From a virus, in the IMG/VR virus record IMGVR_UViG_3300032224_001676, positions 32,001 through 96,000 of that record: DNA of 64,000 bases. One strand, written 5' to 3'. Shown here one piece after another: positions 1 through 64,000 of this stretch. The number at the start of each line of letters is the position of its first letter. Positions within the stretch are counted from its first letter, which is position 1. The position numbers were made by a program, and so were the translations under genes. The notes under the pieces were generated by a model. It searched no databases. It saw only the letters and a program-made list of their open reading frames with translations, and was not told the origin of the DNA.

Positions 1-1229
1 TAGACATTCATGATTTGTTCAGCTGCGTCTTCAGAGTTGCACCTGTCATCCCAAATGTAAGGTGTTGGGATAGAACCTTGAATTGATCTGTTAGTTGGGT
101 ATACTGGAAACGCCCATTCACCATGTTCTTTAATAGTACCATTATGGTTTGAAGGAAAATCAGCGTCAAAATCAATCCATTTTCCTTTTTTACTAAAGCG
201 CATTTGATCTTGCATTCCACCTGTCACATTAGCTATAATTGGATTTCCTACTAATATAGCCTCAGTTAAACTTAATCCCCATCCTTCATTAGATGTTAAT
301 AAGATTTGAGCATCAGTACAATTGTATAACCAATTCATACGATCTGGGTCCATTCTTTGTTCTGAGAAAAATATATTGTATTGTTCTCCTGTTAAGAATA
401 ATTCTCGAACAGCTTCTAAGTCAGTACCATTATCATCCATAACATTAGTATGTAATACAAAAGCACATTTTTTAGCTTGTTCAATAGGTAATTGATCAAT
501 AAAGTATCTGTATGCTAATAATGTATCAGGTATTTGTTTTCTTCTAATGTTTCTAGAGTTAAAGAATAAAACAAAATCAAATTCTTTACCTTTAAATAAT
601 TGTTTTTTAAAATCTAAAAACTCTTTATATTGAGGATAAGATTCATCAATAGGTTTAAAAATATCATGGTTCAAACCATGGGGTACATATTTAAGTATTT
701 TATCACCTACTTTATCATCTAATACTAATTCATTAATGTTTTTAGTTTGTTTAGAAATAGCTAATAATGCATCGCATGATTCATAAAATGCTTTATTATA
801 GTGAGGAGCAGGATAATCATCCCAAATGTTTAGATATACAATTGGTATTTTTCTTCTAATCTCATTTTCAATTTGAAACAACCAAGCAAAATATCTTGGA
901 TCAGTGATCAAGAAAATAGCGTCTGGTTTTTCTAATTTAATAAGAGCACGAATAAGATTAGTATCACCGTATCCATTAGTTGGATATAATACAACTGAGG
1001 CATCTTCTAAGCCTGTGTTTGTATTAGTGTCTTGAGATAAATCTAATCGTTTACCTTGTTCTGGGTGGTTAATGGCTCCACCTATGTTTACCCAATTAAA
1101 ATGTTGAACAGTATTAAGTACCATTTCTCTAGCTACTGTAGCTACTCCTGAATGTACTCTAAGGTCGTCACAAATTAATAAGATTTTTTTCCTCTCATTT
1201 TGAGGCAAGTAAGCAAAACTTGAATTCAT
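1..1229 (-). CDS. Glycosyltransferase, GT-B/GT4-like (3' end runs off the window; absent from the ORF track)
   Basis: ATG at 1229 reads MNSSFAYLPQNERKKILLICDDLRVHSGVATVAREM and stays open to the edge; contains YVPHG, FNSRNIRRKQIPDTLLAY and SNEGWGLSLTEA (GT4 E-x7-E motif). Confidence 0.85.
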   Translation of the reverse strand, partial: MNSSFAYLPQNERKKILLICDDLRVHSGVATVAREMVLNTVQHFNWVNIGGAINHPEQGKRLDLSQDTNTNTGLEDASVVLYPTNGYGDTNLIRALIKLEKPDAIFLITDPRYFAWLFQIENEIRRKIPIVYLNIWDDYPAPHYNKAFYESCDALLAISKQTKNINELVLDDKVGDKILKYVPHGLNHDIFKPIDESYPQYKEFLDFKKQLFKGKEFDFVLFFNSRNIRRKQIPDTLLAYRYFIDQLPIEQAKKCAFVLHTNVMDDNGTDLEAVRELFLTGEQYNIFFSEQRMDPDRMNWLYNCTDAQILLTSNEGWGLSLTEAILVGNPIIANVTGGMQDQMRFSKKGKWIDFDADFPSNHNGTIKEHGEWAFPVYPTNRSIQGSIPTPYIWDDRCNSEDAAEQIMNV

Positions 1230-1244
1230 ATTATAGATTTTATT

Positions 1245-1276
1245 TTAATATAACAATTTATTCTGACTTATCCAAA
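1245..1276 (-). promoter_or_regulatory. Bacteroidota-type -33/-7 promoter
   Basis: Minus strand TTTG-N20-TATATTAA upstream of the glycosyltransferase ATG. Confidence 0.55.
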
Positions 1277-1455
1277 TTTAAATTTAAATGGTTGTGAACT
1301 TTTTTACGAAAGTCTTCATCAGTAAGATATAAATGGATAGTTCGATCTGCTAGTTTTTGAAAACTAAATTTTCTTTTAACGCATTCTATTCTAAATTCTT
1401 CAAATAGATCGCTTTGGATTTTAACACTAGTTAGTGTCATATCTTTTTTACTCAT
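1258..1455 (-). CDS. Small putative DNA-binding protein (ribbon-helix-helix-like)
   Basis: 65 aa, LTSVKI strand followed by two predicted helices; ATATTTAT motif upstream at 1478-1485. Confidence 0.55.
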   Translation of the reverse strand: MSKKDMTLTSVKIQSDLFEEFRIECVKRKFSFQKLADRTIHLYLTDEDFRKKVHNHLNLNLDKSE

Positions 1456-1503
1456 AGCTTTTATTTTTATGTCCTATATAAATATATACAGATTCAAAAA
1501 TAA

Positions 1504-2439
1504 TTACTTTGAGCATAAATCTGCTTTATCGTTAAACGGACAATACTTACAATTATCACTTGGAGTGATAGGATGAGTGGTGTTTTTATATTCTCCTGTT
1601 AATGTAAAACATTCTTCTATAAATTTAGTCATTGAATCAACTGCTTTCTTAGTTTTAATTTTACCACTAGCAGGAGTAAATATTTGGATTCTACTTTGAG
1701 GGAATTCACTCTCTTCCCATATTTTTCTTTTTAATATAAAAAACTCTACTTCAATATTGTCTTCAGGGATACCAAATTGTTTACTATAATAATGTTTATA
1801 GAATATAATTTGGAATTGTTTGTCCTCATCTTTTTTAGCTTTATCATTCCAACCCCGTGTAGATGTTTTAAAATCGTATATTTTTAATATATTTTCATCT
1901 TGATTATACATTACCAAGTCAATATAACCTTTCAATATAATGTTTTTATAACGCTCATCTGGGCGTATAGACAATGGTAGTTCACATCCTACTAAATGCC
2001 AACTTTTCTTACTAAAATGCCCACCTTTTTTCTTTTTAAAGAAATTTAAGATATTCATTCCATCATCAAAAAACTCTCTCATTTCTGTAGGAGCACTAAA
2101 ATGAGTAGATTTATTAGCTTTATATTCTTTTAAGTATGTTTCTCTAAAAGCGTTTTCAAAATACTCCTCTATATCAATACGATCAGCAGCCGCGGCACTT
2201 TCTTCATACATTACTGTTAAATAATTTTGAAGTGTCTCATGTATGGCTGTTCCGAACACAGTATGGATTGTAGGAGTATAAACTTGAAGTCCATCTTTAT
2301 ACATCAACTCCCATTTGTGGGGACATTGTTTCCAAATAGCATATTGGGAATAAGAAATGGATTTTTGATAAGAATAATCTATTTCCAAAGGAGTAAATTG
2401 TCTTATCTCTTTAATTATTTGCGGAACCTTTTTAGTCAA
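1504..2439 (-). CDS. PD-(D/E)xK exonuclease, Cas4/RecB-like
   Basis: SYSQ..CP, FGTAIHETL, GYIDL..IYDFKTS and C-terminal CKYCPF..C (four Cys). Confidence 0.85.
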   Translation of the reverse strand: MTKKVPQIIKEIRQFTPLEIDYSYQKSISYSQYAIWKQCPHKWELMYKDGLQVYTPTIHTVFGTAIHETLQNYLTVMYEESAAAADRIDIEEYFENAFRETYLKEYKANKSTHFSAPTEMREFFDDGMNILNFFKKKKGGHFSKKSWHLVGCELPLSIRPDERYKNIILKGYIDLVMYNQDENILKIYDFKTSTRGWNDKAKKDEDKQFQIIFYKHYYSKQFGIPEDNIEVEFFILKRKIWEESEFPQSRIQIFTPASGKIKTKKAVDSMTKFIEECFTLTGEYKNTTHPITPSDNCKYCPFNDKADLCSK

Positions 2440-2442
2440 AAC

Positions 2443-2697
2443 TTATTTTTTATACTTGTTACGAATAGCTTCTCCTAACTCAGCATTGTTAGGATACTTT
2501 TGAATTATTTTTTGAATCTCAGGAATGATAGACATTTCTTTTTTAACATACTGAGCTGCGTCTAACAATTCTTCATATAAATGATTCATGTAATCATCTT
2601 TATTGTTTTGATCTAAAGTGGTATTGTATTTTTTTATACCACGCTCACTTCTAGATTTAAGATCTTCAATAACTGCTTCTGTAATTTTGTCCTTCAT
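2443..2697 (-). CDS. Small MazG-like all-alpha nucleotide pyrophosphohydrolase-related protein
   Basis: RSERGIKKYNTTL..HLYEELLDAAQY, an EExxD helix typical of all-alpha NTP-PPases. Confidence 0.5.
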   Translation of the reverse strand: MKDKITEAVIEDLKSRSERGIKKYNTTLDQNNKDDYMNHLYEELLDAAQYVKKEMSIIPEIQKIIQKYPNNAELGEAIRNKYKK

Positions 2698-3104
2698 TTT
2701 AATAACTTTTTTTGTTCTTTGTCTTCTACACCTAATTTAGTAAGGACACTCTTTACTCCAGATTCTCTTAATATATCAATGTATTCTTCAGCTTCACCTA
2801 GTGAGCATTCAAAATAGTTAGCAACATGTTTAAGCAATGATTCTTGCTTTTTCTTTTTAGAGGATTTGATGTATTTAAGGAACATATTCTTTTTAGGTAT
2901 CATATATAAATATATATTATATATTTTCTTCTTATCAGAATATGGAAAAGTTTGCACTAAATTTACGAATTCTATATACTCAGGGTTCATACTGAGGAAG
3001 CGATGCGTCATATAAGGATTAAATGTCGCTTGTTCTTCCTCAGTAAATGATTCCCATTTTGATTTATTATAGGTAATTTCCTTTAACCAATCAAATATTG
3101 TCAT
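2694..3104 (-). CDS. Clamp loader small subunit (gp62-like)
   Basis: FNPYMTHRFLS, FLKYIK, VANYFECS..EAEEY pattern; close to the gp44-like gene. Confidence 0.7.
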   Translation of the reverse strand: MTIFDWLKEITYNKSKWESFTEEEQATFNPYMTHRFLSMNPEYIEFVNLVQTFPYSDKKKIYNIYLYMIPKKNMFLKYIKSSKKKKQESLLKHVANYFECSLGEAEEYIDILRESGVKSVLTKLGVEDKEQKKLLK

Positions 3105-3336
3105 ACTCTTCTCTAACTTCTTTAGGTAACAACTCTAACAATACTTTTCCTGTTACCACATCATAGAAACATGGAATAGGCATAATAGCGTCTTCTGTTG
3201 TACCTGCTACAAATTTAGATACTTTACGTAAAATTACTCCTTCAGCAAACACATGATTACCTTCAGGTGAAGTCATAGGAGTTGTACTCTTAATGTCAAC
3301 GTTGACATTTGGGTTTTGGGGTTGTTGTTTATTCAT
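3091..3336 (-). CDS. Hypothetical protein
   Basis: 81 aa ORF packed between the clamp loader genes. Confidence 0.6.
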   Translation of the reverse strand: MNKQQPQNPNVNVDIKSTTPMTSPEGNHVFAEGVILRKVSKFVAGTTEDAIMPIPCFYDVVTGKVLLELLPKEVREEYDNI

Positions 3337-3341
3337 TTTAT

Positions 3342-4274
3342 TTATTGATTAATTATTTTTAAAACTGAGGCTAATAAAGCCATTACATTGATTTCTTTAT
3401 CAATTCTAAAATTAGCATGGTACATATAATTTTCTATTTCAATAACAATCATTGCTTTTGCTAGATCATTATTACCATACTCATCTAAACTATCATATAG
3501 GAATCTATAAACATCTTCAAAATCATCTAAATTACTATCAGCAAGTATTTGTCTAATATTTTTAAAACTAGATTTAGTTGGAGTTTTAAGTTCCTTTAAT
3601 AAAGCATCTTTATAACCACCTGTTAATACTGTTTTGTCTATTTTAAGAAAACTATTTGCTTCTCCATGAATAGTATTTACTTGACAAGTATTAAGTATTT
3701 TTCTAACATCTGGGTAATGTTTGTTAACTACTAAAACTAGATCTTCTAATGTGTAATGAATATCCTCTTTATCTAAAATAGAAGCAATATGTTTTGCTAC
3801 TTCTTTTTTAGATGGAGGTGTAATTTTTAATACTTGGCATCGTGATTGGAGTGGATCAATAACGCGTTCAAGATAATTGCATGTCAGTATAAATCGAGTA
3901 GTGAGAGAATATGTTTCAATAATATTTCGAAGTGAAGCTTGTGCTTGTATAGTTAAGAAATCAGCTTCATCTAAAATAATAATCTTGATAGGTTTAAACG
4001 AAGCACTTGAAGCGAAACCTTGAACTTTATCTCTAATAGTATCAATACCTCTTTCATCTGACGCATTAATATAGAGATAATCGCAGTTAAAATTATTTAC
4101 AATTAATTTAGCTAATGTTGTTTTACCTGTTCCTGGTGTTCCATACAATAGTAAATTTTGTAAATCGTTTTTTTCAATATATTGGGCAACAATAGATTTT
4201 AATTGCTCATTACTAATATAGTCTTCTAATGTTTTAGATCTATATTTTTCTACAAATAAACTATTTTCTTTCAT
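3342..4274 (-). CDS. Clamp loader AAA+ subunit (gp44/RFC-like)
   Basis: VEKYR, GTPGTGKT, INASDERGID, LDEAD and SRC motifs. Confidence 0.95.
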   Translation of the reverse strand: MKENSLFVEKYRSKTLEDYISNEQLKSIVAQYIEKNDLQNLLLYGTPGTGKTTLAKLIVNNFNCDYLYINASDERGIDTIRDKVQGFASSASFKPIKIIILDEADFLTIQAQASLRNIIETYSLTTRFILTCNYLERVIDPLQSRCQVLKITPPSKKEVAKHIASILDKEDIHYTLEDLVLVVNKHYPDVRKILNTCQVNTIHGEANSFLKIDKTVLTGGYKDALLKELKTPTKSSFKNIRQILADSNLDDFEDVYRFLYDSLDEYGNNDLAKAMIVIEIENYMYHANFRIDKEINVMALLASVLKIINQ

Positions 4275-4280
4275 ATGATA

Positions 4281-4312
4281 TAAAGATAATAAAAAATGGC
4301 TCGAAGGCCAAA
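4281..4312 (-). promoter_or_regulatory. Bacteroidota-type -33/-7 promoter overlapping a short hairpin/T-tract
   Basis: TTTG-N20-TATCTTTA ending 6 nt before the ATG at 4274. Confidence 0.75.
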
Positions 4313-4318
4313 TTTTAT

Positions 4319-4591
4319 TTAATAATCTCCATACATGTTAAATTTCTTTGGAGGGGGAGGTGGTGGTGGTGGAGTTTTTTCAACTACTTTATGACCAATA
4401 AGATATAATTCACCCTTTATAGGTGATAATCTAAAATCATACGTTTGCCCAGTTTCTTGAAAATAACCCTCTAATGCTTCAGTTAATGAAGGATACACAT
4501 AATTAGGATCAATAAGAAGCACCCAGTTATCACCGGGTGCTTTCCTATTAGCGATCAATATTAGTTCTTCTTTAGTTTCTAGTTCTGACAT
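4319..4591 (-). CDS. Hypothetical protein with poly-Pro C-terminus
   Basis: 90 aa ORF in operon context. Confidence 0.6.
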   Translation of the reverse strand: MSELETKEELILIANRKAPGDNWVLLIDPNYVYPSLTEALEGYFQETGQTYDFRLSPIKGELYLIGHKVVEKTPPPPPPPPKKFNMYGDY

Positions 4592-4766
4592 ATTGTTCTT
4601 TTAATAATGCTACTAATCTATCTAAGCCTATGTTCATATTATAATCTTCAGTACTTAAACTAACATATATTGATTCCGAGCCTGGGATGTAATGTATGTT
4701 AGAAATTGTATAAGTCTCTAAATCTATTTCGATTGTTTTACCAATTAAGCTAACTGCGTCTAACAT
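4572..4766 (-). CDS. Hypothetical protein
   Basis: 64 aa, start overlaps the groEL stop. Confidence 0.55.
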   Translation of the reverse strand: MLDAVSLIGKTIEIDLETYTISNIHYIPGSESIYVSLSTEDYNMNIGLDRLVALLKEQYVRTRN

Positions 4767-6382
4767 TAAAACATTCCTCCCATGTTAGCCATGTTATTGT
4801 CTTGTTTGTTATCTTCAGGCTTATCTACAATAGTACATTCTGTCAATAAAATTGTTCCTGCTACTGACGCTGCGTTTTCAATTGCTGTGCGAGTAACTTT
4901 AGTTGGATCAATAATACCTGCTTCTTTCATGTCAACAAATGCCTCTGTTTTAAGATTATATCCTTTCCAATTATCCATTCCATCTAACTTATTAATCAGA
5001 TAATAAGCTTCTTGTTCTGTAAGACCAGCGTTAGTAAGAATTTTCATAAATGGAGCGCTACATGCTTTATATACAATTCTACCCCCTACTGATTCGCGGT
5101 TTGAGATTGCTTCACGAGCATATAATAATGCTGCTCCGCCACCTGGTACAATACCTTCTTCAATTGCAGCTTTAGTAGCTTGAAGTGCATCGTCAACACG
5201 ATCTTTCTTTTCTTTAACTTCAGTTTCAGTATTTCCACCTACATGAACAATTGCTACTCCTCCGATAAATTTCGCGAGTCTTTCTTGTAGTTTTTCTTGT
5301 TCGAAAGGTGTTTTTGTTTTTTCGATTTGGAGCTGTAACTCTTCAATACGTGTTTGTATTCGTTCAGATTCTCCTCTTCCGTCAACAATGGTTGTTTCAT
5401 CTTTTGTTATCGTTATTACTCTGGCTTCGCCAAACCAATCCCAGTTAAATTTATCAAGTTTCATACCTTTTTCAGTACTAAATACTTGACCACCAGTTAG
5501 AATGGCAATGTCTTCTAAAATTAATTTCCTACGATCTCCAAAGTCAGGTGCTTTAACTGCGCATACTTTAATTGTACCTCTCATTTTGTTTACAATTAAT
5601 GTAGCTAACGCTTCACCTTCAAGATCTTCAGCGATTATAAACAATGGTCTGTTTTGAGCAGATACACCTTCTAAAATCGGTAATAAATCTTTAACTTGAG
5701 TTAATCGCTTATCAGCAATAAGTATCATAGGATTTTCTAAAACACAACTCATTGAGTTATTATCTGTTACAAAGTAATGAGATTTGTAACCACGATCAAA
5801 TTGCATTCCTTCTACTGTTTCAAGATAAGTTTCGCCTGATTTAGATTCTTCAATATGAACTACACCTTCTCTTCCTACTTTACTCATAGCAGTAGCTATC
5901 AATTTTCCTACTTCAGGGTCATTATTTGCTGAAATAGTTGCTACTTGTTCAAGTTGTTCTTCAGAGCTAATATCTTGAGATATGTTTCTGCGTAGTTCAT
6001 TAACTACTTCTTTAACTGCAGCATCTATATTACGTTTAATTTCTACTGCGTTTACTCCGTTACTTAAATGTGTTAAACCTTCTTTAACCATTTCTTGAGC
6101 TAACAAAGTAGATGTTGTTGTTCCATCTCCTGCATTATCAGCTGTTTTAATAGCTGCTTGCTTAACCATTTGAACACCTAATTCTTCAATTGGGTCTTCA
6201 AGTTCAATACTTTTTGCTACAGTAACTCCATCTTTTGTAGATGCTGGGTAGTCTCCAGGTTTAGAAATTACTACGTTACGACCATTAGGGCCTAATGTTG
6301 ATGTAACTGCGTTTGCTAATTTGTCAATCCCGTTAACTAATTTTTTTCTTGCTTCGGGTCCGAATTCAATAATTTTACTCAT
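4766..6382 (-). CDS. groEL: Chaperonin GroEL
   Basis: TLGPNGRNVV, TKDGVTVAK, AGDGTTT, EGMQFDRGY, KAPDFGDRRK, GIVPGGG and GGM tail. Confidence 0.98.
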   Translation of the reverse strand: MSKIIEFGPEARKKLVNGIDKLANAVTSTLGPNGRNVVISKPGDYPASTKDGVTVAKSIELEDPIEELGVQMVKQAAIKTADNAGDGTTTSTLLAQEMVKEGLTHLSNGVNAVEIKRNIDAAVKEVVNELRRNISQDISSEEQLEQVATISANNDPEVGKLIATAMSKVGREGVVHIEESKSGETYLETVEGMQFDRGYKSHYFVTDNNSMSCVLENPMILIADKRLTQVKDLLPILEGVSAQNRPLFIIAEDLEGEALATLIVNKMRGTIKVCAVKAPDFGDRRKLILEDIAILTGGQVFSTEKGMKLDKFNWDWFGEARVITITKDETTIVDGRGESERIQTRIEELQLQIEKTKTPFEQEKLQERLAKFIGGVAIVHVGGNTETEVKEKKDRVDDALQATKAAIEEGIVPGGGAALLYAREAISNRESVGGRIVYKACSAPFMKILTNAGLTEQEAYYLINKLDGMDNWKGYNLKTEAFVDMKEAGIIDPTKVTRTAIENAASVAGTILLTECTIVDKPEDNKQDNNMANMGGMF

Positions 6383-6387
6383 AATTT

Positions 6388-6681
6388 TTAATCTTCAATA
6401 ATTGCTAAAATTTGGTTTTCTGGTATTGTATAATATTCTTCTCCTTCAAAATCGATTTTTGAAGGGCCTGCTAGTGGTAAGATAACTTTTTGTCCTACTT
6501 TTAATATTGTAGGCACAAATGTTCCTGTTACTGAATAATATCCTTCGCCAATTGATACGATTGTTCCTTTTAGTACCTTTTCTTTTCCTAGGTCTGGTAC
6601 TACAATAGACCCATACATTGATTCTTCCTCTTCTTGAGGTTTAACGATCACTGCGTTGAACGTTGCTGTTAATTTACTCAT
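6388..6681 (-). CDS. groES: Co-chaperonin GroES
   Basis: 97 aa, GSIVVPD mobile loop, GTIVSIGEG, LKVGQKV, ILAII; directly upstream of groEL. Confidence 0.92.
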   Translation of the reverse strand: MSKLTATFNAVIVKPQEEEESMYGSIVVPDLGKEKVLKGTIVSIGEGYYSVTGTFVPTILKVGQKVILPLAGPSKIDFEGEEYYTIPENQILAIIED

Positions 6682-6983
6682 ATTGTAATTGATAGTTTTT
6701 GATTAAATTCTTCTTGAATATCAGTCCATTCTTTTATATACTCTTGAAGTGAGTTAAAATCTTTTTTCTTATGGACTTTCATTTGAGCTACACTTTTTAG
6801 CGCTGCATCTAGTTTACCGAAGTGACCCCATGATTTAACATATGTTTTATTAGGTGACTCGGATGATGTTACGTTTTCATAAACGGTGTAACAATAATGA
6901 TCTTTACCTATAAAATAAGGTTCTAGAACTTCATCTCTAATTGTACTTGTGCCAGATTGGGCTTCTTGTTTTTCTTGACTCAT
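6678..6983 (-). CDS. Hypothetical protein
   Basis: 101 aa, first gene of the groES/groEL run. Confidence 0.6.
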   Translation of the reverse strand: MSQEKQEAQSGTSTIRDEVLEPYFIGKDHYCYTVYENVTSSESPNKTYVKSWGHFGKLDAALKSVAQMKVHKKKDFNSLQEYIKEWTDIQEEFNQKLSITI

Positions 6984-6997
6984 AACTTGTTTTTATG

Positions 6998-7029
6998 TAA
7001 ATATAATAATCTATTTTATTATATCCAAA
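6998..7029 (-). promoter_or_regulatory. Bacteroidota-type -33/-7 promoter
   Basis: TTTG-N20-TATATTTA. Confidence 0.7.
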
Positions 7030-7061
7030 TTTAAATGTAACTTTATTATAAATATATAATA

Positions 7062-7787
7062 TTATTGTTCCTTAGCAACTACATAATACTTACTTTGTAA
7101 TTCCTTATGATTAAATTCAAGTTTCATTAAACCATTTGAATTAATATATAATTTTCCATTCTCAGCATTTTTATTACTAACTAATATTTCTTTCAATAGA
7201 TCAGAACTATAAGTCAATTCAAATGTATTAGAGTCTATAATATTAGGATTTGAAATAGAATATGTAACTTTATTAGCATACTCAACATCACCACCAAATG
7301 TAAATTCTAAACCATTAAGACCAGGTTTAATAACTACATTTTCACTATTAGGTAAAGCATTTTTAGCTTTAATAAGAGCAGTCACTACTTCTTCATCTAA
7401 AATAGCATCAATATTATACTCTTCAGGTCCGTTGTATTCGCCTGGTTTAGCGATTGTAAGTAAATCTGCTAAAGCATAATTTAAATTAAATTGTTGGTCA
7501 GCTATTAATAGTTTAGATATTACTTTACCTTCTTTAGCATAATCTAACATTAGATCACCACTTGTAATTGATAATAATTTATCTAATTGAGTAGTGTTAT
7601 TAATGCCTATTTCAGATTCAGGCAACGGAAACCCGTTATATACCACCTTTCCTATCATTTCACGCGTGGGCGCCATAAAATCAATAGTAAGTGTTTTATT
7701 ATTGTTTATACGCCATTTAACGTTTTCTATTAGTCCTTTTAAATGGTATTTTTCAATAACTGATTGGAGTTGAAATTTTGATATCAT
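7062..7787 (-). CDS. Sliding clamp (gp45/PCNA-like)
   Basis: 241 aa with two-domain beta-rich pattern, C-terminal INSNGLMKLEF..SKYYV; replisome context. Confidence 0.7.
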   Translation of the reverse strand: MISKFQLQSVIEKYHLKGLIENVKWRINNNKTLTIDFMAPTREMIGKVVYNGFPLPESEIGINNTTQLDKLLSITSGDLMLDYAKEGKVISKLLIADQQFNLNYALADLLTIAKPGEYNGPEEYNIDAILDEEVVTALIKAKNALPNSENVVIKPGLNGLEFTFGGDVEYANKVTYSISNPNIIDSNTFELTYSSDLLKEILVSNKNAENGKLYINSNGLMKLEFNHKELQSKYYVVAKEQ

Positions 7788-7792
7788 AACTA

Positions 7793-7824
7793 TGAATTTA
7801 ATAAAACTTTTATTTTAGGCCAAA
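7793..7824 (-). promoter_or_regulatory. Bacteroidota-type -33/-7 promoter
   Basis: TTTG-N20-TAAATTCA directly before the clamp ATG. Confidence 0.6.
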
Positions 7825-7842
7825 TTTAATGTTTATTTTAGG

Positions 7843-8364
7843 TTAATAACTTTTAACCATATTAATAGGTATTTTTTTCATATTAGCTTTATCTAATATT
7901 TCTTGATAAAGATGCTTATTGTCCTTCCAATCCTCTGTTTTATCATTGATGTCTATTCTTAAAATATAATCTGTTGATAAGTATCCTGGCGTATCAGAGT
8001 ATATTCTTTCTTCAAATAGGTTATGCCCTTTAGATTTAGTATATCTATCGCCTTTTATTCCTTTTAAATTCCATATATTATCTGGGTTTACTGGTGCTAT
8101 TTTGTATTTTTGAGATATTTTATTACCATCTAATACTATTCGGCTGGCTCTTCTAGTGAAATTATAAATATCATTCCCTGAAAAATCACTACTTCTTGTG
8201 GTTGATATTGAGTATTCTTTTAAGTGATCATTTATATTATCTTTTTGGAATTGTAAACCATTATCTAGTATGTTAGACATATGTCTTAAAGGAGCAAAAT
8301 GATATAAATTACCTATTTGTTTGCTTTCAGTAATTTCTTTTAATAGATCTGTTAGTTTAATCAT
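7843..8364 (-). CDS. Putative ADP-ribosyltransferase-fold protein with MIKLTDLLKE leader
   Basis: LYHF, ISTTRS and LFEERI in ART-like order; start moved to 8364 because ATATTTAT occupies 8369-8376. Confidence 0.45.
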   Translation of the reverse strand: MIKLTDLLKEITESKQIGNLYHFAPLRHMSNILDNGLQFQKDNINDHLKEYSISTTRSSDFSGNDIYNFTRRASRIVLDGNKISQKYKIAPVNPDNIWNLKGIKGDRYTKSKGHNLFEERIYSDTPGYLSTDYILRIDINDKTEDWKDNKHLYQEILDKANMKKIPINMVKSY

Positions 8365-8378
8365 AAACATAAATATTA

Positions 8379-9269
8379 TCAGAAATTAAAGAACTTAGTT
8401 ACATTAGCGTTTAATGGTGGAAAATCCCATTTTAAATCTTTATAGAGTTCCTTTAATTTGTTTAGTAGTAGTGATTCAAAAATCTCATCTACATCAATAT
8501 ATGTTTTAACAAACTTTTCTATTTCGTCTGGTACTTTAGCGTTTGGTAATCCTATTGTTTCTAACTTATACATGTTTGGTTTTAAGTTAATAATGAAGAT
8601 TTTATCACCTTCTACTATTGATTCATATTGTTTATCTAAACGTTTGAATTTTAATAGATCATTATAACGAACTGCTGCTTTAGTATTACTAGGTGCTTTT
8701 AATTTAAATGAACTAAACATTTCACCTGCTCGAGCTGGGATTTTATATGATGAAATTTGTTTTACTCCTGTTGGTTTACCTAATTCTTTAGGATCTAATG
8801 TCTTAACTAATTTATAGAAATCAATAATAGTTTTATCTATTTCTGTTTTGGTTTTACCAAACAAGATATCTTTAATTAGTTGTTCGCCAAATCCTTTAAA
8901 TCGTTTATTCATATTGGACTTCATTAACTCAAGTCCTTTCATATCTAACTCATCAACAGCAACACCTTCCTTATTAGTAATATACATTGCGTATCTTCTC
9001 TTACCTGTAACTAAAATACCTTTAGCGATTACTTCTTGTTTTAATTGGAAATAATGTTTTTTAGGATTAATGTTAAATGATTCTTTAACAATAGTATTTA
9101 AATTATTATTTGACTCAGTTTGGATCTGGTCTGTTATTTTTAAAATAATTTCATTTTTATTAGTATCATTGATTTCAATACCCTGGGATTGCATGTGTTC
9201 TAGAATATTTCCTAGACATATATATAAACTATCTGTGTCTGAGATTATTATGTTTTCTTTATTTCCCAT
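8379..9269 (-). CDS. polB: DNA polymerase B, C-terminal part (motif C palm and thumb)
   Basis: SDTDS at residues 10-14, GKRRYA, KGLE. Confidence 0.92.
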   Translation of the reverse strand: MGNKENIIISDTDSLYICLGNILEHMQSQGIEINDTNKNEIILKITDQIQTESNNNLNTIVKESFNINPKKHYFQLKQEVIAKGILVTGKRRYAMYITNKEGVAVDELDMKGLELMKSNMNKRFKGFGEQLIKDILFGKTKTEIDKTIIDFYKLVKTLDPKELGKPTGVKQISSYKIPARAGEMFSSFKLKAPSNTKAAVRYNDLLKFKRLDKQYESIVEGDKIFIINLKPNMYKLETIGLPNAKVPDEIEKFVKTYIDVDEIFESLLLNKLKELYKDLKWDFPPLNANVTKFFNF

Positions 9270-9897
9270 AGCTCCATTTATAACCGTTTGTTTGTGAAAA
9301 TATTCCTCTACATACTTTAGATATGGTGGATGAATTACTATTTGTTTTAGCAGCTGCTTCTAATGTGTTAGGATATTTTGCTATAAAATTTCCTTGCAAA
9401 TCATATTGTATTACAATTTTTGCTTTTTTAGATGGTTTTCCTTTATTTGCTTGACTTATCTTTTTACCAAACCCCTTAGGTTTAGGGACACCTAATCTAA
9501 CTTCTCTCATCATATCTCCAAATCCTTTAGGTTTAGGTCTTCCTTTAAGAGCATCACTTTTTCGTTTTCTTGTTTCTTTTGATTGTTTTTTACCTAACAT
9601 TGGTTTTTTATCTTTTCTCCAGTTCTTATATTTTGCTATAGATTCTTTAGTATGAAATGATGGACCTCCTCCCCCGGTATTGCAATTTTCTAAATTAAAT
9701 CCCCAACTTTTAAATAAATGAATATACATTGTTTCAATTGTTTTTTTATCTTCTTCTAAACATTCATCTATTTTAATCATTTCAACTTCATTTCCTTTTT
9801 TACGTCTATGATCATTTAAACGATTTTTTAAATGTTTAGTATATCCGATATAAAACGGAACATCATCTCCTCTATGTAAATAATATATTTTAATCAT
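9259..9897 (-). mobile_element. Free-standing GIY-YIG homing endonuclease with NUMOD3/NUMOD1-like DNA-binding modules
   Basis: KIY-x9-FYIG-T..RLNDH, LENCNTGG, KKQSKETRKRKS, and C-terminal QYDLQGNFI..ISKVCRG..GYKWSY. Confidence 0.88.
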
Positions 9898-9918
9898 AAT
9901 ATCTATTTATTATAAATA

Positions 9919-11676
9919 TTACGAGTGTGGGGCAAGGTTAAACTTTTTTATTAATTCTTCTTTATTCATTTGTAAATATTTATTATTAATTTGATCATTT
10001 ACAAACTCAATTGTCTTTTTGGTTAAAGATTGACCACTGTTAGTAATAGCAGCGCTACAAATTAAATGCCCGTCTGTGTATCTCCATCCGTTTTTAGCAA
10101 ATGTACCATACATAGCGTTTTGTAAGATCTTAAAGGCGTGTTGGAACAAATCATATAATTTATAGTTGACCCAGTCTTCAGATTTACCAGCTGTTTTCTT
10201 TAAACCTCTATAATGTTCTCGTTTTCCAAACCAACCTTCTAAAATCTTAGCAACTACACTTTGTTCATCAGTTCTAAACATAGCACCTGAAGCTGATAAT
10301 GTAAAGTCATTTTCTTCAATCATTTGAATCAATTTATTAATTGATATTTGAGCTGATTGGAGTGTGTAGTTCTTTTTATTTAGTTTTTCAACTGTTACTA
10401 TTTCATTAGGGTCTCGTTCTTTAAGTTTTTCTAAACTATGATTTTGTTCATAAGTAGGATTATGAGTAACAATTCTACCTACTAATGTTTCAATTCCTAA
10501 ATTAAGTGATTTAATAATGGAAGGATATAGTGATGTGAAGTCTAAATCAATTACATCAAAATACAGTCCTGGTATTGGTTCTAATAAATAACCACCAGCG
10601 TAAGTTGAATTAACTGCTTTTCGTGATGGGTTATGAGTTGTTGGTTTATTAGGTGAAATAATACCTTCACGTTTAAGATGCTTTAATATAGCACCTTCAT
10701 TCATTACAGTATTATAATAAATTGATTCATAAGGTATATTACAAATATGAGATATCATAATTGTTAATTCAATAAACTTAAGTTTTTCTTCTAGTTTTTC
10801 TAGAATCTCAACGTCTCGTAAGTTGTAATCAATAAATTTATTTAAATCATCTCTAAATAATGTATTTAAATTACCTTCATATTCAATTTTACCTAAACCA
10901 ACATACTTAGTTCCAATGTCTCCTAATTTATATGATGGTTCTTCTTTCATAATGTACTTTTTATGAAGTAACATATAATCTAGATGATTAACCCCACCTA
11001 TTTTAATTTGATTTTCACCATTAAAATCACGTGCCTCAACTTTACCTATTGGAGATAAACGTTCTACCTCGTCTATACCAACAATTTGTAACATTCTGTA
11101 GTATAAGTATGGTAAGTCAAAGTAAGCTGAGTTATAACCAACTAATATAGTAGGATCTAATTCTTCGTATTTAGATAAAAATTTACCTATTAATTCTCGT
11201 TCTGAACCACAAGGTATAATAATTTTATCATCTTGGTTTGTTTTTGGGATTTGCTTTGATTTATCAACTATAAAACATATTTTTTGTTTAGTTGTTATAT
11301 CTATTAAAGCAATAGAAGTAAGGGGCATAGGAGCAGATTTAACATACTCAGGTGTTAATGCACCTCCCATCTCAATTTCAATATCTATATAAACAATATT
11401 ATGCCAAGATGGTACTACATCTTCTTCTTTGTAATATAACTCTCGTAAAGCATATAATGATTTATCAATATCTTTTTCTAATAAATCACGATCATCTTTA
11501 TTGAATTTTTTAGTTGGTATAGCCCACCCACCAGTTAGAACAGGGCGAGCATTTTCTTGCCATTCAGGAACACGTTTCCAAAATGTAGGTTGGAGTTGAA
11601 AATCCATCCAACCTTGTTTATCATCTCGTAAATGATAAGTATAATTTTTATGGTCGTAGTAAATAGCTTGATACAT
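9919..11676 (-). CDS. polB: DNA polymerase B, N-terminal part (3'-5' exonuclease, motifs A and B)
   Basis: DIE, GYNSAYFDLPY, YNLRDV, DFTSLYPS, KILQNAMYG; stops before motif C. Confidence 0.95.
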   Translation of the reverse strand: MYQAIYYDHKNYTYHLRDDKQGWMDFQLQPTFWKRVPEWQENARPVLTGGWAIPTKKFNKDDRDLLEKDIDKSLYALRELYYKEEDVVPSWHNIVYIDIEIEMGGALTPEYVKSAPMPLTSIALIDITTKQKICFIVDKSKQIPKTNQDDKIIIPCGSERELIGKFLSKYEELDPTILVGYNSAYFDLPYLYYRMLQIVGIDEVERLSPIGKVEARDFNGENQIKIGGVNHLDYMLLHKKYIMKEEPSYKLGDIGTKYVGLGKIEYEGNLNTLFRDDLNKFIDYNLRDVEILEKLEEKLKFIELTIMISHICNIPYESIYYNTVMNEGAILKHLKREGIISPNKPTTHNPSRKAVNSTYAGGYLLEPIPGLYFDVIDLDFTSLYPSIIKSLNLGIETLVGRIVTHNPTYEQNHSLEKLKERDPNEIVTVEKLNKKNYTLQSAQISINKLIQMIEENDFTLSASGAMFRTDEQSVVAKILEGWFGKREHYRGLKKTAGKSEDWVNYKLYDLFQHAFKILQNAMYGTFAKNGWRYTDGHLICSAAITNSGQSLTKKTIEFVNDQINNKYLQMNKEELIKKFNLAPHS

Positions 11677-11690
11677 ATGCTGTAAAGATA

Positions 11691-11717
11691 ATAAAAAAGG
11701 CTTGGTTTCCCAAGCCT
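11691..11717 (-). terminator. Intrinsic terminator overlapping the polB promoter
   Basis: AGGCTTGG-GAAA-CCAAGCCT followed by a T-run; CTTG-N20-TATCTTTA spans 11683-11714. Confidence 0.8.
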
Positions 11718-11742
11718 AATTTAAAAACATATCACTTATATA

Positions 11743-13647
11743 TTAAGCAAATGAAGATGATTTCCAAGTTGAACCATTCCAAGCGTATAATCTAACTGTT
11801 CCTGCGTTGTTATAAAATACTAATTCTCCATCTGTTCCAGTCCATGTAGGAGCGGCTCCGTATTTTTTTAATATTATTGAACCAGACATAGTAACTTTAA
11901 ATCCATCGTCTCTTGCTCCTCCCGCTCCAGATCCTATACCTACAATAAATGGATTAGTGATATCACTATGATTATTATATTGTCCTACTACAGTCTGATA
12001 TGATCCTGATGCTATTGTATTGTTTCCAGCTACAAATGAGTAGCTTCCTGAAGCATCTGTGCCGAGTCCTATAGCTAAAGAATAATCGCCTTCGGCTTGT
12101 GTGGCGCTTCCCATAGTATGAGAATAGTTACCTATTGAGGTTGTTAATTTACCTTCAGCATGAGAACCATAACCTATAGCTTTAGATCCTGATCCTTCAG
12201 CATGTGAATTAACTCCTACAGATGTTGTGTTTATTCCTTCAGTATGAGAATAATTACCTACTGCTGTTGTTTTTTGTCCCTCAGCGTGTGATGCTATTCC
12301 TATTGTAACTGAGCCTGACCCTTCAGTGTGTGATGCTAGACCTGATGCTGTTGTTCCAAATCCTTCAGTATGAGAATAATCATTTGCAGCTATTGATAAA
12401 TAACCTTCAGAGTGTGATCTATTTCCTTTAGATGTAGTGTAATAACCTTCAGCATGAGAGCTAGCACCAATAGAAGTTGAGTATTCTCCTTCAGCATGAG
12501 ATTCTTGACCAACAGCTACTGTGAATGCGCCTTCAGAATGTGAAGCATCTCCTACAGTTGTAGTTATGTATCCTTCAGCATGTGAACCAAAGTTACCTAA
12601 TGCTTTTGAACTATAGCCCTCAGCATGTGAATATGTACCTACAGAAGTTGAGGAATTTCCTTCAGCATGAGATGCTACTCCTACAGTAACTGTTGAGTAT
12701 CCTTCGGCGTGTGATGAAGAACCTGAAGCGATTGTTAAATTACCTTCGGCGTGTGAATAAGAACCTGAGGTAATAGTTGTATTTCCTTCAGCATGTGATG
12801 CAACTCCAGTAGTTGTAGTTATGTATCCTTCAGTATGTGAGGCCAATCCAATTGATGTAGTTTGAGTTCCTTCAGCGTGTGAGTAAAGTCCTTTTGTAAC
12901 AGTGTAAAAACCTTCAGCATGTGATGCTTCTGCCCCAAGTGATGTTATAGAACCTGATCCTTCGGCGTGTGATGATATTCCAACTGTTGTGGTTTTTTCT
13001 CCCTCAGCATGTGAATAATATAATATAGTTGTTGTTTGGTACCCCTCAGCATGAGTAGCAGTACTATTAGCTAAAGTACCATTTCCTTCAGCATGGCTCG
13101 CAAATGCTCCAAAATTAACTATAGTATTTAATCCTTCCGCATGAGAGTAATCACCAGCAGCATAAGAATTATATCCTTCAGCATGTGAAGATGTTCCATA
13201 AGAAACTGTTAAATATCCTTCAGCATGAGAATATCGCCCAGTAGCCGTGCTGCTTAATCCTTCAGTATGAGAACCTGTTCCAACAGCTGTAGTAGTGTAT
13301 CCTTCAGCGTGTGAGGCACTTCCTATGGTTATAGTTGATTTACCTTCGGTGTGTGAGTAAATACCTACAGTAGTAGTAAGATACCCTTCAGCATGAGATG
13401 ATGATCCTATAGTTGTAGAACAGTTACCTTCAGCGTGTGAGTAAAGACCTATTGCTAAATTACAACTTGCTCCATTTGTTAATGAACCAGTTATATATTG
13501 AGACCCACTAAAATGATTAGATCCTGTAATTGCAAATGATCCTGTAGCTGAGTTAGGGCAAAAACTAGATGTAATAAATGTAAAATTATTATCTAATTGT
13601 TGGTAGGTTAAAGCTGAACCTTGGGCTAATCTAAGTATTAAAGACAT
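11743..13647 (-). CDS. SHAEG-repeat fibre/adhesin (YadA-head-like beta-roll)
   Basis: About 30 SH[AT]EG repeats with ~14 aa period; N-terminal LRLAQGSALTYQQLDNNF segment. Confidence 0.75.
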   Translation of the reverse strand: MSLILRLAQGSALTYQQLDNNFTFITSSFCPNSATGSFAITGSNHFSGSQYITGSLTNGASCNLAIGLYSHAEGNCSTTIGSSSHAEGYLTTTVGIYSHTEGKSTITIGSASHAEGYTTTAVGTGSHTEGLSSTATGRYSHAEGYLTVSYGTSSHAEGYNSYAAGDYSHAEGLNTIVNFGAFASHAEGNGTLANSTATHAEGYQTTTILYYSHAEGEKTTTVGISSHAEGSGSITSLGAEASHAEGFYTVTKGLYSHAEGTQTTSIGLASHTEGYITTTTGVASHAEGNTTITSGSYSHAEGNLTIASGSSSHAEGYSTVTVGVASHAEGNSSTSVGTYSHAEGYSSKALGNFGSHAEGYITTTVGDASHSEGAFTVAVGQESHAEGEYSTSIGASSHAEGYYTTSKGNRSHSEGYLSIAANDYSHTEGFGTTASGLASHTEGSGSVTIGIASHAEGQKTTAVGNYSHTEGINTTSVGVNSHAEGSGSKAIGYGSHAEGKLTTSIGNYSHTMGSATQAEGDYSLAIGLGTDASGSYSFVAGNNTIASGSYQTVVGQYNNHSDITNPFIVGIGSGAGGARDDGFKVTMSGSIILKKYGAAPTWTGTDGELVFYNNAGTVRLYAWNGSTWKSSSFA

Positions 13648-13670
13648 ATATGTGTTTTGTTATAAATATT

Positions 13671-13697
13671 AAAAGGGCTAGAATAATCCAGCCCTTT
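13671..13697 (-). terminator. Intrinsic terminator
   Basis: AAAGGGCTGGA-TTAT-TCTAGCCCTTTT hairpin after ORF 13720-13917. Confidence 0.65.
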
Positions 13698-13719
13698 AAT
13701 TTAACGTATGTTAGTTTGA

Positions 13720-13917
13720 TTAAGGTTGTTCCATTGTCACATACCCACTAGCTACATAATAGTTTTTAACGTATTTAGTTAATCCAGGAGTAGATGGATA
13801 TTTGTTACTTGTTCCACTTCCTCCTATTTTAGGTACTTGATAGTAAGTAGGATTGTTCTTAACAAACCTTGGAGGAGTAATGTTAATAGGTGGTTGTTTG
13901 GTTGTTGCCTTAATCAT
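13720..13917 (-). CDS. Small hypothetical protein (probably virion-associated)
   Basis: 65 aa, ends YVKNYYVASGYV; inside the fibre island. Confidence 0.5.
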   Translation of the reverse strand: MIKATTKQPPINITPPRFVKNNPTYYQVPKIGGSGTSNKYPSTPGLTKYVKNYYVASGYVTMEQP

Positions 13918-13922
13918 AATTT

Positions 13923-14285
13923 TTAATATGTTATATTAACACTAATTTGAAGATCATTACCTGACAACATACCATCAGCTGGAGTGTATGTACTATTATT
14001 TGGTAAATATGTTTTTAAATATAATGATGATGAATCTGATCCTGAAAGGTACATACTGATACTTGAAGTAGAACCTACAATTAAAGCTGGAATTAAAGTC
14101 CCATCAACACTACCTGAAAATGGAACAAAATAATTTCCACTTCCTCTAGTGAATTTATAAGATCCTACACCTAATCTAGCCCATGAGCCTGATGTTAACG
14201 CACTACCTTTACTTCCATCAGTAGCCGCAGGTGCTGTGGTACCAGTTTGAGAAATAGAAGCGCTATATAATAATATGGTTGCCAT
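13923..14285 (-). CDS. Hypothetical virion protein
   Basis: 120 aa S/T/G-rich, WARLGVGSY beta motif. Confidence 0.55.
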   Translation of the reverse strand: MATILLYSASISQTGTTAPAATDGSKGSALTSGSWARLGVGSYKFTRGSGNYFVPFSGSVDGTLIPALIVGSTSSISMYLSGSDSSSLYLKTYLPNNSTYTPADGMLSGNDLQISVNITY

Positions 14286-14305
14286 AATGCTTTGTTATTT
14301 TATTT

Positions 14306-15688
14306 TTATTGTGTTACGTTTAATATCATTTGAAATTTAACTCCGGTGATGTTAGCAGGTACTACTAATACTGGTGAGAATAAATGGTACCAATATATGT
14401 CAACATCATAGTTGTTACCTAAACTCCATTGATAAGCTGATACAGTTGTTATATAATTTTTACCTATCTTTTTAGCAAAAGCTGAATTAGGGAAGTTTGA
14501 GTTTGGGTACCATACAATAGTTTGTGTACCTGCTCCTCCTACTGTAGATGAAACAAGTGGGTTTCCACTTACTGGGACGAATGTACCTGCTGATGGAGAT
14601 GCGGCTGGGCTGTATATAACACTAGCTCCTGAAAATGCTCCGTCCATTGTAGCAGAATTTAAATTTAAAGCTGCGAAATTGTTAAGAGCAGTTTGATATG
14701 CTGCTGATGAGCCACCGTCCGCTACTGTTGAAGTTCCAGTAAAGTAAGCCATTATGTATCTTGAATCTAGTAAACCTAAATTAACAGATACTGAACTAGT
14801 TAAATTAGTTCTTATAAAGATATTATTAACGTTGTTCCAATTGACTGGAGGTAATATATAAGAATTTACAGCAGTTGGATTAGATGGGTATACTTGAGCT
14901 CCAAAGGTATTAGGACCAGGTGTAGTACTTATTAAACCATAAGAAAAAGTTGTTGAACCTGATACTTTAGTTGCTTGGTTTACAAACGCTAACTTATTAT
15001 ATGTAGTTGAAGAATTATAAGTTATTATACCACTATTATATATAGTATTTCCATTTGGGATACTAGCAGCTGACCATCCTCCAGGTAGTGGATTATCATA
15101 ACAATCAAATGAATATGATCTACCATCTGGTGGGACTGTAAAGTAACCATCTACTACTCCATTAATATCACCACTTGCTGTGCTAGGGAATACAAACAAA
15201 CTTGACCCATCATTATTAATAATAGTTACAGTTTTACCTTTTTGTGGGGTTTGTGGTAAACGACAGCAATAAGATCCAGTTCCTAATGACCCTGTACCTA
15301 CAACGTTGATACCATATTCTAAGTATGTGGTTGTATTAGTTGAAATGTTATCAAATATACTTCCAAATGATCCAGTACCGGTTGGGATTAATACATTTAT
15401 AGGTCGAACTACTCCTGTCCCGACATTTGGGAATCTTAAATCTCCACTAGAAGTTATACTTCCTGTAACGATTTGGTTACCAATAAAGATATTAGATCCT
15501 GTTGTAGCATATGATCCTGAGAATGTGTTAGTGATTACTGGTGAACCATTTGAAGTAATTGGTCCTGTAGTAGTAACACTACCTGAAATGATTTGGTTAC
15601 CATTAAGTGTTATAGATCCTGTCACATTAAGTGATCCTGTCGCACTAATAGATCCTGTGGTTACTAATGAACCTGAAATTGTTGGCAT
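14306..15688 (-). CDS. Tail fibre/spike-like protein with TGS repeats
   Basis: N-terminal (V/I)TGS repeats, ATTGSN.F.GNQ.VTGS, S/T/G/N-rich. Confidence 0.6.
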   Translation of the reverse strand: MPTISGSLVTTGSISATGSLNVTGSITLNGNQIISGSVTTTGPITSNGSPVITNTFSGSYATTGSNIFIGNQIVTGSITSSGDLRFPNVGTGVVRPINVLIPTGTGSFGSIFDNISTNTTTYLEYGINVVGTGSLGTGSYCCRLPQTPQKGKTVTIINNDGSSLFVFPSTASGDINGVVDGYFTVPPDGRSYSFDCYDNPLPGGWSAASIPNGNTIYNSGIITYNSSTTYNKLAFVNQATKVSGSTTFSYGLISTTPGPNTFGAQVYPSNPTAVNSYILPPVNWNNVNNIFIRTNLTSSVSVNLGLLDSRYIMAYFTGTSTVADGGSSAAYQTALNNFAALNLNSATMDGAFSGASVIYSPAASPSAGTFVPVSGNPLVSSTVGGAGTQTIVWYPNSNFPNSAFAKKIGKNYITTVSAYQWSLGNNYDVDIYWYHLFSPVLVVPANITGVKFQMILNVTQ

Positions 15689-15706
15689 GTGTGTGTATTT
15701 TATTTA

Positions 15707-18154
15707 TTAAACTAATCTAATTTGTATAAAACTTCCGTTTCTGTATAATCCACCTATTGGGATACCTGCTGCTGCTGCGGAGGCGTCATTAGCATAACTA
15801 GCTAATACTAATCCTGGTAGTATTATTGTTCCGTTTCCTGTTGATATAGATCCTGAGATTGCTAATGACCCTGTTACTTGTACTTGTGAACCAGAAGCGT
15901 ATAATAAATTACTTCTACTAATATCACTAGTACCATTACCTACAATAAATGAAAAATCATTAGAATTTTCTAAGTTATAAGCACCTTGAACATGTGACCA
16001 AGCGCCTCCTGCTATAGTATAATATCCTTCAGTATGTGATCTACCTCCTTTTGCTGTTGTGTAGTAACCTTCAGCATGAGAACCTACACCAACACTAATT
16101 GTACTTTCGCCTTCAGCGTGTGAGTTTTGGCCTACTGCAGTTGTGAGTACTCCTTCAACGTGGGTTAAATCTCCTATGGCTTTTGAACCATATCCTTCAG
16201 CATGTGAATAATTACCTATTGAAACTGTAGTGTTACCTTCAGCGTGTGAAGCTAATCCTTGTGTAGTAGTAGTATATCCTTCAGCGTGAGAATAATATCC
16301 ATTTGTTGTTGTATGATCACCTTCAGCATGCGATCCATCAAAATTAGCTATAGTGTAAGCACCTTCAGCGTGTGCATTTGTTCCTATTGCTGTTGTAAGT
16401 GTTCCTTCAGTATGAGTATAATAACCTAAAGCTTTAGTAGAGTTTCCTTCAGCATGTGAGTTTATACCTACCGCTGTTGATACAAAACCTTCAGTGTGTG
16501 ATCCATCTCCTATTGCGGTTGTTTGAGTACCTTCAGCATGAGAAAAAATACCTATTGAAACAGATCCTGAACCTTCAGCGTGTGAGAAAGCACCTGCTGA
16601 TACTGTGAGTAATCCTTCGGCGTGTCCGTAACCTCCTTTAGCTGTAGTGGATATACCTTCAGTGTGGTCTCCAGGTCCGTTTGCTTTAGTTTGAAAACCT
16701 TCAGCATGTGATTGAGAACCTGATGCTATTGTTTGGTATCCTTCAGCGTGTGAGTATGAGCTTGACGCTATTGTTTGGTATCCTTCCGCGTGAGAATAAG
16801 CGCCTGATGCTAATGTTTGGAGTCCTTCAGAGTGGGAATATATACCTACTGAGGTAGTGTTATTACCTTCAGCGTGAGATAAATCTCCTTTTGCTGTTGA
16901 TTGACCTCCTTCAGCATGAGACCAATCACCTATCGCTTTATTAGAACCTCCTTCAGCATGAGACCAATTACCCACTGCTGAAGTAGAAGCACCTTCAGCA
17001 TGTGAGAAGTTACCTATTGTTGTTATATTCTCTCCTTGAGCTAAACTACCTGTAAGTTGCATTGATCCAGTTGCTTTAATAACATTTTGAATACCTAATG
17101 ATACAGCTATATTTCCATTTGGGTAGTAATATTTACGATTATCCCAATCAATAGCACTTGTTCCATTTATGTCATTTAAGAATCTAGCATCCCAATCTAC
17201 GCTTGTACGCCCAGATGCATCAATTAAATAATTACCTCCCCAATCTACTACCACTGTGTGGCCATCTGTAGCGTATAAGTATCTATTATTAGGATCTACA
17301 GATATAGCATTATTATCTGTATCGTATAAACCATACCCAGATTTAAATTTTAATGATCCAGAAATGGTAGTATTACCTTTTAAATTTACTGTTACTCCGG
17401 ATCCTGAGATTATAAATGATCCTGTAACTGCTCCGTTTCCATATTGGCGTATATAACGAGCATCACCAGTTGCTGTGTCGAATGGGGCTACTGTTAACCA
17501 TTGTCCTACTGAACCTGATTTATATATGTAAGCGTCACCATTATTAGCTGGGTTAGCATCTCCTGATACTACCCATAATAATCCATTAGTTAATGAGCTT
17601 GTAACAGCTCCTGATGAAGATACTGCTAATGAAGCGGATGTACCTGTAAGTACTGCTGTTAATGATACAGATACGTTACCAGCTGTTGGAAAAATTCCAT
17701 TAACTGATGTCACAAATTGTGACGTGTTAGCAGATGTTAATATATTTTGGCCGTTTATAGTACCAGCATTACCAATAGCTATGTTATTAGTAATTGTAGC
17801 GTTATTAGCTACAAGATTTGATAAGTCTATATAAGATGCTGTTAAAGCGTTTATCGCTAAATCTACATAAGATGCGGTTAACGCGTATGAGGCAGTAGAA
17901 GATAGAACTGCTAAATCTACATAAGACGCGGTTAAAGCATAAGATGCTGTAGAAGATAAATTAGCTAAATCTACATAAGACGCTGTTATTGCATTTGTAG
18001 CGGTACCATTTAATGATCCTGTGATTGAAGCATTAGCTAAAAAATCATTAAAGGAGGCTGTACTTAAGAAACTAGATGTAATATATGTGAAATTACCATC
18101 TAATTCAGCATATGTTAATTCATATCCTTTTTCTAAACGGAGAGTAAGTGCCAT
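15707..18154 (-). CDS. SHAEG-repeat fibre/adhesin
   Basis: LRLEKGYELTYAELDGNF N-terminus, TASY repeats, VDW repeats, then >20 SHAEG repeats. Confidence 0.75.
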   Translation of the reverse strand: MALTLRLEKGYELTYAELDGNFTYITSSFLSTASFNDFLANASITGSLNGTATNAITASYVDLANLSSTASYALTASYVDLAVLSSTASYALTASYVDLAINALTASYIDLSNLVANNATITNNIAIGNAGTINGQNILTSANTSQFVTSVNGIFPTAGNVSVSLTAVLTGTSASLAVSSSGAVTSSLTNGLLWVVSGDANPANNGDAYIYKSGSVGQWLTVAPFDTATGDARYIRQYGNGAVTGSFIISGSGVTVNLKGNTTISGSLKFKSGYGLYDTDNNAISVDPNNRYLYATDGHTVVVDWGGNYLIDASGRTSVDWDARFLNDINGTSAIDWDNRKYYYPNGNIAVSLGIQNVIKATGSMQLTGSLAQGENITTIGNFSHAEGASTSAVGNWSHAEGGSNKAIGDWSHAEGGQSTAKGDLSHAEGNNTTSVGIYSHSEGLQTLASGAYSHAEGYQTIASSSYSHAEGYQTIASGSQSHAEGFQTKANGPGDHTEGISTTAKGGYGHAEGLLTVSAGAFSHAEGSGSVSIGIFSHAEGTQTTAIGDGSHTEGFVSTAVGINSHAEGNSTKALGYYTHTEGTLTTAIGTNAHAEGAYTIANFDGSHAEGDHTTTNGYYSHAEGYTTTTQGLASHAEGNTTVSIGNYSHAEGYGSKAIGDLTHVEGVLTTAVGQNSHAEGESTISVGVGSHAEGYYTTAKGGRSHTEGYYTIAGGAWSHVQGAYNLENSNDFSFIVGNGTSDISRSNLLYASGSQVQVTGSLAISGSISTGNGTIILPGLVLASYANDASAAAAGIPIGGLYRNGSFIQIRLV

Positions 18155-18210
18155 GTGTGTTTATAAGAGATTAGTGTTTTCTTATAAATATGACATGACA
18201 CTAGAAAAAA

Positions 18211-18705
18211 CTATTTGTTTAAAAATTGTTTTAAATTTGGACGGAAATAATTTACTGATTTCATTACTTTACGATCTCGAGTACGATATACAATCCAATA
18301 ATCACCTACTTTTTCATAGTGACATGGTTCACCTTGTTCTGTTTCACGAACTCGAACTGTAAAATTAGCTTCTTCTTCTGTTTTACAAGCTTTAGACATA
18401 TTACTTGCCTGCACCTCTAAGTAAGCGGGTAGAATTTGGTCTTTTAAACCGTGCAACATAGCCCCGTTTCCTAAAGAAACGTAAGTAATGTCGCATAATG
18501 CGTCTAAGACCTCTACGATGTTTCCTGTTTCGCATGCGTGTTTATATTCTTCTAGTTCTTCTAATATAAAATTATAAACAAACATCCATTCATCTTTAGA
18601 TGGAATATTAGGTTCATAATTATTTGGTTTACCCATTGTAGCGTTAAATTCCTCTACTTCGCTAACAAATGGAACATAATTTTCTTTAGATTGAGACATG
18701 ACCAT
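18211..18705 (-). CDS. MazG-like (PRA-PH/DR2231-type) nucleoside triphosphate pyrophosphohydrolase
   Basis: EELEE..EVLDALCDITYV, EVQASNMSK, RDRKVMK. Confidence 0.85.
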   Translation of the reverse strand: MVMSQSKENYVPFVSEVEEFNATMGKPNNYEPNIPSKDEWMFVYNFILEELEEYKHACETGNIVEVLDALCDITYVSLGNGAMLHGLKDQILPAYLEVQASNMSKACKTEEEANFTVRVRETEQGEPCHYEKVGDYWIVYRTRDRKVMKSVNYFRPNLKQFLNK

Positions 18706-19381
18706 TATTTATTTTAAGTGAATCAAAAAATTCTTTACGTGCTAAATTATCGTTTTCCATAAATACACCTGATGCTTTAGTAGTAACCATTGCAGCACCT
18801 TGATGTTTAATACCTCTACAACTAACACAATTGTGAGTAGCAACTACAGTTACAATAACACCTAAGTTACCTTCACAAACTTTATTTACTGCTTGATGAA
18901 TTGCTGCTGTTAATTGTTCTTGAATAGCTCCTCTACGACCAAAGTGTTCTACAATACGATTTAATTTTGATAAACCGATTACTCTACCTTCAGCACCTGC
19001 AATGTAACCAATATGTACTACACCTCTAATTGTTTGGTGGTGATGTGAACACATTGAAGTTAATTGAATATTACGTTCAATAATTACTCCATCATAACCA
19101 TCTGATGGGAATGAAGTAATATCAGTAAATCCATTATAACGACCAGCCCATAAATCATTAACATATGCTTTAGCTACACGGCGAGGTGTATCGGCAGAGT
19201 TAGGATCGTTTTGCCAATCACACTTTAATGCTGTTAAGAAATTACCAAAATGTTCAGTAGCTTCTTCAATCATTTGCTGTTTTTCATCGTCTGTTAATGG
19301 ACGATCTAAGGCAGAACCATTTGCTAAACCTGTTTTCACACACTCAATATCGTTGTGAAATTTTCTTCTATTATTTTCCAT
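18686..19381 (-). CDS. folE: GTP cyclohydrolase I
   Basis: DTPRRVAK, SMCSHH, GLSKLNRIV, IQEQLT, HNCVSCRG; start MENNRR chosen because a promoter lies at 19388-19419. Confidence 0.96.
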   Translation of the reverse strand: MENNRRKFHNDIECVKTGLANGSALDRPLTDDEKQQMIEEATEHFGNFLTALKCDWQNDPNSADTPRRVAKAYVNDLWAGRYNGFTDITSFPSDGYDGVIIERNIQLTSMCSHHHQTIRGVVHIGYIAGAEGRVIGLSKLNRIVEHFGRRGAIQEQLTAAIHQAVNKVCEGNLGVIVTVVATHNCVSCRGIKHQGAAMVTTKASGVFMENDNLARKEFFDSLKINNGHVSI

Positions 19382-19387
19382 ATAATG

Positions 19388-19419
19388 TAAATATAACAAT
19401 TAATTTTAATTTCTCCAAA
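19388..19419 (-). promoter_or_regulatory. Bacteroidota-type -33/-7 promoter
   Basis: TTTG-N20-TATATTTA before folE. Confidence 0.7.
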
Positions 19420-19920
19420 TTAGATTGAGTAAATGGATGTGCGATTTCTATTAAATCCATTTTCATCATTACAACCCATTCCTACAATCCATTCATCATT
19501 TAATTCAAAACCATAGATATGATTTGGAAATTCAATATCTTTACGTTTACATAACGTAACTAATGTTATAGATTTAGGTTCTTTAATTTTCATATATTCT
19601 ACTAGGTAGTTCATAGTATTACCTGAGTCTATTAGATCATCTACTAGATATAAATGTTTACCTTTGATTGGTGTTTCTAAATCTTTAGTGATTTCAACAT
19701 CGCCTTGTTCTTTCTTACCAATATAACTTTTCGCTCTAACAAAATCACATTCTATATTAAAATTTAGATTTTTAACAAGTTCAGCAAAAAACATAAAACC
19801 TCCATTTAACACACAAGCAAATACTACTTGATCAGGAGTGTTGTAATGTTTTTGATTTATTTTATGGCCAATAGAAAAACATTTATCTTTGATATTTTCT
19901 GAGTAGATTAGTGGTTTCAT
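19420..19920 (-). CDS. hpt: Hypoxanthine-guanine phosphoribosyltransferase-like protein
   Basis: VLNGGFMFFAEL, AKSY loop, LVDDLIDSGNT PRPP motif, EWIVGMG. Confidence 0.9.
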   Translation of the reverse strand: MKPLIYSENIKDKCFSIGHKINQKHYNTPDQVVFACVLNGGFMFFAELVKNLNFNIECDFVRAKSYIGKKEQGDVEITKDLETPIKGKHLYLVDDLIDSGNTMNYLVEYMKIKEPKSITLVTLCKRKDIEFPNHIYGFELNDEWIVGMGCNDENGFNRNRTSIYSI

Positions 19921-20231
19921 TATTTGTTATTTTTAATCATTTGTGCTATATCATCTACGCCAACATATTTTAAAACTCTACTTGATTTTATATGTACTAA
20001 TGTAGGATAAAAATCTACATTAAACATATCAAATATGTCTCCATTATTAGTAGTTTCTTCAATTCTATATACAGGAATCATTTTTTTAGAAGCATGTTCT
20101 TGAATTATAGGCTTTGCTATACCACAGTGAATACAATCTTCTGAGTAGAATAATATGAAACTATCATTCTTATCTTGGAGAATTTCTTTTAGTAATTGTT
20201 TATTCATTTTAAACTTCTCTTTTAGTGTCAA
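19920..20231 (-). CDS. Thioredoxin-fold protein
   Basis: FYSEDCIHC and YPTL cis-Pro; start may be 20207. Confidence 0.8.
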   Translation of the reverse strand: MTLKEKFKMNKQLLKEILQDKNDSFILFYSEDCIHCGIAKPIIQEHASKKMIPVYRIEETTNNGDIFDMFNVDFYPTLVHIKSSRVLKYVGVDDIAQMIKNNK

Positions 20232-21027
20232 AGGCTATAATATGTTCTCTTCCTGTAAAGTTATAGCCGTTATCTCTACAAAAATCCATTACCATAGGAT
20301 ATACTCGAATTAATTCATCTCTTGTATCGCCAGGAGGCATTAACCAAGTCTTACGTTTTGGGATATCCATTTCAACTCTAAATGCTTCAATCTCAGCCCA
20401 TGCTTCAGGCATTTCAATAGGGTTACAAACAGGTTTAAAATGATAATCATAATGATAATCTAACGTTTTCCTGATTACTTCTTTATCCAAACGGTGTTTA
20501 TTATGTTGGTCCACCATCTTTTGGTCCGCAATTTTACCTTGCGGTGTAAGAGTCCCAAGTGCAGGAACACTGTTACTAAACTTAGGGCTAAGAGATATAA
20601 GCCCAATAGGGAAATCAGTTTCAATGAAGTGAGAACCTTCCGTTTCAATTGTGATAAATAAGCCACGTTTTTCAGCTAAATGAGTTAATTCGTTTACTAG
20701 ATCAGGATGCATAGTAGGTGAACCACCTGTTAGCATCATTTCTCTAATGTAAGGGTTACTATCATAAATAGCTATAATATCATTAAATGTATATTTTCCT
20801 TTTTCAGGATGAATACTTGTGTACCAACTATCACACCACCCACCTTCTCCAAACCAACATCTATGAGTACAACCTGTAGTTCTGATAACTACTGTGGGCA
20901 TACCGGCTCTACTACCTTCTGATTGTACTGCAGTGTATAATTCTACAATTGGTAGTTTTTTATTATAATCTTCTATTCTACCTGGTTTTTTATTCTCCAT
21001 AACTTGCTGAGTTTCTTTCATGTTCAT
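20209..21027 (-). CDS. queE: 7-carboxy-7-deazaguanine synthase (radical SAM)
   Basis: VQSEG..G.P..IRTTGC.HRC..WCDS, LTGGSP, IETEG, LSPK. Confidence 0.92.
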   Translation of the reverse strand: MNMKETQQVMENKKPGRIEDYNKKLPIVELYTAVQSEGSRAGMPTVVIRTTGCTHRCWFGEGGWCDSWYTSIHPEKGKYTFNDIIAIYDSNPYIREMMLTGGSPTMHPDLVNELTHLAEKRGLFITIETEGSHFIETDFPIGLISLSPKFSNSVPALGTLTPQGKIADQKMVDQHNKHRLDKEVIRKTLDYHYDYHFKPVCNPIEMPEAWAEIEAFRVEMDIPKRKTWLMPPGDTRDELIRVYPMVMDFCRDNGYNFTGREHIIAFDTKREV

Positions 21028-21457
21028 ATACTTCTACTTCAGTTGCTCTTACTCTGCCTTCGGTTTCTGTTTTTAGAAAATCATTTATTACATAATATAA
21101 ATGTTCGGCAAATTTCTCACAACCTACATCAGGTAAAATTCTTAATTGAATTATACCATCTTTATCCATTTGTTTAAAATTTTCTAGATACGGATCATCT
21201 ATAGATACAACTGTAGTGTGATCTAATAGGAATGCAAAGTAATCTTTTGGAGACATACCTTGAATTTGAGTTTTTGCTCGTTTCATACCTCCAAAATCCC
21301 ATACCCAATTACGGTGATCTAATTCTCCTTCAAACCATACTCTAAATGATACTGCGTACCCGTGAAGAAATCTACAGTGTGTTCCATCTGCTTTCCATTG
21401 TCTAAAGCATGCAGAGTATCCATCAAATAATTTTGTTGAATTATATTTTGTCTCCAT
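20990..21457 (-). CDS. queD: 6-carboxytetrahydropterin synthase
   Basis: HCRFLHGY, WVWDFG, LDH, CEKFA, VYEHERN. Confidence 0.92.
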   Translation of the reverse strand: METKYNSTKLFDGYSACFRQWKADGTHCRFLHGYAVSFRVWFEGELDHRNWVWDFGGMKRAKTQIQGMSPKDYFAFLLDHTTVVSIDDPYLENFKQMDKDGIIQLRILPDVGCEKFAEHLYYVINDFLKTETEGRVRATEVEVYEHERNSASYGE

Positions 21458-21712
21458 TTATCCTTCGTTTAACCAGTTAATGATTTCACTAAACGATCTG
21501 TTTCCTGTAAAGCGTTTAAGTTCTCTTCCATTTTCCATCAATACAACTGTAGGAACACTTCTAACTTTCGCTTCTGCTATGATAGCAGGATCAGTATAGT
21601 CTACATTTCGTTTTTGTACTGGGATTTGCTTTGCTATTTGCTCCATAGTTGGGCCTAATGCTTTACATGGTTCACACCATTCGGCACTATAATAATAAAT
21701 TGATTTACTCAT
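21458..21712 (-). CDS. Thioredoxin
   Basis: SAEWCEPCK and VRSVPT. Confidence 0.92.
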   Translation of the reverse strand: MSKSIYYYSAEWCEPCKALGPTMEQIAKQIPVQKRNVDYTDPAIIAEAKVRSVPTVVLMENGRELKRFTGNRSFSEIINWLNEG

Positions 21713-22604
21713 GATTTTCTAATATTTGTTCTACATGTTTAACTACTGTTTCCCAACTTACAGGACCTGTCTCATCAGCATAGCCAACTGGATCTACTTT
21801 TCCAAGTCTCATAAATGCTTCAACTCGTTCTACAGATGATGCTGATTTGTAATCACTATACCAGGTTTCGAAAAAGACGTTTATTTCATCTTCTGTTCCT
21901 TCAAATCTTTTTTCTGATTTTATTATTCTAATTGGTTTGTAAGATGTGTTGGTGAAGGAATATACTGTGTTAAAATTAAGACCTAATTGCTCACAGCAGT
22001 CATCTCCATCTACTAAAATACCAGCCTTATTATTATCAAGATAAGGTGTATAATAATATACTTTTTCAGCACCCCAATTACCTAGTTTAAATGCTTCAAA
22101 ATCAGCATCTCTAAACTCTTGACGACAGTCAGGATAAATAGCATGATCACCCGCATGTATCCCCATTGCAATAGCACATTCAGTATTCTTTTGTTCAGCA
22201 ATTGATAATGCAACTGCTTGAATAATAGAACTAAAAATCTTATTACGATTAGGAACTACTGTTGCTTTCATATTCTCTTCAGCATAGTGTCCTTCAGGCA
22301 CTTCTTCACCTCCAGTTACTAATGCTGAGTTTAATAGTTGAGATAAACCATCTAGTTTAATAACTTGATGTTTGACAGGATAATTAGATTTGAATCCTTC
22401 AACTCTAGTATGCACTGGTTTATTAGTGAATAGAGTTTTATTAATATACTCAACTAAATCTTTAGCACGCTCTAACTCAACTTTATGTTTTTGCCCATAG
22501 TCGAATGATAATGCTGTTACTTCATAATCATTAGCGAGTAAATGAAGTAATAATGTGGAGCTATCCATTCCTCCACTTAACGATAAAACTGCTTGTTTCT
22601 TCAT
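21705..22604 (-). CDS. queC: 7-cyano-7-deazaguanine synthase
   Basis: SLSGGMDS, FDYGQKH, TVVPNRN, YPDCR; the usual C-terminal Zn cysteines appear replaced (TSY, KSASS). Confidence 0.95.
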   Translation of the reverse strand: MKKQAVLSLSGGMDSSTLLLHLLANDYEVTALSFDYGQKHKVELERAKDLVEYINKTLFTNKPVHTRVEGFKSNYPVKHQVIKLDGLSQLLNSALVTGGEEVPEGHYAEENMKATVVPNRNKIFSSIIQAVALSIAEQKNTECAIAMGIHAGDHAIYPDCRQEFRDADFEAFKLGNWGAEKVYYYTPYLDNNKAGILVDGDDCCEQLGLNFNTVYSFTNTSYKPIRIIKSEKRFEGTEDEINVFFETWYSDYKSASSVERVEAFMRLGKVDPVGYADETGPVSWETVVKHVEQILENHE

Positions 22605-23410
22605 ATATTGTTTATTTTACGGAATAAATCTACGTTATTTAATATTAAAGCCAAATTTAAATCGTAAAGATGTATATTCATTATATCATCTATTCTAGTT
22701 TTTGGTTTTGATGTTAAACCATAACTTTGATAAGGCATATTATCTATACCTGCTAAAATTGGATTTGATGTGTCTATTGTTTCAATACAACTTAAGTGGT
22801 GATAATAACCAAATTCTTGAGGTAATTGACAACCTAATAAATGTAGTTTAACTTCTTGCCATGGTTCATTTAATAAGTAATCATCTGCTAATGTTTTTAC
22901 AAACGAGATACGACCCATCATCTTAGCAAAATTTGGGTCAGGATGTGATGATAAATCATTGTACCAACTTGCTCCGTATGAGATAGCAATTTTTTTATAA
23001 CCTAATAAGTTCTTTAATGTGTCAAAACATTCTAAACCCTCCATAAGATTATTTGCTTGAACAACCGCTACGAATTTAGTATTTGGATAATCATATTCTT
23101 TTTGAATCCATTCATCTGCGCTTTCAAGTGTTTTGTCTTTGTCTTGCCAATGATCAGGAACTATAAATTCATCTGGTTGGAGTTTTTCTAACCAATATAA
23201 TAATCTGTCTTCTGAATATGGTGTTCCTAGTTCATGAAGACTATTATCCATTATGATGTAACGGCCTTCTTTACTAGATTGGAGAAAATACTCTTTATAC
23301 TCTTCGTTTTGATCTAATAAATGAGGTAGACAATAGTCATACTTATTAAATTGTTTACTTCGTTCTAAAAGACATAAAGGTACTTCGTGGGATACTTTTG
23401 GTTTAAACAT
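22601..23410 (-). CDS. Divergent guanine transglycosylase (TGT/DpdA-like)
   Basis: IIMDNS, IVPD, VVQ, HLLG and IDTS in TGT-barrel order; overlaps the queC start. Confidence 0.7.
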   Translation of the reverse strand: MFKPKVSHEVPLCLLERSKQFNKYDYCLPHLLDQNEEYKEYFLQSSKEGRYIIMDNSLHELGTPYSEDRLLYWLEKLQPDEFIVPDHWQDKDKTLESADEWIQKEYDYPNTKFVAVVQANNLMEGLECFDTLKNLLGYKKIAISYGASWYNDLSSHPDPNFAKMMGRISFVKTLADDYLLNEPWQEVKLHLLGCQLPQEFGYYHHLSCIETIDTSNPILAGIDNMPYQSYGLTSKPKTRIDDIMNIHLYDLNLALILNNVDLFRKINNI

Positions 23411-23418
23411 AGATTTTA

Positions 23419-23712
23419 TTATTTGGTAAATTCACAGATACTTTCTTCGATCATTTCTGTGACTAGATCATCTAGTCCTTCTACTTCTCTAAATCTCTCT
23501 ATATCAAATGTAGGTTCTATATGAACATTATTTATTACTACTGATGGAGGATTTACTATTTCTTCTAAACGAATTCCAGTTTTATTATTTGGGTGTTCTT
23601 CTATGGAACGCACCATATAAAACTTTCCTTTATCTGGTAAAAATACAATTAATTCTTTTTGCTTCTCATTAAAAGCAGCGTTGATACATTCTACAACCGA
23701 TCCTATTTTCAT
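23419..23712 (-). CDS. Hypothetical protein
   Basis: 97 aa MKIGSVVECI..ERFR. Confidence 0.6.
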   Translation of the reverse strand: MKIGSVVECINAAFNEKQKELIVFLPDKGKFYMVRSIEEHPNNKTGIRLEEIVNPPSVVINNVHIEPTFDIERFREVEGLDDLVTEMIEESICEFTK

Positions 23713-23924
23713 ACTTCTTCTATTTCAGACCATTCTGGTTCTGTGACTGTTTCACATAATAAAAAATGAGTAGCAGTTTTTAATACATGATCTGCTCCCA
23801 TATATTCTTTCCAGATTTTTAATAACTCTTCATTGATATTATTATGTCTATCTATAATATAGCTAAGATTTAATTTTCTCAAAACTAAATAGACATTACC
23901 ATTATAAAAAAACAATTCTTTCAT
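23709..23924 (-). CDS. Hypothetical protein
   Basis: 71 aa in operon context. Confidence 0.55.
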   Translation of the reverse strand: MKELFFYNGNVYLVLRKLNLSYIIDRHNNINEELLKIWKEYMGADHVLKTATHFLLCETVTEPEWSEIEEV

Positions 23925-23927
23925 TAC

Positions 23928-24380
23928 TTAATGTACTAATAGATAAACTAAAGGTGCTATAATGATTATTCCTATTCCACCTGTTGTAAAAGTTGCTTTA
24001 ACCCAACTGTTCTTTTTATCAGTCATATTAGCTAAATCAATTTTTGTATTTTCATGGGCAGTATATTCATCATTATATTTTTTTTGGAAGTCTTTAGACA
24101 CTATTAATAAACTATTATATTCATTATTTAATGCTCTATAAGCTGCCCTTTCTCTAGCTATTTGTAAATCAGCGTCAGCTGAGTATTTTAGCCATTTTTC
24201 TTTTTCAAGTTTACAGCCTTCAAATTGCTTAAATTTTATTAATAATTCAACCTCTTGTTTGTGGGTAAAGAAAATACCAGTGTCACCACTAAAAACAATA
24301 CGTTTAGGGGTTAAGTGTTGACCACATGCTATCACGCTGGTCAAAAGTAAAATTGCGGATATTAGAAATGTCTTTAGCAT
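23928..24380 (-). CDS. Putative spanin-like lipoprotein with C-terminal membrane helix
   Basis: From ATG 24380: MLKTFLISAILLLTSVIAC (lipobox-like), coiled-coil-like middle, hydrophobic C-terminus. Confidence 0.55.
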   Translation of the reverse strand: MLKTFLISAILLLTSVIACGQHLTPKRIVFSGDTGIFFTHKQEVELLIKFKQFEGCKLEKEKWLKYSADADLQIARERAAYRALNNEYNSLLIVSKDFQKKYNDEYTAHENTKIDLANMTDKKNSWVKATFTTGGIGIIIIAPLVYLLVH

Positions 24381-24624
24381 TTTTGATTTGGATATATTGG
24401 ATTTCTGTTTTAACATTTGCTTGAGCACTATCATAATCTTGTTTTAATTTAATATATGATGCGTTTAATGAATCCACAACATGGCTTAAACTATCTATAC
24501 GATTATCTTTTGGTGGTTCAACAGGTCTTAAATTTGGTTGAAGACTTTTTACAATCAATAATGATACTAAAAATATTATTAATACCCAAGGTAAAGCAGG
24601 ATGGTTAAAGAATCGTTTAAGCAT
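24304..24624 (-). CDS. Putative i-spanin-like membrane protein
   Basis: N-terminal hydrophobic helix then heptad region; overlaps the lipoprotein gene out of frame. Confidence 0.55.
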   Translation of the reverse strand: MLKRFFNHPALPWVLIIFLVSLLIVKSLQPNLRPVEPPKDNRIDSLSHVVDSLNASYIKLKQDYDSAQANVKTEIQYIQIKNAKDISNIRNFTFDQRDSMWSTLNP

Positions 24625-24883
24625 TTGATTTAGATTCTGTAGCTTTTGGCTTTTTAGGATAATACTTTTTCTTAGAAGGTGATTTCTTTTTTACTTCAAT
24701 TGGTTTAGCTGGTTGTTCTTTAAGAGATTTATTAACTACTAAAGCAATATCTAATTCAGCTTCGGCTAACTCTAAATGAGATTCAAGAAATAAAATTCTA
24801 TCTCTAAGAGAGTTGTTTTTAATAAGTAAAAAACTAATAGCAATCGCTAATACAATTGTTGAAAGAGTGAAAACTGTTAACAT
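24617..24883 (-). CDS. Small membrane protein with basic tail
   Basis: N-terminal hydrophobic helix, coiled-coil-like segment, K-rich C-terminus. Confidence 0.6.
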   Translation of the reverse strand: MLTVFTLSTIVLAIAISFLLIKNNSLRDRILFLESHLELAEAELDIALVVNKSLKEQPAKPIEVKKKSPSKKKYYPKKPKATESKSNA

Positions 24884-24905
24884 AATTTTGATTTTTAATT
24901 TACTA

Positions 24906-24937
24906 TAAATATAAGTGATATTTTGGATTAATCCAAA
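24906..24937 (-). promoter_or_regulatory. Bacteroidota-type -33/-7 promoter (also contains ATATTTAT)
   Basis: TTTG-N20-TATATTTA. Confidence 0.7.
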
Positions 24938-25062
24938 TTTAATTTAAAATTCTTTCGAGAATATAGTTTACCTGATGGCTTAGTTCTTGTAATCATATTT
25001 CTACGTACGATTTGAGCTACATGCCTAACATTTAATCCATTTATTTGGTTAGAATTCTTCAT
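24928..25062 (-). CDS. Small basic protein (44 aa, not in the ORF track)
   Basis: MKNSNQINGLNVRHVAQIVRRNMITRTKPSGKLYSRKNFKLNLD fills the gap and overlaps the upstream stop. Confidence 0.5.
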   Translation of the reverse strand: MKNSNQINGLNVRHVAQIVRRNMITRTKPSGKLYSRKNFKLNLD

Positions 25063-25348
25063 ATTTTCTAGGTTTTGACTCAGGTTGCATATTATCTACA
25101 TACTGTATGCCAGGTTCAGTAGGATTTGAAACAATCTTATTAGTCATAAATAAATATACGGGTCCTTCATAGTTTTTTATGGTTTGTTCCCCATTTTCCC
25201 AATATATTATACGACGAGGAGCATTATAACTTCTAAATGTTCGACAAGTTACTCTCATCCAACCTATATCCTCAATTAAAACCTCAGTACTTTTTTCTGT
25301 TGGAAAATCATAAATTAATTTTCCTGTAAAACCTGTTTTTTCTCCCAT
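25049..25348 (-). CDS. Hypothetical protein
   Basis: 99 aa, WMRVTCRTFRSYNAPRRI. Confidence 0.6.
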   Translation of the reverse strand: MGEKTGFTGKLIYDFPTEKSTEVLIEDIGWMRVTCRTFRSYNAPRRIIYWENGEQTIKNYEGPVYLFMTNKIVSNPTEPGIQYVDNMQPESKPRKYEEF

Positions 25349-25350
25349 TA

Positions 25351-25551
25351 TTAATAAATTTTTTCAATTGGACAATCACTCAATTGTTTGAGCATTCTAA
25401 ATTGGGCATCATTTGTCAGCTGTCTAGCTTTACTAAAATCATCACTAAAATTTCCTTTGCCTTCTTTTAATCCGATCCAATATTGGGCATAATCATTCAT
25501 TACATAAAATGGATTTGATTCTTCTTCAATAACTAATAATTTCTTTTTCAT
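25351..25551 (-). CDS. Hypothetical protein
   Basis: Start re-called to MKKKLL (25551) because a promoter occupies 25568-25599. Confidence 0.55.
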   Translation of the reverse strand: MKKKLLVIEEESNPFYVMNDYAQYWIGLKEGKGNFSDDFSKARQLTNDAQFRMLKQLSDCPIEKIY

Positions 25552-25567
25552 AACTTTTATTATGCTG

Positions 25568-25599
25568 TAAAGATAATAAAAAATGGCCCAAAGGCCAAA
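25568..25599 (-). promoter_or_regulatory. Bacteroidota-type -33/-7 promoter, near copy of 4281-4320
   Basis: TTTG-N20-TATCTTTA. Confidence 0.75.
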
Positions 25600-25601
25600 T
25601 T

Positions 25602-25817
25602 TTATTTTACAATTACTATATTTACACCCATTAAATCTGGGCAAATAGTTAGTGATTTATAATAATCATCGGTTTGTAATGAAACAATTTGTTGGTAACC
25701 AGCTTTATCTACACACATGCCTACCATTTGAAATGGATTATGCATGTAAAGTGTTGTATTATCTTCTGATACTGAGTAGTAAGAACACAGGTATACAGGT
25801 TTAAAATTTTCTAACAT
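25602..25817 (-). CDS. Hypothetical protein
   Basis: 71 aa ORF. Confidence 0.5.
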   Translation of the reverse strand: MLENFKPVYLCSYYSVSEDNTTLYMHNPFQMVGMCVDKAGYQQIVSLQTDDYYKSLTICPDLMGVNIVIVK

Positions 25818-25836
25818 ATTGGTATTTTATTTTAAG

Positions 25837-26397
25837 ATATATTATCCTTCGCAATTAATACATTAATGGGTCTATATATTTCCTAGGAACACGAATGCTG
25901 GTTGTTCCTGATGAAGGTGATATAAGATCATTCATGTTTCCTTCATCTTTAAAGAATTTTAATACCTCACCTTTTTTATCACCTGATATCATTGCCCCAT
26001 TGAGGGTTTTAATGTTTAAATCAGGGGCAAAATACATTTGAAAGCGATTAGAATCAGTTGGTGGATTTGATTTAAGTGAGTTAATCATGTCAAATATATA
26101 ATCTGGGATCCATCTGTTATTTTCTTTATAAGCATAAGCCTCGTATCCCCCAAATGTATCTTTTTCAATGCTAATTTTAAATTTTTTAGGAGTTGGGTCT
26201 TCTCCTTTATGATATCGGTCTAGATCCTTTTTTTCTTCAGCAGATAAAGAATCCATACCTGATGCTGATATTTTATCTAGAAGTTGGTCTAAGTATTCAT
26301 TTTCTGCTAATATCTTAGCTATTTCTTCTTTGATGATTTGTTTTAATTGGAATTTCTTCATGTTAATAAATATATTATCCTTCACAACTTATACATT
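25837..26397. repeat. 28 bp imperfect direct repeat of the nrdA 3' end flanking an inserted gene
   Basis: 26370-26397 atatattatccttcacaacttatacatt versus 25837-25864 atatattatccttcgcaattaatacatt (25/28); CISCEG* versus CINCEG*. Confidence 0.8.
25855..26361 (-). CDS. Hypothetical protein with LKQIIKEE leader
   Basis: MKKFQLKQIIKEEI then LDQLLDKISASGMDSLSAEEK; ATATTTAT at 26366-26373. Confidence 0.65.
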   Translation of the reverse strand: MKKFQLKQIIKEEIAKILAENEYLDQLLDKISASGMDSLSAEEKKDLDRYHKGEDPTPKKFKISIEKDTFGGYEAYAYKENNRWIPDYIFDMINSLKSNPPTDSNRFQMYFAPDLNIKTLNGAMISGDKKGEVLKFFKDEGNMNDLISPSSGTTSIRVPRKYIDPLMY

Positions 26398-28099
26398 CTG
26401 ATAAGCGCTGTAAATTATCTCCTCTCAGTACTGATTCAGTACGTAGATAATATAATGTTTTAATTCCTAGTTTATGAGCTTCTTTATGTACCTGGCTAAT
26501 CCATTTTGGGGTATCATTTGGGTCAAAGCATAAGTTTAATGAAATAGCTTGGTCTACATATTCTTGTCTAACACCATTTTGTCTTACAATTTCTAATTGG
26601 TTGATTTCTTTAAATGTCAAAAATACTTCTTTTTCTTCATCAGTTAAAATATAAGAAGGTACATTAATAACTGAGCCTTGATCTTTTAAGATCTGATCCC
26701 AAACGCTATCAATATTATATCCTTTAGTTTCAAGTAATTCTTCTAATATTTTATTACGCTTAATGAATACACCTTTTGCTGTTTTTAGATTATAAACATT
26801 AGCAGGAATAGGTTCAATTGAAGGTGATACACCTCCTGAAATATGTGCATTTGACACTGTAGGTGCAATTGCTAGATGGTGAGTATGTCTCATGCCTGTT
26901 CCCTTACACCATTCTGGCTCACCATATAATTCCGCTTGGTCACGAGATGCTTTTAAAGCGCCTCTTTCAATAAAGTCAGATATCATTCTTGTATAGGCAG
27001 TCGCTTGAATACCTACAAACGGTAAATTCTTTGATTGTAAAAACGTATGCCATCCTAAAACACCAATCCCAATTGCTCTACCTTTAGTAGCTGAGCGAAC
27101 TGTGTTTTCCATAAATTTTATATTCTTAGCTCTGTCAATAAATTCTTGTAATACGCCTTCTAAAAACCAACAAGTTAACTCAGGTAATGTCATCCCATTC
27201 TCAAATGTATAGTCTTTCCATTCATCCCAGCGAGCTAAGTTTAAAGATGATAAACAACAAATAAATGAATGTAACTCATCTGTATATAATGAGATCTCAG
27301 AACATATATTAGTCATTGATACGTGTAAGTTATTCTTAGTATAAGCTAGTGGGTTAGCATTATTAACATTGTCCTCAAACATAATATAAGGTTCACCTGT
27401 TTCAAGACGTGTTTTTAATATTTCACCCCACAACTTTATTGCTTTAGGATCTTTATTCTCCAAATCAGCCATAAATGTGTCATCAATAACAACACATTGA
27501 TGTAAATTTAAACATTGGCGGTTAACATCACCTTTTGGTCTACGAATTTGTAAAAACTCTTCAATATCAGGATGAGTAATATTTAAGTTAACTGATGCTG
27601 CTCCTCTACGAACACTACCTTGATTAGTAGCTAAAATAGTTGAGTCGTAGATTTTAGCCCACGGAACAATACCCTCAGACACACCATTATCTTTAATTGC
27701 TTTACCTCGACCTCTAATGCGAGATAAACCAATACCAACCCCACCACCTTGAGATGATAACCTCATTAATTCAGAATTAGCGTCGGCAATACCTTCAATA
27801 CTATCTCCAACATCAATACCAAAGCATGAAATAGGCATTCCACGTTCTGTACCTAAATTTGATAATACTGGTGATGCTAAACATAGCCAATTTTTAACTA
27901 TTGCCTCATAAAAGAATGGTTGTAAATCTTTACGCTTTAATCTACGCGCTGAGGATTTAGTTACTCTTTTATAGGCGTCGAATACGTCTTCATCAGGCAG
28001 TAAATATCCTTTAGATATCATACTAACCGCTATTTCATCCATCCATTCAGGGTAATTTTTACCCTTGATCCATTTACTTGTGTCCACTTGTATACTCAT
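26375..28099 (-). CDS. nrdA: Ribonucleotide reductase class Ia alpha subunit
   Basis: PISCF, GGGVG, TNICSEI, IAPT, TLYYLR and C-terminal CxxC. Confidence 0.97.
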   Translation of the reverse strand: MSIQVDTSKWIKGKNYPEWMDEIAVSMISKGYLLPDEDVFDAYKRVTKSSARRLKRKDLQPFFYEAIVKNWLCLASPVLSNLGTERGMPISCFGIDVGDSIEGIADANSELMRLSSQGGGVGIGLSRIRGRGKAIKDNGVSEGIVPWAKIYDSTILATNQGSVRRGAASVNLNITHPDIEEFLQIRRPKGDVNRQCLNLHQCVVIDDTFMADLENKDPKAIKLWGEILKTRLETGEPYIMFEDNVNNANPLAYTKNNLHVSMTNICSEISLYTDELHSFICCLSSLNLARWDEWKDYTFENGMTLPELTCWFLEGVLQEFIDRAKNIKFMENTVRSATKGRAIGIGVLGWHTFLQSKNLPFVGIQATAYTRMISDFIERGALKASRDQAELYGEPEWCKGTGMRHTHHLAIAPTVSNAHISGGVSPSIEPIPANVYNLKTAKGVFIKRNKILEELLETKGYNIDSVWDQILKDQGSVINVPSYILTDEEKEVFLTFKEINQLEIVRQNGVRQEYVDQAISLNLCFDPNDTPKWISQVHKEAHKLGIKTLYYLRTESVLRGDNLQRLSECISCEG

Positions 28100-28109
28100 T
28101 TTTTATATT

Positions 28110-29060
28110 TTATAAATCGTCCCAATCTGCTGTTGATTTTGAATAACTTGTTACTCTTCCTGCAAAGAAATCTTGGTGTGTTTTACCACTTGTTAAATGA
28201 CCAAACCACTCAATTTGTTTTAGTAAGTTTGGGTCAATGTCATTATAAATTGCAGTGTAACCTAATTCTATCATTTTTTCATTAGCTCGTGCTTTAATGA
28301 AGTTCTTTAATTGATCAACATTTAACCCATCAACAGCTCCCATCTCAAATGCCTTATCAATAAAATCAAATTCTAATTGTACTGATGTTTGGCATGCTTC
28401 TATTACTGTATATCTTAATTTGTTAGTATTTAGTTCGGGTTGTTCTTCAAGTAATGTTCTAAACAGCCAACATCCTGCTTTAGAATGTAATGATTCATCT
28501 CTAACACTCCATTCAACAATCTGACCTGTTCCTTTCATTAAGTTTCTTAATTGGAAACTCATTAATATAGCAAACGAACTAAATAAATTTACTCCTTCAG
28601 TAAATGCTGAGAATATAGCTAATGATAATGCTCTTTCTTCTAATGTCTCACCTGGTGTCTCGATTAAACGCTCAATTTTCGCTTTTGATGTTTCGTCTTC
28701 TAGGAATGCTTGAAAATCATCTAAACCTAATTCTTCATTTAAGCGAGCGTATGCTTCAGCATGAATTGATTCAAAATCAGCAAATACACGAGCCATAGCT
28801 TGTATTTCAGGTTTTGGGAACCACATTGATACTTTTGTTGACCAATAATCATTTACATGAACCTCAGTTTGAGCAAATGACTTTAATATGTTTCCAATTA
28901 AATTCTTTTCAGGTTCGGTTAATTTTCCTTTCCAGTCACCTAAATCAGATGCTAATGGAACTTCATCTGCTAACCAATGTACGCGATGTTGATCTTTATA
29001 GAAATCAAACGCTTGTTGATATTCAAACGGTTTATAAAATAATCTTGGGTCAGTTATCAT
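28110..29060 (-). CDS. nrdB: Ribonucleotide reductase beta subunit
   Basis: ESIHAEAY, TEGVNLFSSF, RDESLH, DFF..RVTSY. Confidence 0.97.
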   Translation of the reverse strand: MITDPRLFYKPFEYQQAFDFYKDQHRVHWLADEVPLASDLGDWKGKLTEPEKNLIGNILKSFAQTEVHVNDYWSTKVSMWFPKPEIQAMARVFADFESIHAEAYARLNEELGLDDFQAFLEDETSKAKIERLIETPGETLEERALSLAIFSAFTEGVNLFSSFAILMSFQLRNLMKGTGQIVEWSVRDESLHSKAGCWLFRTLLEEQPELNTNKLRYTVIEACQTSVQLEFDFIDKAFEMGAVDGLNVDQLKNFIKARANEKMIELGYTAIYNDIDPNLLKQIEWFGHLTSGKTHQDFFAGRVTSYSKSTADWDDL

Positions 29061-30427
29061 TTTTTATTGTTTAATTCGAAAAATTTCTGTTGTAATGTAC
29101 TTCTATCTAAATTGTTAATGTCTGTGAAACTATTAACTGGTTTAGAAGGATTGAATTGTTCCGCTTCCTCATCATAGTCTTCAAAAATTTCAAAATGACC
29201 TGTTGATGTATCTACTTTAGCACCAAATGTCATTCCGTCACCCCCATATCTATTTTTCATAATATGGAATCGACCAGTGCCTGCTACTTTATCTTCTTTT
29301 TTACGGGATAATGATATGGAGATATCTGTGATCATAATTTTGTCGTAGCTTCCTGCTGCTTTATCTCCTTCAATAATGTCATCTTTAGCACCTGCTCTGT
29401 TTACTTGTGATACACTCCAAACTGGTATTTTAAGTTCACGAGCAAGACCTTTAGTGCTAACATAAATATCATCTATCTCTTCTTTACGCTCACGATTGTT
29501 TCTTTTTGATCGAAGAAGATCTACATAATCGATAATAATTAAATCTGGTTTAAAATCTTGGTCTATACATTTTTGTATATGTGCTTCTATTGTAGAAATT
29601 GATGCTTTACCAGGTGAGTACTCTTTAATGACTAAATTACCAGGTAAATCAACTATAGTTTCTTCTACTTTATTTTTAAAATCAGTTATAAGATTAACTG
29701 GTACCCCTGTAAAGCAGGCATCATATCTTCTTCCAACATAATCTTCACCTAATTCTAGAGTATAATGTATAACATTAAATCCTAATCTAACAGCATGTGC
29801 TCCTAAAGCAATTAATGTCCATGATTTACCACCTCCAGGATTACCAAATATTAATCCAAAATCTCCAGGTCCAATACCTCCTTGGAACAATTTATTAAAT
29901 GCGTCCCAAGGTGTAGGTACAGCCATACGATGTTCTTCTCTATATCGAGTTTCAATATCTTTACTGTATTCCAATCCTAAATTTTTATCACCACCAGCTT
30001 TTAAAGCGTTGTCTACTAAATATCGAATTGAATCATAATCACCAGCGTCTAGTAGTTCTACTGAATTTAGTAATGCTTTTTTAAGTTGTTGGTTTTTGCA
30101 GAAATTAGAAAATTCTTCCTCTACATAAGCTAAATCATCATCAGATGCTTTGTATGCTTCCTTTAGCTGTTCTTTAATTGATATTTGTAATATTTCATTA
30201 TCAATTCTTTTTAATTCTATTTTTAATACCTCCATACTAGGTGTAGAGTGGTATTTGTCGTAGTATTTTAAAATTTCCTTAATAACCCATTTATGTGCTT
30301 GATTATCAAAATAATCTTCACTGATTATATCATGGATATTCACTAAGAACTCTTTATGGGTCAATAAAGATGATATTACTTTAATTTGAAAATGCGTCCC
30401 ATACTGGGAAAGTGTACTTAATGTCAT
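29057..30427 (-). CDS. Replicative DNA helicase (gp41/DnaB-like)
   Basis: GNPGGGKS, YTLEL, IIDYVDLL, SVSQVNR, KNRYG. Confidence 0.95.
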   Translation of the reverse strand: MTLSTLSQYGTHFQIKVISSLLTHKEFLVNIHDIISEDYFDNQAHKWVIKEILKYYDKYHSTPSMEVLKIELKRIDNEILQISIKEQLKEAYKASDDDLAYVEEEFSNFCKNQQLKKALLNSVELLDAGDYDSIRYLVDNALKAGGDKNLGLEYSKDIETRYREEHRMAVPTPWDAFNKLFQGGIGPGDFGLIFGNPGGGKSWTLIALGAHAVRLGFNVIHYTLELGEDYVGRRYDACFTGVPVNLITDFKNKVEETIVDLPGNLVIKEYSPGKASISTIEAHIQKCIDQDFKPDLIIIDYVDLLRSKRNNRERKEEIDDIYVSTKGLARELKIPVWSVSQVNRAGAKDDIIEGDKAAGSYDKIMITDISISLSRKKEDKVAGTGRFHIMKNRYGGDGMTFGAKVDTSTGHFEIFEDYDEEAEQFNPSKPVNSFTDINNLDRSTLQQKFFELNNKK

Positions 30428-30435
30428 AACTTTTA

Positions 30436-31491
30436 TTATTTAAAACTGCTTAATACTTTGAATGTCTCTTTTATCCAATAATCAATATTTTTTAAAACAT
30501 TAACTAAACCATCTTCATGATATAGATTTAAAAATTCTTTAGTTTTTAAATTAAATGGTCTAGCTTCTATTAATTCTTGTATAATTTCTTTCTCCTCATC
30601 ATCCATTAATGGGTGACTCAAATCCATTATTTTATAGTTATTTTTTATTGAATCACTGTTAAATATTACTCTAGAATATATAACATTGTCCTTATATTTG
30701 GTTTCACTAATGTTAAATATGTCTTCTAATACTAAATCTTCTTCAGCTAATTCAGGAAATAATTTAAATAATTTTTTAGGGCCTAATCCTTGCACTCCTG
30801 GTATTTTATCTGAATTATCACCCATTAATGTCTTATATAATATAAAGTTTTTAGGTGATAAGCCAAATTTATCTTTTACTGTTTTTGGAGTATAATACTC
30901 TTTAACCATAGGGCTATAAACAGTTATATTGTCAGTAACTAATTGTAAAAAATCTTTATCTGCGGATACTATAACGCATTTAGATTGGTATTTTTTGGTT
31001 ATATATTGTGATAAATAAGCGATAATGTCGTCTGCCTCGACTTTATCGAGAGATATTACTTTGATGGGTAAACACCGTAGATAATGAATTAACCTAGATA
31101 TTTGGTTAGCTTTAGAATCTTGTTCATCATCTATATTATCAAACGCATCATAGTTAGTTATTTGTTTAATGTTCCTACCTGATTTATATTCGGGGAGTAA
31201 GTTCTTTCTGTTAACAGAAGAACCAACTCCGTCGAATACAATATATACAGATGTAGGTTTATTTTGGTTTATTAGAAACCCTAATGATCTTAAAAAACCT
31301 CCAAGTCCTCCAATATGAACACCTTCTTGATTAATATAATTTAATACAGCAAAATTTCTTAAAAATAAATTTAAACCATCTATAATTAATACTCTATCAT
31401 GTTTATTAAACGTAGCTTCTTTTTCAGATTCTTGGGTAACATTTTCTAATAACTTAAATAAATCTTTTTTATTCATCTTAATCCTCTTCAA
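30436..31491 (-). CDS. 5'-3' exonuclease / T4 RNase H-like flap nuclease
   Basis: IIDGLN, VFDG, YKSGR, EADDIIA, SADKDFLQL, GDNSDKIPGV.GLGPK. Confidence 0.93.
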   Translation of the reverse strand: MKRIKMNKKDLFKLLENVTQESEKEATFNKHDRVLIIDGLNLFLRNFAVLNYINQEGVHIGGLGGFLRSLGFLINQNKPTSVYIVFDGVGSSVNRKNLLPEYKSGRNIKQITNYDAFDNIDDEQDSKANQISRLIHYLRCLPIKVISLDKVEADDIIAYLSQYITKKYQSKCVIVSADKDFLQLVTDNITVYSPMVKEYYTPKTVKDKFGLSPKNFILYKTLMGDNSDKIPGVQGLGPKKLFKLFPELAEEDLVLEDIFNISETKYKDNVIYSRVIFNSDSIKNNYKIMDLSHPLMDDEEKEIIQELIEARPFNLKTKEFLNLYHEDGLVNVLKNIDYWIKETFKVLSSFK

Positions 31492-32560
31492 TTAGTGTTA
31501 TAGCCTCTTTGCTTTCTTCCCATTCTGAGGTGTCTTCAATAAGGTCTACTTCAACACTTCCTAAAATGTCAACCCATTCATTAGCATGTTTTTTCTTATA
31601 TTCATTAATTTCGTTTTCATTAATAAATCCATGAATAGTAGCTATAACAGTACTTTTTGTTTGTAACCCAGTAACGTGATTCTTATCACAAGCTACTTTT
31701 GTTCTAACAGCAAACTCAACCTCCTTACCGTTTTTAGTTGCTTTAATTTTGCTTGTACCACTATTAGTAATATTACCAAATGTTAATACAATTGAAGCGT
31801 CTAAAAACATAGTTTCACCGTTTTTCATTTTCATTTTTGGTTGAGACATAATTGTCTCAGCTGGTGCAACCCAAATCTTGTTAATTGCTACCATTGAATT
31901 AGTATAAGGTGATGTTTCTTTTCTTGATAATGGGAAACGTTGATTAATAAAATTACCAAACTGTTGTGACATTGCGCCTGCATTCCACATTGGGTTGTTT
32001 TTATTTGCTTCAACACTCATCTTACAAGGTATAGAACCAATTGAATCCCAGAAGAAACATAAATCATAAGGTAAATTACCTTTCTTTTGTTCATCTAATA
32101 GATCAGCTATAAACCCTGCTACATCTTCAATCGTTCCTAATGAACTTCTATCAATGTATAAGAAAAATCCTTTATAGTCTATAACTTCTCCAGTTGTTTC
32201 GTCAACTACATCTTCAACTTGAAAACCCATTTGTTTAGCGTGTTCCCAAGACCATTTCATCTCTGTAATGATAAAAACTGGCAAAATGCCCATTTTCTGG
32301 GCATTGATTGCTAGTTCTAGTAATGCAGTGGTTTTACCTGTATTACTGTGTCCTCTTAACAAAGTGATATGGCCTATAGGAGCTCCAGGCACTGAGATTG
32401 ATTCTTGTAGTGCTTTTGAAAACGGAATCCAAGTTTGTTCTTTAAACTTAACATTTGTGTTTAACAGCTTTTTCTCTTTGAATTTGTCTAAGCTAAAATT
32501 AGCTTTCATTTCAGCGGAGACAGCAGCCGTCAACGATGTTGATTTTTTAGTTTTGGCCAT
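31478..32560 (-). CDS. RecA/UvsX-like recombinase
   Basis: GHSNTGKT, WDSIGS; lies between SSB and RNase H. Confidence 0.88.
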   Translation of the reverse strand: MAKTKKSTSLTAAVSAEMKANFSLDKFKEKKLLNTNVKFKEQTWIPFSKALQESISVPGAPIGHITLLRGHSNTGKTTALLELAINAQKMGILPVFIITEMKWSWEHAKQMGFQVEDVVDETTGEVIDYKGFFLYIDRSSLGTIEDVAGFIADLLDEQKKGNLPYDLCFFWDSIGSIPCKMSVEANKNNPMWNAGAMSQQFGNFINQRFPLSRKETSPYTNSMVAINKIWVAPAETIMSQPKMKMKNGETMFLDASIVLTFGNITNSGTSKIKATKNGKEVEFAVRTKVACDKNHVTGLQTKSTVIATIHGFINENEINEYKKKHANEWVDILGSVEVDLIEDTSEWEESKEAITLIEED

Positions 32561-32574
32561 AATTTATTTTTATT

Positions 32575-33462
32575 TTAGAATGGTGAACCTTCTCCTTCTT
32601 CTTCTTCGTCGTCAAATAAAGAGTCAAATTTATCAGCTTTACTCATAGGTTTAGCAGGAGTTTTAAGGCTGTAATTTGATTTTGGTTCTGGTTTTGCTTT
32701 AGCTAGAATTGGATCTTCAGTTGGTGCTTCAGTTGGTGTTTCAACTGGTACGTCTTCTTCTTCCTCCTCCTCGTCAATATCATCTTCTGCTTCTTCAGGT
32801 GCTAACCAATTTTGTAGAATTTCTTTTAGAGCATCAAAATCCATTTTACGTTGTAACTCTAAAACACTTGGTTGTTCTGTTAGACAATTTTTAACATAAT
32901 CAGCGTCATCACTTAATTTTGATGTTTTAGGTTTAACACGAATTGATGATTTTAATCCTTGACGACCACCAATGTCACCTGTTACTACATCAACTGTAAA
33001 GTCACGGCCCTCGTTAATGTCAGTGAAATCTCCATAATCCTCATCCTCTGCAATACCAAGTAATTGCATATAAATTTCTTTTCCAAATTCCCAAAGGCGA
33101 ACACCTTTCTCTTCTTCTCCTCTAACAACTACAGGAGCGAATACTCTCATTTTAGGATCTAATTTCTTAGCTAAGCTCCAATTTTCTTTGTCTTGTGTTC
33201 CACGAAGTTGTTTTGCGAATTCAACAATTGGGTCTTTTTCACCCCAGTTAGTTAAAGCATAGATTGGGAATTTTGAGAACCCGTAGTGAACGAACACTTC
33301 TTGAAATGGGTTACTTTTGTCTAAGATCGAAGGCACGATTCGGATTTGATATTTACCTTCTGATTTTGGTTTCCAAAGATGTTTGGAATAATCAACTTTT
33401 TCTTTCTTTTGCCCAGCTGATTGTAAGGCATTCAGTCTTTGTTTGATTGCTTTGATGTCCAT
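32575..33462 (-). CDS. Single-stranded DNA-binding protein (gp32-like)
   Basis: WKP..G.YQIRIVP, LWEFGKEIY, EGRDF, acidic tail ending SPF. Confidence 0.88.
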   Translation of the reverse strand: MDIKAIKQRLNALQSAGQKKEKVDYSKHLWKPKSEGKYQIRIVPSILDKSNPFQEVFVHYGFSKFPIYALTNWGEKDPIVEFAKQLRGTQDKENWSLAKKLDPKMRVFAPVVVRGEEEKGVRLWEFGKEIYMQLLGIAEDEDYGDFTDINEGRDFTVDVVTGDIGGRQGLKSSIRVKPKTSKLSDDADYVKNCLTEQPSVLELQRKMDFDALKEILQNWLAPEEAEDDIDEEEEEEDVPVETPTEAPTEDPILAKAKPEPKSNYSLKTPAKPMSKADKFDSLFDDEEEEGEGSPF

Positions 33463-33483
33463 AGCGTTTATTTATTTATTTAT

Positions 33484-33514
33484 TAAAGATACGAATTATA
33501 TAAGAGAGGCCAAG
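33484..33514 (-). promoter_or_regulatory. Bacteroidota-type -33/-7 promoter
   Basis: CTTG-N19-TATCTTTA before the SSB gene. Confidence 0.65.
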
Positions 33515-33570
33515 TTTAGCTATCGAAGCTTTTAAAATCCTCATAAGAAAATTCTTTTATGTAAGTACGC

Positions 33571-34035
33571 TTAAAGTTCTATTATGCTGTGTATTTTTGT
33601 GTTGAATTGTTTTATTTCATTGCTTTGTGTTAATAATATACAATTTTTATAATGGTGCCAATTTACTTTGTAAGATACATCTACAACACCACCATTTAAC
33701 TTTTTAATTAATTCGTTAAGAGCGTTTATTGTGTATAAAGTATTAGTTTCTTTTTTACGATGTACTAGAATAGTATTTAATGGAATTTCGCTGATGTTAG
33801 ATTCATCAACGTTATATGTTAAAACGTATTCATTTGTGCTTTTAATATATAGCACAAACAATTTGTTATACATAATTTTGTAAGATGTGGTTATGTTTTG
33901 TACCAACCCATCAAGATCAACATCATCCGTAAAAGTACAAAACAACTTATTTGTCATATCTAGTGAAAAATCTATGAAATTACCATTCATATCATAAATA
34001 TTAGGGGATCTTTCAAAAGTTGTAATCATTTCCAT
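33571..34035 (-). CDS. Hypothetical phage protein
   Basis: KLFCTFT..HRKKETNTLYTINALN; start may be 33990 given ATATTTAT at 33994-34001. Confidence 0.7.
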   Translation of the reverse strand: MEMITTFERSPNIYDMNGNFIDFSLDMTNKLFCTFTDDVDLDGLVQNITTSYKIMYNKLFVLYIKSTNEYVLTYNVDESNISEIPLNTILVHRKKETNTLYTINALNELIKKLNGGVVDVSYKVNWHHYKNCILLTQSNEIKQFNTKIHSIIEL

Positions 34036-35269
34036 AACTTAATTTAACATTTAATTTTAATTTTTTGAATATAGATAATATTTCTTCCAACAACACATCT
34101 TCTTCATCTTTATCCATATCAAATAAAAACGAATCATAAGTATATAACACTATTTGACTTTTTTTACCAATTAATAACCTATGAATTTTTAACAATATAC
34201 CAACATTAGTTGATGTCTCCAAATTTTGAAGCATATAGTTAAATAATTTTTGAGGATTCATGTTAGGCAATTGATTATTAAAACAATAACCTGAGATTGG
34301 TACAGTAACTTCGCCTAAGGTATTAAATATTTCCCAGTTATTATTTATAAACTCTGTTGTCTTTTGGAAGAATTCAAGATGTTTATACTCGTCAAATACA
34401 CCTCCATATAACTGTTTAAACGTTAATTCTTTTGCTTTAGCATAATCTACCCCATACATTTCAGCAAAAGCAGCATGAATATCAGGTACATTAAAGTTGT
34501 AATTAACCAACTGTCCTGCAAGTGTTGGGTGATAAGCGGAGATATCGATTTCAATAAACTTATCATTTTTTGGTATAAAACTTTTACGCGCCCCATTTTC
34601 TTTATTTAAAGCAGCGAAATTAACCCCATTAAAACGGTTTGAAGGTCTTCGTGTTGTAGTAAGTAGGTTATATTGGGTGTATACTGTGTTATCATGTATA
34701 GAATACTGGGGGTGTTTAAGGTCATAGAACGCATTGAATTCGTTAGGATTTATTTTTATACCGTTTTTTTCAATTCCAAAAAATGCTAATATTGTTTTAT
34801 CTAAAAATTCATCTTTAGGTTGAATAGATATTTGTTTAAAATTTTCTTCATATGTTTCATAATGCTTGACTACAGGAATAATTCGGTTTATATCTTCTCT
34901 ATCACCAAATTTATTATAGTAATACGAATGGATTTTAGAACTGCTTTGTAATTCAAATTCAATATTTAATTGAATACATTTTTTTATTGGGAAATAATAT
35001 AAAAACGATTTTTTATCTCTAACATAAATATTATCAAAAGATTGTAATATGGTATTTATATGTTTTTCATTTATAGAAAATGTTTCAGTATGGTTAACAC
35101 ATAACATATATCCTTTATTATCATCTAAAGATTTAATATATAATAAAGAAAGATGATTTATAGCAGGGTGAGTGTTGTTATTATAGGGAATAAGCTCTAC
35201 AAATACATTTTTGTATTCTTTAGAGTAAAATTCCAATAACTGATCTTTATTTTCTATAAGCCAAAACAT
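34013..35269 (-). CDS. Compact family A DNA polymerase-like protein
   Basis: TTTRRPS, EIDISAYHP (motif A), AKELTFKQLYG (motif B), LYTYDSFLFD (motif C). Confidence 0.85.
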   Translation of the reverse strand: MFWLIENKDQLLEFYSKEYKNVFVELIPYNNNTHPAINHLSLLYIKSLDDNKGYMLCVNHTETFSINEKHINTILQSFDNIYVRDKKSFLYYFPIKKCIQLNIEFELQSSSKIHSYYYNKFGDREDINRIIPVVKHYETYEENFKQISIQPKDEFLDKTILAFFGIEKNGIKINPNEFNAFYDLKHPQYSIHDNTVYTQYNLLTTTRRPSNRFNGVNFAALNKENGARKSFIPKNDKFIEIDISAYHPTLAGQLVNYNFNVPDIHAAFAEMYGVDYAKAKELTFKQLYGGVFDEYKHLEFFQKTTEFINNNWEIFNTLGEVTVPISGYCFNNQLPNMNPQKLFNYMLQNLETSTNVGILLKIHRLLIGKKSQIVLYTYDSFLFDMDKDEEDVLLEEILSIFKKLKLNVKLSYGNDYNF

Positions 35270-35284
35270 AACCTTTATTTATTG

Positions 35285-35315
35285 TAAATATAATAAAGAT
35301 TATAATATAACCAAA
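35285..35315 (-). promoter_or_regulatory. Bacteroidota-type -33/-7 promoter
   Basis: TTTG-N19-TATATTTA before the PolA-like gene. Confidence 0.65.
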
Positions 35316-35879
35316 TTATTTTTGAATTTGGGGTTTATAGTATTGAAGGTAATTTTCTTTTAAAAATATACCTAATCCTAAAACATCATTAGTTTTTTCA
35401 ACTAGTTTTGTTAATTCTAAATTAGACTTATATACTTCTTTTTCATTACCTGTTAATTTCCATTTTAAAGTTAAAGGTTGGTATAAATAATTATGACGAG
35501 TTTGTTGTGGGCTAGAAGTTTGAGAAAATGATTGATATGTAGATTTATTTATTTCTTCAAATATTAATTGATTAACTCGTTTTGTAAAATATCTAGTGAA
35601 ATATCCTCGTTTATAATCTTCATTAGTAGGAAAAATACCAAGAGCTGGGTTTTTAGCTAATTTTTCTTGTTTTATTCCGTTTCCGTCTGGGCCATAGTAG
35701 GGGAATATCCTGACACTGTTAGGGATGTCTCCACTAAATCGACCAGTGTATGCTTCTCCAGTATATAATTTATAATAATTCCCAGTGTAAAACCTGCCAC
35801 TATCATTAGGACTTAAAGTATATTCATTTCCTGGAGTATGTAGGTTAGATTGGATTTTATTTTTAGGTATGTATGGCAT
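35316..35879 (-). CDS. Hypothetical protein, last gene of the tail operon
   Basis: 187 aa, PTNEDYKRGYFTRYF. Confidence 0.65.
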   Translation of the reverse strand: MPYIPKNKIQSNLHTPGNEYTLSPNDSGRFYTGNYYKLYTGEAYTGRFSGDIPNSVRIFPYYGPDGNGIKQEKLAKNPALGIFPTNEDYKRGYFTRYFTKRVNQLIFEEINKSTYQSFSQTSSPQQTRHNYLYQPLTLKWKLTGNEKEVYKSNLELTKLVEKTNDVLGLGIFLKENYLQYYKPQIQK

Positions 35880-35881
35880 TA

Positions 35882-38800
35882 TTATATAGTTATAGCAGTT
35901 AATGTCCCAGCTGTTACTTTTCTTTTAGCTGCGGCTTGGTTATTTCCTCCTTCTCCTCCACTACTCCAAGATATATGAAAATGAGGCCCTGTAGCTCCAG
36001 TTGATGGGAAATTATATTCGTTTAAGTATCTAAAATTATTATTTCCAGCTGTTAATGGATCTAGTACTTTACTTATAATGCTATCTACATCAGCTTGAGT
36101 AAATTGGACTTGTTTGGTTTTACTTCCGTCCGCTGATGTCCATGTAAATCCGTTTCTTGGAGCAGATGGGTTTGTAACAGAGAAATCAATAGCATTACCA
36201 GTTGAATGGTGAGGAGCGTTATGGAATGTATCATTCCCAGAATTAGATTCAATTTTAAATGTTGGGAAGTTAGTGTGTATAAGTTCAAATACTTTAGCTG
36301 CTGCTTTGTACATATTTTCAGTTATATCTGCTCTAGTATCATAATTTGCTCCAGATCCTCCTCCTGCTGCTGCTAAAGCAGTTCGAAGTTTAGTTGCCCA
36401 ATATCCGGTTCCACCATTACCTCCGCCATTGCCACCACTGTTTCCTCCAGATGATAATTGTGTTGGTTTAGGTGGTTGTTTAACAGATAAATTTTTATCT
36501 ATAGGAGTACCAAGACTATTCAATGTAGTTGTCCAACCATTAATATCTATTTTATGAGATATACCTTTAACTAAAAATTGTAAATGTTTTCTATAATTTT
36601 CAGGTAGTAAAGTTTCATTAATAGTATATACTTCTAATAATCTAGGACCACTAATTCCATCCAAAGTTATTTGCATGTCTAAAGGTATAAATCCTCTAGG
36701 GGGTATGTAATTTTTATTCACTAGATGACCTATATCATAACTATAAATGTCAGCAGTTGTATAAGATATAGCTGATATATCAGCATCAGATACAACTCCA
36801 TCATTTACTGATTTGTTAAATTTTCTTAATGCCGCTAAATTATTAATATATAAAGTTTCAACATCTGGGGCTGTGCTAGGTTTAGAATTAAGATTTGTTT
36901 TGGTTGGTACTATTCTATCTTTTAAACCTGTATTCCATTTACTAAACGCCGTAGAGTCTTCTCCGACAACATTCCCATTAGCTTGAGCTCCTATACTAAC
37001 CATAGTAGCAAAAGCATTTGAAAATTCAGTTTTAATAACTAAATCTTTAACAAAACTTCCATAATTACTATATAATAAATTAGGATTTATTGGAGTTACA
37101 ACTCCTGGGGTAACACCTGAAACTTTAAATAACTCAGGTATATTTGTGTTGTCTATAATTTTTAATAAATTTGTGTCTTCGTCATATATTACCTCAAAAT
37201 TATTAATATTCCCTAAAGCTGCTTGTACACCTTTCATTAAATTACTTAAAAACTCATATAATGATACAGCTCCTGTTTCAGCGTCTATAAAATTTTCTAA
37301 TACTCTAGCTATATAATCAATATTTAATAATATTCCCATAGTAAAACCAACATATGCACTTTTAGTAGATCTAAAACCATCTTTGTCAGTTTGGTCTAAA
37401 TAATAATATATACCTGATGAGAGAGGAGGAACCCCACCACCTCCTAAAAAAGTAAAAGTTACTGTAGATACTGTTCGTTCACCCGCTACAGTATTATCTG
37501 AAGTAGTGTATGTGGCTCCATTTACTACACCATATATAGTTCCAAATACTCCGTTTATATAAGTATCTAAAACAGTAGGAAGACCCAGTATATCAAAAGT
37601 AGTTGTATTTACTACGTTAGCAAGAGGAGGTGTTTTATATGTTGTAGTAACGTGAGTTTCCCTATATTGAGGAGTAGAAGCAGCTGATACTGTGTCTAGT
37701 GGTATTAGACAAACTGTAGGATCTGTGCTACATTGATTAGGTATAGTAAAACAATAATTATGATAAAAATCCCAATCAATTCCTATTATTGGAGGATAAC
37801 CTTCACCTTTATCTACTAATGGTATTGCATTTTTGTTGGTATCATAATATAATAAATAACTTTCTATTACTTTAAGTAGAGTACCAAGTTTTACATAGTA
37901 CTGGGCTCCATACCAAGTACCTTGTTGTAGATTAGGGAATCCAGCCCCCAAACCTTCTAATATTGAATAAAATGGAAGACCAGTATCTCTTTTAAAATTA
38001 GTTGAAAAACCAGTATTCGCTGATATTTGGTCAGTATTTGCTGGTCCATTTGGAGGAATCCCATCTATTATTTTAACGCTTCCTGCTCCTGATCCTCCTC
38101 CACTCCATAATTGATTAGAAAAGTAATTAAGTATAGTATTTAAGGTGGATTTATTTTGGTTTGTATAATATGTAGGATCATTTGATCCTGAGGTTATAGC
38201 TGCTTGTACTTTAGGATAGTTGGTGTTGATTTTTAAAGATTCAATAACGTCCCCAGCAGATACTAAATTAAGAGTAATATCGTAACCACCATCTTGCCTT
38301 AAGGTCCATGAGAAATTTTTTACAAATCCATAAAACCCATCATAATTTCCATCAGATTGTCTTCTTTGTTCTCGGATTTTAGTTAATACAACATTTTCAT
38401 TTAGATTAACTGATACTCCATTTAGTGTAGTTGAACCTGCTAAAAAATCATCTGATATGCTGTAACTTGTATTTTCAAGTAAATTACCACTATTGTCAAA
38501 AAATATTGAATGACCCCACTCAAGTAACATGCTATATTTTAAACGCAAATATAAAGTTTCAATAACTTTAAATTGTTGTAAATTATGACATATTATTTTA
38601 ATGTCTGCAAATCGCAATGAACCTCGGTTAACAGATTTTATATCAGCTGATATTATACCTGGGGGTGGAACGTGTCCGTAATCAGAATCAGATAAGAATC
38701 CATATGATGAATTATCATTATACCCAACTCCTTTAGTTATCGTTTTGCCACCGTTAAATTGAGCTCCAAATAATTGAAATTCTTTAGCTAGATTAGCCCC

Positions 38801-39013
38801 AGATCCATATGAGTATGAAGAATTAGAAAATACTTCAGCAAGTCTAGTTGCATCTACATCTATGCCAGATGTTAGCTTTAACCATGGGGTTTTAGAGTTC
38901 ATGTATTTTAATACATCTTCACTTCTATTATTTGTCCCTAATTTTTCTTGACGAATTTGAATTTGACCTTGTACATACGGGTCAAATGCTTGTCCTATTA
39001 CTCCACTAGCCAT
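35882..39013 (-). CDS. Baseplate hub-like protein with C-terminal M15/LAS-type peptidase
   Basis: 1043 aa after the LysM gene; FLVKGISHKI..GWTT hub-like strand, G-rich linker, then HSTGNAIDF and HFH. Confidence 0.65.
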   Translation of the reverse strand: MASGVIGQAFDPYVQGQIQIRQEKLGTNNRSEDVLKYMNSKTPWLKLTSGIDVDATRLAEVFSNSSYSYGSGANLAKEFQLFGAQFNGGKTITKGVGYNDNSSYGFLSDSDYGHVPPPGIISADIKSVNRGSLRFADIKIICHNLQQFKVIETLYLRLKYSMLLEWGHSIFFDNSGNLLENTSYSISDDFLAGSTTLNGVSVNLNENVVLTKIREQRRQSDGNYDGFYGFVKNFSWTLRQDGGYDITLNLVSAGDVIESLKINTNYPKVQAAITSGSNDPTYYTNQNKSTLNTILNYFSNQLWSGGGSGAGSVKIIDGIPPNGPANTDQISANTGFSTNFKRDTGLPFYSILEGLGAGFPNLQQGTWYGAQYYVKLGTLLKVIESYLLYYDTNKNAIPLVDKGEGYPPIIGIDWDFYHNYCFTIPNQCSTDPTVCLIPLDTVSAASTPQYRETHVTTTYKTPPLANVVNTTTFDILGLPTVLDTYINGVFGTIYGVVNGATYTTSDNTVAGERTVSTVTFTFLGGGGVPPLSSGIYYYLDQTDKDGFRSTKSAYVGFTMGILLNIDYIARVLENFIDAETGAVSLYEFLSNLMKGVQAALGNINNFEVIYDEDTNLLKIIDNTNIPELFKVSGVTPGVVTPINPNLLYSNYGSFVKDLVIKTEFSNAFATMVSIGAQANGNVVGEDSTAFSKWNTGLKDRIVPTKTNLNSKPSTAPDVETLYINNLAALRKFNKSVNDGVVSDADISAISYTTADIYSYDIGHLVNKNYIPPRGFIPLDMQITLDGISGPRLLEVYTINETLLPENYRKHLQFLVKGISHKIDINGWTTTLNSLGTPIDKNLSVKQPPKPTQLSSGGNSGGNGGGNGGTGYWATKLRTALAAAGGGSGANYDTRADITENMYKAAAKVFELIHTNFPTFKIESNSGNDTFHNAPHHSTGNAIDFSVTNPSAPRNGFTWTSADGSKTKQVQFTQADVDSIISKVLDPLTAGNNNFRYLNEYNFPSTGATGPHFHISWSSGGEGGNNQAAAKRKVTAGTLTAITI

Positions 39014-39019
39014 AACTTA

Positions 39020-39322
39020 TTAAATTTCATTTATAAAATTATACAAACGAACAACACCATTTGTATTAACAGGAATTCTTAATTGTGTTCCATCAGGTAA
39101 ATATAATGAATCTTGAGGTAATTCATCATTTGCTGCTGAAATTATCCACCATAATGTAGCATCATTATAATACTGCTGTGCTAATAAATCTAATCTATCG
39201 CCAGATGTTGTGATTACATATATATCACTTAAACTCTTAGGGACAATAGGAAATTTTACATCTCTGTAATATTTAACTCCGTTTGAGTTATTTAAGGTAG
39301 CAACATTCTGGTTACGATTCAT
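39020..39322 (-). CDS. LysM/tail X (gp53-like) baseplate protein
   Basis: GDRLDLLAQQYYNDATLWWIISAAN..GTQLRIP. Confidence 0.88.
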   Translation of the reverse strand: MNRNQNVATLNNSNGVKYYRDVKFPIVPKSLSDIYVITTSGDRLDLLAQQYYNDATLWWIISAANDELPQDSLYLPDGTQLRIPVNTNGVVRLYNFINEI

Positions 39323-39334
39323 ATTATTAATTTA

Positions 39335-41578
39335 TTAGAAACTTGGGATCCCATTTATAAGCTCAGGTCCATTAGTATATATAGATTGAGGGGTAATAAT
39401 ATTAGGATCTTGGAACATTATTTCTCCAGGGTATTCATTTAAGAACGCTTCTGGGGTGTTTGGGTTTATAGGATCTAATGTAGTGTTAGGAAGTGCTACA
39501 ACATTAGATGTGTTTTGGATAGATTGGTAGGAAGTTGTTTTTGATTTTTGGTCAAAAGCATCTCCTAAAATAGTAGTTGGATTGCTTCCTCCGTTATCAG
39601 TATAATCATTTCCTACAAGATTTCCATATGCGTCTTGTAATTCTCCTGTTAATAATTTACTATTACCTGGTGTTCCAACTCCTAATACACTTACTGTAGG
39701 TGTATTTCCATCTTCGTCTGGTATAATACGTTGGGTTGTATTCTTAGCCAAATTATTATGAATTCCTCTGATTCCTATATATGATTCCCCTAGTTTAGGT
39801 ACATACTTGTGAACAGGAGTGAATGCTAAATTAATTTTAATAAGTTTAGGTAGTTGTCCTGTATAAAGAGCAGAATTTTTAAGGATGTTAGTTCCATCTA
39901 CGTTTCTATTAATATCCCACCCCGCTTCAAATACAGGTGTATATGTAAGTGTTTTAATTATGCCGGGTACCCCATTAAAATAATTTCCTAATGTCATTTT
40001 AACTAAGTTACCACGCATAAAACCAACGCTAGAATAATCAGGTGTAAGTAATGATCCTAAATAATTAAGTTTTCTAAAGTTATAAAGCATATCTGCTCTA
40101 GATAAAGCTACAACATTAAAGTTTATATTAAAATCTCTAGTATATCCTTTATATTTATAAAAATTTTCTCCTCTACCTACATATTTAAATGCTTCCCATT
40201 CACCATTGAAAGTATCTGTAAAGTCATCTATATAAGCTTTAAAATCTAATAAAACGTTACTTCCTCCATTTGATATAGAAGTAATATTAAAATCAATTAT
40301 GTCTTCTCCTAATACTCCTTTTTCAGTTTGGTCAGGAGAAATAGCTATATTAGGGTTAAGAACTCTAGCTCCATTTTTAAAATTTCCCTTATATGTTGTT
40401 ATGCTAGTATCATAGGTTAATTCTCTATTAAATACTTTATATGAAGTAGAAGGAATACCATCACCTGTAGATGTAGCATTTATTTTACCTCTAAAATCTG
40501 TGATCGCATTACTAGCTCCGTTTTTATGAGACACAGCGACCATACTTGTTGCTGAGCCTGAGGCTTGGACTTCACTTGGATTTAATAATTGGGTATAATT
40601 AAATACGTAAACATTATTTTCTCCTTTGCTTGGTTTAGGTGGTAAAAAAGTATTAGTTTTTCCAAAACTAGGTTGGTTTAAATTAGCAACAGATGTAAGA
40701 GAATTTGATGTTATGTTTAATTTTTTAGTTTCATTGAAATATAAGAGACTAACCCCAGCTAACCCAGTATTTATAGTTCCAAGATTTAAATTATTATATA
40801 CAGATGTACCTTTACTTATAATTATATTTCCATTAACTATAGCTGATTCTGTTTTAGATTTAGTATCAAAATTTCTTTGAGGTGTCCGAGCAGAATTAAC
40901 TAAGCGTATTCTGGTTTTTCCAAACGGTACCCCTAAAGTACTAGGACCGCCAGCATATGATATTAATATCCCAGGTTGATTAGAGATGTTAAATTCTACT
41001 TCAGATAATTCATTTCTATAATCAGTATTAATTTTAGAAGAATATAAACCTAATAGTCGATTTATATTTTGTTTATTAAGGTCACCAATAATATCATAAT
41101 AACCACCTTTTCCACCTATATAATATGATCTTTCAAATGGGACTAAACCTTGTTTGTTTAAATGTCCACCAAATGCTGACACTCCAGTTTGGAGTATAGT
41201 ACTAGTAGGACTATATATTCTTCTTTGGTATGTAGTTTTAGGATTTTGACGTTCTAGTAATAATTGTTTAGTAGTAAACAATAAACCATTTGGTGATTTG
41301 GTATCAAATAAAAATTTAGAAATCCTACTAACGTCTTCTGCTGTATCTGCAGCTGTAAGAATGCCACCTCTAAGTAAAAAATCAGTGCTGTTTACTGTGT
41401 AATCATTAAGCCCAGGAATGTCTTTAACAATATAAGGTTGGTCACTCGACCCTCCTCCTTTTCTGTCATTCCCGTAATCTAATTTTTTAGCAGAGAAATT
41501 ACCTAAACCCCCTAGTTGTCCTTTGGAGTTGTAATAGTAAAAGTTAGGTAGGTTAGTTACTAAATTTATTAATCCCAT
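39335..41578 (-). CDS. Baseplate/tube-initiator-like structural protein
   Basis: FKAYIDDFTD..W..YVGRGE..Y.GYTR; lies between tape measure and LysM genes. Confidence 0.6.
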   Translation of the reverse strand: MGLINLVTNLPNFYYYNSKGQLGGLGNFSAKKLDYGNDRKGGGSSDQPYIVKDIPGLNDYTVNSTDFLLRGGILTAADTAEDVSRISKFLFDTKSPNGLLFTTKQLLLERQNPKTTYQRRIYSPTSTILQTGVSAFGGHLNKQGLVPFERSYYIGGKGGYYDIIGDLNKQNINRLLGLYSSKINTDYRNELSEVEFNISNQPGILISYAGGPSTLGVPFGKTRIRLVNSARTPQRNFDTKSKTESAIVNGNIIISKGTSVYNNLNLGTINTGLAGVSLLYFNETKKLNITSNSLTSVANLNQPSFGKTNTFLPPKPSKGENNVYVFNYTQLLNPSEVQASGSATSMVAVSHKNGASNAITDFRGKINATSTGDGIPSTSYKVFNRELTYDTSITTYKGNFKNGARVLNPNIAISPDQTEKGVLGEDIIDFNITSISNGGSNVLLDFKAYIDDFTDTFNGEWEAFKYVGRGENFYKYKGYTRDFNINFNVVALSRADMLYNFRKLNYLGSLLTPDYSSVGFMRGNLVKMTLGNYFNGVPGIIKTLTYTPVFEAGWDINRNVDGTNILKNSALYTGQLPKLIKINLAFTPVHKYVPKLGESYIGIRGIHNNLAKNTTQRIIPDEDGNTPTVSVLGVGTPGNSKLLTGELQDAYGNLVGNDYTDNGGSNPTTILGDAFDQKSKTTSYQSIQNTSNVVALPNTTLDPINPNTPEAFLNEYPGEIMFQDPNIITPQSIYTNGPELINGIPSF

Positions 41579-41928
41579 TATCCTGGTTGGTTATCTAAAT
41601 ATCTTGGAGGTGTTTGTCCTTCTAAGTCTAATATTGACCCAGGCAACGTCGTTGCTAAAAGCATACCAGTTTGTAATAATACTTGATTTTGGTATGTTTG
41701 TGGTGTTTGACCATTATATCCATCTAATTGAGTTTGGGTCAATGATGTTGCTAATACAGTTGTATTAACGTTATATTGTGGTGGTGTAACCGCGTCTAAA
41801 TCTAATTGAGACCCAGCTAGTGTAGCTGCGTTTAATACAGATACAGATTGGTTAAATCCTGGAGGTGTCTGGCCATCTTGTGCGGTGAGATTAGAGCCAT
41901 TTTGCGCGAGTAAATCTAAAAGTCCCAT
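41578..41928 (-). CDS. Small structural protein with internal repeats
   Basis: Four copies of S.LD..G.TPP.Y-like unit. Confidence 0.6.
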   Translation of the reverse strand: MGLLDLLAQNGSNLTAQDGQTPPGFNQSVSVLNAATLAGSQLDLDAVTPPQYNVNTTVLATSLTQTQLDGYNGQTPQTYQNQVLLQTGMLLATTLPGSILDLEGQTPPRYLDNQPG

Positions 41929-41957
41929 ATGTGTGTTTTATTATAAATATTAAAAAA

Positions 41958-44408
41958 TTAAGCCATGTTAGTATTATACATAACATTATTAGTTGTATTT
42001 ACAGCATTTGTAACTGTTCGGTTTTGGCCTATTTTTTCACCATCTAATTCTACCGATACATTCATTGATCTAATAGCTGCTACTACACTATCAAATTTAG
42101 CATTAAATGAGTCTATTAATTGTTTATTACTAACACCTCCTTCAGATGCAGCATTAACTTTATTTAAAGGTGTTATAGTAGCGCCTGGCCTTTCGGTTCT
42201 AATTTCAGGTCCATTTTCTCCTACCATCACTGCTCCTGCTCCTACAACTGTTCCTCCACTTGCTAAACCAGGTGTTGGTTTTGAGGTATTTGAAGATTTA
42301 AATGTATTTTTGATAGATTCAATATTTTGGCCTGATGCTGTATTTTTAAATTCGGTTCCCATTAAAGACTGAACTCCGGATACTATCCAGTGAAGAGGAT
42401 CAGCTAAAGCAACGATATTTAACAATAATTTAAGTAATTGTCCTACAAATCCTACTATAGGTCCTACAACTTTAAGAATACCAGCAAACGCGTCTACTAT
42501 AGGCATAAGTGATTCCATTACTGATACTAAAATTTCTTTAAATTTTTCAGTTGTGTCATTCCATCTTTCTTGAGCTGATTGAGATTGGAATTGTTGTGCT
42601 AATTTTTCATCACCTAATTTTTTTATAGCTCCTTCGACACCATATTGCTTAACTAATTCATCATATTTCTTTTTAGCTTCTTCAGTATTCTTTGCTCCTA
42701 CATTTTTTAAAGCTTCTTGGTTCATCAACATTTCAGCCATTTCATCTTTTTGCATACCCATTGATTTGGCTATCGCATCTTGTTGAAGACGATTCATGTT
42801 TTGGAATTTAGAAGCTGTTATATTTTGAGCTGCTAATTCTCTAGCAAACCCAACCATATCATTATTTAAGTATGCTAATCTAGCACCCTCTAAATTTAAT
42901 TGTTCGCCTGTTAACAATTGAGCTTCTAATTCGGCAGATATTGAGTCTTCGAATTGTAATAATGATTCTCCGGCTTTTTCTAATTTATCTAAAGATGTAC
43001 CTAATTTAGCAGCTTCGTACCCCGCTTTCATAAATTCTTTAGGCATATTAGCGTAAGTAAGAAGTAATGTTTTTGAAGATTTCATTAAATCCTCAAATAA
43101 TTTTTTCTCATTAATAGCTGTGTCATTTTGCATATTTAAAGCTACAGCTTGGCCTTGCATTAATGCTAAATTTTCAGATATATCTCCTTTAGTAGCTAGA
43201 TTAATTCTAGAAAACTCATCCATAGCTTCCGCTGAGTATTTAGCTTGGTGGGTTATTTGAGCGTAATCGACATTCATTTCGGCAGATAACATAGCATTAG
43301 TACCTAATACTTTATTTATAGCCATGTTAGCTTCTTGAATTTTCTTAGTACTAACAGAGGTAGCCATTGATAGATTAGCTTGAGTATTCATCTCATCACT
43401 AAGACGAGCTGCTTCAGCGTAGCTAATACCAAATTCTCCAGCCATATCACCTATGGCTTTATCAACTTCCTTAAATGTTTTTTTAAGTTCTTCTATTACT
43501 TCTCCAATTTTCTCAATAGCCATCGCTAAAAGCATACCCTCAGGTCCTGCGGCTGATAGCATTGAGGACATTCCTCCGCCACCTCCGCCGCCTCCCATCA
43601 TTCCACCAATTCCTCCACCTCCGCCTCCTGGGGGTGGGGGTGGTGTACCAGCACCACCTGGAGGGGTAAATGCTGATCCTTTATATGAATTAGAACCCGC
43701 TAGTCGTTTGGTTATAGCTTGACCTATTTCTCCTTTTCCAAATAAGGCACTTAATGCTTTAAATTTACCTTCAAAAGCTCTGGTTCCTTTAGCAGCGTTA
43801 TTTAATTCACCATCTATATCACCAATAAGTTCTTTTGACTCTTTTTCTTGATCAAGAAGAATTTTATTTTGAGTTTCGATATCTTTTTTAGTAGCTAAAA
43901 TTTCTTGATATCGTTTTCTTTCTTCACCTGCAGTTTGGTTAAATTTTCTTCCGTTAAGGATACCTTTTAGTTCACTATCTAATCCTTGGGCTCTAAGTTG
44001 ATTTAATCTTAATGAATCAGTTATACGTTGCTTATGTAAAGCCGCTTGTTTTTGAAGTTCTTTAATTTCTTGTCCGGAAAGATCAATATCTCCTTTTTTA
44101 AATTTAATAAGATCTCTAGCTATGTCAGTTAATCCACGATATGCTTTAGATGTTTCTTTAATAGCATTTGGTCCTTTTTTTAACTCGGACATAGCGTCAC
44201 GAAGGCCACTTAATGAATCACTTATTGACTCATTAAATTTATCATACTCTCTAGTAATATCTTTAAGACCAGCTGTTAATATAGCTATAATTTCTTCTAC
44301 TTTATTAGTATTGAAATTTCTAGCATTAAATGGGTTCTTTTTCCCTAAAGCATCATACTTTTCTTCTATCTGTTTTAACAGTTCGTCTATTTCTTTCTTA
44401 CCAGCCAT
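41958..44408 (-). CDS. Tape measure protein
   Basis: 816 aa A/E/K/Q-rich helical protein, LASGGTV..MVGENGPE near the C-terminus, follows the tail chaperone genes. Confidence 0.85.
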   Translation of the reverse strand: MAGKKEIDELLKQIEEKYDALGKKNPFNARNFNTNKVEEIIAILTAGLKDITREYDKFNESISDSLSGLRDAMSELKKGPNAIKETSKAYRGLTDIARDLIKFKKGDIDLSGQEIKELQKQAALHKQRITDSLRLNQLRAQGLDSELKGILNGRKFNQTAGEERKRYQEILATKKDIETQNKILLDQEKESKELIGDIDGELNNAAKGTRAFEGKFKALSALFGKGEIGQAITKRLAGSNSYKGSAFTPPGGAGTPPPPPGGGGGGIGGMMGGGGGGGGMSSMLSAAGPEGMLLAMAIEKIGEVIEELKKTFKEVDKAIGDMAGEFGISYAEAARLSDEMNTQANLSMATSVSTKKIQEANMAINKVLGTNAMLSAEMNVDYAQITHQAKYSAEAMDEFSRINLATKGDISENLALMQGQAVALNMQNDTAINEKKLFEDLMKSSKTLLLTYANMPKEFMKAGYEAAKLGTSLDKLEKAGESLLQFEDSISAELEAQLLTGEQLNLEGARLAYLNNDMVGFARELAAQNITASKFQNMNRLQQDAIAKSMGMQKDEMAEMLMNQEALKNVGAKNTEEAKKKYDELVKQYGVEGAIKKLGDEKLAQQFQSQSAQERWNDTTEKFKEILVSVMESLMPIVDAFAGILKVVGPIVGFVGQLLKLLLNIVALADPLHWIVSGVQSLMGTEFKNTASGQNIESIKNTFKSSNTSKPTPGLASGGTVVGAGAVMVGENGPEIRTERPGATITPLNKVNAASEGGVSNKQLIDSFNAKFDSVVAAIRSMNVSVELDGEKIGQNRTVTNAVNTTNNVMYNTNMA

Positions 44409-44445
44409 AAAGTAGATTTGTTATAAATATTTAATTCTTAAATTT

Positions 44446-44760
44446 TTATTTATAACTTGGGGCTTTTTGAGGAGCAATTGGTTTAGGTATGCTATTTTTA
44501 TCAACTAGAATATTACCCTGAGAGTCCATTACTGTTGTAGTATTGGGTTTATTTACTTTAGATACTCTATCCCGTTCATTATCATGGAATTTTTGGATTT
44601 CACTAAATGTGAAGTTTCTTAGCCAAACAGGCATATTATAGACTGTTTCCCATGAGTATCCACCATTACCATGAAATACTATTTCATGTATTTGTTTAAA
44701 AACGTTAAATCGAGCTTCAGAAGTATTACTCGTAGTCAGGCCAAAAAAAGTTAAGTCCAA
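44446..44760 (-). CDS. Tail assembly chaperone, downstream frame (probably reached by frameshift)
   Basis: Only a TTG start inside the upstream gene; QIHEIVFHG..YNMPVWLR. Confidence 0.65.
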   Translation of the reverse strand: MDLTFFGLTTSNTSEARFNVFKQIHEIVFHGNGGYSWETVYNMPVWLRNFTFSEIQKFHDNERDRVSKVNKPNTTTVMDSQGNILVDKNSIPKPIAPQKAPSYK

Positions 44761-45460
44761 TTGGAATGGAAATCGATTCGTTACTTCCGAGGGGAAAAAA
44801 AGTTAGATCTACATCTGGTTGAATTGTTTTAATATGATCTCTTAATGCTCGAGAATCTCGAGCTAATAAAGCCGTATCGACATATTCTCGTATAGTTTTA
44901 GTATCTCTATCTCCGTTAACAGATGTAATAATATATTTCATGCGAGTAGATAACTCAGCTGAGATATTTGAGTTAATTTTCTTTAAACCATTGATTTCTG
45001 CTTCAATTTTCTTTTCCTCATGTCCCGTTAATAATCTGAATGTGATTGGGGTTTGAGAAGCAGGTAATATATAAGAGAATTCATTAACACCAGGTGTAAA
45101 TAATGTTTCATCGATAATTTTATTATCTAGTGTAGACAAATCTACTTCATGATGTTCGTTGTTATATTTAAATTTATAGTCCTTGCCGTATCCTAAAACA
45201 CGAGAAGCAACCATAACAGCGTTTTTATCGCCTACTATCAAGTCATCATAATTTATCTTAGATACAATGAGCGAAGTCATTAATTTATCTAAAACAATTC
45301 CTTTTTGAATATATGATTGATTAGTTAGAATATCTTCTTCTTTAGCAGTCATATACTTCATTTCTATTTTACCGCTTGAAAGTGGGTTATCTTTAGGATA
45401 CACTAAACCTTTAGAAGGCAATTCAACAATTTCTGTTGGGACGTTAATTTTATTTTCCAT
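44726..45460 (-). CDS. Tail/baseplate assembly chaperone (gp26-like)
   Basis: LPSKGLVY, MTAKEEDIL, ends NFFWPDYE; between tube and tape measure genes. Confidence 0.8.
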   Translation of the reverse strand: MENKINVPTEIVELPSKGLVYPKDNPLSSGKIEMKYMTAKEEDILTNQSYIQKGIVLDKLMTSLIVSKINYDDLIVGDKNAVMVASRVLGYGKDYKFKYNNEHHEVDLSTLDNKIIDETLFTPGVNEFSYILPASQTPITFRLLTGHEEKKIEAEINGLKKINSNISAELSTRMKYIITSVNGDRDTKTIREYVDTALLARDSRALRDHIKTIQPDVDLTFFPLGSNESISIPIGLNFFWPDYE

Positions 45461-45507
45461 GATCTTTATTTAATTATAACATTATTATCATATATAAATA
45501 TATAAAG

Positions 45508-45534
45508 AAAAAAAAAGCTCAACAAAAGTTGAGC
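45508..45534 (-). terminator. Intrinsic terminator after the tail tube gene
   Basis: GCTCAAC-TTTT-GTTGAGC followed by a long T-run. Confidence 0.85.
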
Positions 45535-45556
45535 CTCTTTTAAATTATTTTTACTA

Positions 45557-46045
45557 TTAGTAGTTCAATACGCAATAATCCATACCTACGACCATTGAGA
45601 TATTTTGAGCTACAGATTCATTATCATAGTTGTAATCTCCAAAGTTAGCAGATTTAATAAATGCTCCTTTGATAATCCATTCACTCACTACATCACCTAC
45701 AGGACCTAGGATATCAATGGTTAAATCTTTTTTATAGAAATCTGAATACCCATCTCTACCTGTTACTGATTCGTGGTGTAGACGTACCCATTCCATTACT
45801 GCCTGAGCACCTGATGGTGTTACTGGGTCGAATAATGTTAATGTGATATCGCTCCATTTTGATTTACCTTTTACTTTACGATAAATGTTTATATGGTTTA
45901 AAACTACTTCATCAGCGGTATATTCAACACCTGTTACTCCTTTGATTATATAACTTGGAAAACCATCTACATAAAGGATAAATCTGTTCTGCTGTTTGGG
46001 TTCAAACGCTGTAAAAAATATTTCGTTTGCATCTAAAATTGCCAT
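45557..46045 (-). CDS. Tail tube protein (gp19-like)
   Basis: FEPKQQNRF, WSDITLTL.D, YKKDL.I..LGPVG..V.EW..KGAF. Confidence 0.9.
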   Translation of the reverse strand: MAILDANEIFFTAFEPKQQNRFILYVDGFPSYIIKGVTGVEYTADEVVLNHINIYRKVKGKSKWSDITLTLFDPVTPSGAQAVMEWVRLHHESVTGRDGYSDFYKKDLTIDILGPVGDVVSEWIIKGAFIKSANFGDYNYDNESVAQNISMVVGMDYCVLNY

Positions 46046-46091
46046 GTTTCTATTGTATTTTATTTATTATACATATTTATTTTTTCAACTC

Positions 46092-48167
46092 TTACGCTGG
46101 GAAAGTAGCTCCGGTTGGGGTAATGTTGAAATCTAAGTAAATAAATTCAGCGGTTTTAGTTGGTTGTAAATAAATTTGACCTACTAATTGGTTTCTATCT
46201 ACTACATCTGCTGTATTATTTGTATCATCCATCACTACTTTAAATGCATACAATCCTTGACGTTGTTGAACACTTTCTAAGTATGGGTTAACTACTGCTA
46301 AGAAGCTATTTCTTGTGGCTGCTGTGTTTTGTTCAAACACTAAGTTTTGGGCTACTTGAGAAATATAGGCTTTAAGAGCAATTAACAAGCGACGAACATT
46401 TACACGATCTAAAGCTGATGCTCTTGTTTGTAATGTCTTTTGACCGTATACTACTACTCCAGTTGAAGGGAATGTAGCGATTGGGTTTACTTTTCCATTA
46501 TATAAAGTATCACGATATGATTGTGGTAACTTTTGTTCAGCTCTTACTACTTGTAATCCACCACGATTGATACCTGCTGGTGCAAACCAAGGTTCTGATA
46601 TGTTATCTGTGTAAGCATATACTCCACCAATTACAGTTGAAGCTGGTACCCAAACCATGTCTCCGGTATCTGGGTCAAATACTAGAGTCCAAGGCCAGTA
46701 TGTTGAAGCATATGAAGTATTTCTACTTGTAGCTTGAGCTACAACTGCGTTCACATTTGATCCGTAAGGAACCATATCTACTACATAGATATTATCTCCT
46801 CTGTTTTGAGTATTTGTAATAATACTTGTTATTTGTGAAGAATGTAATGAATTAACTAAACCAGGGGTCATTAATACGTTAAATATATAATCATCTTGAT
46901 TTGATAATAAGTTAATCATATTGTCATAATCAGATCCTACTAATCCTTGTGTATTAGTTGAATTGATATCACTATAGAAATTAGCTCCACCCATTATATG
47001 ACCTAAAGCTCCACCAAATACTCCTTCAGAGTCTATTGGAAGATAATCAGCATATTGTGGTTTTGGTGAACCTGCGTTATCAAAATAATTTGGTGTTAAA
47101 TAATTAACAGCACTTACTCTTACATATTGAGATGCGTTAGAATAGAATCCAGTTAATTCAATTTGGTTAGTTGTTGGGTTATATACTTCAACCTGGTCAC
47201 CTAATACTTTAGCTACGAAGTTTCCTTGAGTTGGGTCTAATGATAAACCAGTCCAAGTTTCTAATACAATCTGATCATTAGTTGTATCATCACCTCTTCT
47301 TATTAATAAGTCGAATGTTCCAGCGTCAACGTCTGAGTTTAAGATTTCCCATCTAACGTTGTTTGAAGATCCGCTAGCTAATGCTCCGTAAGCATCAATT
47401 GGACCATCACTATTCATAATTGTACCTTCAGAAAGTGTTTCTAATACGAATGGTACTGAACCAACTCCTGTAACTCCTCCTCCAATTGTTAAAATATTTG
47501 AGAAAGTAGTTCCTGAACCTGAAAGAACAACTGTTCCATTGTATGCTGAGGATGATACTGATGAAGAGAAAATTAATCCGCCTGATCCTGAAGTTACTGT
47601 GAAATAGTCACCTAAAGTTGTATTTAATACTGCTGCTAAGTTAGTTGCAGTTGCTGCAAGATTAGATCCGCTAGCAAAATAATATAATTGTCCATCAACA
47701 TCATCAGCTGGTGTTCCTAATGTAGCGGTAGAAATATATCTATATAAACCAAAACTTCCTGTTACTCTAACTTCTCCAGATCCGATTGCTAAGTTATTAA
47801 CTATATTCACATGGCCTGTAGCAAATGCTCCTGGGAGTGATGGTTCAGAGTTAATAATTCCAGAACTAGTTGCTGGGGAATAATTACCGTTTACTACTCG
47901 AGCAACTAATAATGAAACTCCTCCATTGTTAAAATAATTGTAAGCTGCTATAGAAGTAAAGTAAGTATAAGTATCACTACCACTAATCAATACGGTTCCA
48001 AATTTATTTTTGAAATCACTATATGAACTAACTAATGTAGGTATATTTACAGGTCCTTTAACTGTAGGGCCAATAATTGCGGCTCCAGCAGCAATAGGTT
48101 GGCGAGAAACAAATGAAGAATCATTTTCTCTCGCTAATACTCCTGGGGATATTAAGGTTTCTGCCAT
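46092..48167 (-). CDS. Tail sheath protein (gp18-like)
   Basis: SPGV, GPTVKGP, PWFAPAG.NRG, YGQKTLQ, RVNVRRL, FEQN, PTKTAEFI. Confidence 0.96.
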   Translation of the reverse strand: MAETLISPGVLARENDSSFVSRQPIAAGAAIIGPTVKGPVNIPTLVSSYSDFKNKFGTVLISGSDTYTYFTSIAAYNYFNNGGVSLLVARVVNGNYSPATSSGIINSEPSLPGAFATGHVNIVNNLAIGSGEVRVTGSFGLYRYISTATLGTPADDVDGQLYYFASGSNLAATATNLAAVLNTTLGDYFTVTSGSGGLIFSSSVSSSAYNGTVVLSGSGTTFSNILTIGGGVTGVGSVPFVLETLSEGTIMNSDGPIDAYGALASGSSNNVRWEILNSDVDAGTFDLLIRRGDDTTNDQIVLETWTGLSLDPTQGNFVAKVLGDQVEVYNPTTNQIELTGFYSNASQYVRVSAVNYLTPNYFDNAGSPKPQYADYLPIDSEGVFGGALGHIMGGANFYSDINSTNTQGLVGSDYDNMINLLSNQDDYIFNVLMTPGLVNSLHSSQITSIITNTQNRGDNIYVVDMVPYGSNVNAVVAQATSRNTSYASTYWPWTLVFDPDTGDMVWVPASTVIGGVYAYTDNISEPWFAPAGINRGGLQVVRAEQKLPQSYRDTLYNGKVNPIATFPSTGVVVYGQKTLQTRASALDRVNVRRLLIALKAYISQVAQNLVFEQNTAATRNSFLAVVNPYLESVQQRQGLYAFKVVMDDTNNTADVVDRNQLVGQIYLQPTKTAEFIYLDFNITPTGATFPA

Positions 48168-48217
48168 GTGATGTTGTTATTTAATTTTGTTATAAATATC
48201 AAAGGAGGGTGTAAAAG

Positions 48218-48469
48218 TTAATTAGAACTAATAAATTCTCCTTTTTCTAAATCAATAGTTCCATCACCATATTTTTCTTGAAGTTGTTTTCCTAAACTAG
48301 ATTCTGATTCTATTTGTTTTTGGATTTCAGCTTTAAGAGTTTGTTTGTCTAATTCTAACATTTGCATTTTATATTCTATAATGCCTAGATTTTGAATTAG
48401 TTCATTTTGTTTGGCTTGGATTGATTTTAATACTTCAATTTCTTCTGGGGTTAAAACTTTAGTTGTCAT
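48218..48469 (-). CDS. Small coiled-coil protein
   Basis: 83 aa ending LQEKYGDGTIDLEKGEF. Confidence 0.65.
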   Translation of the reverse strand: MTTKVLTPEEIEVLKSIQAKQNELIQNLGIIEYKMQMLELDKQTLKAEIQKQIESESSLGKQLQEKYGDGTIDLEKGEFISSN

Positions 48470-48490
48470 AGATTTATTTTATCATAAATA

Positions 48491-50680
48491 TTAAGCTAGA
48501 GATGCAGATCTCCAAGCTCCTCCAATATAAGTGTATATGAAATATGATCCTCCATTTTTAGCGGGTACCATTTCTCCTTCTTTACCTGCCCATGTTGGTG
48601 CGGCGCTTTGAGTTGCTACTACAATAGAAGAACTTAATGTTACTTTAAAAGCATCTTTTCCACTACCTAATGCGGTTCCAAATCCTACAATAAATGGGCT
48701 AGTAGTATCTCCAGGGGCGTTAAATGTACCTACTACAGTTTGATATGATCCAGACGCTATTGTACCTCTGCCTCCAGCATGAGAATAAATACCTAACGCT
48801 ATTGTATTAGAACCTTCAGCGTGTGAGTAATTACCTATAGCTGTAGTTCCTGATCCTTCAGTGTGTGATGAGATTCCTATAGCTGTTGTTTGAGTTCCTT
48901 CTGCGTGCGAGTATGAGTTTGACGCTATTGTTTGGTATCCTTCTGTGTGTGATCCAAATCCAATTGCTTGTGTTCTATAATTTTCAGCATGTGAATAATC
49001 ACCAGAAGCTGTTACTTCAACACCTTCAGCGTGTGATGCTATTCCAATTGATAAAGTTCCTGAACCCTCAGCGTGTGAGTAAATACCTTTTGCTGTTGTA
49101 GATGTTCCTTCAGTATGGGAGTGTGAGCCTGATGCTATTGTTTGGTATCCTTCAGCGTGTGAGTACGCTCCAATTGTTGTTGTCTGTCGACCTTCAGCAT
49201 GTGACCATGATCCAGATGAGAGTGTGAAATAACCTTCAGCGTGTGATTTTTCACCTATAGATGTTGTTCCATTTCCTTCAGCATGAGAGTGCATACCTAC
49301 AGCAACAGTATAATAACCTTCAGCATGTGATGCTATTCCAATTGCTTGTCCATAGTTTCCTTCAGCGTGTGAATAGTCACCTTTAGAAGTAGAGTTTTGA
49401 CCTTCAGCATGTGAAGAATATCCTATAGCTTGTGTTCCTGTACCTTCGGTGTGTGAGAAAGAACCTGATGATTTAGTTTGGTTGCCCTCAGCATGTGAGT
49501 AATTTCCTATAGCGACTGTGATGTATCCTTCAGTGTGTGACCAATCCCCAAATGCTGTAGTTATGTATCCTTCAGTATGAGATGCTAAACCTAATGATAT
49601 ATTACCTTGTCCTTCAGTATGTGAATATGAACCTGAAGATATATTTTGTGAACCAGTAATATCATTATAAGATGATTGTAATGCTGGGGAAAGAGTGAAT
49701 GTACTTCTATTGTTTCCAGCACTATATGAAATATTTGTTATTATAGGAAGGGTAGTATAATAATGAGTATTTACAACAAATGCATATGATGGATTTTCTA
49801 AGTAAAGATATTCCATAGTGTATGGAACTGTATTACCTGAGTAGTCACCGGTTACTACTAATGTTGTTGTTGATAATGAAACTACAGGTCCTGCGTATTC
49901 CTCATATTCAATATTAGTAACTGAGGATGGGGTGATAGTGCCTGTTCCTATAATAAATGAAACACCTTCAACATGAGAATTAAATCCTTTTGATGTGGTA
50001 AAATAACCTTCAGCATGTGAACTAACGCCTATTGCTGTTGAATATTGACCTTCAGCATGAGATCCATTTGACGCTGCTTTTGTTTGTGAACCTTCAGCAT
50101 GTGAGAATTGACCAACTGCTACAGTGTTATTTCCTTCAGCGTGTGAGTATTGACCTCCAGCAGTGCTAATATTACCTTCAGCATGTGAATATTGTCCTTG
50201 AGATACATTTGAATATCCTTCAGCGTGTGAATATGAACCAGATGTATTATTATTTAATCCTTGAGATAAACTTCCTGTAATTTGAGCGTTACCATTATGG
50301 GTTCCATCCCATTCTCCTGTCACTCCTGTTAATCCACTACCGTTTCCTATAAATGAACCTGTAAAAGACCCAGTGGCAATTCCACCAAATGATCCAGTTA
50401 TGTTTCCTGCTCCTGTAAATGAACCTGTAAATGAACCTGTAAATGTTCCTACAGACCCAGTCATATTTAATCCTATTACTGAGGTTACTTGTGTAAAATC
50501 TACTAATGAACCCGATAGAACTAATGAACCTGATATTGAGTTCTCAGGGCCTAAAAGAGTATTTGCTAAAAAGATTAAATTGTTATCCATTTCACTAATG
50601 GATATTTTTGCTCCTTTTAAATATACATCATTAGGTAAATTTCCTGATATTGAGCCTTGTCTTAATGTTAATATAGCCAT
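48491..50680 (-). CDS. SHAEG-repeat fibre/adhesin with an inserted non-repeat domain
   Basis: KGAKISISEMDNNL N-terminus, GSF repeats, two blocks of SHAEG repeats. Confidence 0.75.
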   Translation of the reverse strand: MAILTLRQGSISGNLPNDVYLKGAKISISEMDNNLIFLANTLLGPENSISGSLVLSGSLVDFTQVTSVIGLNMTGSVGTFTGSFTGSFTGAGNITGSFGGIATGSFTGSFIGNGSGLTGVTGEWDGTHNGNAQITGSLSQGLNNNTSGSYSHAEGYSNVSQGQYSHAEGNISTAGGQYSHAEGNNTVAVGQFSHAEGSQTKAASNGSHAEGQYSTAIGVSSHAEGYFTTSKGFNSHVEGVSFIIGTGTITPSSVTNIEYEEYAGPVVSLSTTTLVVTGDYSGNTVPYTMEYLYLENPSYAFVVNTHYYTTLPIITNISYSAGNNRSTFTLSPALQSSYNDITGSQNISSGSYSHTEGQGNISLGLASHTEGYITTAFGDWSHTEGYITVAIGNYSHAEGNQTKSSGSFSHTEGTGTQAIGYSSHAEGQNSTSKGDYSHAEGNYGQAIGIASHAEGYYTVAVGMHSHAEGNGTTSIGEKSHAEGYFTLSSGSWSHAEGRQTTTIGAYSHAEGYQTIASGSHSHTEGTSTTAKGIYSHAEGSGTLSIGIASHAEGVEVTASGDYSHAENYRTQAIGFGSHTEGYQTIASNSYSHAEGTQTTAIGISSHTEGSGTTAIGNYSHAEGSNTIALGIYSHAGGRGTIASGSYQTVVGTFNAPGDTTSPFIVGFGTALGSGKDAFKVTLSSSIVVATQSAAPTWAGKEGEMVPAKNGGSYFIYTYIGGAWRSASLA

Positions 50681-50702
50681 GTTATATGTTTAGTATAAAT
50701 AT

Positions 50703-51605
50703 TTAAATTTGAGCACCTGGGGGTAGAAAATTTACACTTTCTATTGATGAAACTGCTTCACCGGTAAACGTTAATATGTTTTTATTAGAATATTTTTTAA
50801 TTGAATTAAGATCTTTTTGTAGAATTTCAGGAACTATATATCCATTTATTTTTATGGTGAATGTACTTTTAGCTATACGTTCTGTACCTTCTGTCATTTC
50901 TATATTAGTACTAAAAGTATCAATCATAGTTTTAAATTTAAAACGAGATAGATCACCCCAGTAAGCATCTGATGCGTATTCTATGGCTTCTACTATTTTA
51001 TTTAATTGTTCCATATAGTAGGTAAATACAGCACATTCGTAAGTTATTGTTACGTAATCTGGGACTACAGTGACGTAATATACTTTTTCGGGTCTAATGT
51101 TATTTTGAACATTAAATTTATCATAAGCATTTTGAGTAGAATATGATTTTTGAGTAATAGCATAATTGTATGGAATATTAGCGTCTAATTTATTAGCTAC
51201 ACTTCTATTTTTTTCAACACTTTCTCTTTTAAACATTAAAAGTGGAGCCATTATTCTACCATTAGCATCTCTATAATAACCATCTTTTTGAAATGATTTC
51301 CAACGCTCAGGTGAACCATATATTATAGGTACAGGAAGTCTTTGTCCATTTTGTACTACAGTTGGGCTTATAACATTTTCAAAATAATACATTACAGCCC
51401 AGTCTATATCTTCTAACCCGACTGAAAAAGGTTTTGTAGTATCGTCTTTAAATGATACTTGTTCTCCTCTATTTAAACCCTCAGCTTTATTTGGGTTGCC
51501 AATAGCTTGAAAACCCTCAGCACCTGGAGGTGGCTGGTATGGTCTCTGTTGAGAAATACTTATTTCTCTTTGAGTTTTAGGTATAGGTTTTCTTATTTCA
51601 GTCAT
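50703..51605 (-). CDS. Tail terminator / sheath stabiliser (gp15-like)
   Basis: VPIIYGSPERW, PDYVTITY, EQLNKIVE; follows the neck genes. Confidence 0.7.
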   Translation of the reverse strand: MTEIRKPIPKTQREISISQQRPYQPPPGAEGFQAIGNPNKAEGLNRGEQVSFKDDTTKPFSVGLEDIDWAVMYYFENVISPTVVQNGQRLPVPIIYGSPERWKSFQKDGYYRDANGRIMAPLLMFKRESVEKNRSVANKLDANIPYNYAITQKSYSTQNAYDKFNVQNNIRPEKVYYVTVVPDYVTITYECAVFTYYMEQLNKIVEAIEYASDAYWGDLSRFKFKTMIDTFSTNIEMTEGTERIAKSTFTIKINGYIVPEILQKDLNSIKKYSNKNILTFTGEAVSSIESVNFLPPGAQI

Positions 51606-52114
51606 TATAATCTAGTTTTTATCAAGTTAAGTCTATCAGCAGGCACATAGTGAGTTTGACATACTATAGATACGTCCCATCCAAAATTACTTAATCCTGG
51701 GTTTAATGGATTAGGATTATATGGGTAGTCTGGGTTTTTACCCGCAAAGTATTGGATTTCGTTTGTGTTGTCTATTTCAAAATAACTTTCTTGATATAGA
51801 ATTATATCTCCAACTTCAGGGTGAGCATTAGCTTGAACTAAATCGTCTCTTAAAAATGCTACATCAATGCTCCATCCAAAATCTGCTCCAAATTCATTTA
51901 TTGGAGTTGTATTGTCTTTTACTGTTATCAAAGAATTTAATAATACAGGGCCGTCATAAAATTTACCCCCTGCTGCTTCTCCATACATGTTAACAGTAGT
52001 TTTATCTAAAATAAATTTGTACAAGGCACATTGTTGAGTGATAACATCCCACAATAACTCGCGGTTAACGTGCCTAAACATTGATATATCTCTTGCCGAG
52101 CCAAATATTGCCAT
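51605..52114 (-). CDS. Neck / head-closure protein (gp14-like)
   Basis: NMYGEA, PEVGDII..YFEI. Confidence 0.7.
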   Translation of the reverse strand: MAIFGSARDISMFRHVNRELLWDVITQQCALYKFILDKTTVNMYGEAAGGKFYDGPVLLNSLITVKDNTTPINEFGADFGWSIDVAFLRDDLVQANAHPEVGDIILYQESYFEIDNTNEIQYFAGKNPDYPYNPNPLNPGLSNFGWDVSIVCQTHYVPADRLNLIKTRL

Positions 52115-53274
52115 TATCCTATATAAATTACCATTGGTACGTTCATAATTTCTTGTTTTCTAAAATCACTTTCTTGAGCACGTCTTTCAAGTAATGATTT
52201 TTGAGATGTATCATCAAAGTATAATCTTAATCTTTCTATTAACGCCGCTCTATCCGCGGTAGCTGAAGCTAATAAATCAGCTTGGTTAAGAGTCATATTT
52301 TGATCTGGGATAGGTACAGTGCTATATTTTCCACGTACGTATCCTAAAATTTCTTTAACTAAAGCTAAAGTGTATTCAAATATCCATTGTCTTCCAACTG
52401 AATTGATTTGAGAATACACTGGGTTGCCATAAGGGGCGTTTGATGGATTTGTAACTCCTCCCGGGGTTACTAATCCATTATTTAGACGTTCTGATGATTT
52501 GATATAATTAAACCAAATATAACCACCATGAGTTTCATTGTCAGTGAAAGGTATAGGGAATATTCGTAGTTTATTATTAATTAATTGGAATGAATAATTA
52601 GATAAACGAACTTGGTTACTCATTTCAATTGCTTGAAGAGTAGACATATCATATGATAATGGCATCATTAAATAACCAGTACCATATCCACTACCTAACA
52701 TTCCTCCACCATATATACCAGCTGATGGTACTCCTCCTAACCCTGCAAATCCACCGTATGGGGCATACATTTGATTAATAGCAGGTAATGGATAGTAAAA
52801 TACTTGTTTAACCTCTATTCCTCCAGTGATTCCATTACTTGCTGCCCATTGTGCTAAATCATAATCTTGAATACTAGAAGTTAAAGCTACTGATCCACTG
52901 TAGTAATTCACGTTACCTCCTACTCCTGCTTCTTCACCATATTGTTGAGACAATCTAACAATATTAGACATATTAGGAGTGATAAGAGCGTTATTTAAAT
53001 TTGATCCTGTAGAAGTTCCTTCTAAAGATAATAAATTATCTCTAACTTGGTAAGCGTATAATTCATTACCATAAGTTGTAATTGCTTCTTCAAAAGCAGC
53101 ATAAAAGTTTACGTCTTGTAATTCAACCTCCATAATAGGATATCCCAATCTAAGAGCACAAAACGTAGTTACTTTATCAGCATCAATTTGAAACTGGTAA
53201 TCGTAGTCGTAAAATCCAAATGGGGTTAGCCCTGGGTAGAATGACGAACTGCCAGGATATATAGGGATATTCAT
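52114..53274 (-). CDS. Neck / head-tail adaptor (gp13-like)
   Basis: LRLGYPIMEVEL, WIFEYTLAL.KE.LG.VRGKY. Confidence 0.8.
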   Translation of the reverse strand: MNIPIYPGSSSFYPGLTPFGFYDYDYQFQIDADKVTTFCALRLGYPIMEVELQDVNFYAAFEEAITTYGNELYAYQVRDNLLSLEGTSTGSNLNNALITPNMSNIVRLSQQYGEEAGVGGNVNYYSGSVALTSSIQDYDLAQWAASNGITGGIEVKQVFYYPLPAINQMYAPYGGFAGLGGVPSAGIYGGGMLGSGYGTGYLMMPLSYDMSTLQAIEMSNQVRLSNYSFQLINNKLRIFPIPFTDNETHGGYIWFNYIKSSERLNNGLVTPGGVTNPSNAPYGNPVYSQINSVGRQWIFEYTLALVKEILGYVRGKYSTVPIPDQNMTLNQADLLASATADRAALIERLRLYFDDTSQKSLLERRAQESDFRKQEIMNVPMVIYIG

Positions 53275-53317
53275 ATGTTAGGTTTTGTTATAAATATGCA
53301 AAACTATATGAATCGTA

Positions 53318-53551
53318 TTATTCAGGAAGAGGGGGTTCTATAGTTGGGGGTTCAATAAGAGTATCTTCAGTTATGTTTTCTATTATAGTAGGTTCCTGGT
53401 ATTGTTGATTGTATGTTTCTAAAGCGATAATGAGTTCTTCTTTAGTATCATAAAAAAACAGAATTGGTTGACCTGTTGTTATTTCATCACTATCTTCCAT
53501 TGAACCATAATGGAAAACATCTATTTCATTTGTTGCTAAATACCATTTCAT
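53318..53551 (-). CDS. Hypothetical acidic protein
   Basis: 77 aa, coupled to the upstream gene. Confidence 0.55.
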   Translation of the reverse strand: MKWYLATNEIDVFHYGSMEDSDEITTGQPILFFYDTKEELIIALETYNQQYQEPTIIENITEDTLIEPPTIEPPLPE

Positions 53552-55455
53552 TATATTTGTCCTCCATCTACTATTGTCCAGTTATTAGGTGCTGATACTA
53601 ATTTCGCTCTTGAAGCTGATGCTGCTATTGTGTAGTTTATGTTGTTAAAGCTAATGGAAATATTGGGTTTAACAGGTCTAGAAGCCCATCCTATTAATAA
53701 TGCGTCATAATTTGAAGATGAATAGTTCGTGTTTGATTTACCACCCATAAATGAGCCAGCTGCGGTTACATTGCCTATATTCCAGTTTGTTAAAGGTTGG
53801 TTAAAACCATAAGCATATTGGAACATAGTGTCTATAGTAGTAACGTTAGTTGTCACCCAATCTTTAATTGAATTACTATCTCCATTATTAAATGAACTTG
53901 ATTTTCTTGGAGGTGGTAATCCCTTAAACATTCCTTGGAAGTTTGTAGCCTTACTTAAATTCCAACTACCTAAATTAGAATTAAAATCAGGTTGACCATT
54001 AAACATAAAAGATAAATTACTAGCACTAATTGGATTCCATGTACTTAAATTTTGGTTAAATACTCCATCTTCGTTATTTGGTGTGGTTGGTATATTAAGG
54101 AATTGTTGAAAATTTGTAACTTTAGATACATCCCAATTTCCAATAGGTTGATTAAAATTAGTTTGAACATTAAACATATAATACATACTATTAACATTAG
54201 ATGTGTTCCAATTATTAATTGATGGGCTACCACCGTTGTTAAATGATCCTGTTCCATACCCACTATTCATACCAAACATACCAAGCATAGTTGTCACTTT
54301 ACTTGTATCCCAAGTACCTATGTTTTGATTAAAATAAGGTGACATAAAAAATACATAACTCATGTCAGTGACGTTAGAAGTATTCCAATTTTTAAGAGTA
54401 TCAGCCCCACCATTATTAAATACTCCTGTTTTAATATTTGAACCTCCAAATAAACCATACATATTTCGTACTTTACTTACATCCCATGATCCTACATCTT
54501 GGTTAAATGAATATGCTGAATAAAACATTTGAGTCATATCTACTGTATTAGAAGTATTCCAATTATTTAATGGTTGATTAAATAAAGAAGCTGAGTTAAA
54601 CATGAATGACATACTTATTGCAGATACAGTATTCCAATTATTTAAAGGTTGGTTAAATGCTGTATCCATATAAAACATATAGTTAAAAATACTAGCACTG
54701 CTTACATTCCAACTTCCAATTGGTTGATTAAATTGGTCATTATATAAAAATATTTGACTAAAGTTTTGTACCTTACTTGTATCCCAATTTTTAATAGAAT
54801 CACTTCCTCCATTATTAAAAGCATGTTTAACCCCTAACAAACCACAAAATGTATTAGTCATATTAGTAACATTGCTAGTATTCCAATTGCCTATATTTTG
54901 ATTATATCTATATGTAGTATAAAAGGTTTGGGACATATTGTTTACTTTACTTGTATCCCATTCATTAGCTCTACTAATACTAACTAATAAAGAACATGAT
55001 CTAAAAGTAGCATTTAATACTGGGCCATAAGCAGTACTTGAAGAATACGGAGTGTAAAGATTAGGTGTATCTGATATGTTGTTTAAGGTTAAAGCATCAC
55101 ACCCATAAAATTGAGCAGGTAATGAGGTTAATTTTAATCCACCCCATTGAGATATATTAATTAGCTTTCGTCTATCTCCTGTATTGCTAAATTGAAATCC
55201 ATTAATATATCCACTCATTGTGACATTATATGTCCCGGCAGTAGCATAAGAATGAGTTAAAGCGGATTGAAAAGAAGACGATATTGAACTACTAGTGTTA
55301 TCACCCCAATACACCATAAAATTATATAATCCACTACCAGTTAAAGGTATTCTAATTTGGTTAGTAGCACTTGAATTTGAGGATGTATTATCCGTCTTCC
55401 ATGTTGACATGAAAGGTTTAGGTTTTGAGTTAATTATAGTTCTACCGCCTCTCAT
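53551..55455 (-). CDS. DUF285/BspA-like repeat protein with PKD-like N-terminus
   Basis: VYWGD..THSY..GTY.V, then many FNQ.IG.W[DN][TV]S.V..M..MF repeats. Confidence 0.85.
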   Translation of the reverse strand: MRGGRTIINSKPKPFMSTWKTDNTSSNSSATNQIRIPLTGSGLYNFMVYWGDNTSSSISSSFQSALTHSYATAGTYNVTMSGYINGFQFSNTGDRRKLINISQWGGLKLTSLPAQFYGCDALTLNNISDTPNLYTPYSSSTAYGPVLNATFRSCSLLVSISRANEWDTSKVNNMSQTFYTTYRYNQNIGNWNTSNVTNMTNTFCGLLGVKHAFNNGGSDSIKNWDTSKVQNFSQIFLYNDQFNQPIGSWNVSSASIFNYMFYMDTAFNQPLNNWNTVSAISMSFMFNSASLFNQPLNNWNTSNTVDMTQMFYSAYSFNQDVGSWDVSKVRNMYGLFGGSNIKTGVFNNGGADTLKNWNTSNVTDMSYVFFMSPYFNQNIGTWDTSKVTTMLGMFGMNSGYGTGSFNNGGSPSINNWNTSNVNSMYYMFNVQTNFNQPIGNWDVSKVTNFQQFLNIPTTPNNEDGVFNQNLSTWNPISASNLSFMFNGQPDFNSNLGSWNLSKATNFQGMFKGLPPPRKSSSFNNGDSNSIKDWVTTNVTTIDTMFQYAYGFNQPLTNWNIGNVTAAGSFMGGKSNTNYSSSNYDALLIGWASRPVKPNISISFNNINYTIAASASRAKLVSAPNNWTIVDGGQI

Positions 55456-55456
55456 C

Positions 55457-56770
55457 TTATTGAGTTATCCAGTATTCTACTCTTGTTCCTTTAACCCATT
55501 CAGCATAAATTATATTTAGTGTATTTGGAACATAAACACCATTACTTACTACTACCCATCCTGCTGGGGTTGATGGAGCTACTGAGTTGTTATGGTATAT
55601 TTTTTGTACTATTCCGGTTTTAGCTCCTGTTAAATTATCAGTTATATTCCCTGTCCCTGGTACATCCCATTCATTATAAACTTGGTTGGAAGTAAATGAT
55701 ACTACTGTTCCTGTTGTAGCAGAAGGAGTAGTTAATACTTGATTATTATTCCAATTAAATGAAGAACCTGTAGTATTAATTGATCCGGTTACAGTTATAT
55801 TTTGGTTTAGTATATTTAAATAGGATGCTGTTAAGGCAAATGATGAACTTAATGCTTGGTTAGTGTAGGAGGATGTAGTTGTTAATAAATCTTGATTTGG
55901 ATTATATCTTAAACCTCCATCTACTTGAATACTGCCTGGTCCTGATGTATCAACAAATAAAACGTTGTGTTGTAAATTTTGTGTTGATATACTAGTAGAT
56001 ACTGAAAGTGCCACAGATGATGTTAAGGCAAATGATGAACTTACTGCTTGTGATATATAAGAAGATGTTTGGGCTATAGTCACATAAGAAGCTGTTTGAG
56101 CAGTTACTATATAAGAAGCCGTTTGCGCGTTTTGTATAAATGAGGCTGTGGATGAGAATGAAGAACTTATTGCTTGTAATATATAAGAAGCTGTTTGAGC
56201 AGTTTGTACATAGGATGCTGTTTGCGCTATTGTAACATAAGACGCGGTCATTGCTTCTGATGCTTTTATAGCCCAACTTGATGTGCCTTGTAATGATCCT
56301 GTTATTGAAGGAGCATTCAAACTTCCAGTAATAATATAACCGTTCATATTTAAATTACCAGCAGCTGTTAAAGTACGAGATCCTGTTTCTATTCTCCATG
56401 CTGAAGTTAGCACATTACTGTCCCAACTAGTTACTAAATATAATCCAGCATTATCTACCCAAACATAGTTTTGACCATTATTAGATCCCAATTTTGACCG
56501 CCCGTCAGGGCCAGCTGTCATGTCTATACTAGGACCAGTTGTAGTTATTGATGATCCACTATTAAAATATATATTACCCGATATGTTTAAAGAATTAGAT
56601 ATTAATAAACTACTTGTTGTAGACCAAATATCTCCATTTATGTTAGTAAATATAGAATCACCTTGAGGTCCTGGTTGTCCTTGAGGTCCTGGGGTAGATA
56701 CTTGTATAACACGTGTTCCATCTTGTTGAACAGTGATAGTATTGGTGGATGTATTTACGTTTACTGACAT
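55457..56770 (-). CDS. Fibre-like protein with short collagen and TASY repeats
   Basis: PGPQGQPGPQG, multiple AQTASY units. Confidence 0.6.
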   Translation of the reverse strand: MSVNVNTSTNTITVQQDGTRVIQVSTPGPQGQPGPQGDSIFTNINGDIWSTTSSLLISNSLNISGNIYFNSGSSITTTGPSIDMTAGPDGRSKLGSNNGQNYVWVDNAGLYLVTSWDSNVLTSAWRIETGSRTLTAAGNLNMNGYIITGSLNAPSITGSLQGTSSWAIKASEAMTASYVTIAQTASYVQTAQTASYILQAISSSFSSTASFIQNAQTASYIVTAQTASYVTIAQTSSYISQAVSSSFALTSSVALSVSTSISTQNLQHNVLFVDTSGPGSIQVDGGLRYNPNQDLLTTTSSYTNQALSSSFALTASYLNILNQNITVTGSINTTGSSFNWNNNQVLTTPSATTGTVVSFTSNQVYNEWDVPGTGNITDNLTGAKTGIVQKIYHNNSVAPSTPAGWVVVSNGVYVPNTLNIIYAEWVKGTRVEYWITQ

Positions 56771-57171
56771 TATAGTACTGTTACTTGATCACTTAAACTA
56801 ACTTGGCCTTCTAATAATCTTACTGTATATGGACAATTACTACCAGAATATATTTCTAAATCATAATAAGCTGTACTAAAATTAAGCATTGAGGATGTAC
56901 ATGATGAAATATATATTCCAATAGAACCACTAGAGGGTGGTGTTGTACCATTACTCCCACTAAAATTTAAACCAGTGCCATCAGCATTTAAAGAACTAGA
57001 TAATGTAAGATATACTGTACGATTAGGAACAGAAGCATAGTTAGATGCTATTTGCATTTTACCTGAGTAATTAGCTAAATCAACAGGTGTACCTGATGAG
57101 TCTAGATATTGTACTTCAAAATTAGTAGTTGCTCCTTGTTCTATTACAAAAGAATATCTTCCTGCGGCCAT
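56770..57171 (-). CDS. BppU-like baseplate/fibre attachment protein
   Basis: IEQGAT, PVDL..Y..KMQI, YYDLEI, RLLEGQV. Confidence 0.65.
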   Translation of the reverse strand: MAAGRYSFVIEQGATTNFEVQYLDSSGTPVDLANYSGKMQIASNYASVPNRTVYLTLSSSLNADGTGLNFSGSNGTTPPSSGSIGIYISSCTSSMLNFSTAYYDLEIYSGSNCPYTVRLLEGQVSLSDQVTVL

Positions 57172-57240
57172 GTTAATGTTTAACTATAAATATTAGAAAG
57201 TTTTAAATTAATTTAAAAATACTAAATAAACTAATTATTT

Positions 57241-58164
57241 TTACCAACTTGCTATTATAACTAAACCACCACCACCATCACCACCGGCACCACCTGGGGT
57301 TCCACCACCACCTCCGCCACCACCAGATCCTATACCACCATTACCTCCTTTACTTCCAGTACCAGTAGTACTACTATTTCCTCCACTTCCACCCCAAGAT
57401 AAAAATGGTTTAAATATATTATTTCCATTAACTCCACTTCCAGAAGTTAATTGAGCAGGTAATAAACCATCTGGTAAATCTAAAGGAAGAGACAAAGAAG
57501 CAGAGCCTGGTGTACCTTGTACTCCTGCTGCTACTCCTGCACCGCCCCCACCTCCGGTTACAGATGTAGTAGATGCAATAGTATTTCCTGCTCCACCACT
57601 AGTTGAACCGTTTCCACCTCCGTTACCTCCAACATATTTTGTTTGGGATACAAAAGAATAATGACCTATATTGGCATCAGAATTAACTCCAACTGCTCCA
57701 CCAGAACCTCCAGCACTTGCCAACCCAACAAGACCACCTCCACCAGCATTAGCATATATTATAACATTAGGTATAGTGAAATAATCACTTAATCCTACAC
57801 TTGCATATACAAAACTATCTGATCCACCACTTCCACCTCCACTTGTTCCTCCTTTTCCTGTATTTCCTACAATTATTGAGAGTTTATCGGGTAAAAACAT
57901 AGCTGGGATTAGTATTGATTGTTGGGCACCACTTGCTCCACCACCTCCACCACCATTATTACCTCCTAAGGCTGATGTAAAACCAGCAGCTCCTCCTCCT
58001 CCACCTCCTATAGCCCATATAGCTACCATCTGTACGCCAGGAGGTTTATTCCATATGTATGGACTTTGTATAGTACCTATCCCAAAACTTGGGGTAGAAA
58101 ATATTTGAACATCTCCACTAAACTGTGGAGGTAAAAAACTATAATCTCTAGAATTCCCGTACAT
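57241..58164 (-). CDS. Glycine-rich virion protein (paralog 1)
   Basis: WNKPPG..V.IW.IGGGGGG and many GGxGG runs. Confidence 0.7.
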   Translation of the reverse strand: MYGNSRDYSFLPPQFSGDVQIFSTPSFGIGTIQSPYIWNKPPGVQMVAIWAIGGGGGGAAGFTSALGGNNGGGGGGASGAQQSILIPAMFLPDKLSIIVGNTGKGGTSGGGSGGSDSFVYASVGLSDYFTIPNVIIYANAGGGGLVGLASAGGSGGAVGVNSDANIGHYSFVSQTKYVGGNGGGNGSTSGGAGNTIASTTSVTGGGGGAGVAAGVQGTPGSASLSLPLDLPDGLLPAQLTSGSGVNGNNIFKPFLSWGGSGGNSSTTGTGSKGGNGGIGSGGGGGGGGTPGGAGGDGGGGLVIIASW

Positions 58165-58168
58165 AATA

Positions 58169-59134
58169 TTACCAACTTGCTATTATAACTAAACCATCTC
58201 CACCATTTCCACCTGTACCACCTGTGGTTCCAGCTCCTCCACCTCCACCCCCACTTCCAATACCACCTTTTCCTCCTCTTCCTCCCGCTCCTGTATCAAA
58301 ACTTCCTCCACCTGTACCACCAAAAGACATAAATGGTTTGAATCTTGTTATACCATCTATACCATTACCACCATTTGTTGTACCACCTGCTATATATGAA
58401 ACAACAGGAGTTAAAGCAAAATCTGGGCCGTCAAATGCTGCATTTAAAGATATTGCGCCCCCAGCAATTGGAGTTGTAGTAGCTATTCCTCCCCCTCCTG
58501 TTCCTTGGCCTGTAGAGTTAAGTATAAATTGGTTAGTAATAGCACCAGCAGCACCTCCAAGTTGAGAACCACCTGCTAATCCAACTAATCCAACTTGGAA
58601 TTTATAGAATATAGATGAAAAATAAAAATGTCCAACACTAGCTGCTGTAGTAATAGTGGGTACGGTTCCTGCTATACCAGCAGCTGTTCCTGATCCAGCA
58701 CCTCCTCCTCCAGGTTGGGCAATATTTGATTGTAATATTAAGTTGGGGATCGAGGTTCCGGCTGTTAAACCTACACCTGAAGCAACATAAGAATTTATCC
58801 CGGCTGCTCCAGCATTGTTAGCTATACCTCCAGCACCGCCTGCTCCTACAGAAACACGAAGTACATCTGGTAAATGGTGGGCAAAGAATAAAGCTGAGGC
58901 TGCACCTGATGATGCTCCACTTCCTCCACCTCCACCAGCCGCTCCTGATGCTCGAGTGAAGCCACCGCCACCACCACCTCCACCTCCTACGCACCACATA
59001 TAAACCATAGTAGCACCAGAGGGTTTGTTCCATGTTTGCCATTGGGTGTTTGTTGTACCCATAGAAAAAAACATTTGAACATCTCCTGTGAATTGAGGAG
59101 GTAAAAAACCATAATCTCTTGAACTTCCGTACAT
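58169..59134 (-). CDS. Glycine-rich virion protein (paralog 2)
   Basis: Shares MYG.SRDY.FLPPQF.GDVQ and GLVIIASW with its neighbour. Confidence 0.7.
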   Translation of the reverse strand: MYGSSRDYGFLPPQFTGDVQMFFSMGTTNTQWQTWNKPSGATMVYMWCVGGGGGGGGGFTRASGAAGGGGGSGASSGAASALFFAHHLPDVLRVSVGAGGAGGIANNAGAAGINSYVASGVGLTAGTSIPNLILQSNIAQPGGGGAGSGTAAGIAGTVPTITTAASVGHFYFSSIFYKFQVGLVGLAGGSQLGGAAGAITNQFILNSTGQGTGGGGIATTTPIAGGAISLNAAFDGPDFALTPVVSYIAGGTTNGGNGIDGITRFKPFMSFGGTGGGSFDTGAGGRGGKGGIGSGGGGGGAGTTGGTGGNGGDGLVIIASW

Positions 59135-59154
59135 AACTTTATATAGTTAAAGAA

Positions 59155-59613
59155 TTAATAATCACCTCCAAATACTGTTGCTTGCCACTGTTGGTTAGTT
59201 GTTTGTGCTACATGTTGTGACACTAGAATATACCTAGAGGCAGGAACAGCAATGTTAAGTGGGATTTCATAGTAGTTAGTAGCGGCTGTACTGTTGGCTG
59301 TTGAAATTGCCGGTACTGAGATTTCCGCTAATAAAGATGTATTAGTAGATGTTGGTGTTCCTGATCCTGTAGAACTTAAAAATACGCGTAATGTAGTCGC
59401 TACAGAATTGACTCCAGCGGCTGATGCTACTGTGTTGAAACGAACACGTTGTATAAAACTTCCGCTTGCGCCTGAGGTAAATACTAAAAATTGATCTGTA
59501 CCAATAGCATTAGTTGCTCCTCCATCTGATCTTGGATTTGTTGCGGTGGTTGTTATCTTTCCAGAACCTACATTTGGGGTTAAAGTGTAAATTGGGTTAA
59601 AATTTTGAGCCAT
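59155..59613 (-). CDS. Hypothetical virion protein
   Basis: 152 aa T/S/A-rich, ends FGGDY. Confidence 0.6.
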   Translation of the reverse strand: MAQNFNPIYTLTPNVGSGKITTTATNPRSDGGATNAIGTDQFLVFTSGASGSFIQRVRFNTVASAAGVNSVATTLRVFLSSTGSGTPTSTNTSLLAEISVPAISTANSTAATNYYEIPLNIAVPASRYILVSQHVAQTTNQQWQATVFGGDY

Positions 59614-59641
59614 ATTTTTTATTTTATTATAATTATATTGT

Positions 59642-61315
59642 TTAAAAACCTGAAAATAGTGTGTTTACTTTTGCTAATGCTACAACTTGGCCTTGGATAT
59701 TAGATACACTACTACCTCCACCTCCACCATTCATAGCATAAGATGCTGTTAAAGCGTAAGATGCAGAACCTTGTAGTGAACCAGTAATACTACCATTTAC
59801 TCTTAATGAACCTGTAATTTGAAATTGAGATCCTGATGCAAAAACTAGGTTTGATCTAGCTGAAGTGCTAGTACCATTTCCTATTATAAAAGCGTTTTGA
59901 GCTGATGAGGATTGGTTGAGTAAACCTTGAACATGTTGGCCATCACCGTTTGCTATTGTATAGTACCCTTCAGCGTGTGAATATTGTCCGTTTGCTGTTG
60001 TATATAATCCTTCAGCATGTGAGTATGGACCATTTGTTATTGTGAGATATCCTTCAGCATGTGAATTTTGTGCATTTGCTGTTGTATAATATCCTTCAGC
60101 ATGAGAACCTATTCCTGATACTGCTGTTGTTGTTGTGAGCATTCCTTCAGCGTGTGAAGCATCACCGTATGCTGTTCCTCCAGGAACAATTACTTCACCA
60201 TCACTATCATAAGTATATCCTCCTTCTGCGTGGGAGCCTAATCCTTGAGCTAATGTGGAAACTCCTTCAGCATGTGAGTAATATCCATTTGCCACAGTAA
60301 CATAACCTTCAGCATGTGAAGCAAAACCACCTACTATTGTGAAATTTCCTTCAGCATGTGAATACTGCCCATTTGCTGTTGTATATACTCCTTCAGTATG
60401 AGAAGTAAAACCATTTGCTATTGTATAGTATCCTTCAGCATGTGAGTAGTATCCATTTGTTGTTGTAGTACTACCAACTCCCTCAGCATGTGAATAATCT
60501 CCTCTTGCTATTGTACTGTTTCCTTCAGTGTGTGAATATTGTCCGTTTGCTATTGTGAAATATCCTTCAGCATGTGAATATGATCCTGATGCTTTATTTA
60601 ATTGCCCTTCAGCATGTGAATAAATTCCTGATGCTGTATTTTGGAATCCTTGAACATGAGAAAATAAACCTGATGCAAGTGATGCTGAGGCTTGATTAAA
60701 TATTCCTTGAATTGAAGTAGAACCAGATACATTTAATGAACCAGTTATAATATTTGTTCCAATTATAGTTTTACTTCCAGAAATAAATACGGAACCTGTA
60801 ATTGTTTTAGTTCCTATTAAGGTATTTGAACCTGTTATTATAAGCGACCCTGATATAATTTCATTTCCTATAAATGTGTTTGAACCTGTTGTGGCAAAAG
60901 ATCCTGTTTGAGTATTAGTTACAAATGAACTTGTAGCACTATTTAAAACATAGTTTGGAGCTAAAGACGCAGTAGCAGCATAAGAAGCACTTAATACTGT
61001 TCCTACAATAGCAGAAGCAGTTACATATGACGCGGTTTGAGCATAAGATGCTGTTCCTTGTAATGAACCTGTAAACCCAAGAGTAGAAGTTGTAGAACCA
61101 GTTATTATTAATGATCCTGTTATAATTGCAGAACCGGTATATGGAAATGCTGCCCCACTTCCTCCTCCAGAACCTGTAAATTCTTTTACAATGTTACCTG
61201 ATCCACTACCATAAAATAGTTTTCCATCTTTAGTATTGATGGCTAATTCACCCTGCTGTAATGAAGAGGGAATCACTCCTGATCCGGTACTATTTTTTAT
61301 TATTATTGTAGCCAT
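59642..61315 (-). CDS. SHAEG-repeat fibre with GELAIN-type N-terminal domain
   Basis: IIIKNS..PSSLQQGELAINTKDGKLFY, ITGS repeats, SHAEG repeats. Confidence 0.75.
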   Translation of the reverse strand: MATIIIKNSTGSGVIPSSLQQGELAINTKDGKLFYGSGSGNIVKEFTGSGGGSGAAFPYTGSAIITGSLIITGSTTSTLGFTGSLQGTASYAQTASYVTASAIVGTVLSASYAATASLAPNYVLNSATSSFVTNTQTGSFATTGSNTFIGNEIISGSLIITGSNTLIGTKTITGSVFISGSKTIIGTNIITGSLNVSGSTSIQGIFNQASASLASGLFSHVQGFQNTASGIYSHAEGQLNKASGSYSHAEGYFTIANGQYSHTEGNSTIARGDYSHAEGVGSTTTTNGYYSHAEGYYTIANGFTSHTEGVYTTANGQYSHAEGNFTIVGGFASHAEGYVTVANGYYSHAEGVSTLAQGLGSHAEGGYTYDSDGEVIVPGGTAYGDASHAEGMLTTTTAVSGIGSHAEGYYTTANAQNSHAEGYLTITNGPYSHAEGLYTTANGQYSHAEGYYTIANGDGQHVQGLLNQSSSAQNAFIIGNGTSTSARSNLVFASGSQFQITGSLRVNGSITGSLQGSASYALTASYAMNGGGGGSSVSNIQGQVVALAKVNTLFSGF

Positions 61316-61330
61316 TCTTTATTATAAATA

Positions 61331-61504
61331 TTAAAAAGTTCCTCCATCTATGGTAAGGCCATTACCATTCCCTGAGAATGAGCCTGTAAAGTTAAGTATT
61401 GCAAGTGATCCGGTACCATTATAGACATCGCTTCCATCCGACTGCAAAACGCGTTGGTAGCTGTCCTCAATATTTTGACCTGTGAAATCAAATGGTCCAG
61501 GCAT
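61331..61504 (-). CDS. 57 aa microprotein ending IDGGTF (not in the ORF track)
   Basis: MPGPFDFTGQNIEDSYQRVLQSDGSDVYNGTGSLAILNFTGSFSGNGNGLTIDGGTF fills the intergenic gap. Confidence 0.7.
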   Translation of the reverse strand: MPGPFDFTGQNIEDSYQRVLQSDGSDVYNGTGSLAILNFTGSFSGNGNGLTIDGGTF

Positions 61505-61517
61505 AACTTTTATTTAA

Positions 61518-62075
61518 TTATTTAGATAGTTTATCAACTATCCCGTTTATAATGTCTTGAACATAATTTTGTTCAATTTTATTTTCTTGTAAGTAAGTAC
61601 CAATTATATTATTTACTTTATTTTTCTTAATAGTTAAATTTTTAATGTTAATATCTTCTTTAATTAACATCCCAACTATTTTAATAATATGCTCAGTTAC
61701 AGGGTCAAATTCTTGAACCCCAGTAATTTGAATTTTAGGAGTAGACTCTTTTATCACTTCAGCGTCATTTGATTTGACTTCTACAGTTACTTTACGAGAT
61801 GCTTCTACTATAAAATCTGATTTCCAAGGGATAAAATACGTATCCTCTGCTATGACTTCAAGTTTTATTTGACCTGAGGTACTATTTTCTAATAATCCTT
61901 TTAATTTTTTAATAGGAATAGAGCATTTTCCATCTTTATTGATAGTTCCATTAAATAAAAAGCTTACATCTTTTGATTCGATGATTAATCGAGCCGAACT
62001 GTTTTTTAATGAAGCACCTTCAAGTTTAATATTACACTCAAATACTTCGGGTTTGTCAGTAAATAATTTATACAT
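61518..62075 (-). CDS. Hypothetical protein
   Basis: 185 aa, KLEVIAEDTYFIPW. Confidence 0.65.
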   Translation of the reverse strand: MYKLFTDKPEVFECNIKLEGASLKNSSARLIIESKDVSFLFNGTINKDGKCSIPIKKLKGLLENSTSGQIKLEVIAEDTYFIPWKSDFIVEASRKVTVEVKSNDAEVIKESTPKIQITGVQEFDPVTEHIIKIVGMLIKEDINIKNLTIKKNKVNNIIGTYLQENKIEQNYVQDIINGIVDKLSK

Positions 62076-62395
62076 TATAATTCTACTTTTATGTTTACTC
62101 CCAATACTTCTTTAGCGACTAGGGATACGTCCGATATACGTATTTTACGCTCTAGTATTTCTTTCGTTTCTTTGTATTCTTTACCTTCTACTTTACAAAG
62201 TAGTTTAATAAAACGTTTCTTTTTTTCCTTATCTTTAAAATAATCATCAGGTGCTTTACCAGCAGCCATTGCTTCTAGTAAATCTGTTATTAACGCACAA
62301 TCATCCCATGTAAATGGATTTTTACTTTGATTAGGGAATGGGTTTGTATTCCATGCAAAATTTGCGTCTCCCCATTTAAATGGTATCCTAGCCAT
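62075..62395 (-). CDS. Hypothetical protein
   Basis: 106 aa with W-spaced N-terminus. Confidence 0.6.
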   Translation of the reverse strand: MARIPFKWGDANFAWNTNPFPNQSKNPFTWDDCALITDLLEAMAAGKAPDDYFKDKEKKKRFIKLLCKVEGKEYKETKEILERKIRISDVSLVAKEVLGVNIKVEL

Positions 62396-62616
62396 TAAAA
62401 CGTTCCCCCATTAATATATGATGATGTATATGAAAAAGAAGCAGTAGTAGCAAATGAAGCACTAGCTATTTTTCCTATAATAAAAGAGGCAGTCGCAGCA
62501 AATGAAGCAGTAGTAGAAAAAGATGACACAGAAGCATAAGAAGCACTAATAGCACTGTTAGCACTTTGGGCTTGCAAAGCTGATTTAGCAAATTGGCTTT
62601 GTCTAACTGTAGTCAT
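62395..62616 (-). CDS. Small TASF-repeat protein ending INGGTF
   Basis: 73 aa; ATATTTAT at 62636-62643. Confidence 0.6.
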   Translation of the reverse strand: MTTVRQSQFAKSALQAQSANSAISASYASVSSFSTTASFAATASFIIGKIASASFATTASFSYTSSYINGGTF

Positions 62617-62642
62617 ATTGGATTAATTATCTGTTATAAATA

Positions 62643-63329
62643 TTAATCTCTATATTCTTGGTAAAGTTTTAAAATAGGTTCAACTATTTCATGGCGATGA
62701 TTAGTTTTTAAAGTGATTACTTTTACTCCTTTAATTTCAGATTCTAAACGAGTAAAAAACCCAATACCACTATCTTTCTTTTGTTTTAAGTCGGTTTGAG
62801 TTATGTCTCCACAAAATACCATTTTCCCACCTTTACCTAAACGACCTAACATCATTTCAGTTTGACCATGGGTAATATTTTGACATTCATCTACAATCAC
62901 AAAACAATTAGGGAATGTTCTACCTCGCATAAACGCAAAAGGTACAATTTCAATTTGATTTTCAGCTACCATTTTGTCTACTTTATCTTTATCATAAAGC
63001 AAATGTAAGTTAGCATATATAGGAGCTAACCAAGGATCCATTTTTTCTTTTAGATCGCCTGGTAAGAATCCAATATCTTCTTTAGCCACAGTAGGTCGTG
63101 TGATTACAATTTTTTCAACTTCTCTTTTAAAAACCATGTCTAATGCTATTTGACATGCAACTAATGTTTTACCTGATCCTGCCATTCCTTTTATTAAGGT
63201 AACAGGATTTTCTAGAATTAATTGTTTTGCTTCTTTTTGCTCATTATTAAGTTCTATTTTAAATTTAATAGGATTTTTAGGTTTTCTTTTGTTTTGAAAT
63301 ACCTCATCATTGTAATCGTTTGAAGCCAT
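62643..63329 (-). CDS. phoH: PhoH-family ATPase
   Basis: GMAGSGKT, IGFLPGDL.EKMDPW, FMRGRTF, DECQN, GDITQTD, RHEIV. Confidence 0.95.
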   Translation of the reverse strand: MASNDYNDEVFQNKRKPKNPIKFKIELNNEQKEAKQLILENPVTLIKGMAGSGKTLVACQIALDMVFKREVEKIVITRPTVAKEDIGFLPGDLKEKMDPWLAPIYANLHLLYDKDKVDKMVAENQIEIVPFAFMRGRTFPNCFVIVDECQNITHGQTEMMLGRLGKGGKMVFCGDITQTDLKQKKDSGIGFFTRLESEIKGVKVITLKTNHRHEIVEPILKLYQEYRD

Positions 63330-63330
63330 A

Positions 63331-63999
63331 TTATTTGTATATTAGTTTAACTAACGTGTCTATCCCCGCTTCTACGTGAGTTGTGTCGGGATGTATTAAT
63401 TCAAAGTTATAACGCTCATCTAACGGTAATACCAAATCTACTTGACTGCCCCAACGTATTAAACTAAATCTTTCATTTTGGGTTAGATAAGTATTTTGAT
63501 ATTTAACAAATGGAGCTATAACATCTACGTCTTCATCTGCTATTTGTATTAAATAGTAAGAGTAATCTAATGAAGGCGAATAAATTTCATTAAACATTCG
63601 CTCATTATTTTTTAAATAATCTAAATTATTAGGGTTAATAGCTTTATTTAAAATATCTTTTTCAAGTGCTAACATAGGTTTGTTAGTTGACTCTATACTT
63701 TCAATTGGATCATATTTTAATATACCCGAATATGGTATTCTATTAATATGAACATCATAAAATGACATAAATACACCAATTACAAGAGACGGAGTATCAT
63801 ATGTTGGATCGCACATCACATCTTGTAATGTATAATTTACACCTTTAATTTCTACAACTGGGTCTTTTGGGTTAGTTATAAACTTTTGGTATAAAATAGT
63901 TCCATCAGCTGGTGAAAAAAAGTATTCATTATTGATAAAATTGGTACGAGGTGGATCTCTAAAGAAAAAAGTATTTGAAAGATCACCTGTAGGTAATTT
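63331..63999 (-). CDS. psd: Phosphatidylserine decarboxylase proenzyme (5' end outside the window)
   Basis: Frame is open beyond the ORF-track start: FFFRDPPR, SPADG, VFMSFYDVHINRIP, NER, WGSQV cleavage motif. Confidence 0.85.
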   Translation of the reverse strand, partial: KLPTGDLSNTFFFRDPPRTNFINNEYFFSPADGTILYQKFITNPKDPVVEIKGVNYTLQDVMCDPTYDTPSLVIGVFMSFYDVHINRIPYSGILKYDPIESIESTNKPMLALEKDILNKAINPNNLDYLKNNERMFNEIYSPSLDYSYYLIQIADEDVDVIAPFVKYQNTYLTQNERFSLIRWGSQVDLVLPLDERYNFELIHPDTTHVEAGIDTLVKLIYK

Positions 64000-64000
64000 A

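Follow-up and report, generated by a model that had tools for sequence, protein, structure and literature searches.

We found that the family B DNA polymerase (PolB) gene of this uncultured T4-like phage is divided into two cistrons with a homing endonuclease gene between them, and we consider it likely that the enzyme is made as two non-covalently assembling chains from an older, laterally moving split that a GIY-YIG gene later occupied. The window analyzed here is a 64,000-nt stretch (positions 32,001 to 96,000) of the IMG/VR virus record IMGVR_UViG_3300032224_001676. On its minus strand, the N-terminal part of the polymerase gene (N-part) is followed by 21 nt, a GIY-YIG/NUMOD endonuclease gene, and the C-terminal part (C-part); the coordinates, the gap, and the 11-nt overlap given in the initial annotation all hold in the ORF check (Table 1). 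Because the independent IMG/VR contigs L007 and L071 show the same order of N-part, endonuclease gene, and C-part, the split arrangement is not an assembly artefact.

Table 1. Features of the split polymerase locus (positions in the window).
Feature	Position	Strand	Basis
Large polymerase chain (43A-like), 585 aa	9919..11676	-	ORF, Pfam, RB69 gp43 motif mapping
Split-specific tail of large chain, residues 568-585, LQMNKEELIKKFNLAPHS	9922..9975	-	Split vs unsplit alignments
Stop codon TAA of large chain	9921-9919	-	ORF
Intercistronic gap, 21 nt	9918-9898	-	Between N-part stop and endonuclease start
AU-rich 13-bp hairpin	9894..9924	-	Strand folding
Promoter-like motif ATATTTATA	9911..9919	-	Enrichment, strand bias, placement
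Free-standing GIY-YIG/NUMOD3/NUMOD1 homing-endonuclease gene, 212 aa	9259..9897	-	Pfam, phrog_314
Overlap of endonuclease ORF and C-part ORF, 11 nt	9269-9259	-	ORF coordinates
Small polymerase chain (43B-like), 296 aa	8379..9269	-	ORF, identity to unsplit L003
Foreign 'split cassette', ~1 kb, boundaries approximate	9040..10050	-	60-nt bins vs unsplit L003

The two ORFs, each with its own start and stop codon, jointly encode a whole polymerase of the T4/RB69 gp43 type, with the exonuclease domain and motifs A, B, and C distributed over both. Residues 1-566 of the large chain are 97% identical to the unsplit 860-aa polymerase P0001/L003 and the small chain is 87% identical to its C-terminal third, so that residues 1-566 of the one and 2-296 of the other span the entire unsplit protein. 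The large chain comprises the N-terminal and 3'-5' exonuclease domains, palm motif A (D379-FTSLYPS), the fingers with motif B (K516-ILQNAMYG), and the post-finger helix; the small chain comprises the motif C strand (D11-T-D13-S), the remaining palm, the thumb, and the C-terminal ..KFFNF end. Pfam matches of the N-part to DNA_pol_B (4.1e-26) and DNA_pol_B_exo1 (3.6e-16) both exceed their cut-offs; the C-part matches divDNApol alone, and weakly (22.5 bits vs a cut-off of 25.7). Aligned via P0001, D379, K516, and D11/D13 correspond to RB69 D411, K560, and D621/D623, the C-part covers RB69 gp43 residues ~615-891, and the break maps to the loop preceding the motif C strand (about RB69 606-614). D11, T12, D13, and S14 are invariant. 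ORFs and motif mapping bear out the annotated cut between motifs B and C and a C-part ATG nine residues before SDTDS; the large chain also has its own stop (TAA), which lies 61 residues past the motif B glycine rather than about 50 aa after KILQNAMYG.

Across the 127.8-kb record, the polymerase search returned one PolB match and none to PolA; the record is ~78% complete, so a second polymerase may lie elsewhere. No near-identical DNA was found in the cultured-phage collection, and the polymerase is at most 31% identical to that of any cultured phage.

How the halves could yield an enzyme depends on whether they are rejoined, by a group I intron, by split-intein trans-splicing, or by translational bypass or read-through. 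We regard this as very improbable. As the initial annotation had proposed, there is no sign of a group I intron: an Rfam scan of 7500-12500 on both strands, with E up to 1, gave no intron family and only a chance-level FasX match, and the gap consists of just 21 nt outside ORFs plus a complete protein-coding ORF. The same holds for an intein, with no Hint or intein Pfam match in either half, no splice-junction residues at the two halves, and extra peptides of merely 18 and 9 residues; LR756508.1 differs in this respect, its split PolB matching Hint and Intein_splicing weakly, below their cut-offs. Bypass would have to cover 660 nt, and we know of no translational bypass of that length. The codons of the large-chain tail are constrained at the protein level, which argues that they are translated and not spliced out. 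What speaks for rejoining is that the 43B gene of phage 25 has a group I intron (annotation of NC_008208), that a split intein is described for PolB1 of Aes123, another T4-like case, and that in the empty-split clade of relatives the large-chain stop and the ATG that follows share a reading frame. With neither intron nor intein, a composite active site as initially annotated, motifs A and B lying on one ORF and motif C on the other, has to form from two chains. The phage's replicative gp43-type PolB would then be produced as two polypeptides that associate non-covalently, with the two catalytic aspartate motifs contributed by different chains.

The split is widespread among relatives. Of the 120 best cluster representatives, 29 have 581-594 aa with the tail and 91 have at least 800 aa. 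A first IMG/VR scan of 75 loci yielded 10 split, 57 unsplit, and 8 cut by contig ends, and a second added 14 split contigs; both scans used peptide words including split-specific ones, and the locus counts are not population frequencies. What fills the gap varies among the 25 split contigs, window included (Table 2). The cargo in L056 is a tail-fibre-like gene. L126, which also carries a GIY-YIG endonuclease gene, has a broken N-part and stands outside the six contigs of that class.

Table 2. Gap contents across 25 split contigs; family libraries were applied to all except L082, L083, L134, and L155, and ORFs were inspected in all except L089.
Occupant	Contigs	Members
GIY-YIG family	6/25	Window, L007, L071, L128, L129, L131
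EndoVII-like ORF, 255-290 aa	5/25	L040, L065, L083, L134, L155
phrog_559/9084 endonuclease	1/25	L028
ORFs without nuclease match	7/25	L017, L018, L043, L089, L075, L082, L056
Empty, TAA + ATTTAT + ATG	6/25	L092, L097-L101

These relatives also bear on whether the polymerase gene is dead, the phage being defective or dependent, or whether the locus is a misassembly; this is the least probable of the readings that we weighed. Endonuclease gene insertions can inactivate genes, and L024 has a premature stop, as L126 has its broken N-part. However, in the split alleles pN/pS is 0.18 for the N core, 0.21 for the tail extension, 0.24 for the C head, and 0.20 for the C core, and both halves are under purifying selection. 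The catalytic motifs are all intact, 24 split contigs are independent, the six empty-split contigs are without exception split and form one clade on a wider tree, the three-gene order recurs in L007 and L071, and the record has no other polymerase match.

The large chain ends in a tail that is common to all split contigs (n = 25, window included). Its motif reads ..SKEELIKKFNL, with the consensus ..[LM]-x-K/D-[DE]-E-L-x-x-x-F-x-L, and unsplit alleles have no counterpart of residues 568-585. Over residues 568-579, which the first 12 codons of the tail encode, pN/pS is 0.21 compared with 0.18 for the core (45 pairs, 10 split alleles). A related tail also occurs in the empty-split clade and in the far clade, and its last four residues, APHS, are restricted to the three GIY-YIG alleles of the near clade. 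The extra tail is thus real and conserved, as had been annotated; its description as helical lacks firm support, since the AlphaFold2 model of the large chain alone is of low confidence (mean pLDDT 50.6, tail about 55-65) and too poor to place the tail. In the small-chain head, AGT codes for the second Ser of SDTDS in 11 of 11 split alleles vs 3 of 40 distinct unsplit sequences, and the head signature is likewise shared by the main and empty-split clades. The conserved tail probably helps the two chains to dock.

The junction is set into a backbone to which it does not belong. Compared with unsplit L003 in 60-nt bins, the window matches at 56-60 of 60 positions down to 10057 and at 46 of 60 in 10056-9997, shows no usable similarity across 9996-9157 (0-24 of 60 matched per bin, mostly gaps), and then recovers, with 40 and 48 of 60 in 9156-9037, 54-59 of 60 down to 8437, and 47 of 58 in the last bin. 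The cassette, made up of the tail-coding end, the gap, the endonuclease gene, and the head-coding start, is foreign to the backbone; outside this ~1 kb, the window is ~97% identical to the unsplit allele. On the N-core tree, the 10 split rows need 10 changes, at least 9 of them forced by starred branches, and an AU test rejects a single clade of split rows (delta lnL 1116.6, p 0.0003). The C-core tree likewise needs 10 changes, and a wider aligned tree (61 rows, 18 of them split) 11. On the C-head tree (55 columns, clade support 58%), the split rows need 1 change, and 0 of 500 shuffles reached a value as low. One junction haplotype is, on these trees, scattered over many polymerase backbones. 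L028 sits on a long branch and has diverged in both its tail and its head, so a second origin of the split is possible. The trees are silent on gain vs loss, and an ancestral endonuclease may have created the split before it disappeared or gave way to another occupant.

The middle ORF matches phrog_314 'homing endonuclease' (1.3e-16) and carries a C-terminal DNA-binding module, with Pfam NUMOD1 (27.7 bits) above its cut-off of 22.8, GIY-YIG (22.2 bits) just below 22.6, and NUMOD3 (19.5 bits) below 20.4. A search against solved structures weakly aligned its IYYL..FYIGYT..NRL stretch to the GIY-YIG domain of UvrC (E ~0.6). E55 (Glu) and GFNLxN, which we take to be catalytic residues, are conserved in seven endonuclease copies, and the C-terminal two thirds of the protein are strongly conserved between clades. 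Its pN/pS ranges from 0.09 to 0.54. The gene is free-standing and comes and goes among close relatives: it is absent from ~97% identical L003, broken in L007 by a stop at a conserved Glu codon, and present in L071. Flank identity to L007 is highest around it, consistent with co-converted flanks. Between clades, the endonucleases share 63-65% identity where the C-parts share just 47-50%. The window's intact endonuclease most likely propagates by cleaving polymerase alleles without it, whose repair then copies it in together with flanking DNA; this would explain a ~1-kb foreign tract in a ~97% identical backbone.

The initial annotation had the polymerase split by this homing endonuclease, and this part of it is not supported by the comparison: the same junction and tail occur in 19 other contigs that have no GIY-YIG gene, 6 of which have just TAA + 6 nt + ATG between the halves. 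We therefore consider it unlikely that GIY-YIG insertion itself broke an intact polymerase and gave birth to the tail and head peptides, as with Aeh1 mobE. Such an origin would fit a gene that fills the gap almost exactly, a cassette that is the sole difference of the window from the ~97% identical unsplit allele, and the presence of the same endonuclease family at the same site in a distant clade; for Aeh1, the tails are described as essential and as having arisen with the mobE insertion (PMC3045599). It is at odds with a tail motif shared by the 19 of 25 split contigs that have no GIY-YIG gene, six of them with an empty 9-nt junction, with two other nuclease families in the same gap, and with APHS as an add-on seen only with the GIY-YIG gene in the near clade. 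The restriction of APHS, the clade identities, and the L007 stop count toward an endonuclease later than the split. Taken together, the relatives' junctions, the scattered haplotype, and the cassette mosaic point to an endonuclease that probably occupies an older, laterally moving split as a later occupant and not as its maker. The junction would predate the GIY-YIG gene and recombine as a haplotype into otherwise unsplit polymerase genes, and its gap would offer no fewer than three nuclease families, and other cargo besides, a place to land.

More tentatively, and short of calling it probable, the junction, comprising the large chain's tail-coding end and the small chain's head, could be a portable 'gene-splitting' module with a docking tail. 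Intact genes would become two-subunit genes across lineages whose polymerases are ~55-65% identical, and the conserved tail would be the docking peptide that makes the split harmless. The result would be a safe harbour inside an essential gene, contested by three or more endonuclease families as well as by ordinary cargo. In LR756508.1, a 484-kb phage, PolB is likewise cut between motifs B and C, so T4-type PolB may have a weak point here that is recurrent or very old.

Around the gap, the RNA would fold into a weak, AU-rich hairpin (MFE -13.9 kcal/mol in a 101-nt stretch, z -2.07; matched by 6 of 200 shuffles) with the large-chain stop codon in its 5' arm and the endonuclease AUG in its 3' arm. 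It is kept in L007 and L071, with two one-sided changes, one broken pair, and no compensatory change across the three sequences. The motif ATATTTATA adjoins the stop codon in the 5' arm, 13 nt upstream of the endonuclease ATG. It is a real, enriched, and strand-biased motif of the phage's own: the window holds 24 copies vs 9.9 expected (a count attained in 0 of 100 shuffles), 21 of the 24 on the minus strand, and for 9 of these 21 an ORF of at least 40 aa has its ATG 12-14 nt downstream. The tail sheath gene is among the genes it precedes (23-nt spacer), and T-runs precede many copies. In 16 of 18 gaps checked, copies occur at the large-chain stop, before cargo ORFs, and before some small-chain genes. 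From this placement we infer a promoter role. A 'late motif' had been annotated in the gap; a motif is indeed there on the coding strand, but its identity as a T4 late promoter falls away, since the exact T4 late consensus TATAAATA is found there on the other (+) strand and shows no enrichment across the window (24 hits vs 19.5 expected). A sigma-70-type scan gave 20 sites vs 28.2 in shuffles, and with fewer sites than in shuffles it is uninformative. A GGAG 2 nt before the small-chain ATG was considered as a Shine-Dalgarno sequence and given no weight because no other such sequence lies upstream of the eight inspected window genes (small chain included). Endonuclease genes of the T4 family are described as controlled by a hairpin and a late promoter (PMC2988022). 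Speculatively, read-through polymerase transcripts would mask the endonuclease start codon in the hairpin, and transcripts begun at ATATTTATA would expose it.

For Aeromonas phage 25, the literature already records a split gp43 accompanied by a free-standing GIY-YIG gene. Split gp43 genes are reported for the T4-related phages 44RR, 31, 25, 65, and 133 (Petrov et al. 2006, 2010; via PMC2988022, PMC2677866, PMC3061061), with intercistronic distances from a few bases to kilobases; in phage 25, a seg-like GIY-YIG gene lies between 43A and 43B, and whether it made or invaded the split is left open in these sources. The phage 25 chains co-purify and are active (PMC2988022). It is a closer precedent than Aeh1 nrdA, which had been proposed. 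Like these, the polymerase described here is a T4-type PolB in two cistrons, and one of them shares the GIY-YIG gene in the gap. Yet the Aeromonas and Acinetobacter phage genes are described as cut in the fingertip, before motif B (PMC3061061), whereas here the cut lies outside the fingertip, after motif B and nine residues before motif C. Phage 25 gp43A (498 aa) ends before motif B, and its alignment to P0001 stops at about residue 400. The phage lineage differs as well, the small-chain gene has no intron, unlike that of phage 25, and the junction varies among the near-identical backbones of one population. In the limited library of literature searched, we found no description of a motif B/motif C split in T4-like phages.

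In the archaeal split PolB of Methanothermobacter thermautotrophicus, the genes are 85 kb apart and no mobile element is involved; going by Pfu numbering, its cut would lie just after motif C, not before. Its palm is likewise cut and its two chains separately encoded (Kelman et al. 1999; PMC3061061), with the cut placed ~83 residues C-terminal of Pfu 467/468 and the chains reported to form an active enzyme. Aeh1 nrdA-a/mobE/nrdA-b (Friedrich 2007; Crona et al. 2011) is also an essential enzyme cut in its catalytic core by a free-standing endonuclease gene, described without RNA or protein splicing, and new terminal tails on both chains are reported as needed for assembly (PMC3045599). It differs in the enzyme, in its HNH-type mobE, and in that tail function is shown there and inferred here, where the tail also exists without the endonuclease. 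'Fractured genes' from environmental phage-like DNA (Dassa et al. 2009; PMC2677866) likewise place a replication enzyme in two pieces around a free-standing endonuclease; theirs use a split intein, and here there are no intein parts or splice-junction residues. PeSL cassettes of T4-like phages (Arbiol 2010; Comeau 2014; PMC4122927) similarly have a short repeated regulatory motif before swappable genes and cargo that differs between close relatives, but here the swapping site is inside an essential gene and the stem-loop/terminator part is seen only in places.

In conclusion, a replicative polymerase appears to tolerate a cut between its nucleotide-binding motif and its catalytic-aspartate motif, and this cut behaves as a mobile allele in nature, not as a one-off accident. 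Such loci are better annotated as one two-subunit polymerase than as truncated genes. The tail peptide is a candidate docking element, perhaps reusable in engineered split polymerases. Intact alleles, split and empty alleles, and alleles split with each of three nucleases or with ordinary cargo form a natural series in which to study the reassembly of fragmented essential enzymes and to learn whether gene breaks are the work of selfish nucleases or are merely exploited by them.

The family-B DNA polymerase of this uncultured T4-like phage is encoded by a large and a small chain with a third ORF between them, and the initial annotation's description of a gene cut between motifs B and C is borne out by three minus-strand ORFs, their Pfam matches and an alignment to RB69 gp43. 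The large-chain ORF ends 21 nt (9918-9898) before the 212-aa ORF, which overlaps the 296-aa ORF by 11 nt. An unsplit 860-aa relative (P0001, corresponding to locus L003) shares 97% identity with the large chain over residues 1-566 and 87% with the small chain; the 296-aa ORF, despite its weak Pfam match, is the C-terminal third of a polymerase. Aligning P0001 to RB69 gp43 equates window residue D379 with D411 (motif A), K516 with K560 (motif B) and small-chain D11/D13 with D621/D623 (motif C). The cut site is a loop at about RB69 residues 606-614, with SDTDS following nine residues further on. The source record in IMG/VR is 127.8 kb long and ~78% complete; no near-identical DNA was found among cultured phages, and the closest of their proteins, from T4-like cyanophages, are 31% identical. 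Between the small chain and the next gene lies a 175-aa ORF that L003, otherwise ~95% identical, lacks, the flanks being ~18 nt apart there; it constitutes a second small indel adjoining the polymerase.

Features of the polymerase region, related elements in the window and the split polymerase of LR756508.1
Feature	Position	Strand	Details
Large polymerase chain, 585 aa	11676..9919	-	ORF, TAA stop; Pfam DNA_pol_B 4.1e-26, PolB exonuclease domain 3.6e-16
Middle ORF, 212 aa	9897..9259	-	ORF; Pfam NUMOD1 above cut-off; homing endonuclease by PHROGs
Small polymerase chain, 296 aa	9269..8379	-	ORF; Pfam: weak divergent-PolB match only
175-aa ORF	7843-8370	-	no Pfam or PHROG match
Motif copy ATATTTATA	9911-9919	-	13-nt spacer to endonuclease ATG
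13-bp hairpin	9924..9894		5' arm formed by the motif; 3' arm contains the endonuclease AUG
Four large SHAEG-repeat (YadA-head-like) paralogues	11743-13647, 15707-18154, 48491-50680, 59642-61315	-	phrog_25468, E down to 6e-91
LR756508.1 polymerase part 1, 1017 aa	L157 (259000-267800), ORF 364-3417		Hint-like insert inside motif B
LR756508.1 polymerase part 2, 621 aa	L157 (259000-267800), ORF 6423-8288		intein-like insert at motif C

No route by which the halves could be spliced emerged: an Rfam E-value scan of 7500-12500 for introns returned only a chance-level sRNA match, the junction has only 21 nt of DNA outside ORFs, and Pfam matched no Hint/intein domain in either polymerase half. Alignments leave 18 residues at the large-chain end (the tail, residues 568-585) and nine at the small-chain start (the head) without counterpart in unsplit alleles. 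Over the first 12 tail codons (residues 568-579), pN/pS is 0.21 (45 pairs from 10 split alleles), compared with 0.18 in the neighbouring large-chain core, 0.24 in the small-chain head and 0.20 in the small-chain core; given this core-like value, the tail is translated and constrained rather than removed. The 127.8-kb record contains one PolB match and no PolA. We infer from the missing splicing route, the constrained tail and the solitary PolB that the two-chain enzyme is very probably the working replicase, and the proposal of a polymerase in two chains without splicing can be regarded as well supported. A single-chain model of the large chain was poor (mean pLDDT 50.6) and rendered the tail, with low confidence, as a short helix (572-578) following a long one (546-567). 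Aeh1 nrdA/mobE is a case in which chains cannot assemble without the tails that arose when the gene was split (PMC3045599).

Split alleles recur among relatives. Of the 120 best cluster representatives in a large protein collection, 91 are at least 800 aa long; the other 29 are of split type, measuring 581-594 aa and bearing the tail. A first IMG/VR scan yielded 75 loci, 57 of them unsplit, 10 split and 8 truncated at the end of a contig, and a second, with the tail region as query, gave 77 further locus ids (51 unsplit, 23 split, 2 cut and L126, with a broken N-part). Nine of these 23 lay on contigs already seen, leaving 14 new ones and a total of 24 split contigs plus the window; the search words included split-specific peptides, and such locus counts do not equate to population frequencies. 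The GIY-YIG endonuclease occupies the gap between the polymerase halves in 6 of the 25 (the window, L007, L071, L128, L129 and L131), and its family recurs in L126, outside this set. Five gaps (L040, L065, L083, L134, L155) hold a 255-290-aa ORF with a match to phrog_1035 'endonuclease VII' (1.5e-13) that comes from the L040 copy alone, the other four having been grouped by eye, and one (L028) holds a 308-aa endonuclease (phrog_559, 9e-64; phrog_9084). Another seven (L017, L018, L043, L075, L082, L089, L056) contain ORFs without a nuclease match, the family-library scan having covered those of L017, L018, L043, L075 and L056. The last six (L092, L097-L101) are empty, with TAA, six bases and ATG.

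The 4.2-kb gap of L056 (6749-10950) holds a phrog_1084 ORF, whose family is also present in the window (56770-57171), and a 1037-aa collagen-repeat, tail-fibre-like gene, so that the replicase gene there has taken in a structural module. Several small cargo ORFs in the gaps of L017, L018, L043, L075, L082, L083 and L128 look unrelated, yet resemble one another in their N-terminal peptides (e.g. ..SEEFKRMQKLAG.., MDNFDLKKYL.. and MKKS.LRQIIKEEI..), a hint of a family of small swappable genes.

Whether the endonuclease made the split or merely occupies it bears on the initial annotation, which had the gene split by the endonuclease. The 212-aa ORF falls just under the Pfam cut-offs for GIY-YIG (22.2 versus 22.6 bits) and NUMOD3, and matches the homing endonuclease family phrog_314 at 1.3e-16. 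Tail and head also occur in split alleles without it. The residues APHS are appended to the tail only in three near-clade GIY-YIG alleles (the window, L007 and L071) and are present in 3 of the 29 split-type cluster representatives. Furthermore, the GIY-YIG gene is 63-65% identical across clades that share only 47-50% identity in the small chain, and it has therefore moved between already split genes. On these grounds the proposed cause is probably reversed: the window's endonuclease is probably not the maker of the split, and some earlier endonuclease may have created the first one. The gene is intact in the window and L071 and carries a stop at a conserved Glu codon in L007, a pattern that is the usual life cycle; pN/pS among its copies is 0.09-0.54. 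For phage 25, the literature leaves open whether the endonuclease made the gp43 split, as far as one report treats it (PMC2988022). Distant GIY-YIG relatives (~30% identity) lie immediately upstream of polB in six relatives (L011-L013, L015, L018, L073), and the record from which the window is taken holds another, beyond the window's limits (G000:C1:2185-2586).

The junction itself has a recognizable sequence. A related peptide ends the large chain in all split alleles, reading ..INNEYLQLSKEELIKKFNL in the main clade, ..MEMSKDELMEYFELD..KK in the empty-split clade and ..EYLEMDEEELKKVFDL in the far clade. The head signature ..MKS[QK]GIEIND.NKNE.., together with a three-residue insertion, is found in main-clade and empty-split alleles and in no unsplit one. 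AGT encodes the second Ser of SDTDS in 11/11 split alleles but in just three of the 40 distinct unsplit sequences; TCN is used in the others. In a tree of the core preceding the junction, the distribution of the 10 split rows requires 10 changes of state, at least nine of them forced by well-supported branches and no fewer in total than with shuffled labels; grouping all split rows into a single clade is rejected by an AU test (delta lnL 1116.6, p 0.0003), and the small-chain core tree likewise gives 10 changes. The head tree (55 columns) needs a single change, a value as low in 0 of 500 shuffles, with a branch support of only 58 and L028 placed there on a long branch. A wider aligned tree of 61 rows, 18 of them split, with 14 rows of incomplete N-parts left out, requires 11 changes. 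In this tree, the empty-split clade is monophyletic, the far split clade adjoins unsplit relatives, and most split rows of the main clade sit directly beside unsplit rows with no exclusive split-split grouping.

Compared in 60-nt bins, the window and the unsplit L003 are identical at 56-60 of 60 positions down to 10057 and at 54-59 from ~9036 down to 8437 (final bin 47/58). Across 9996-9157 there is no usable similarity (0-24/60 matched per bin, mostly gaps), 110 nt of L003 being replaced by 825 nt of the window. Identity to the endonuclease-bearing L007 starts at about 75-88% per bin (mostly 82-85%) in the outermost 5' part and climbs to 93-98% around the endonuclease gene. Read together, the two profiles make the window junction the footprint of a cassette (tail end, gap, endonuclease gene and head) that appears to have been copied in along with its flanks.

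We also considered signals for expression. No Shine-Dalgarno sequence stands upstream of the eight genes of the window that were inspected, save for GGAG 2 nt before the small-chain ATG, and their leaders are AU-rich (starts e.g. 11676, 13647, 7787, 6983), a combination suggesting that translation in the host can begin without such a sequence. The motif ATATTTAYA occurs 24 times in the window versus 9.9 expected (0/100 shuffles reach 24), with 21 copies on the minus strand (among them 13661-13669, 44422-44430, 50694-50702 and 57185-57193), nine of which precede the ATG of an ORF of at least 40 aa with a spacer of 12-14 nt, the endonuclease gene being one of the nine. It often stands exactly 13 nt before ATG, frequently behind a T-run. 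Copies precede the tail sheath gene (phrog_23, 3.5e-76; 23-nt spacer), a head-tail-adaptor-like gene and the four YadA-head-repeat genes, each with ATATTTATA before it and probably encoding fibres. A promoter of late or structural genes would be a reasonable guess, and the motif is probably a late-type promoter or promoter/terminator junction of this phage group. The 'late motif' first noted in the gap is the phage's own enriched ATATTTAYA ahead of the endonuclease ATG; the exact T4 motif TATAAATA is its reverse complement on the plus strand and is not enriched in the window in its own right. Motif copies stand at the large-chain stop or before cargo ORFs in 16 of 18 relatives' gaps checked, and before the small-chain gene too in L043 and L075; this placement recalls the PeSL cassettes reported to mediate gene swapping in T4-like phages (PMC4122927). 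The hairpin at the endonuclease start (z -2.07; 6/200 shuffles fold equally well) is retained in L007 and L071 with no compensatory changes, and the region upstream of the small-chain ATG is unstructured (z +0.81). For T4-family endonuclease genes, control is described through a late promoter whose position keeps the inhibitory arm out of late transcripts (PMC2988022); by analogy, the window's endonuclease may be controlled in the same way.

Split gp43 is known, from the reports cited here, in the T4-related phages 133, 44RR, 31, 25 and 65, with gaps of 2 bp to 3 kb and a GIY-YIG gene in that of phage 25 (PMC3061061, PMC2677866). In all five the cut lies in the fingertip, whereas that of the window lies between motifs B and C. 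Phage 25 gp43A (498 aa) aligned to P0001 no further than residue ~400 and stops short of motif B, in agreement with the published position. The literature searched yielded no account of T4-like phages with a polymerase cut between motifs B and C. Such a cut does separate the two ORFs of a T4-type PolB in LR756508.1, a public, unannotated 484-kb record of an uncultured phage, whose ~3-kb gap contains two paralogous 270/251-aa ORFs, a dCMP-deaminase-like ORF and a 266-aa ORF. Relative to known split gp43, the site, the lineage and the population behaviour of the split are new. With a tail that is conserved and gap states that form a natural series, how the enzyme assembles and whether the endonuclease is 'maker or squatter' become questions that can be tested directly.
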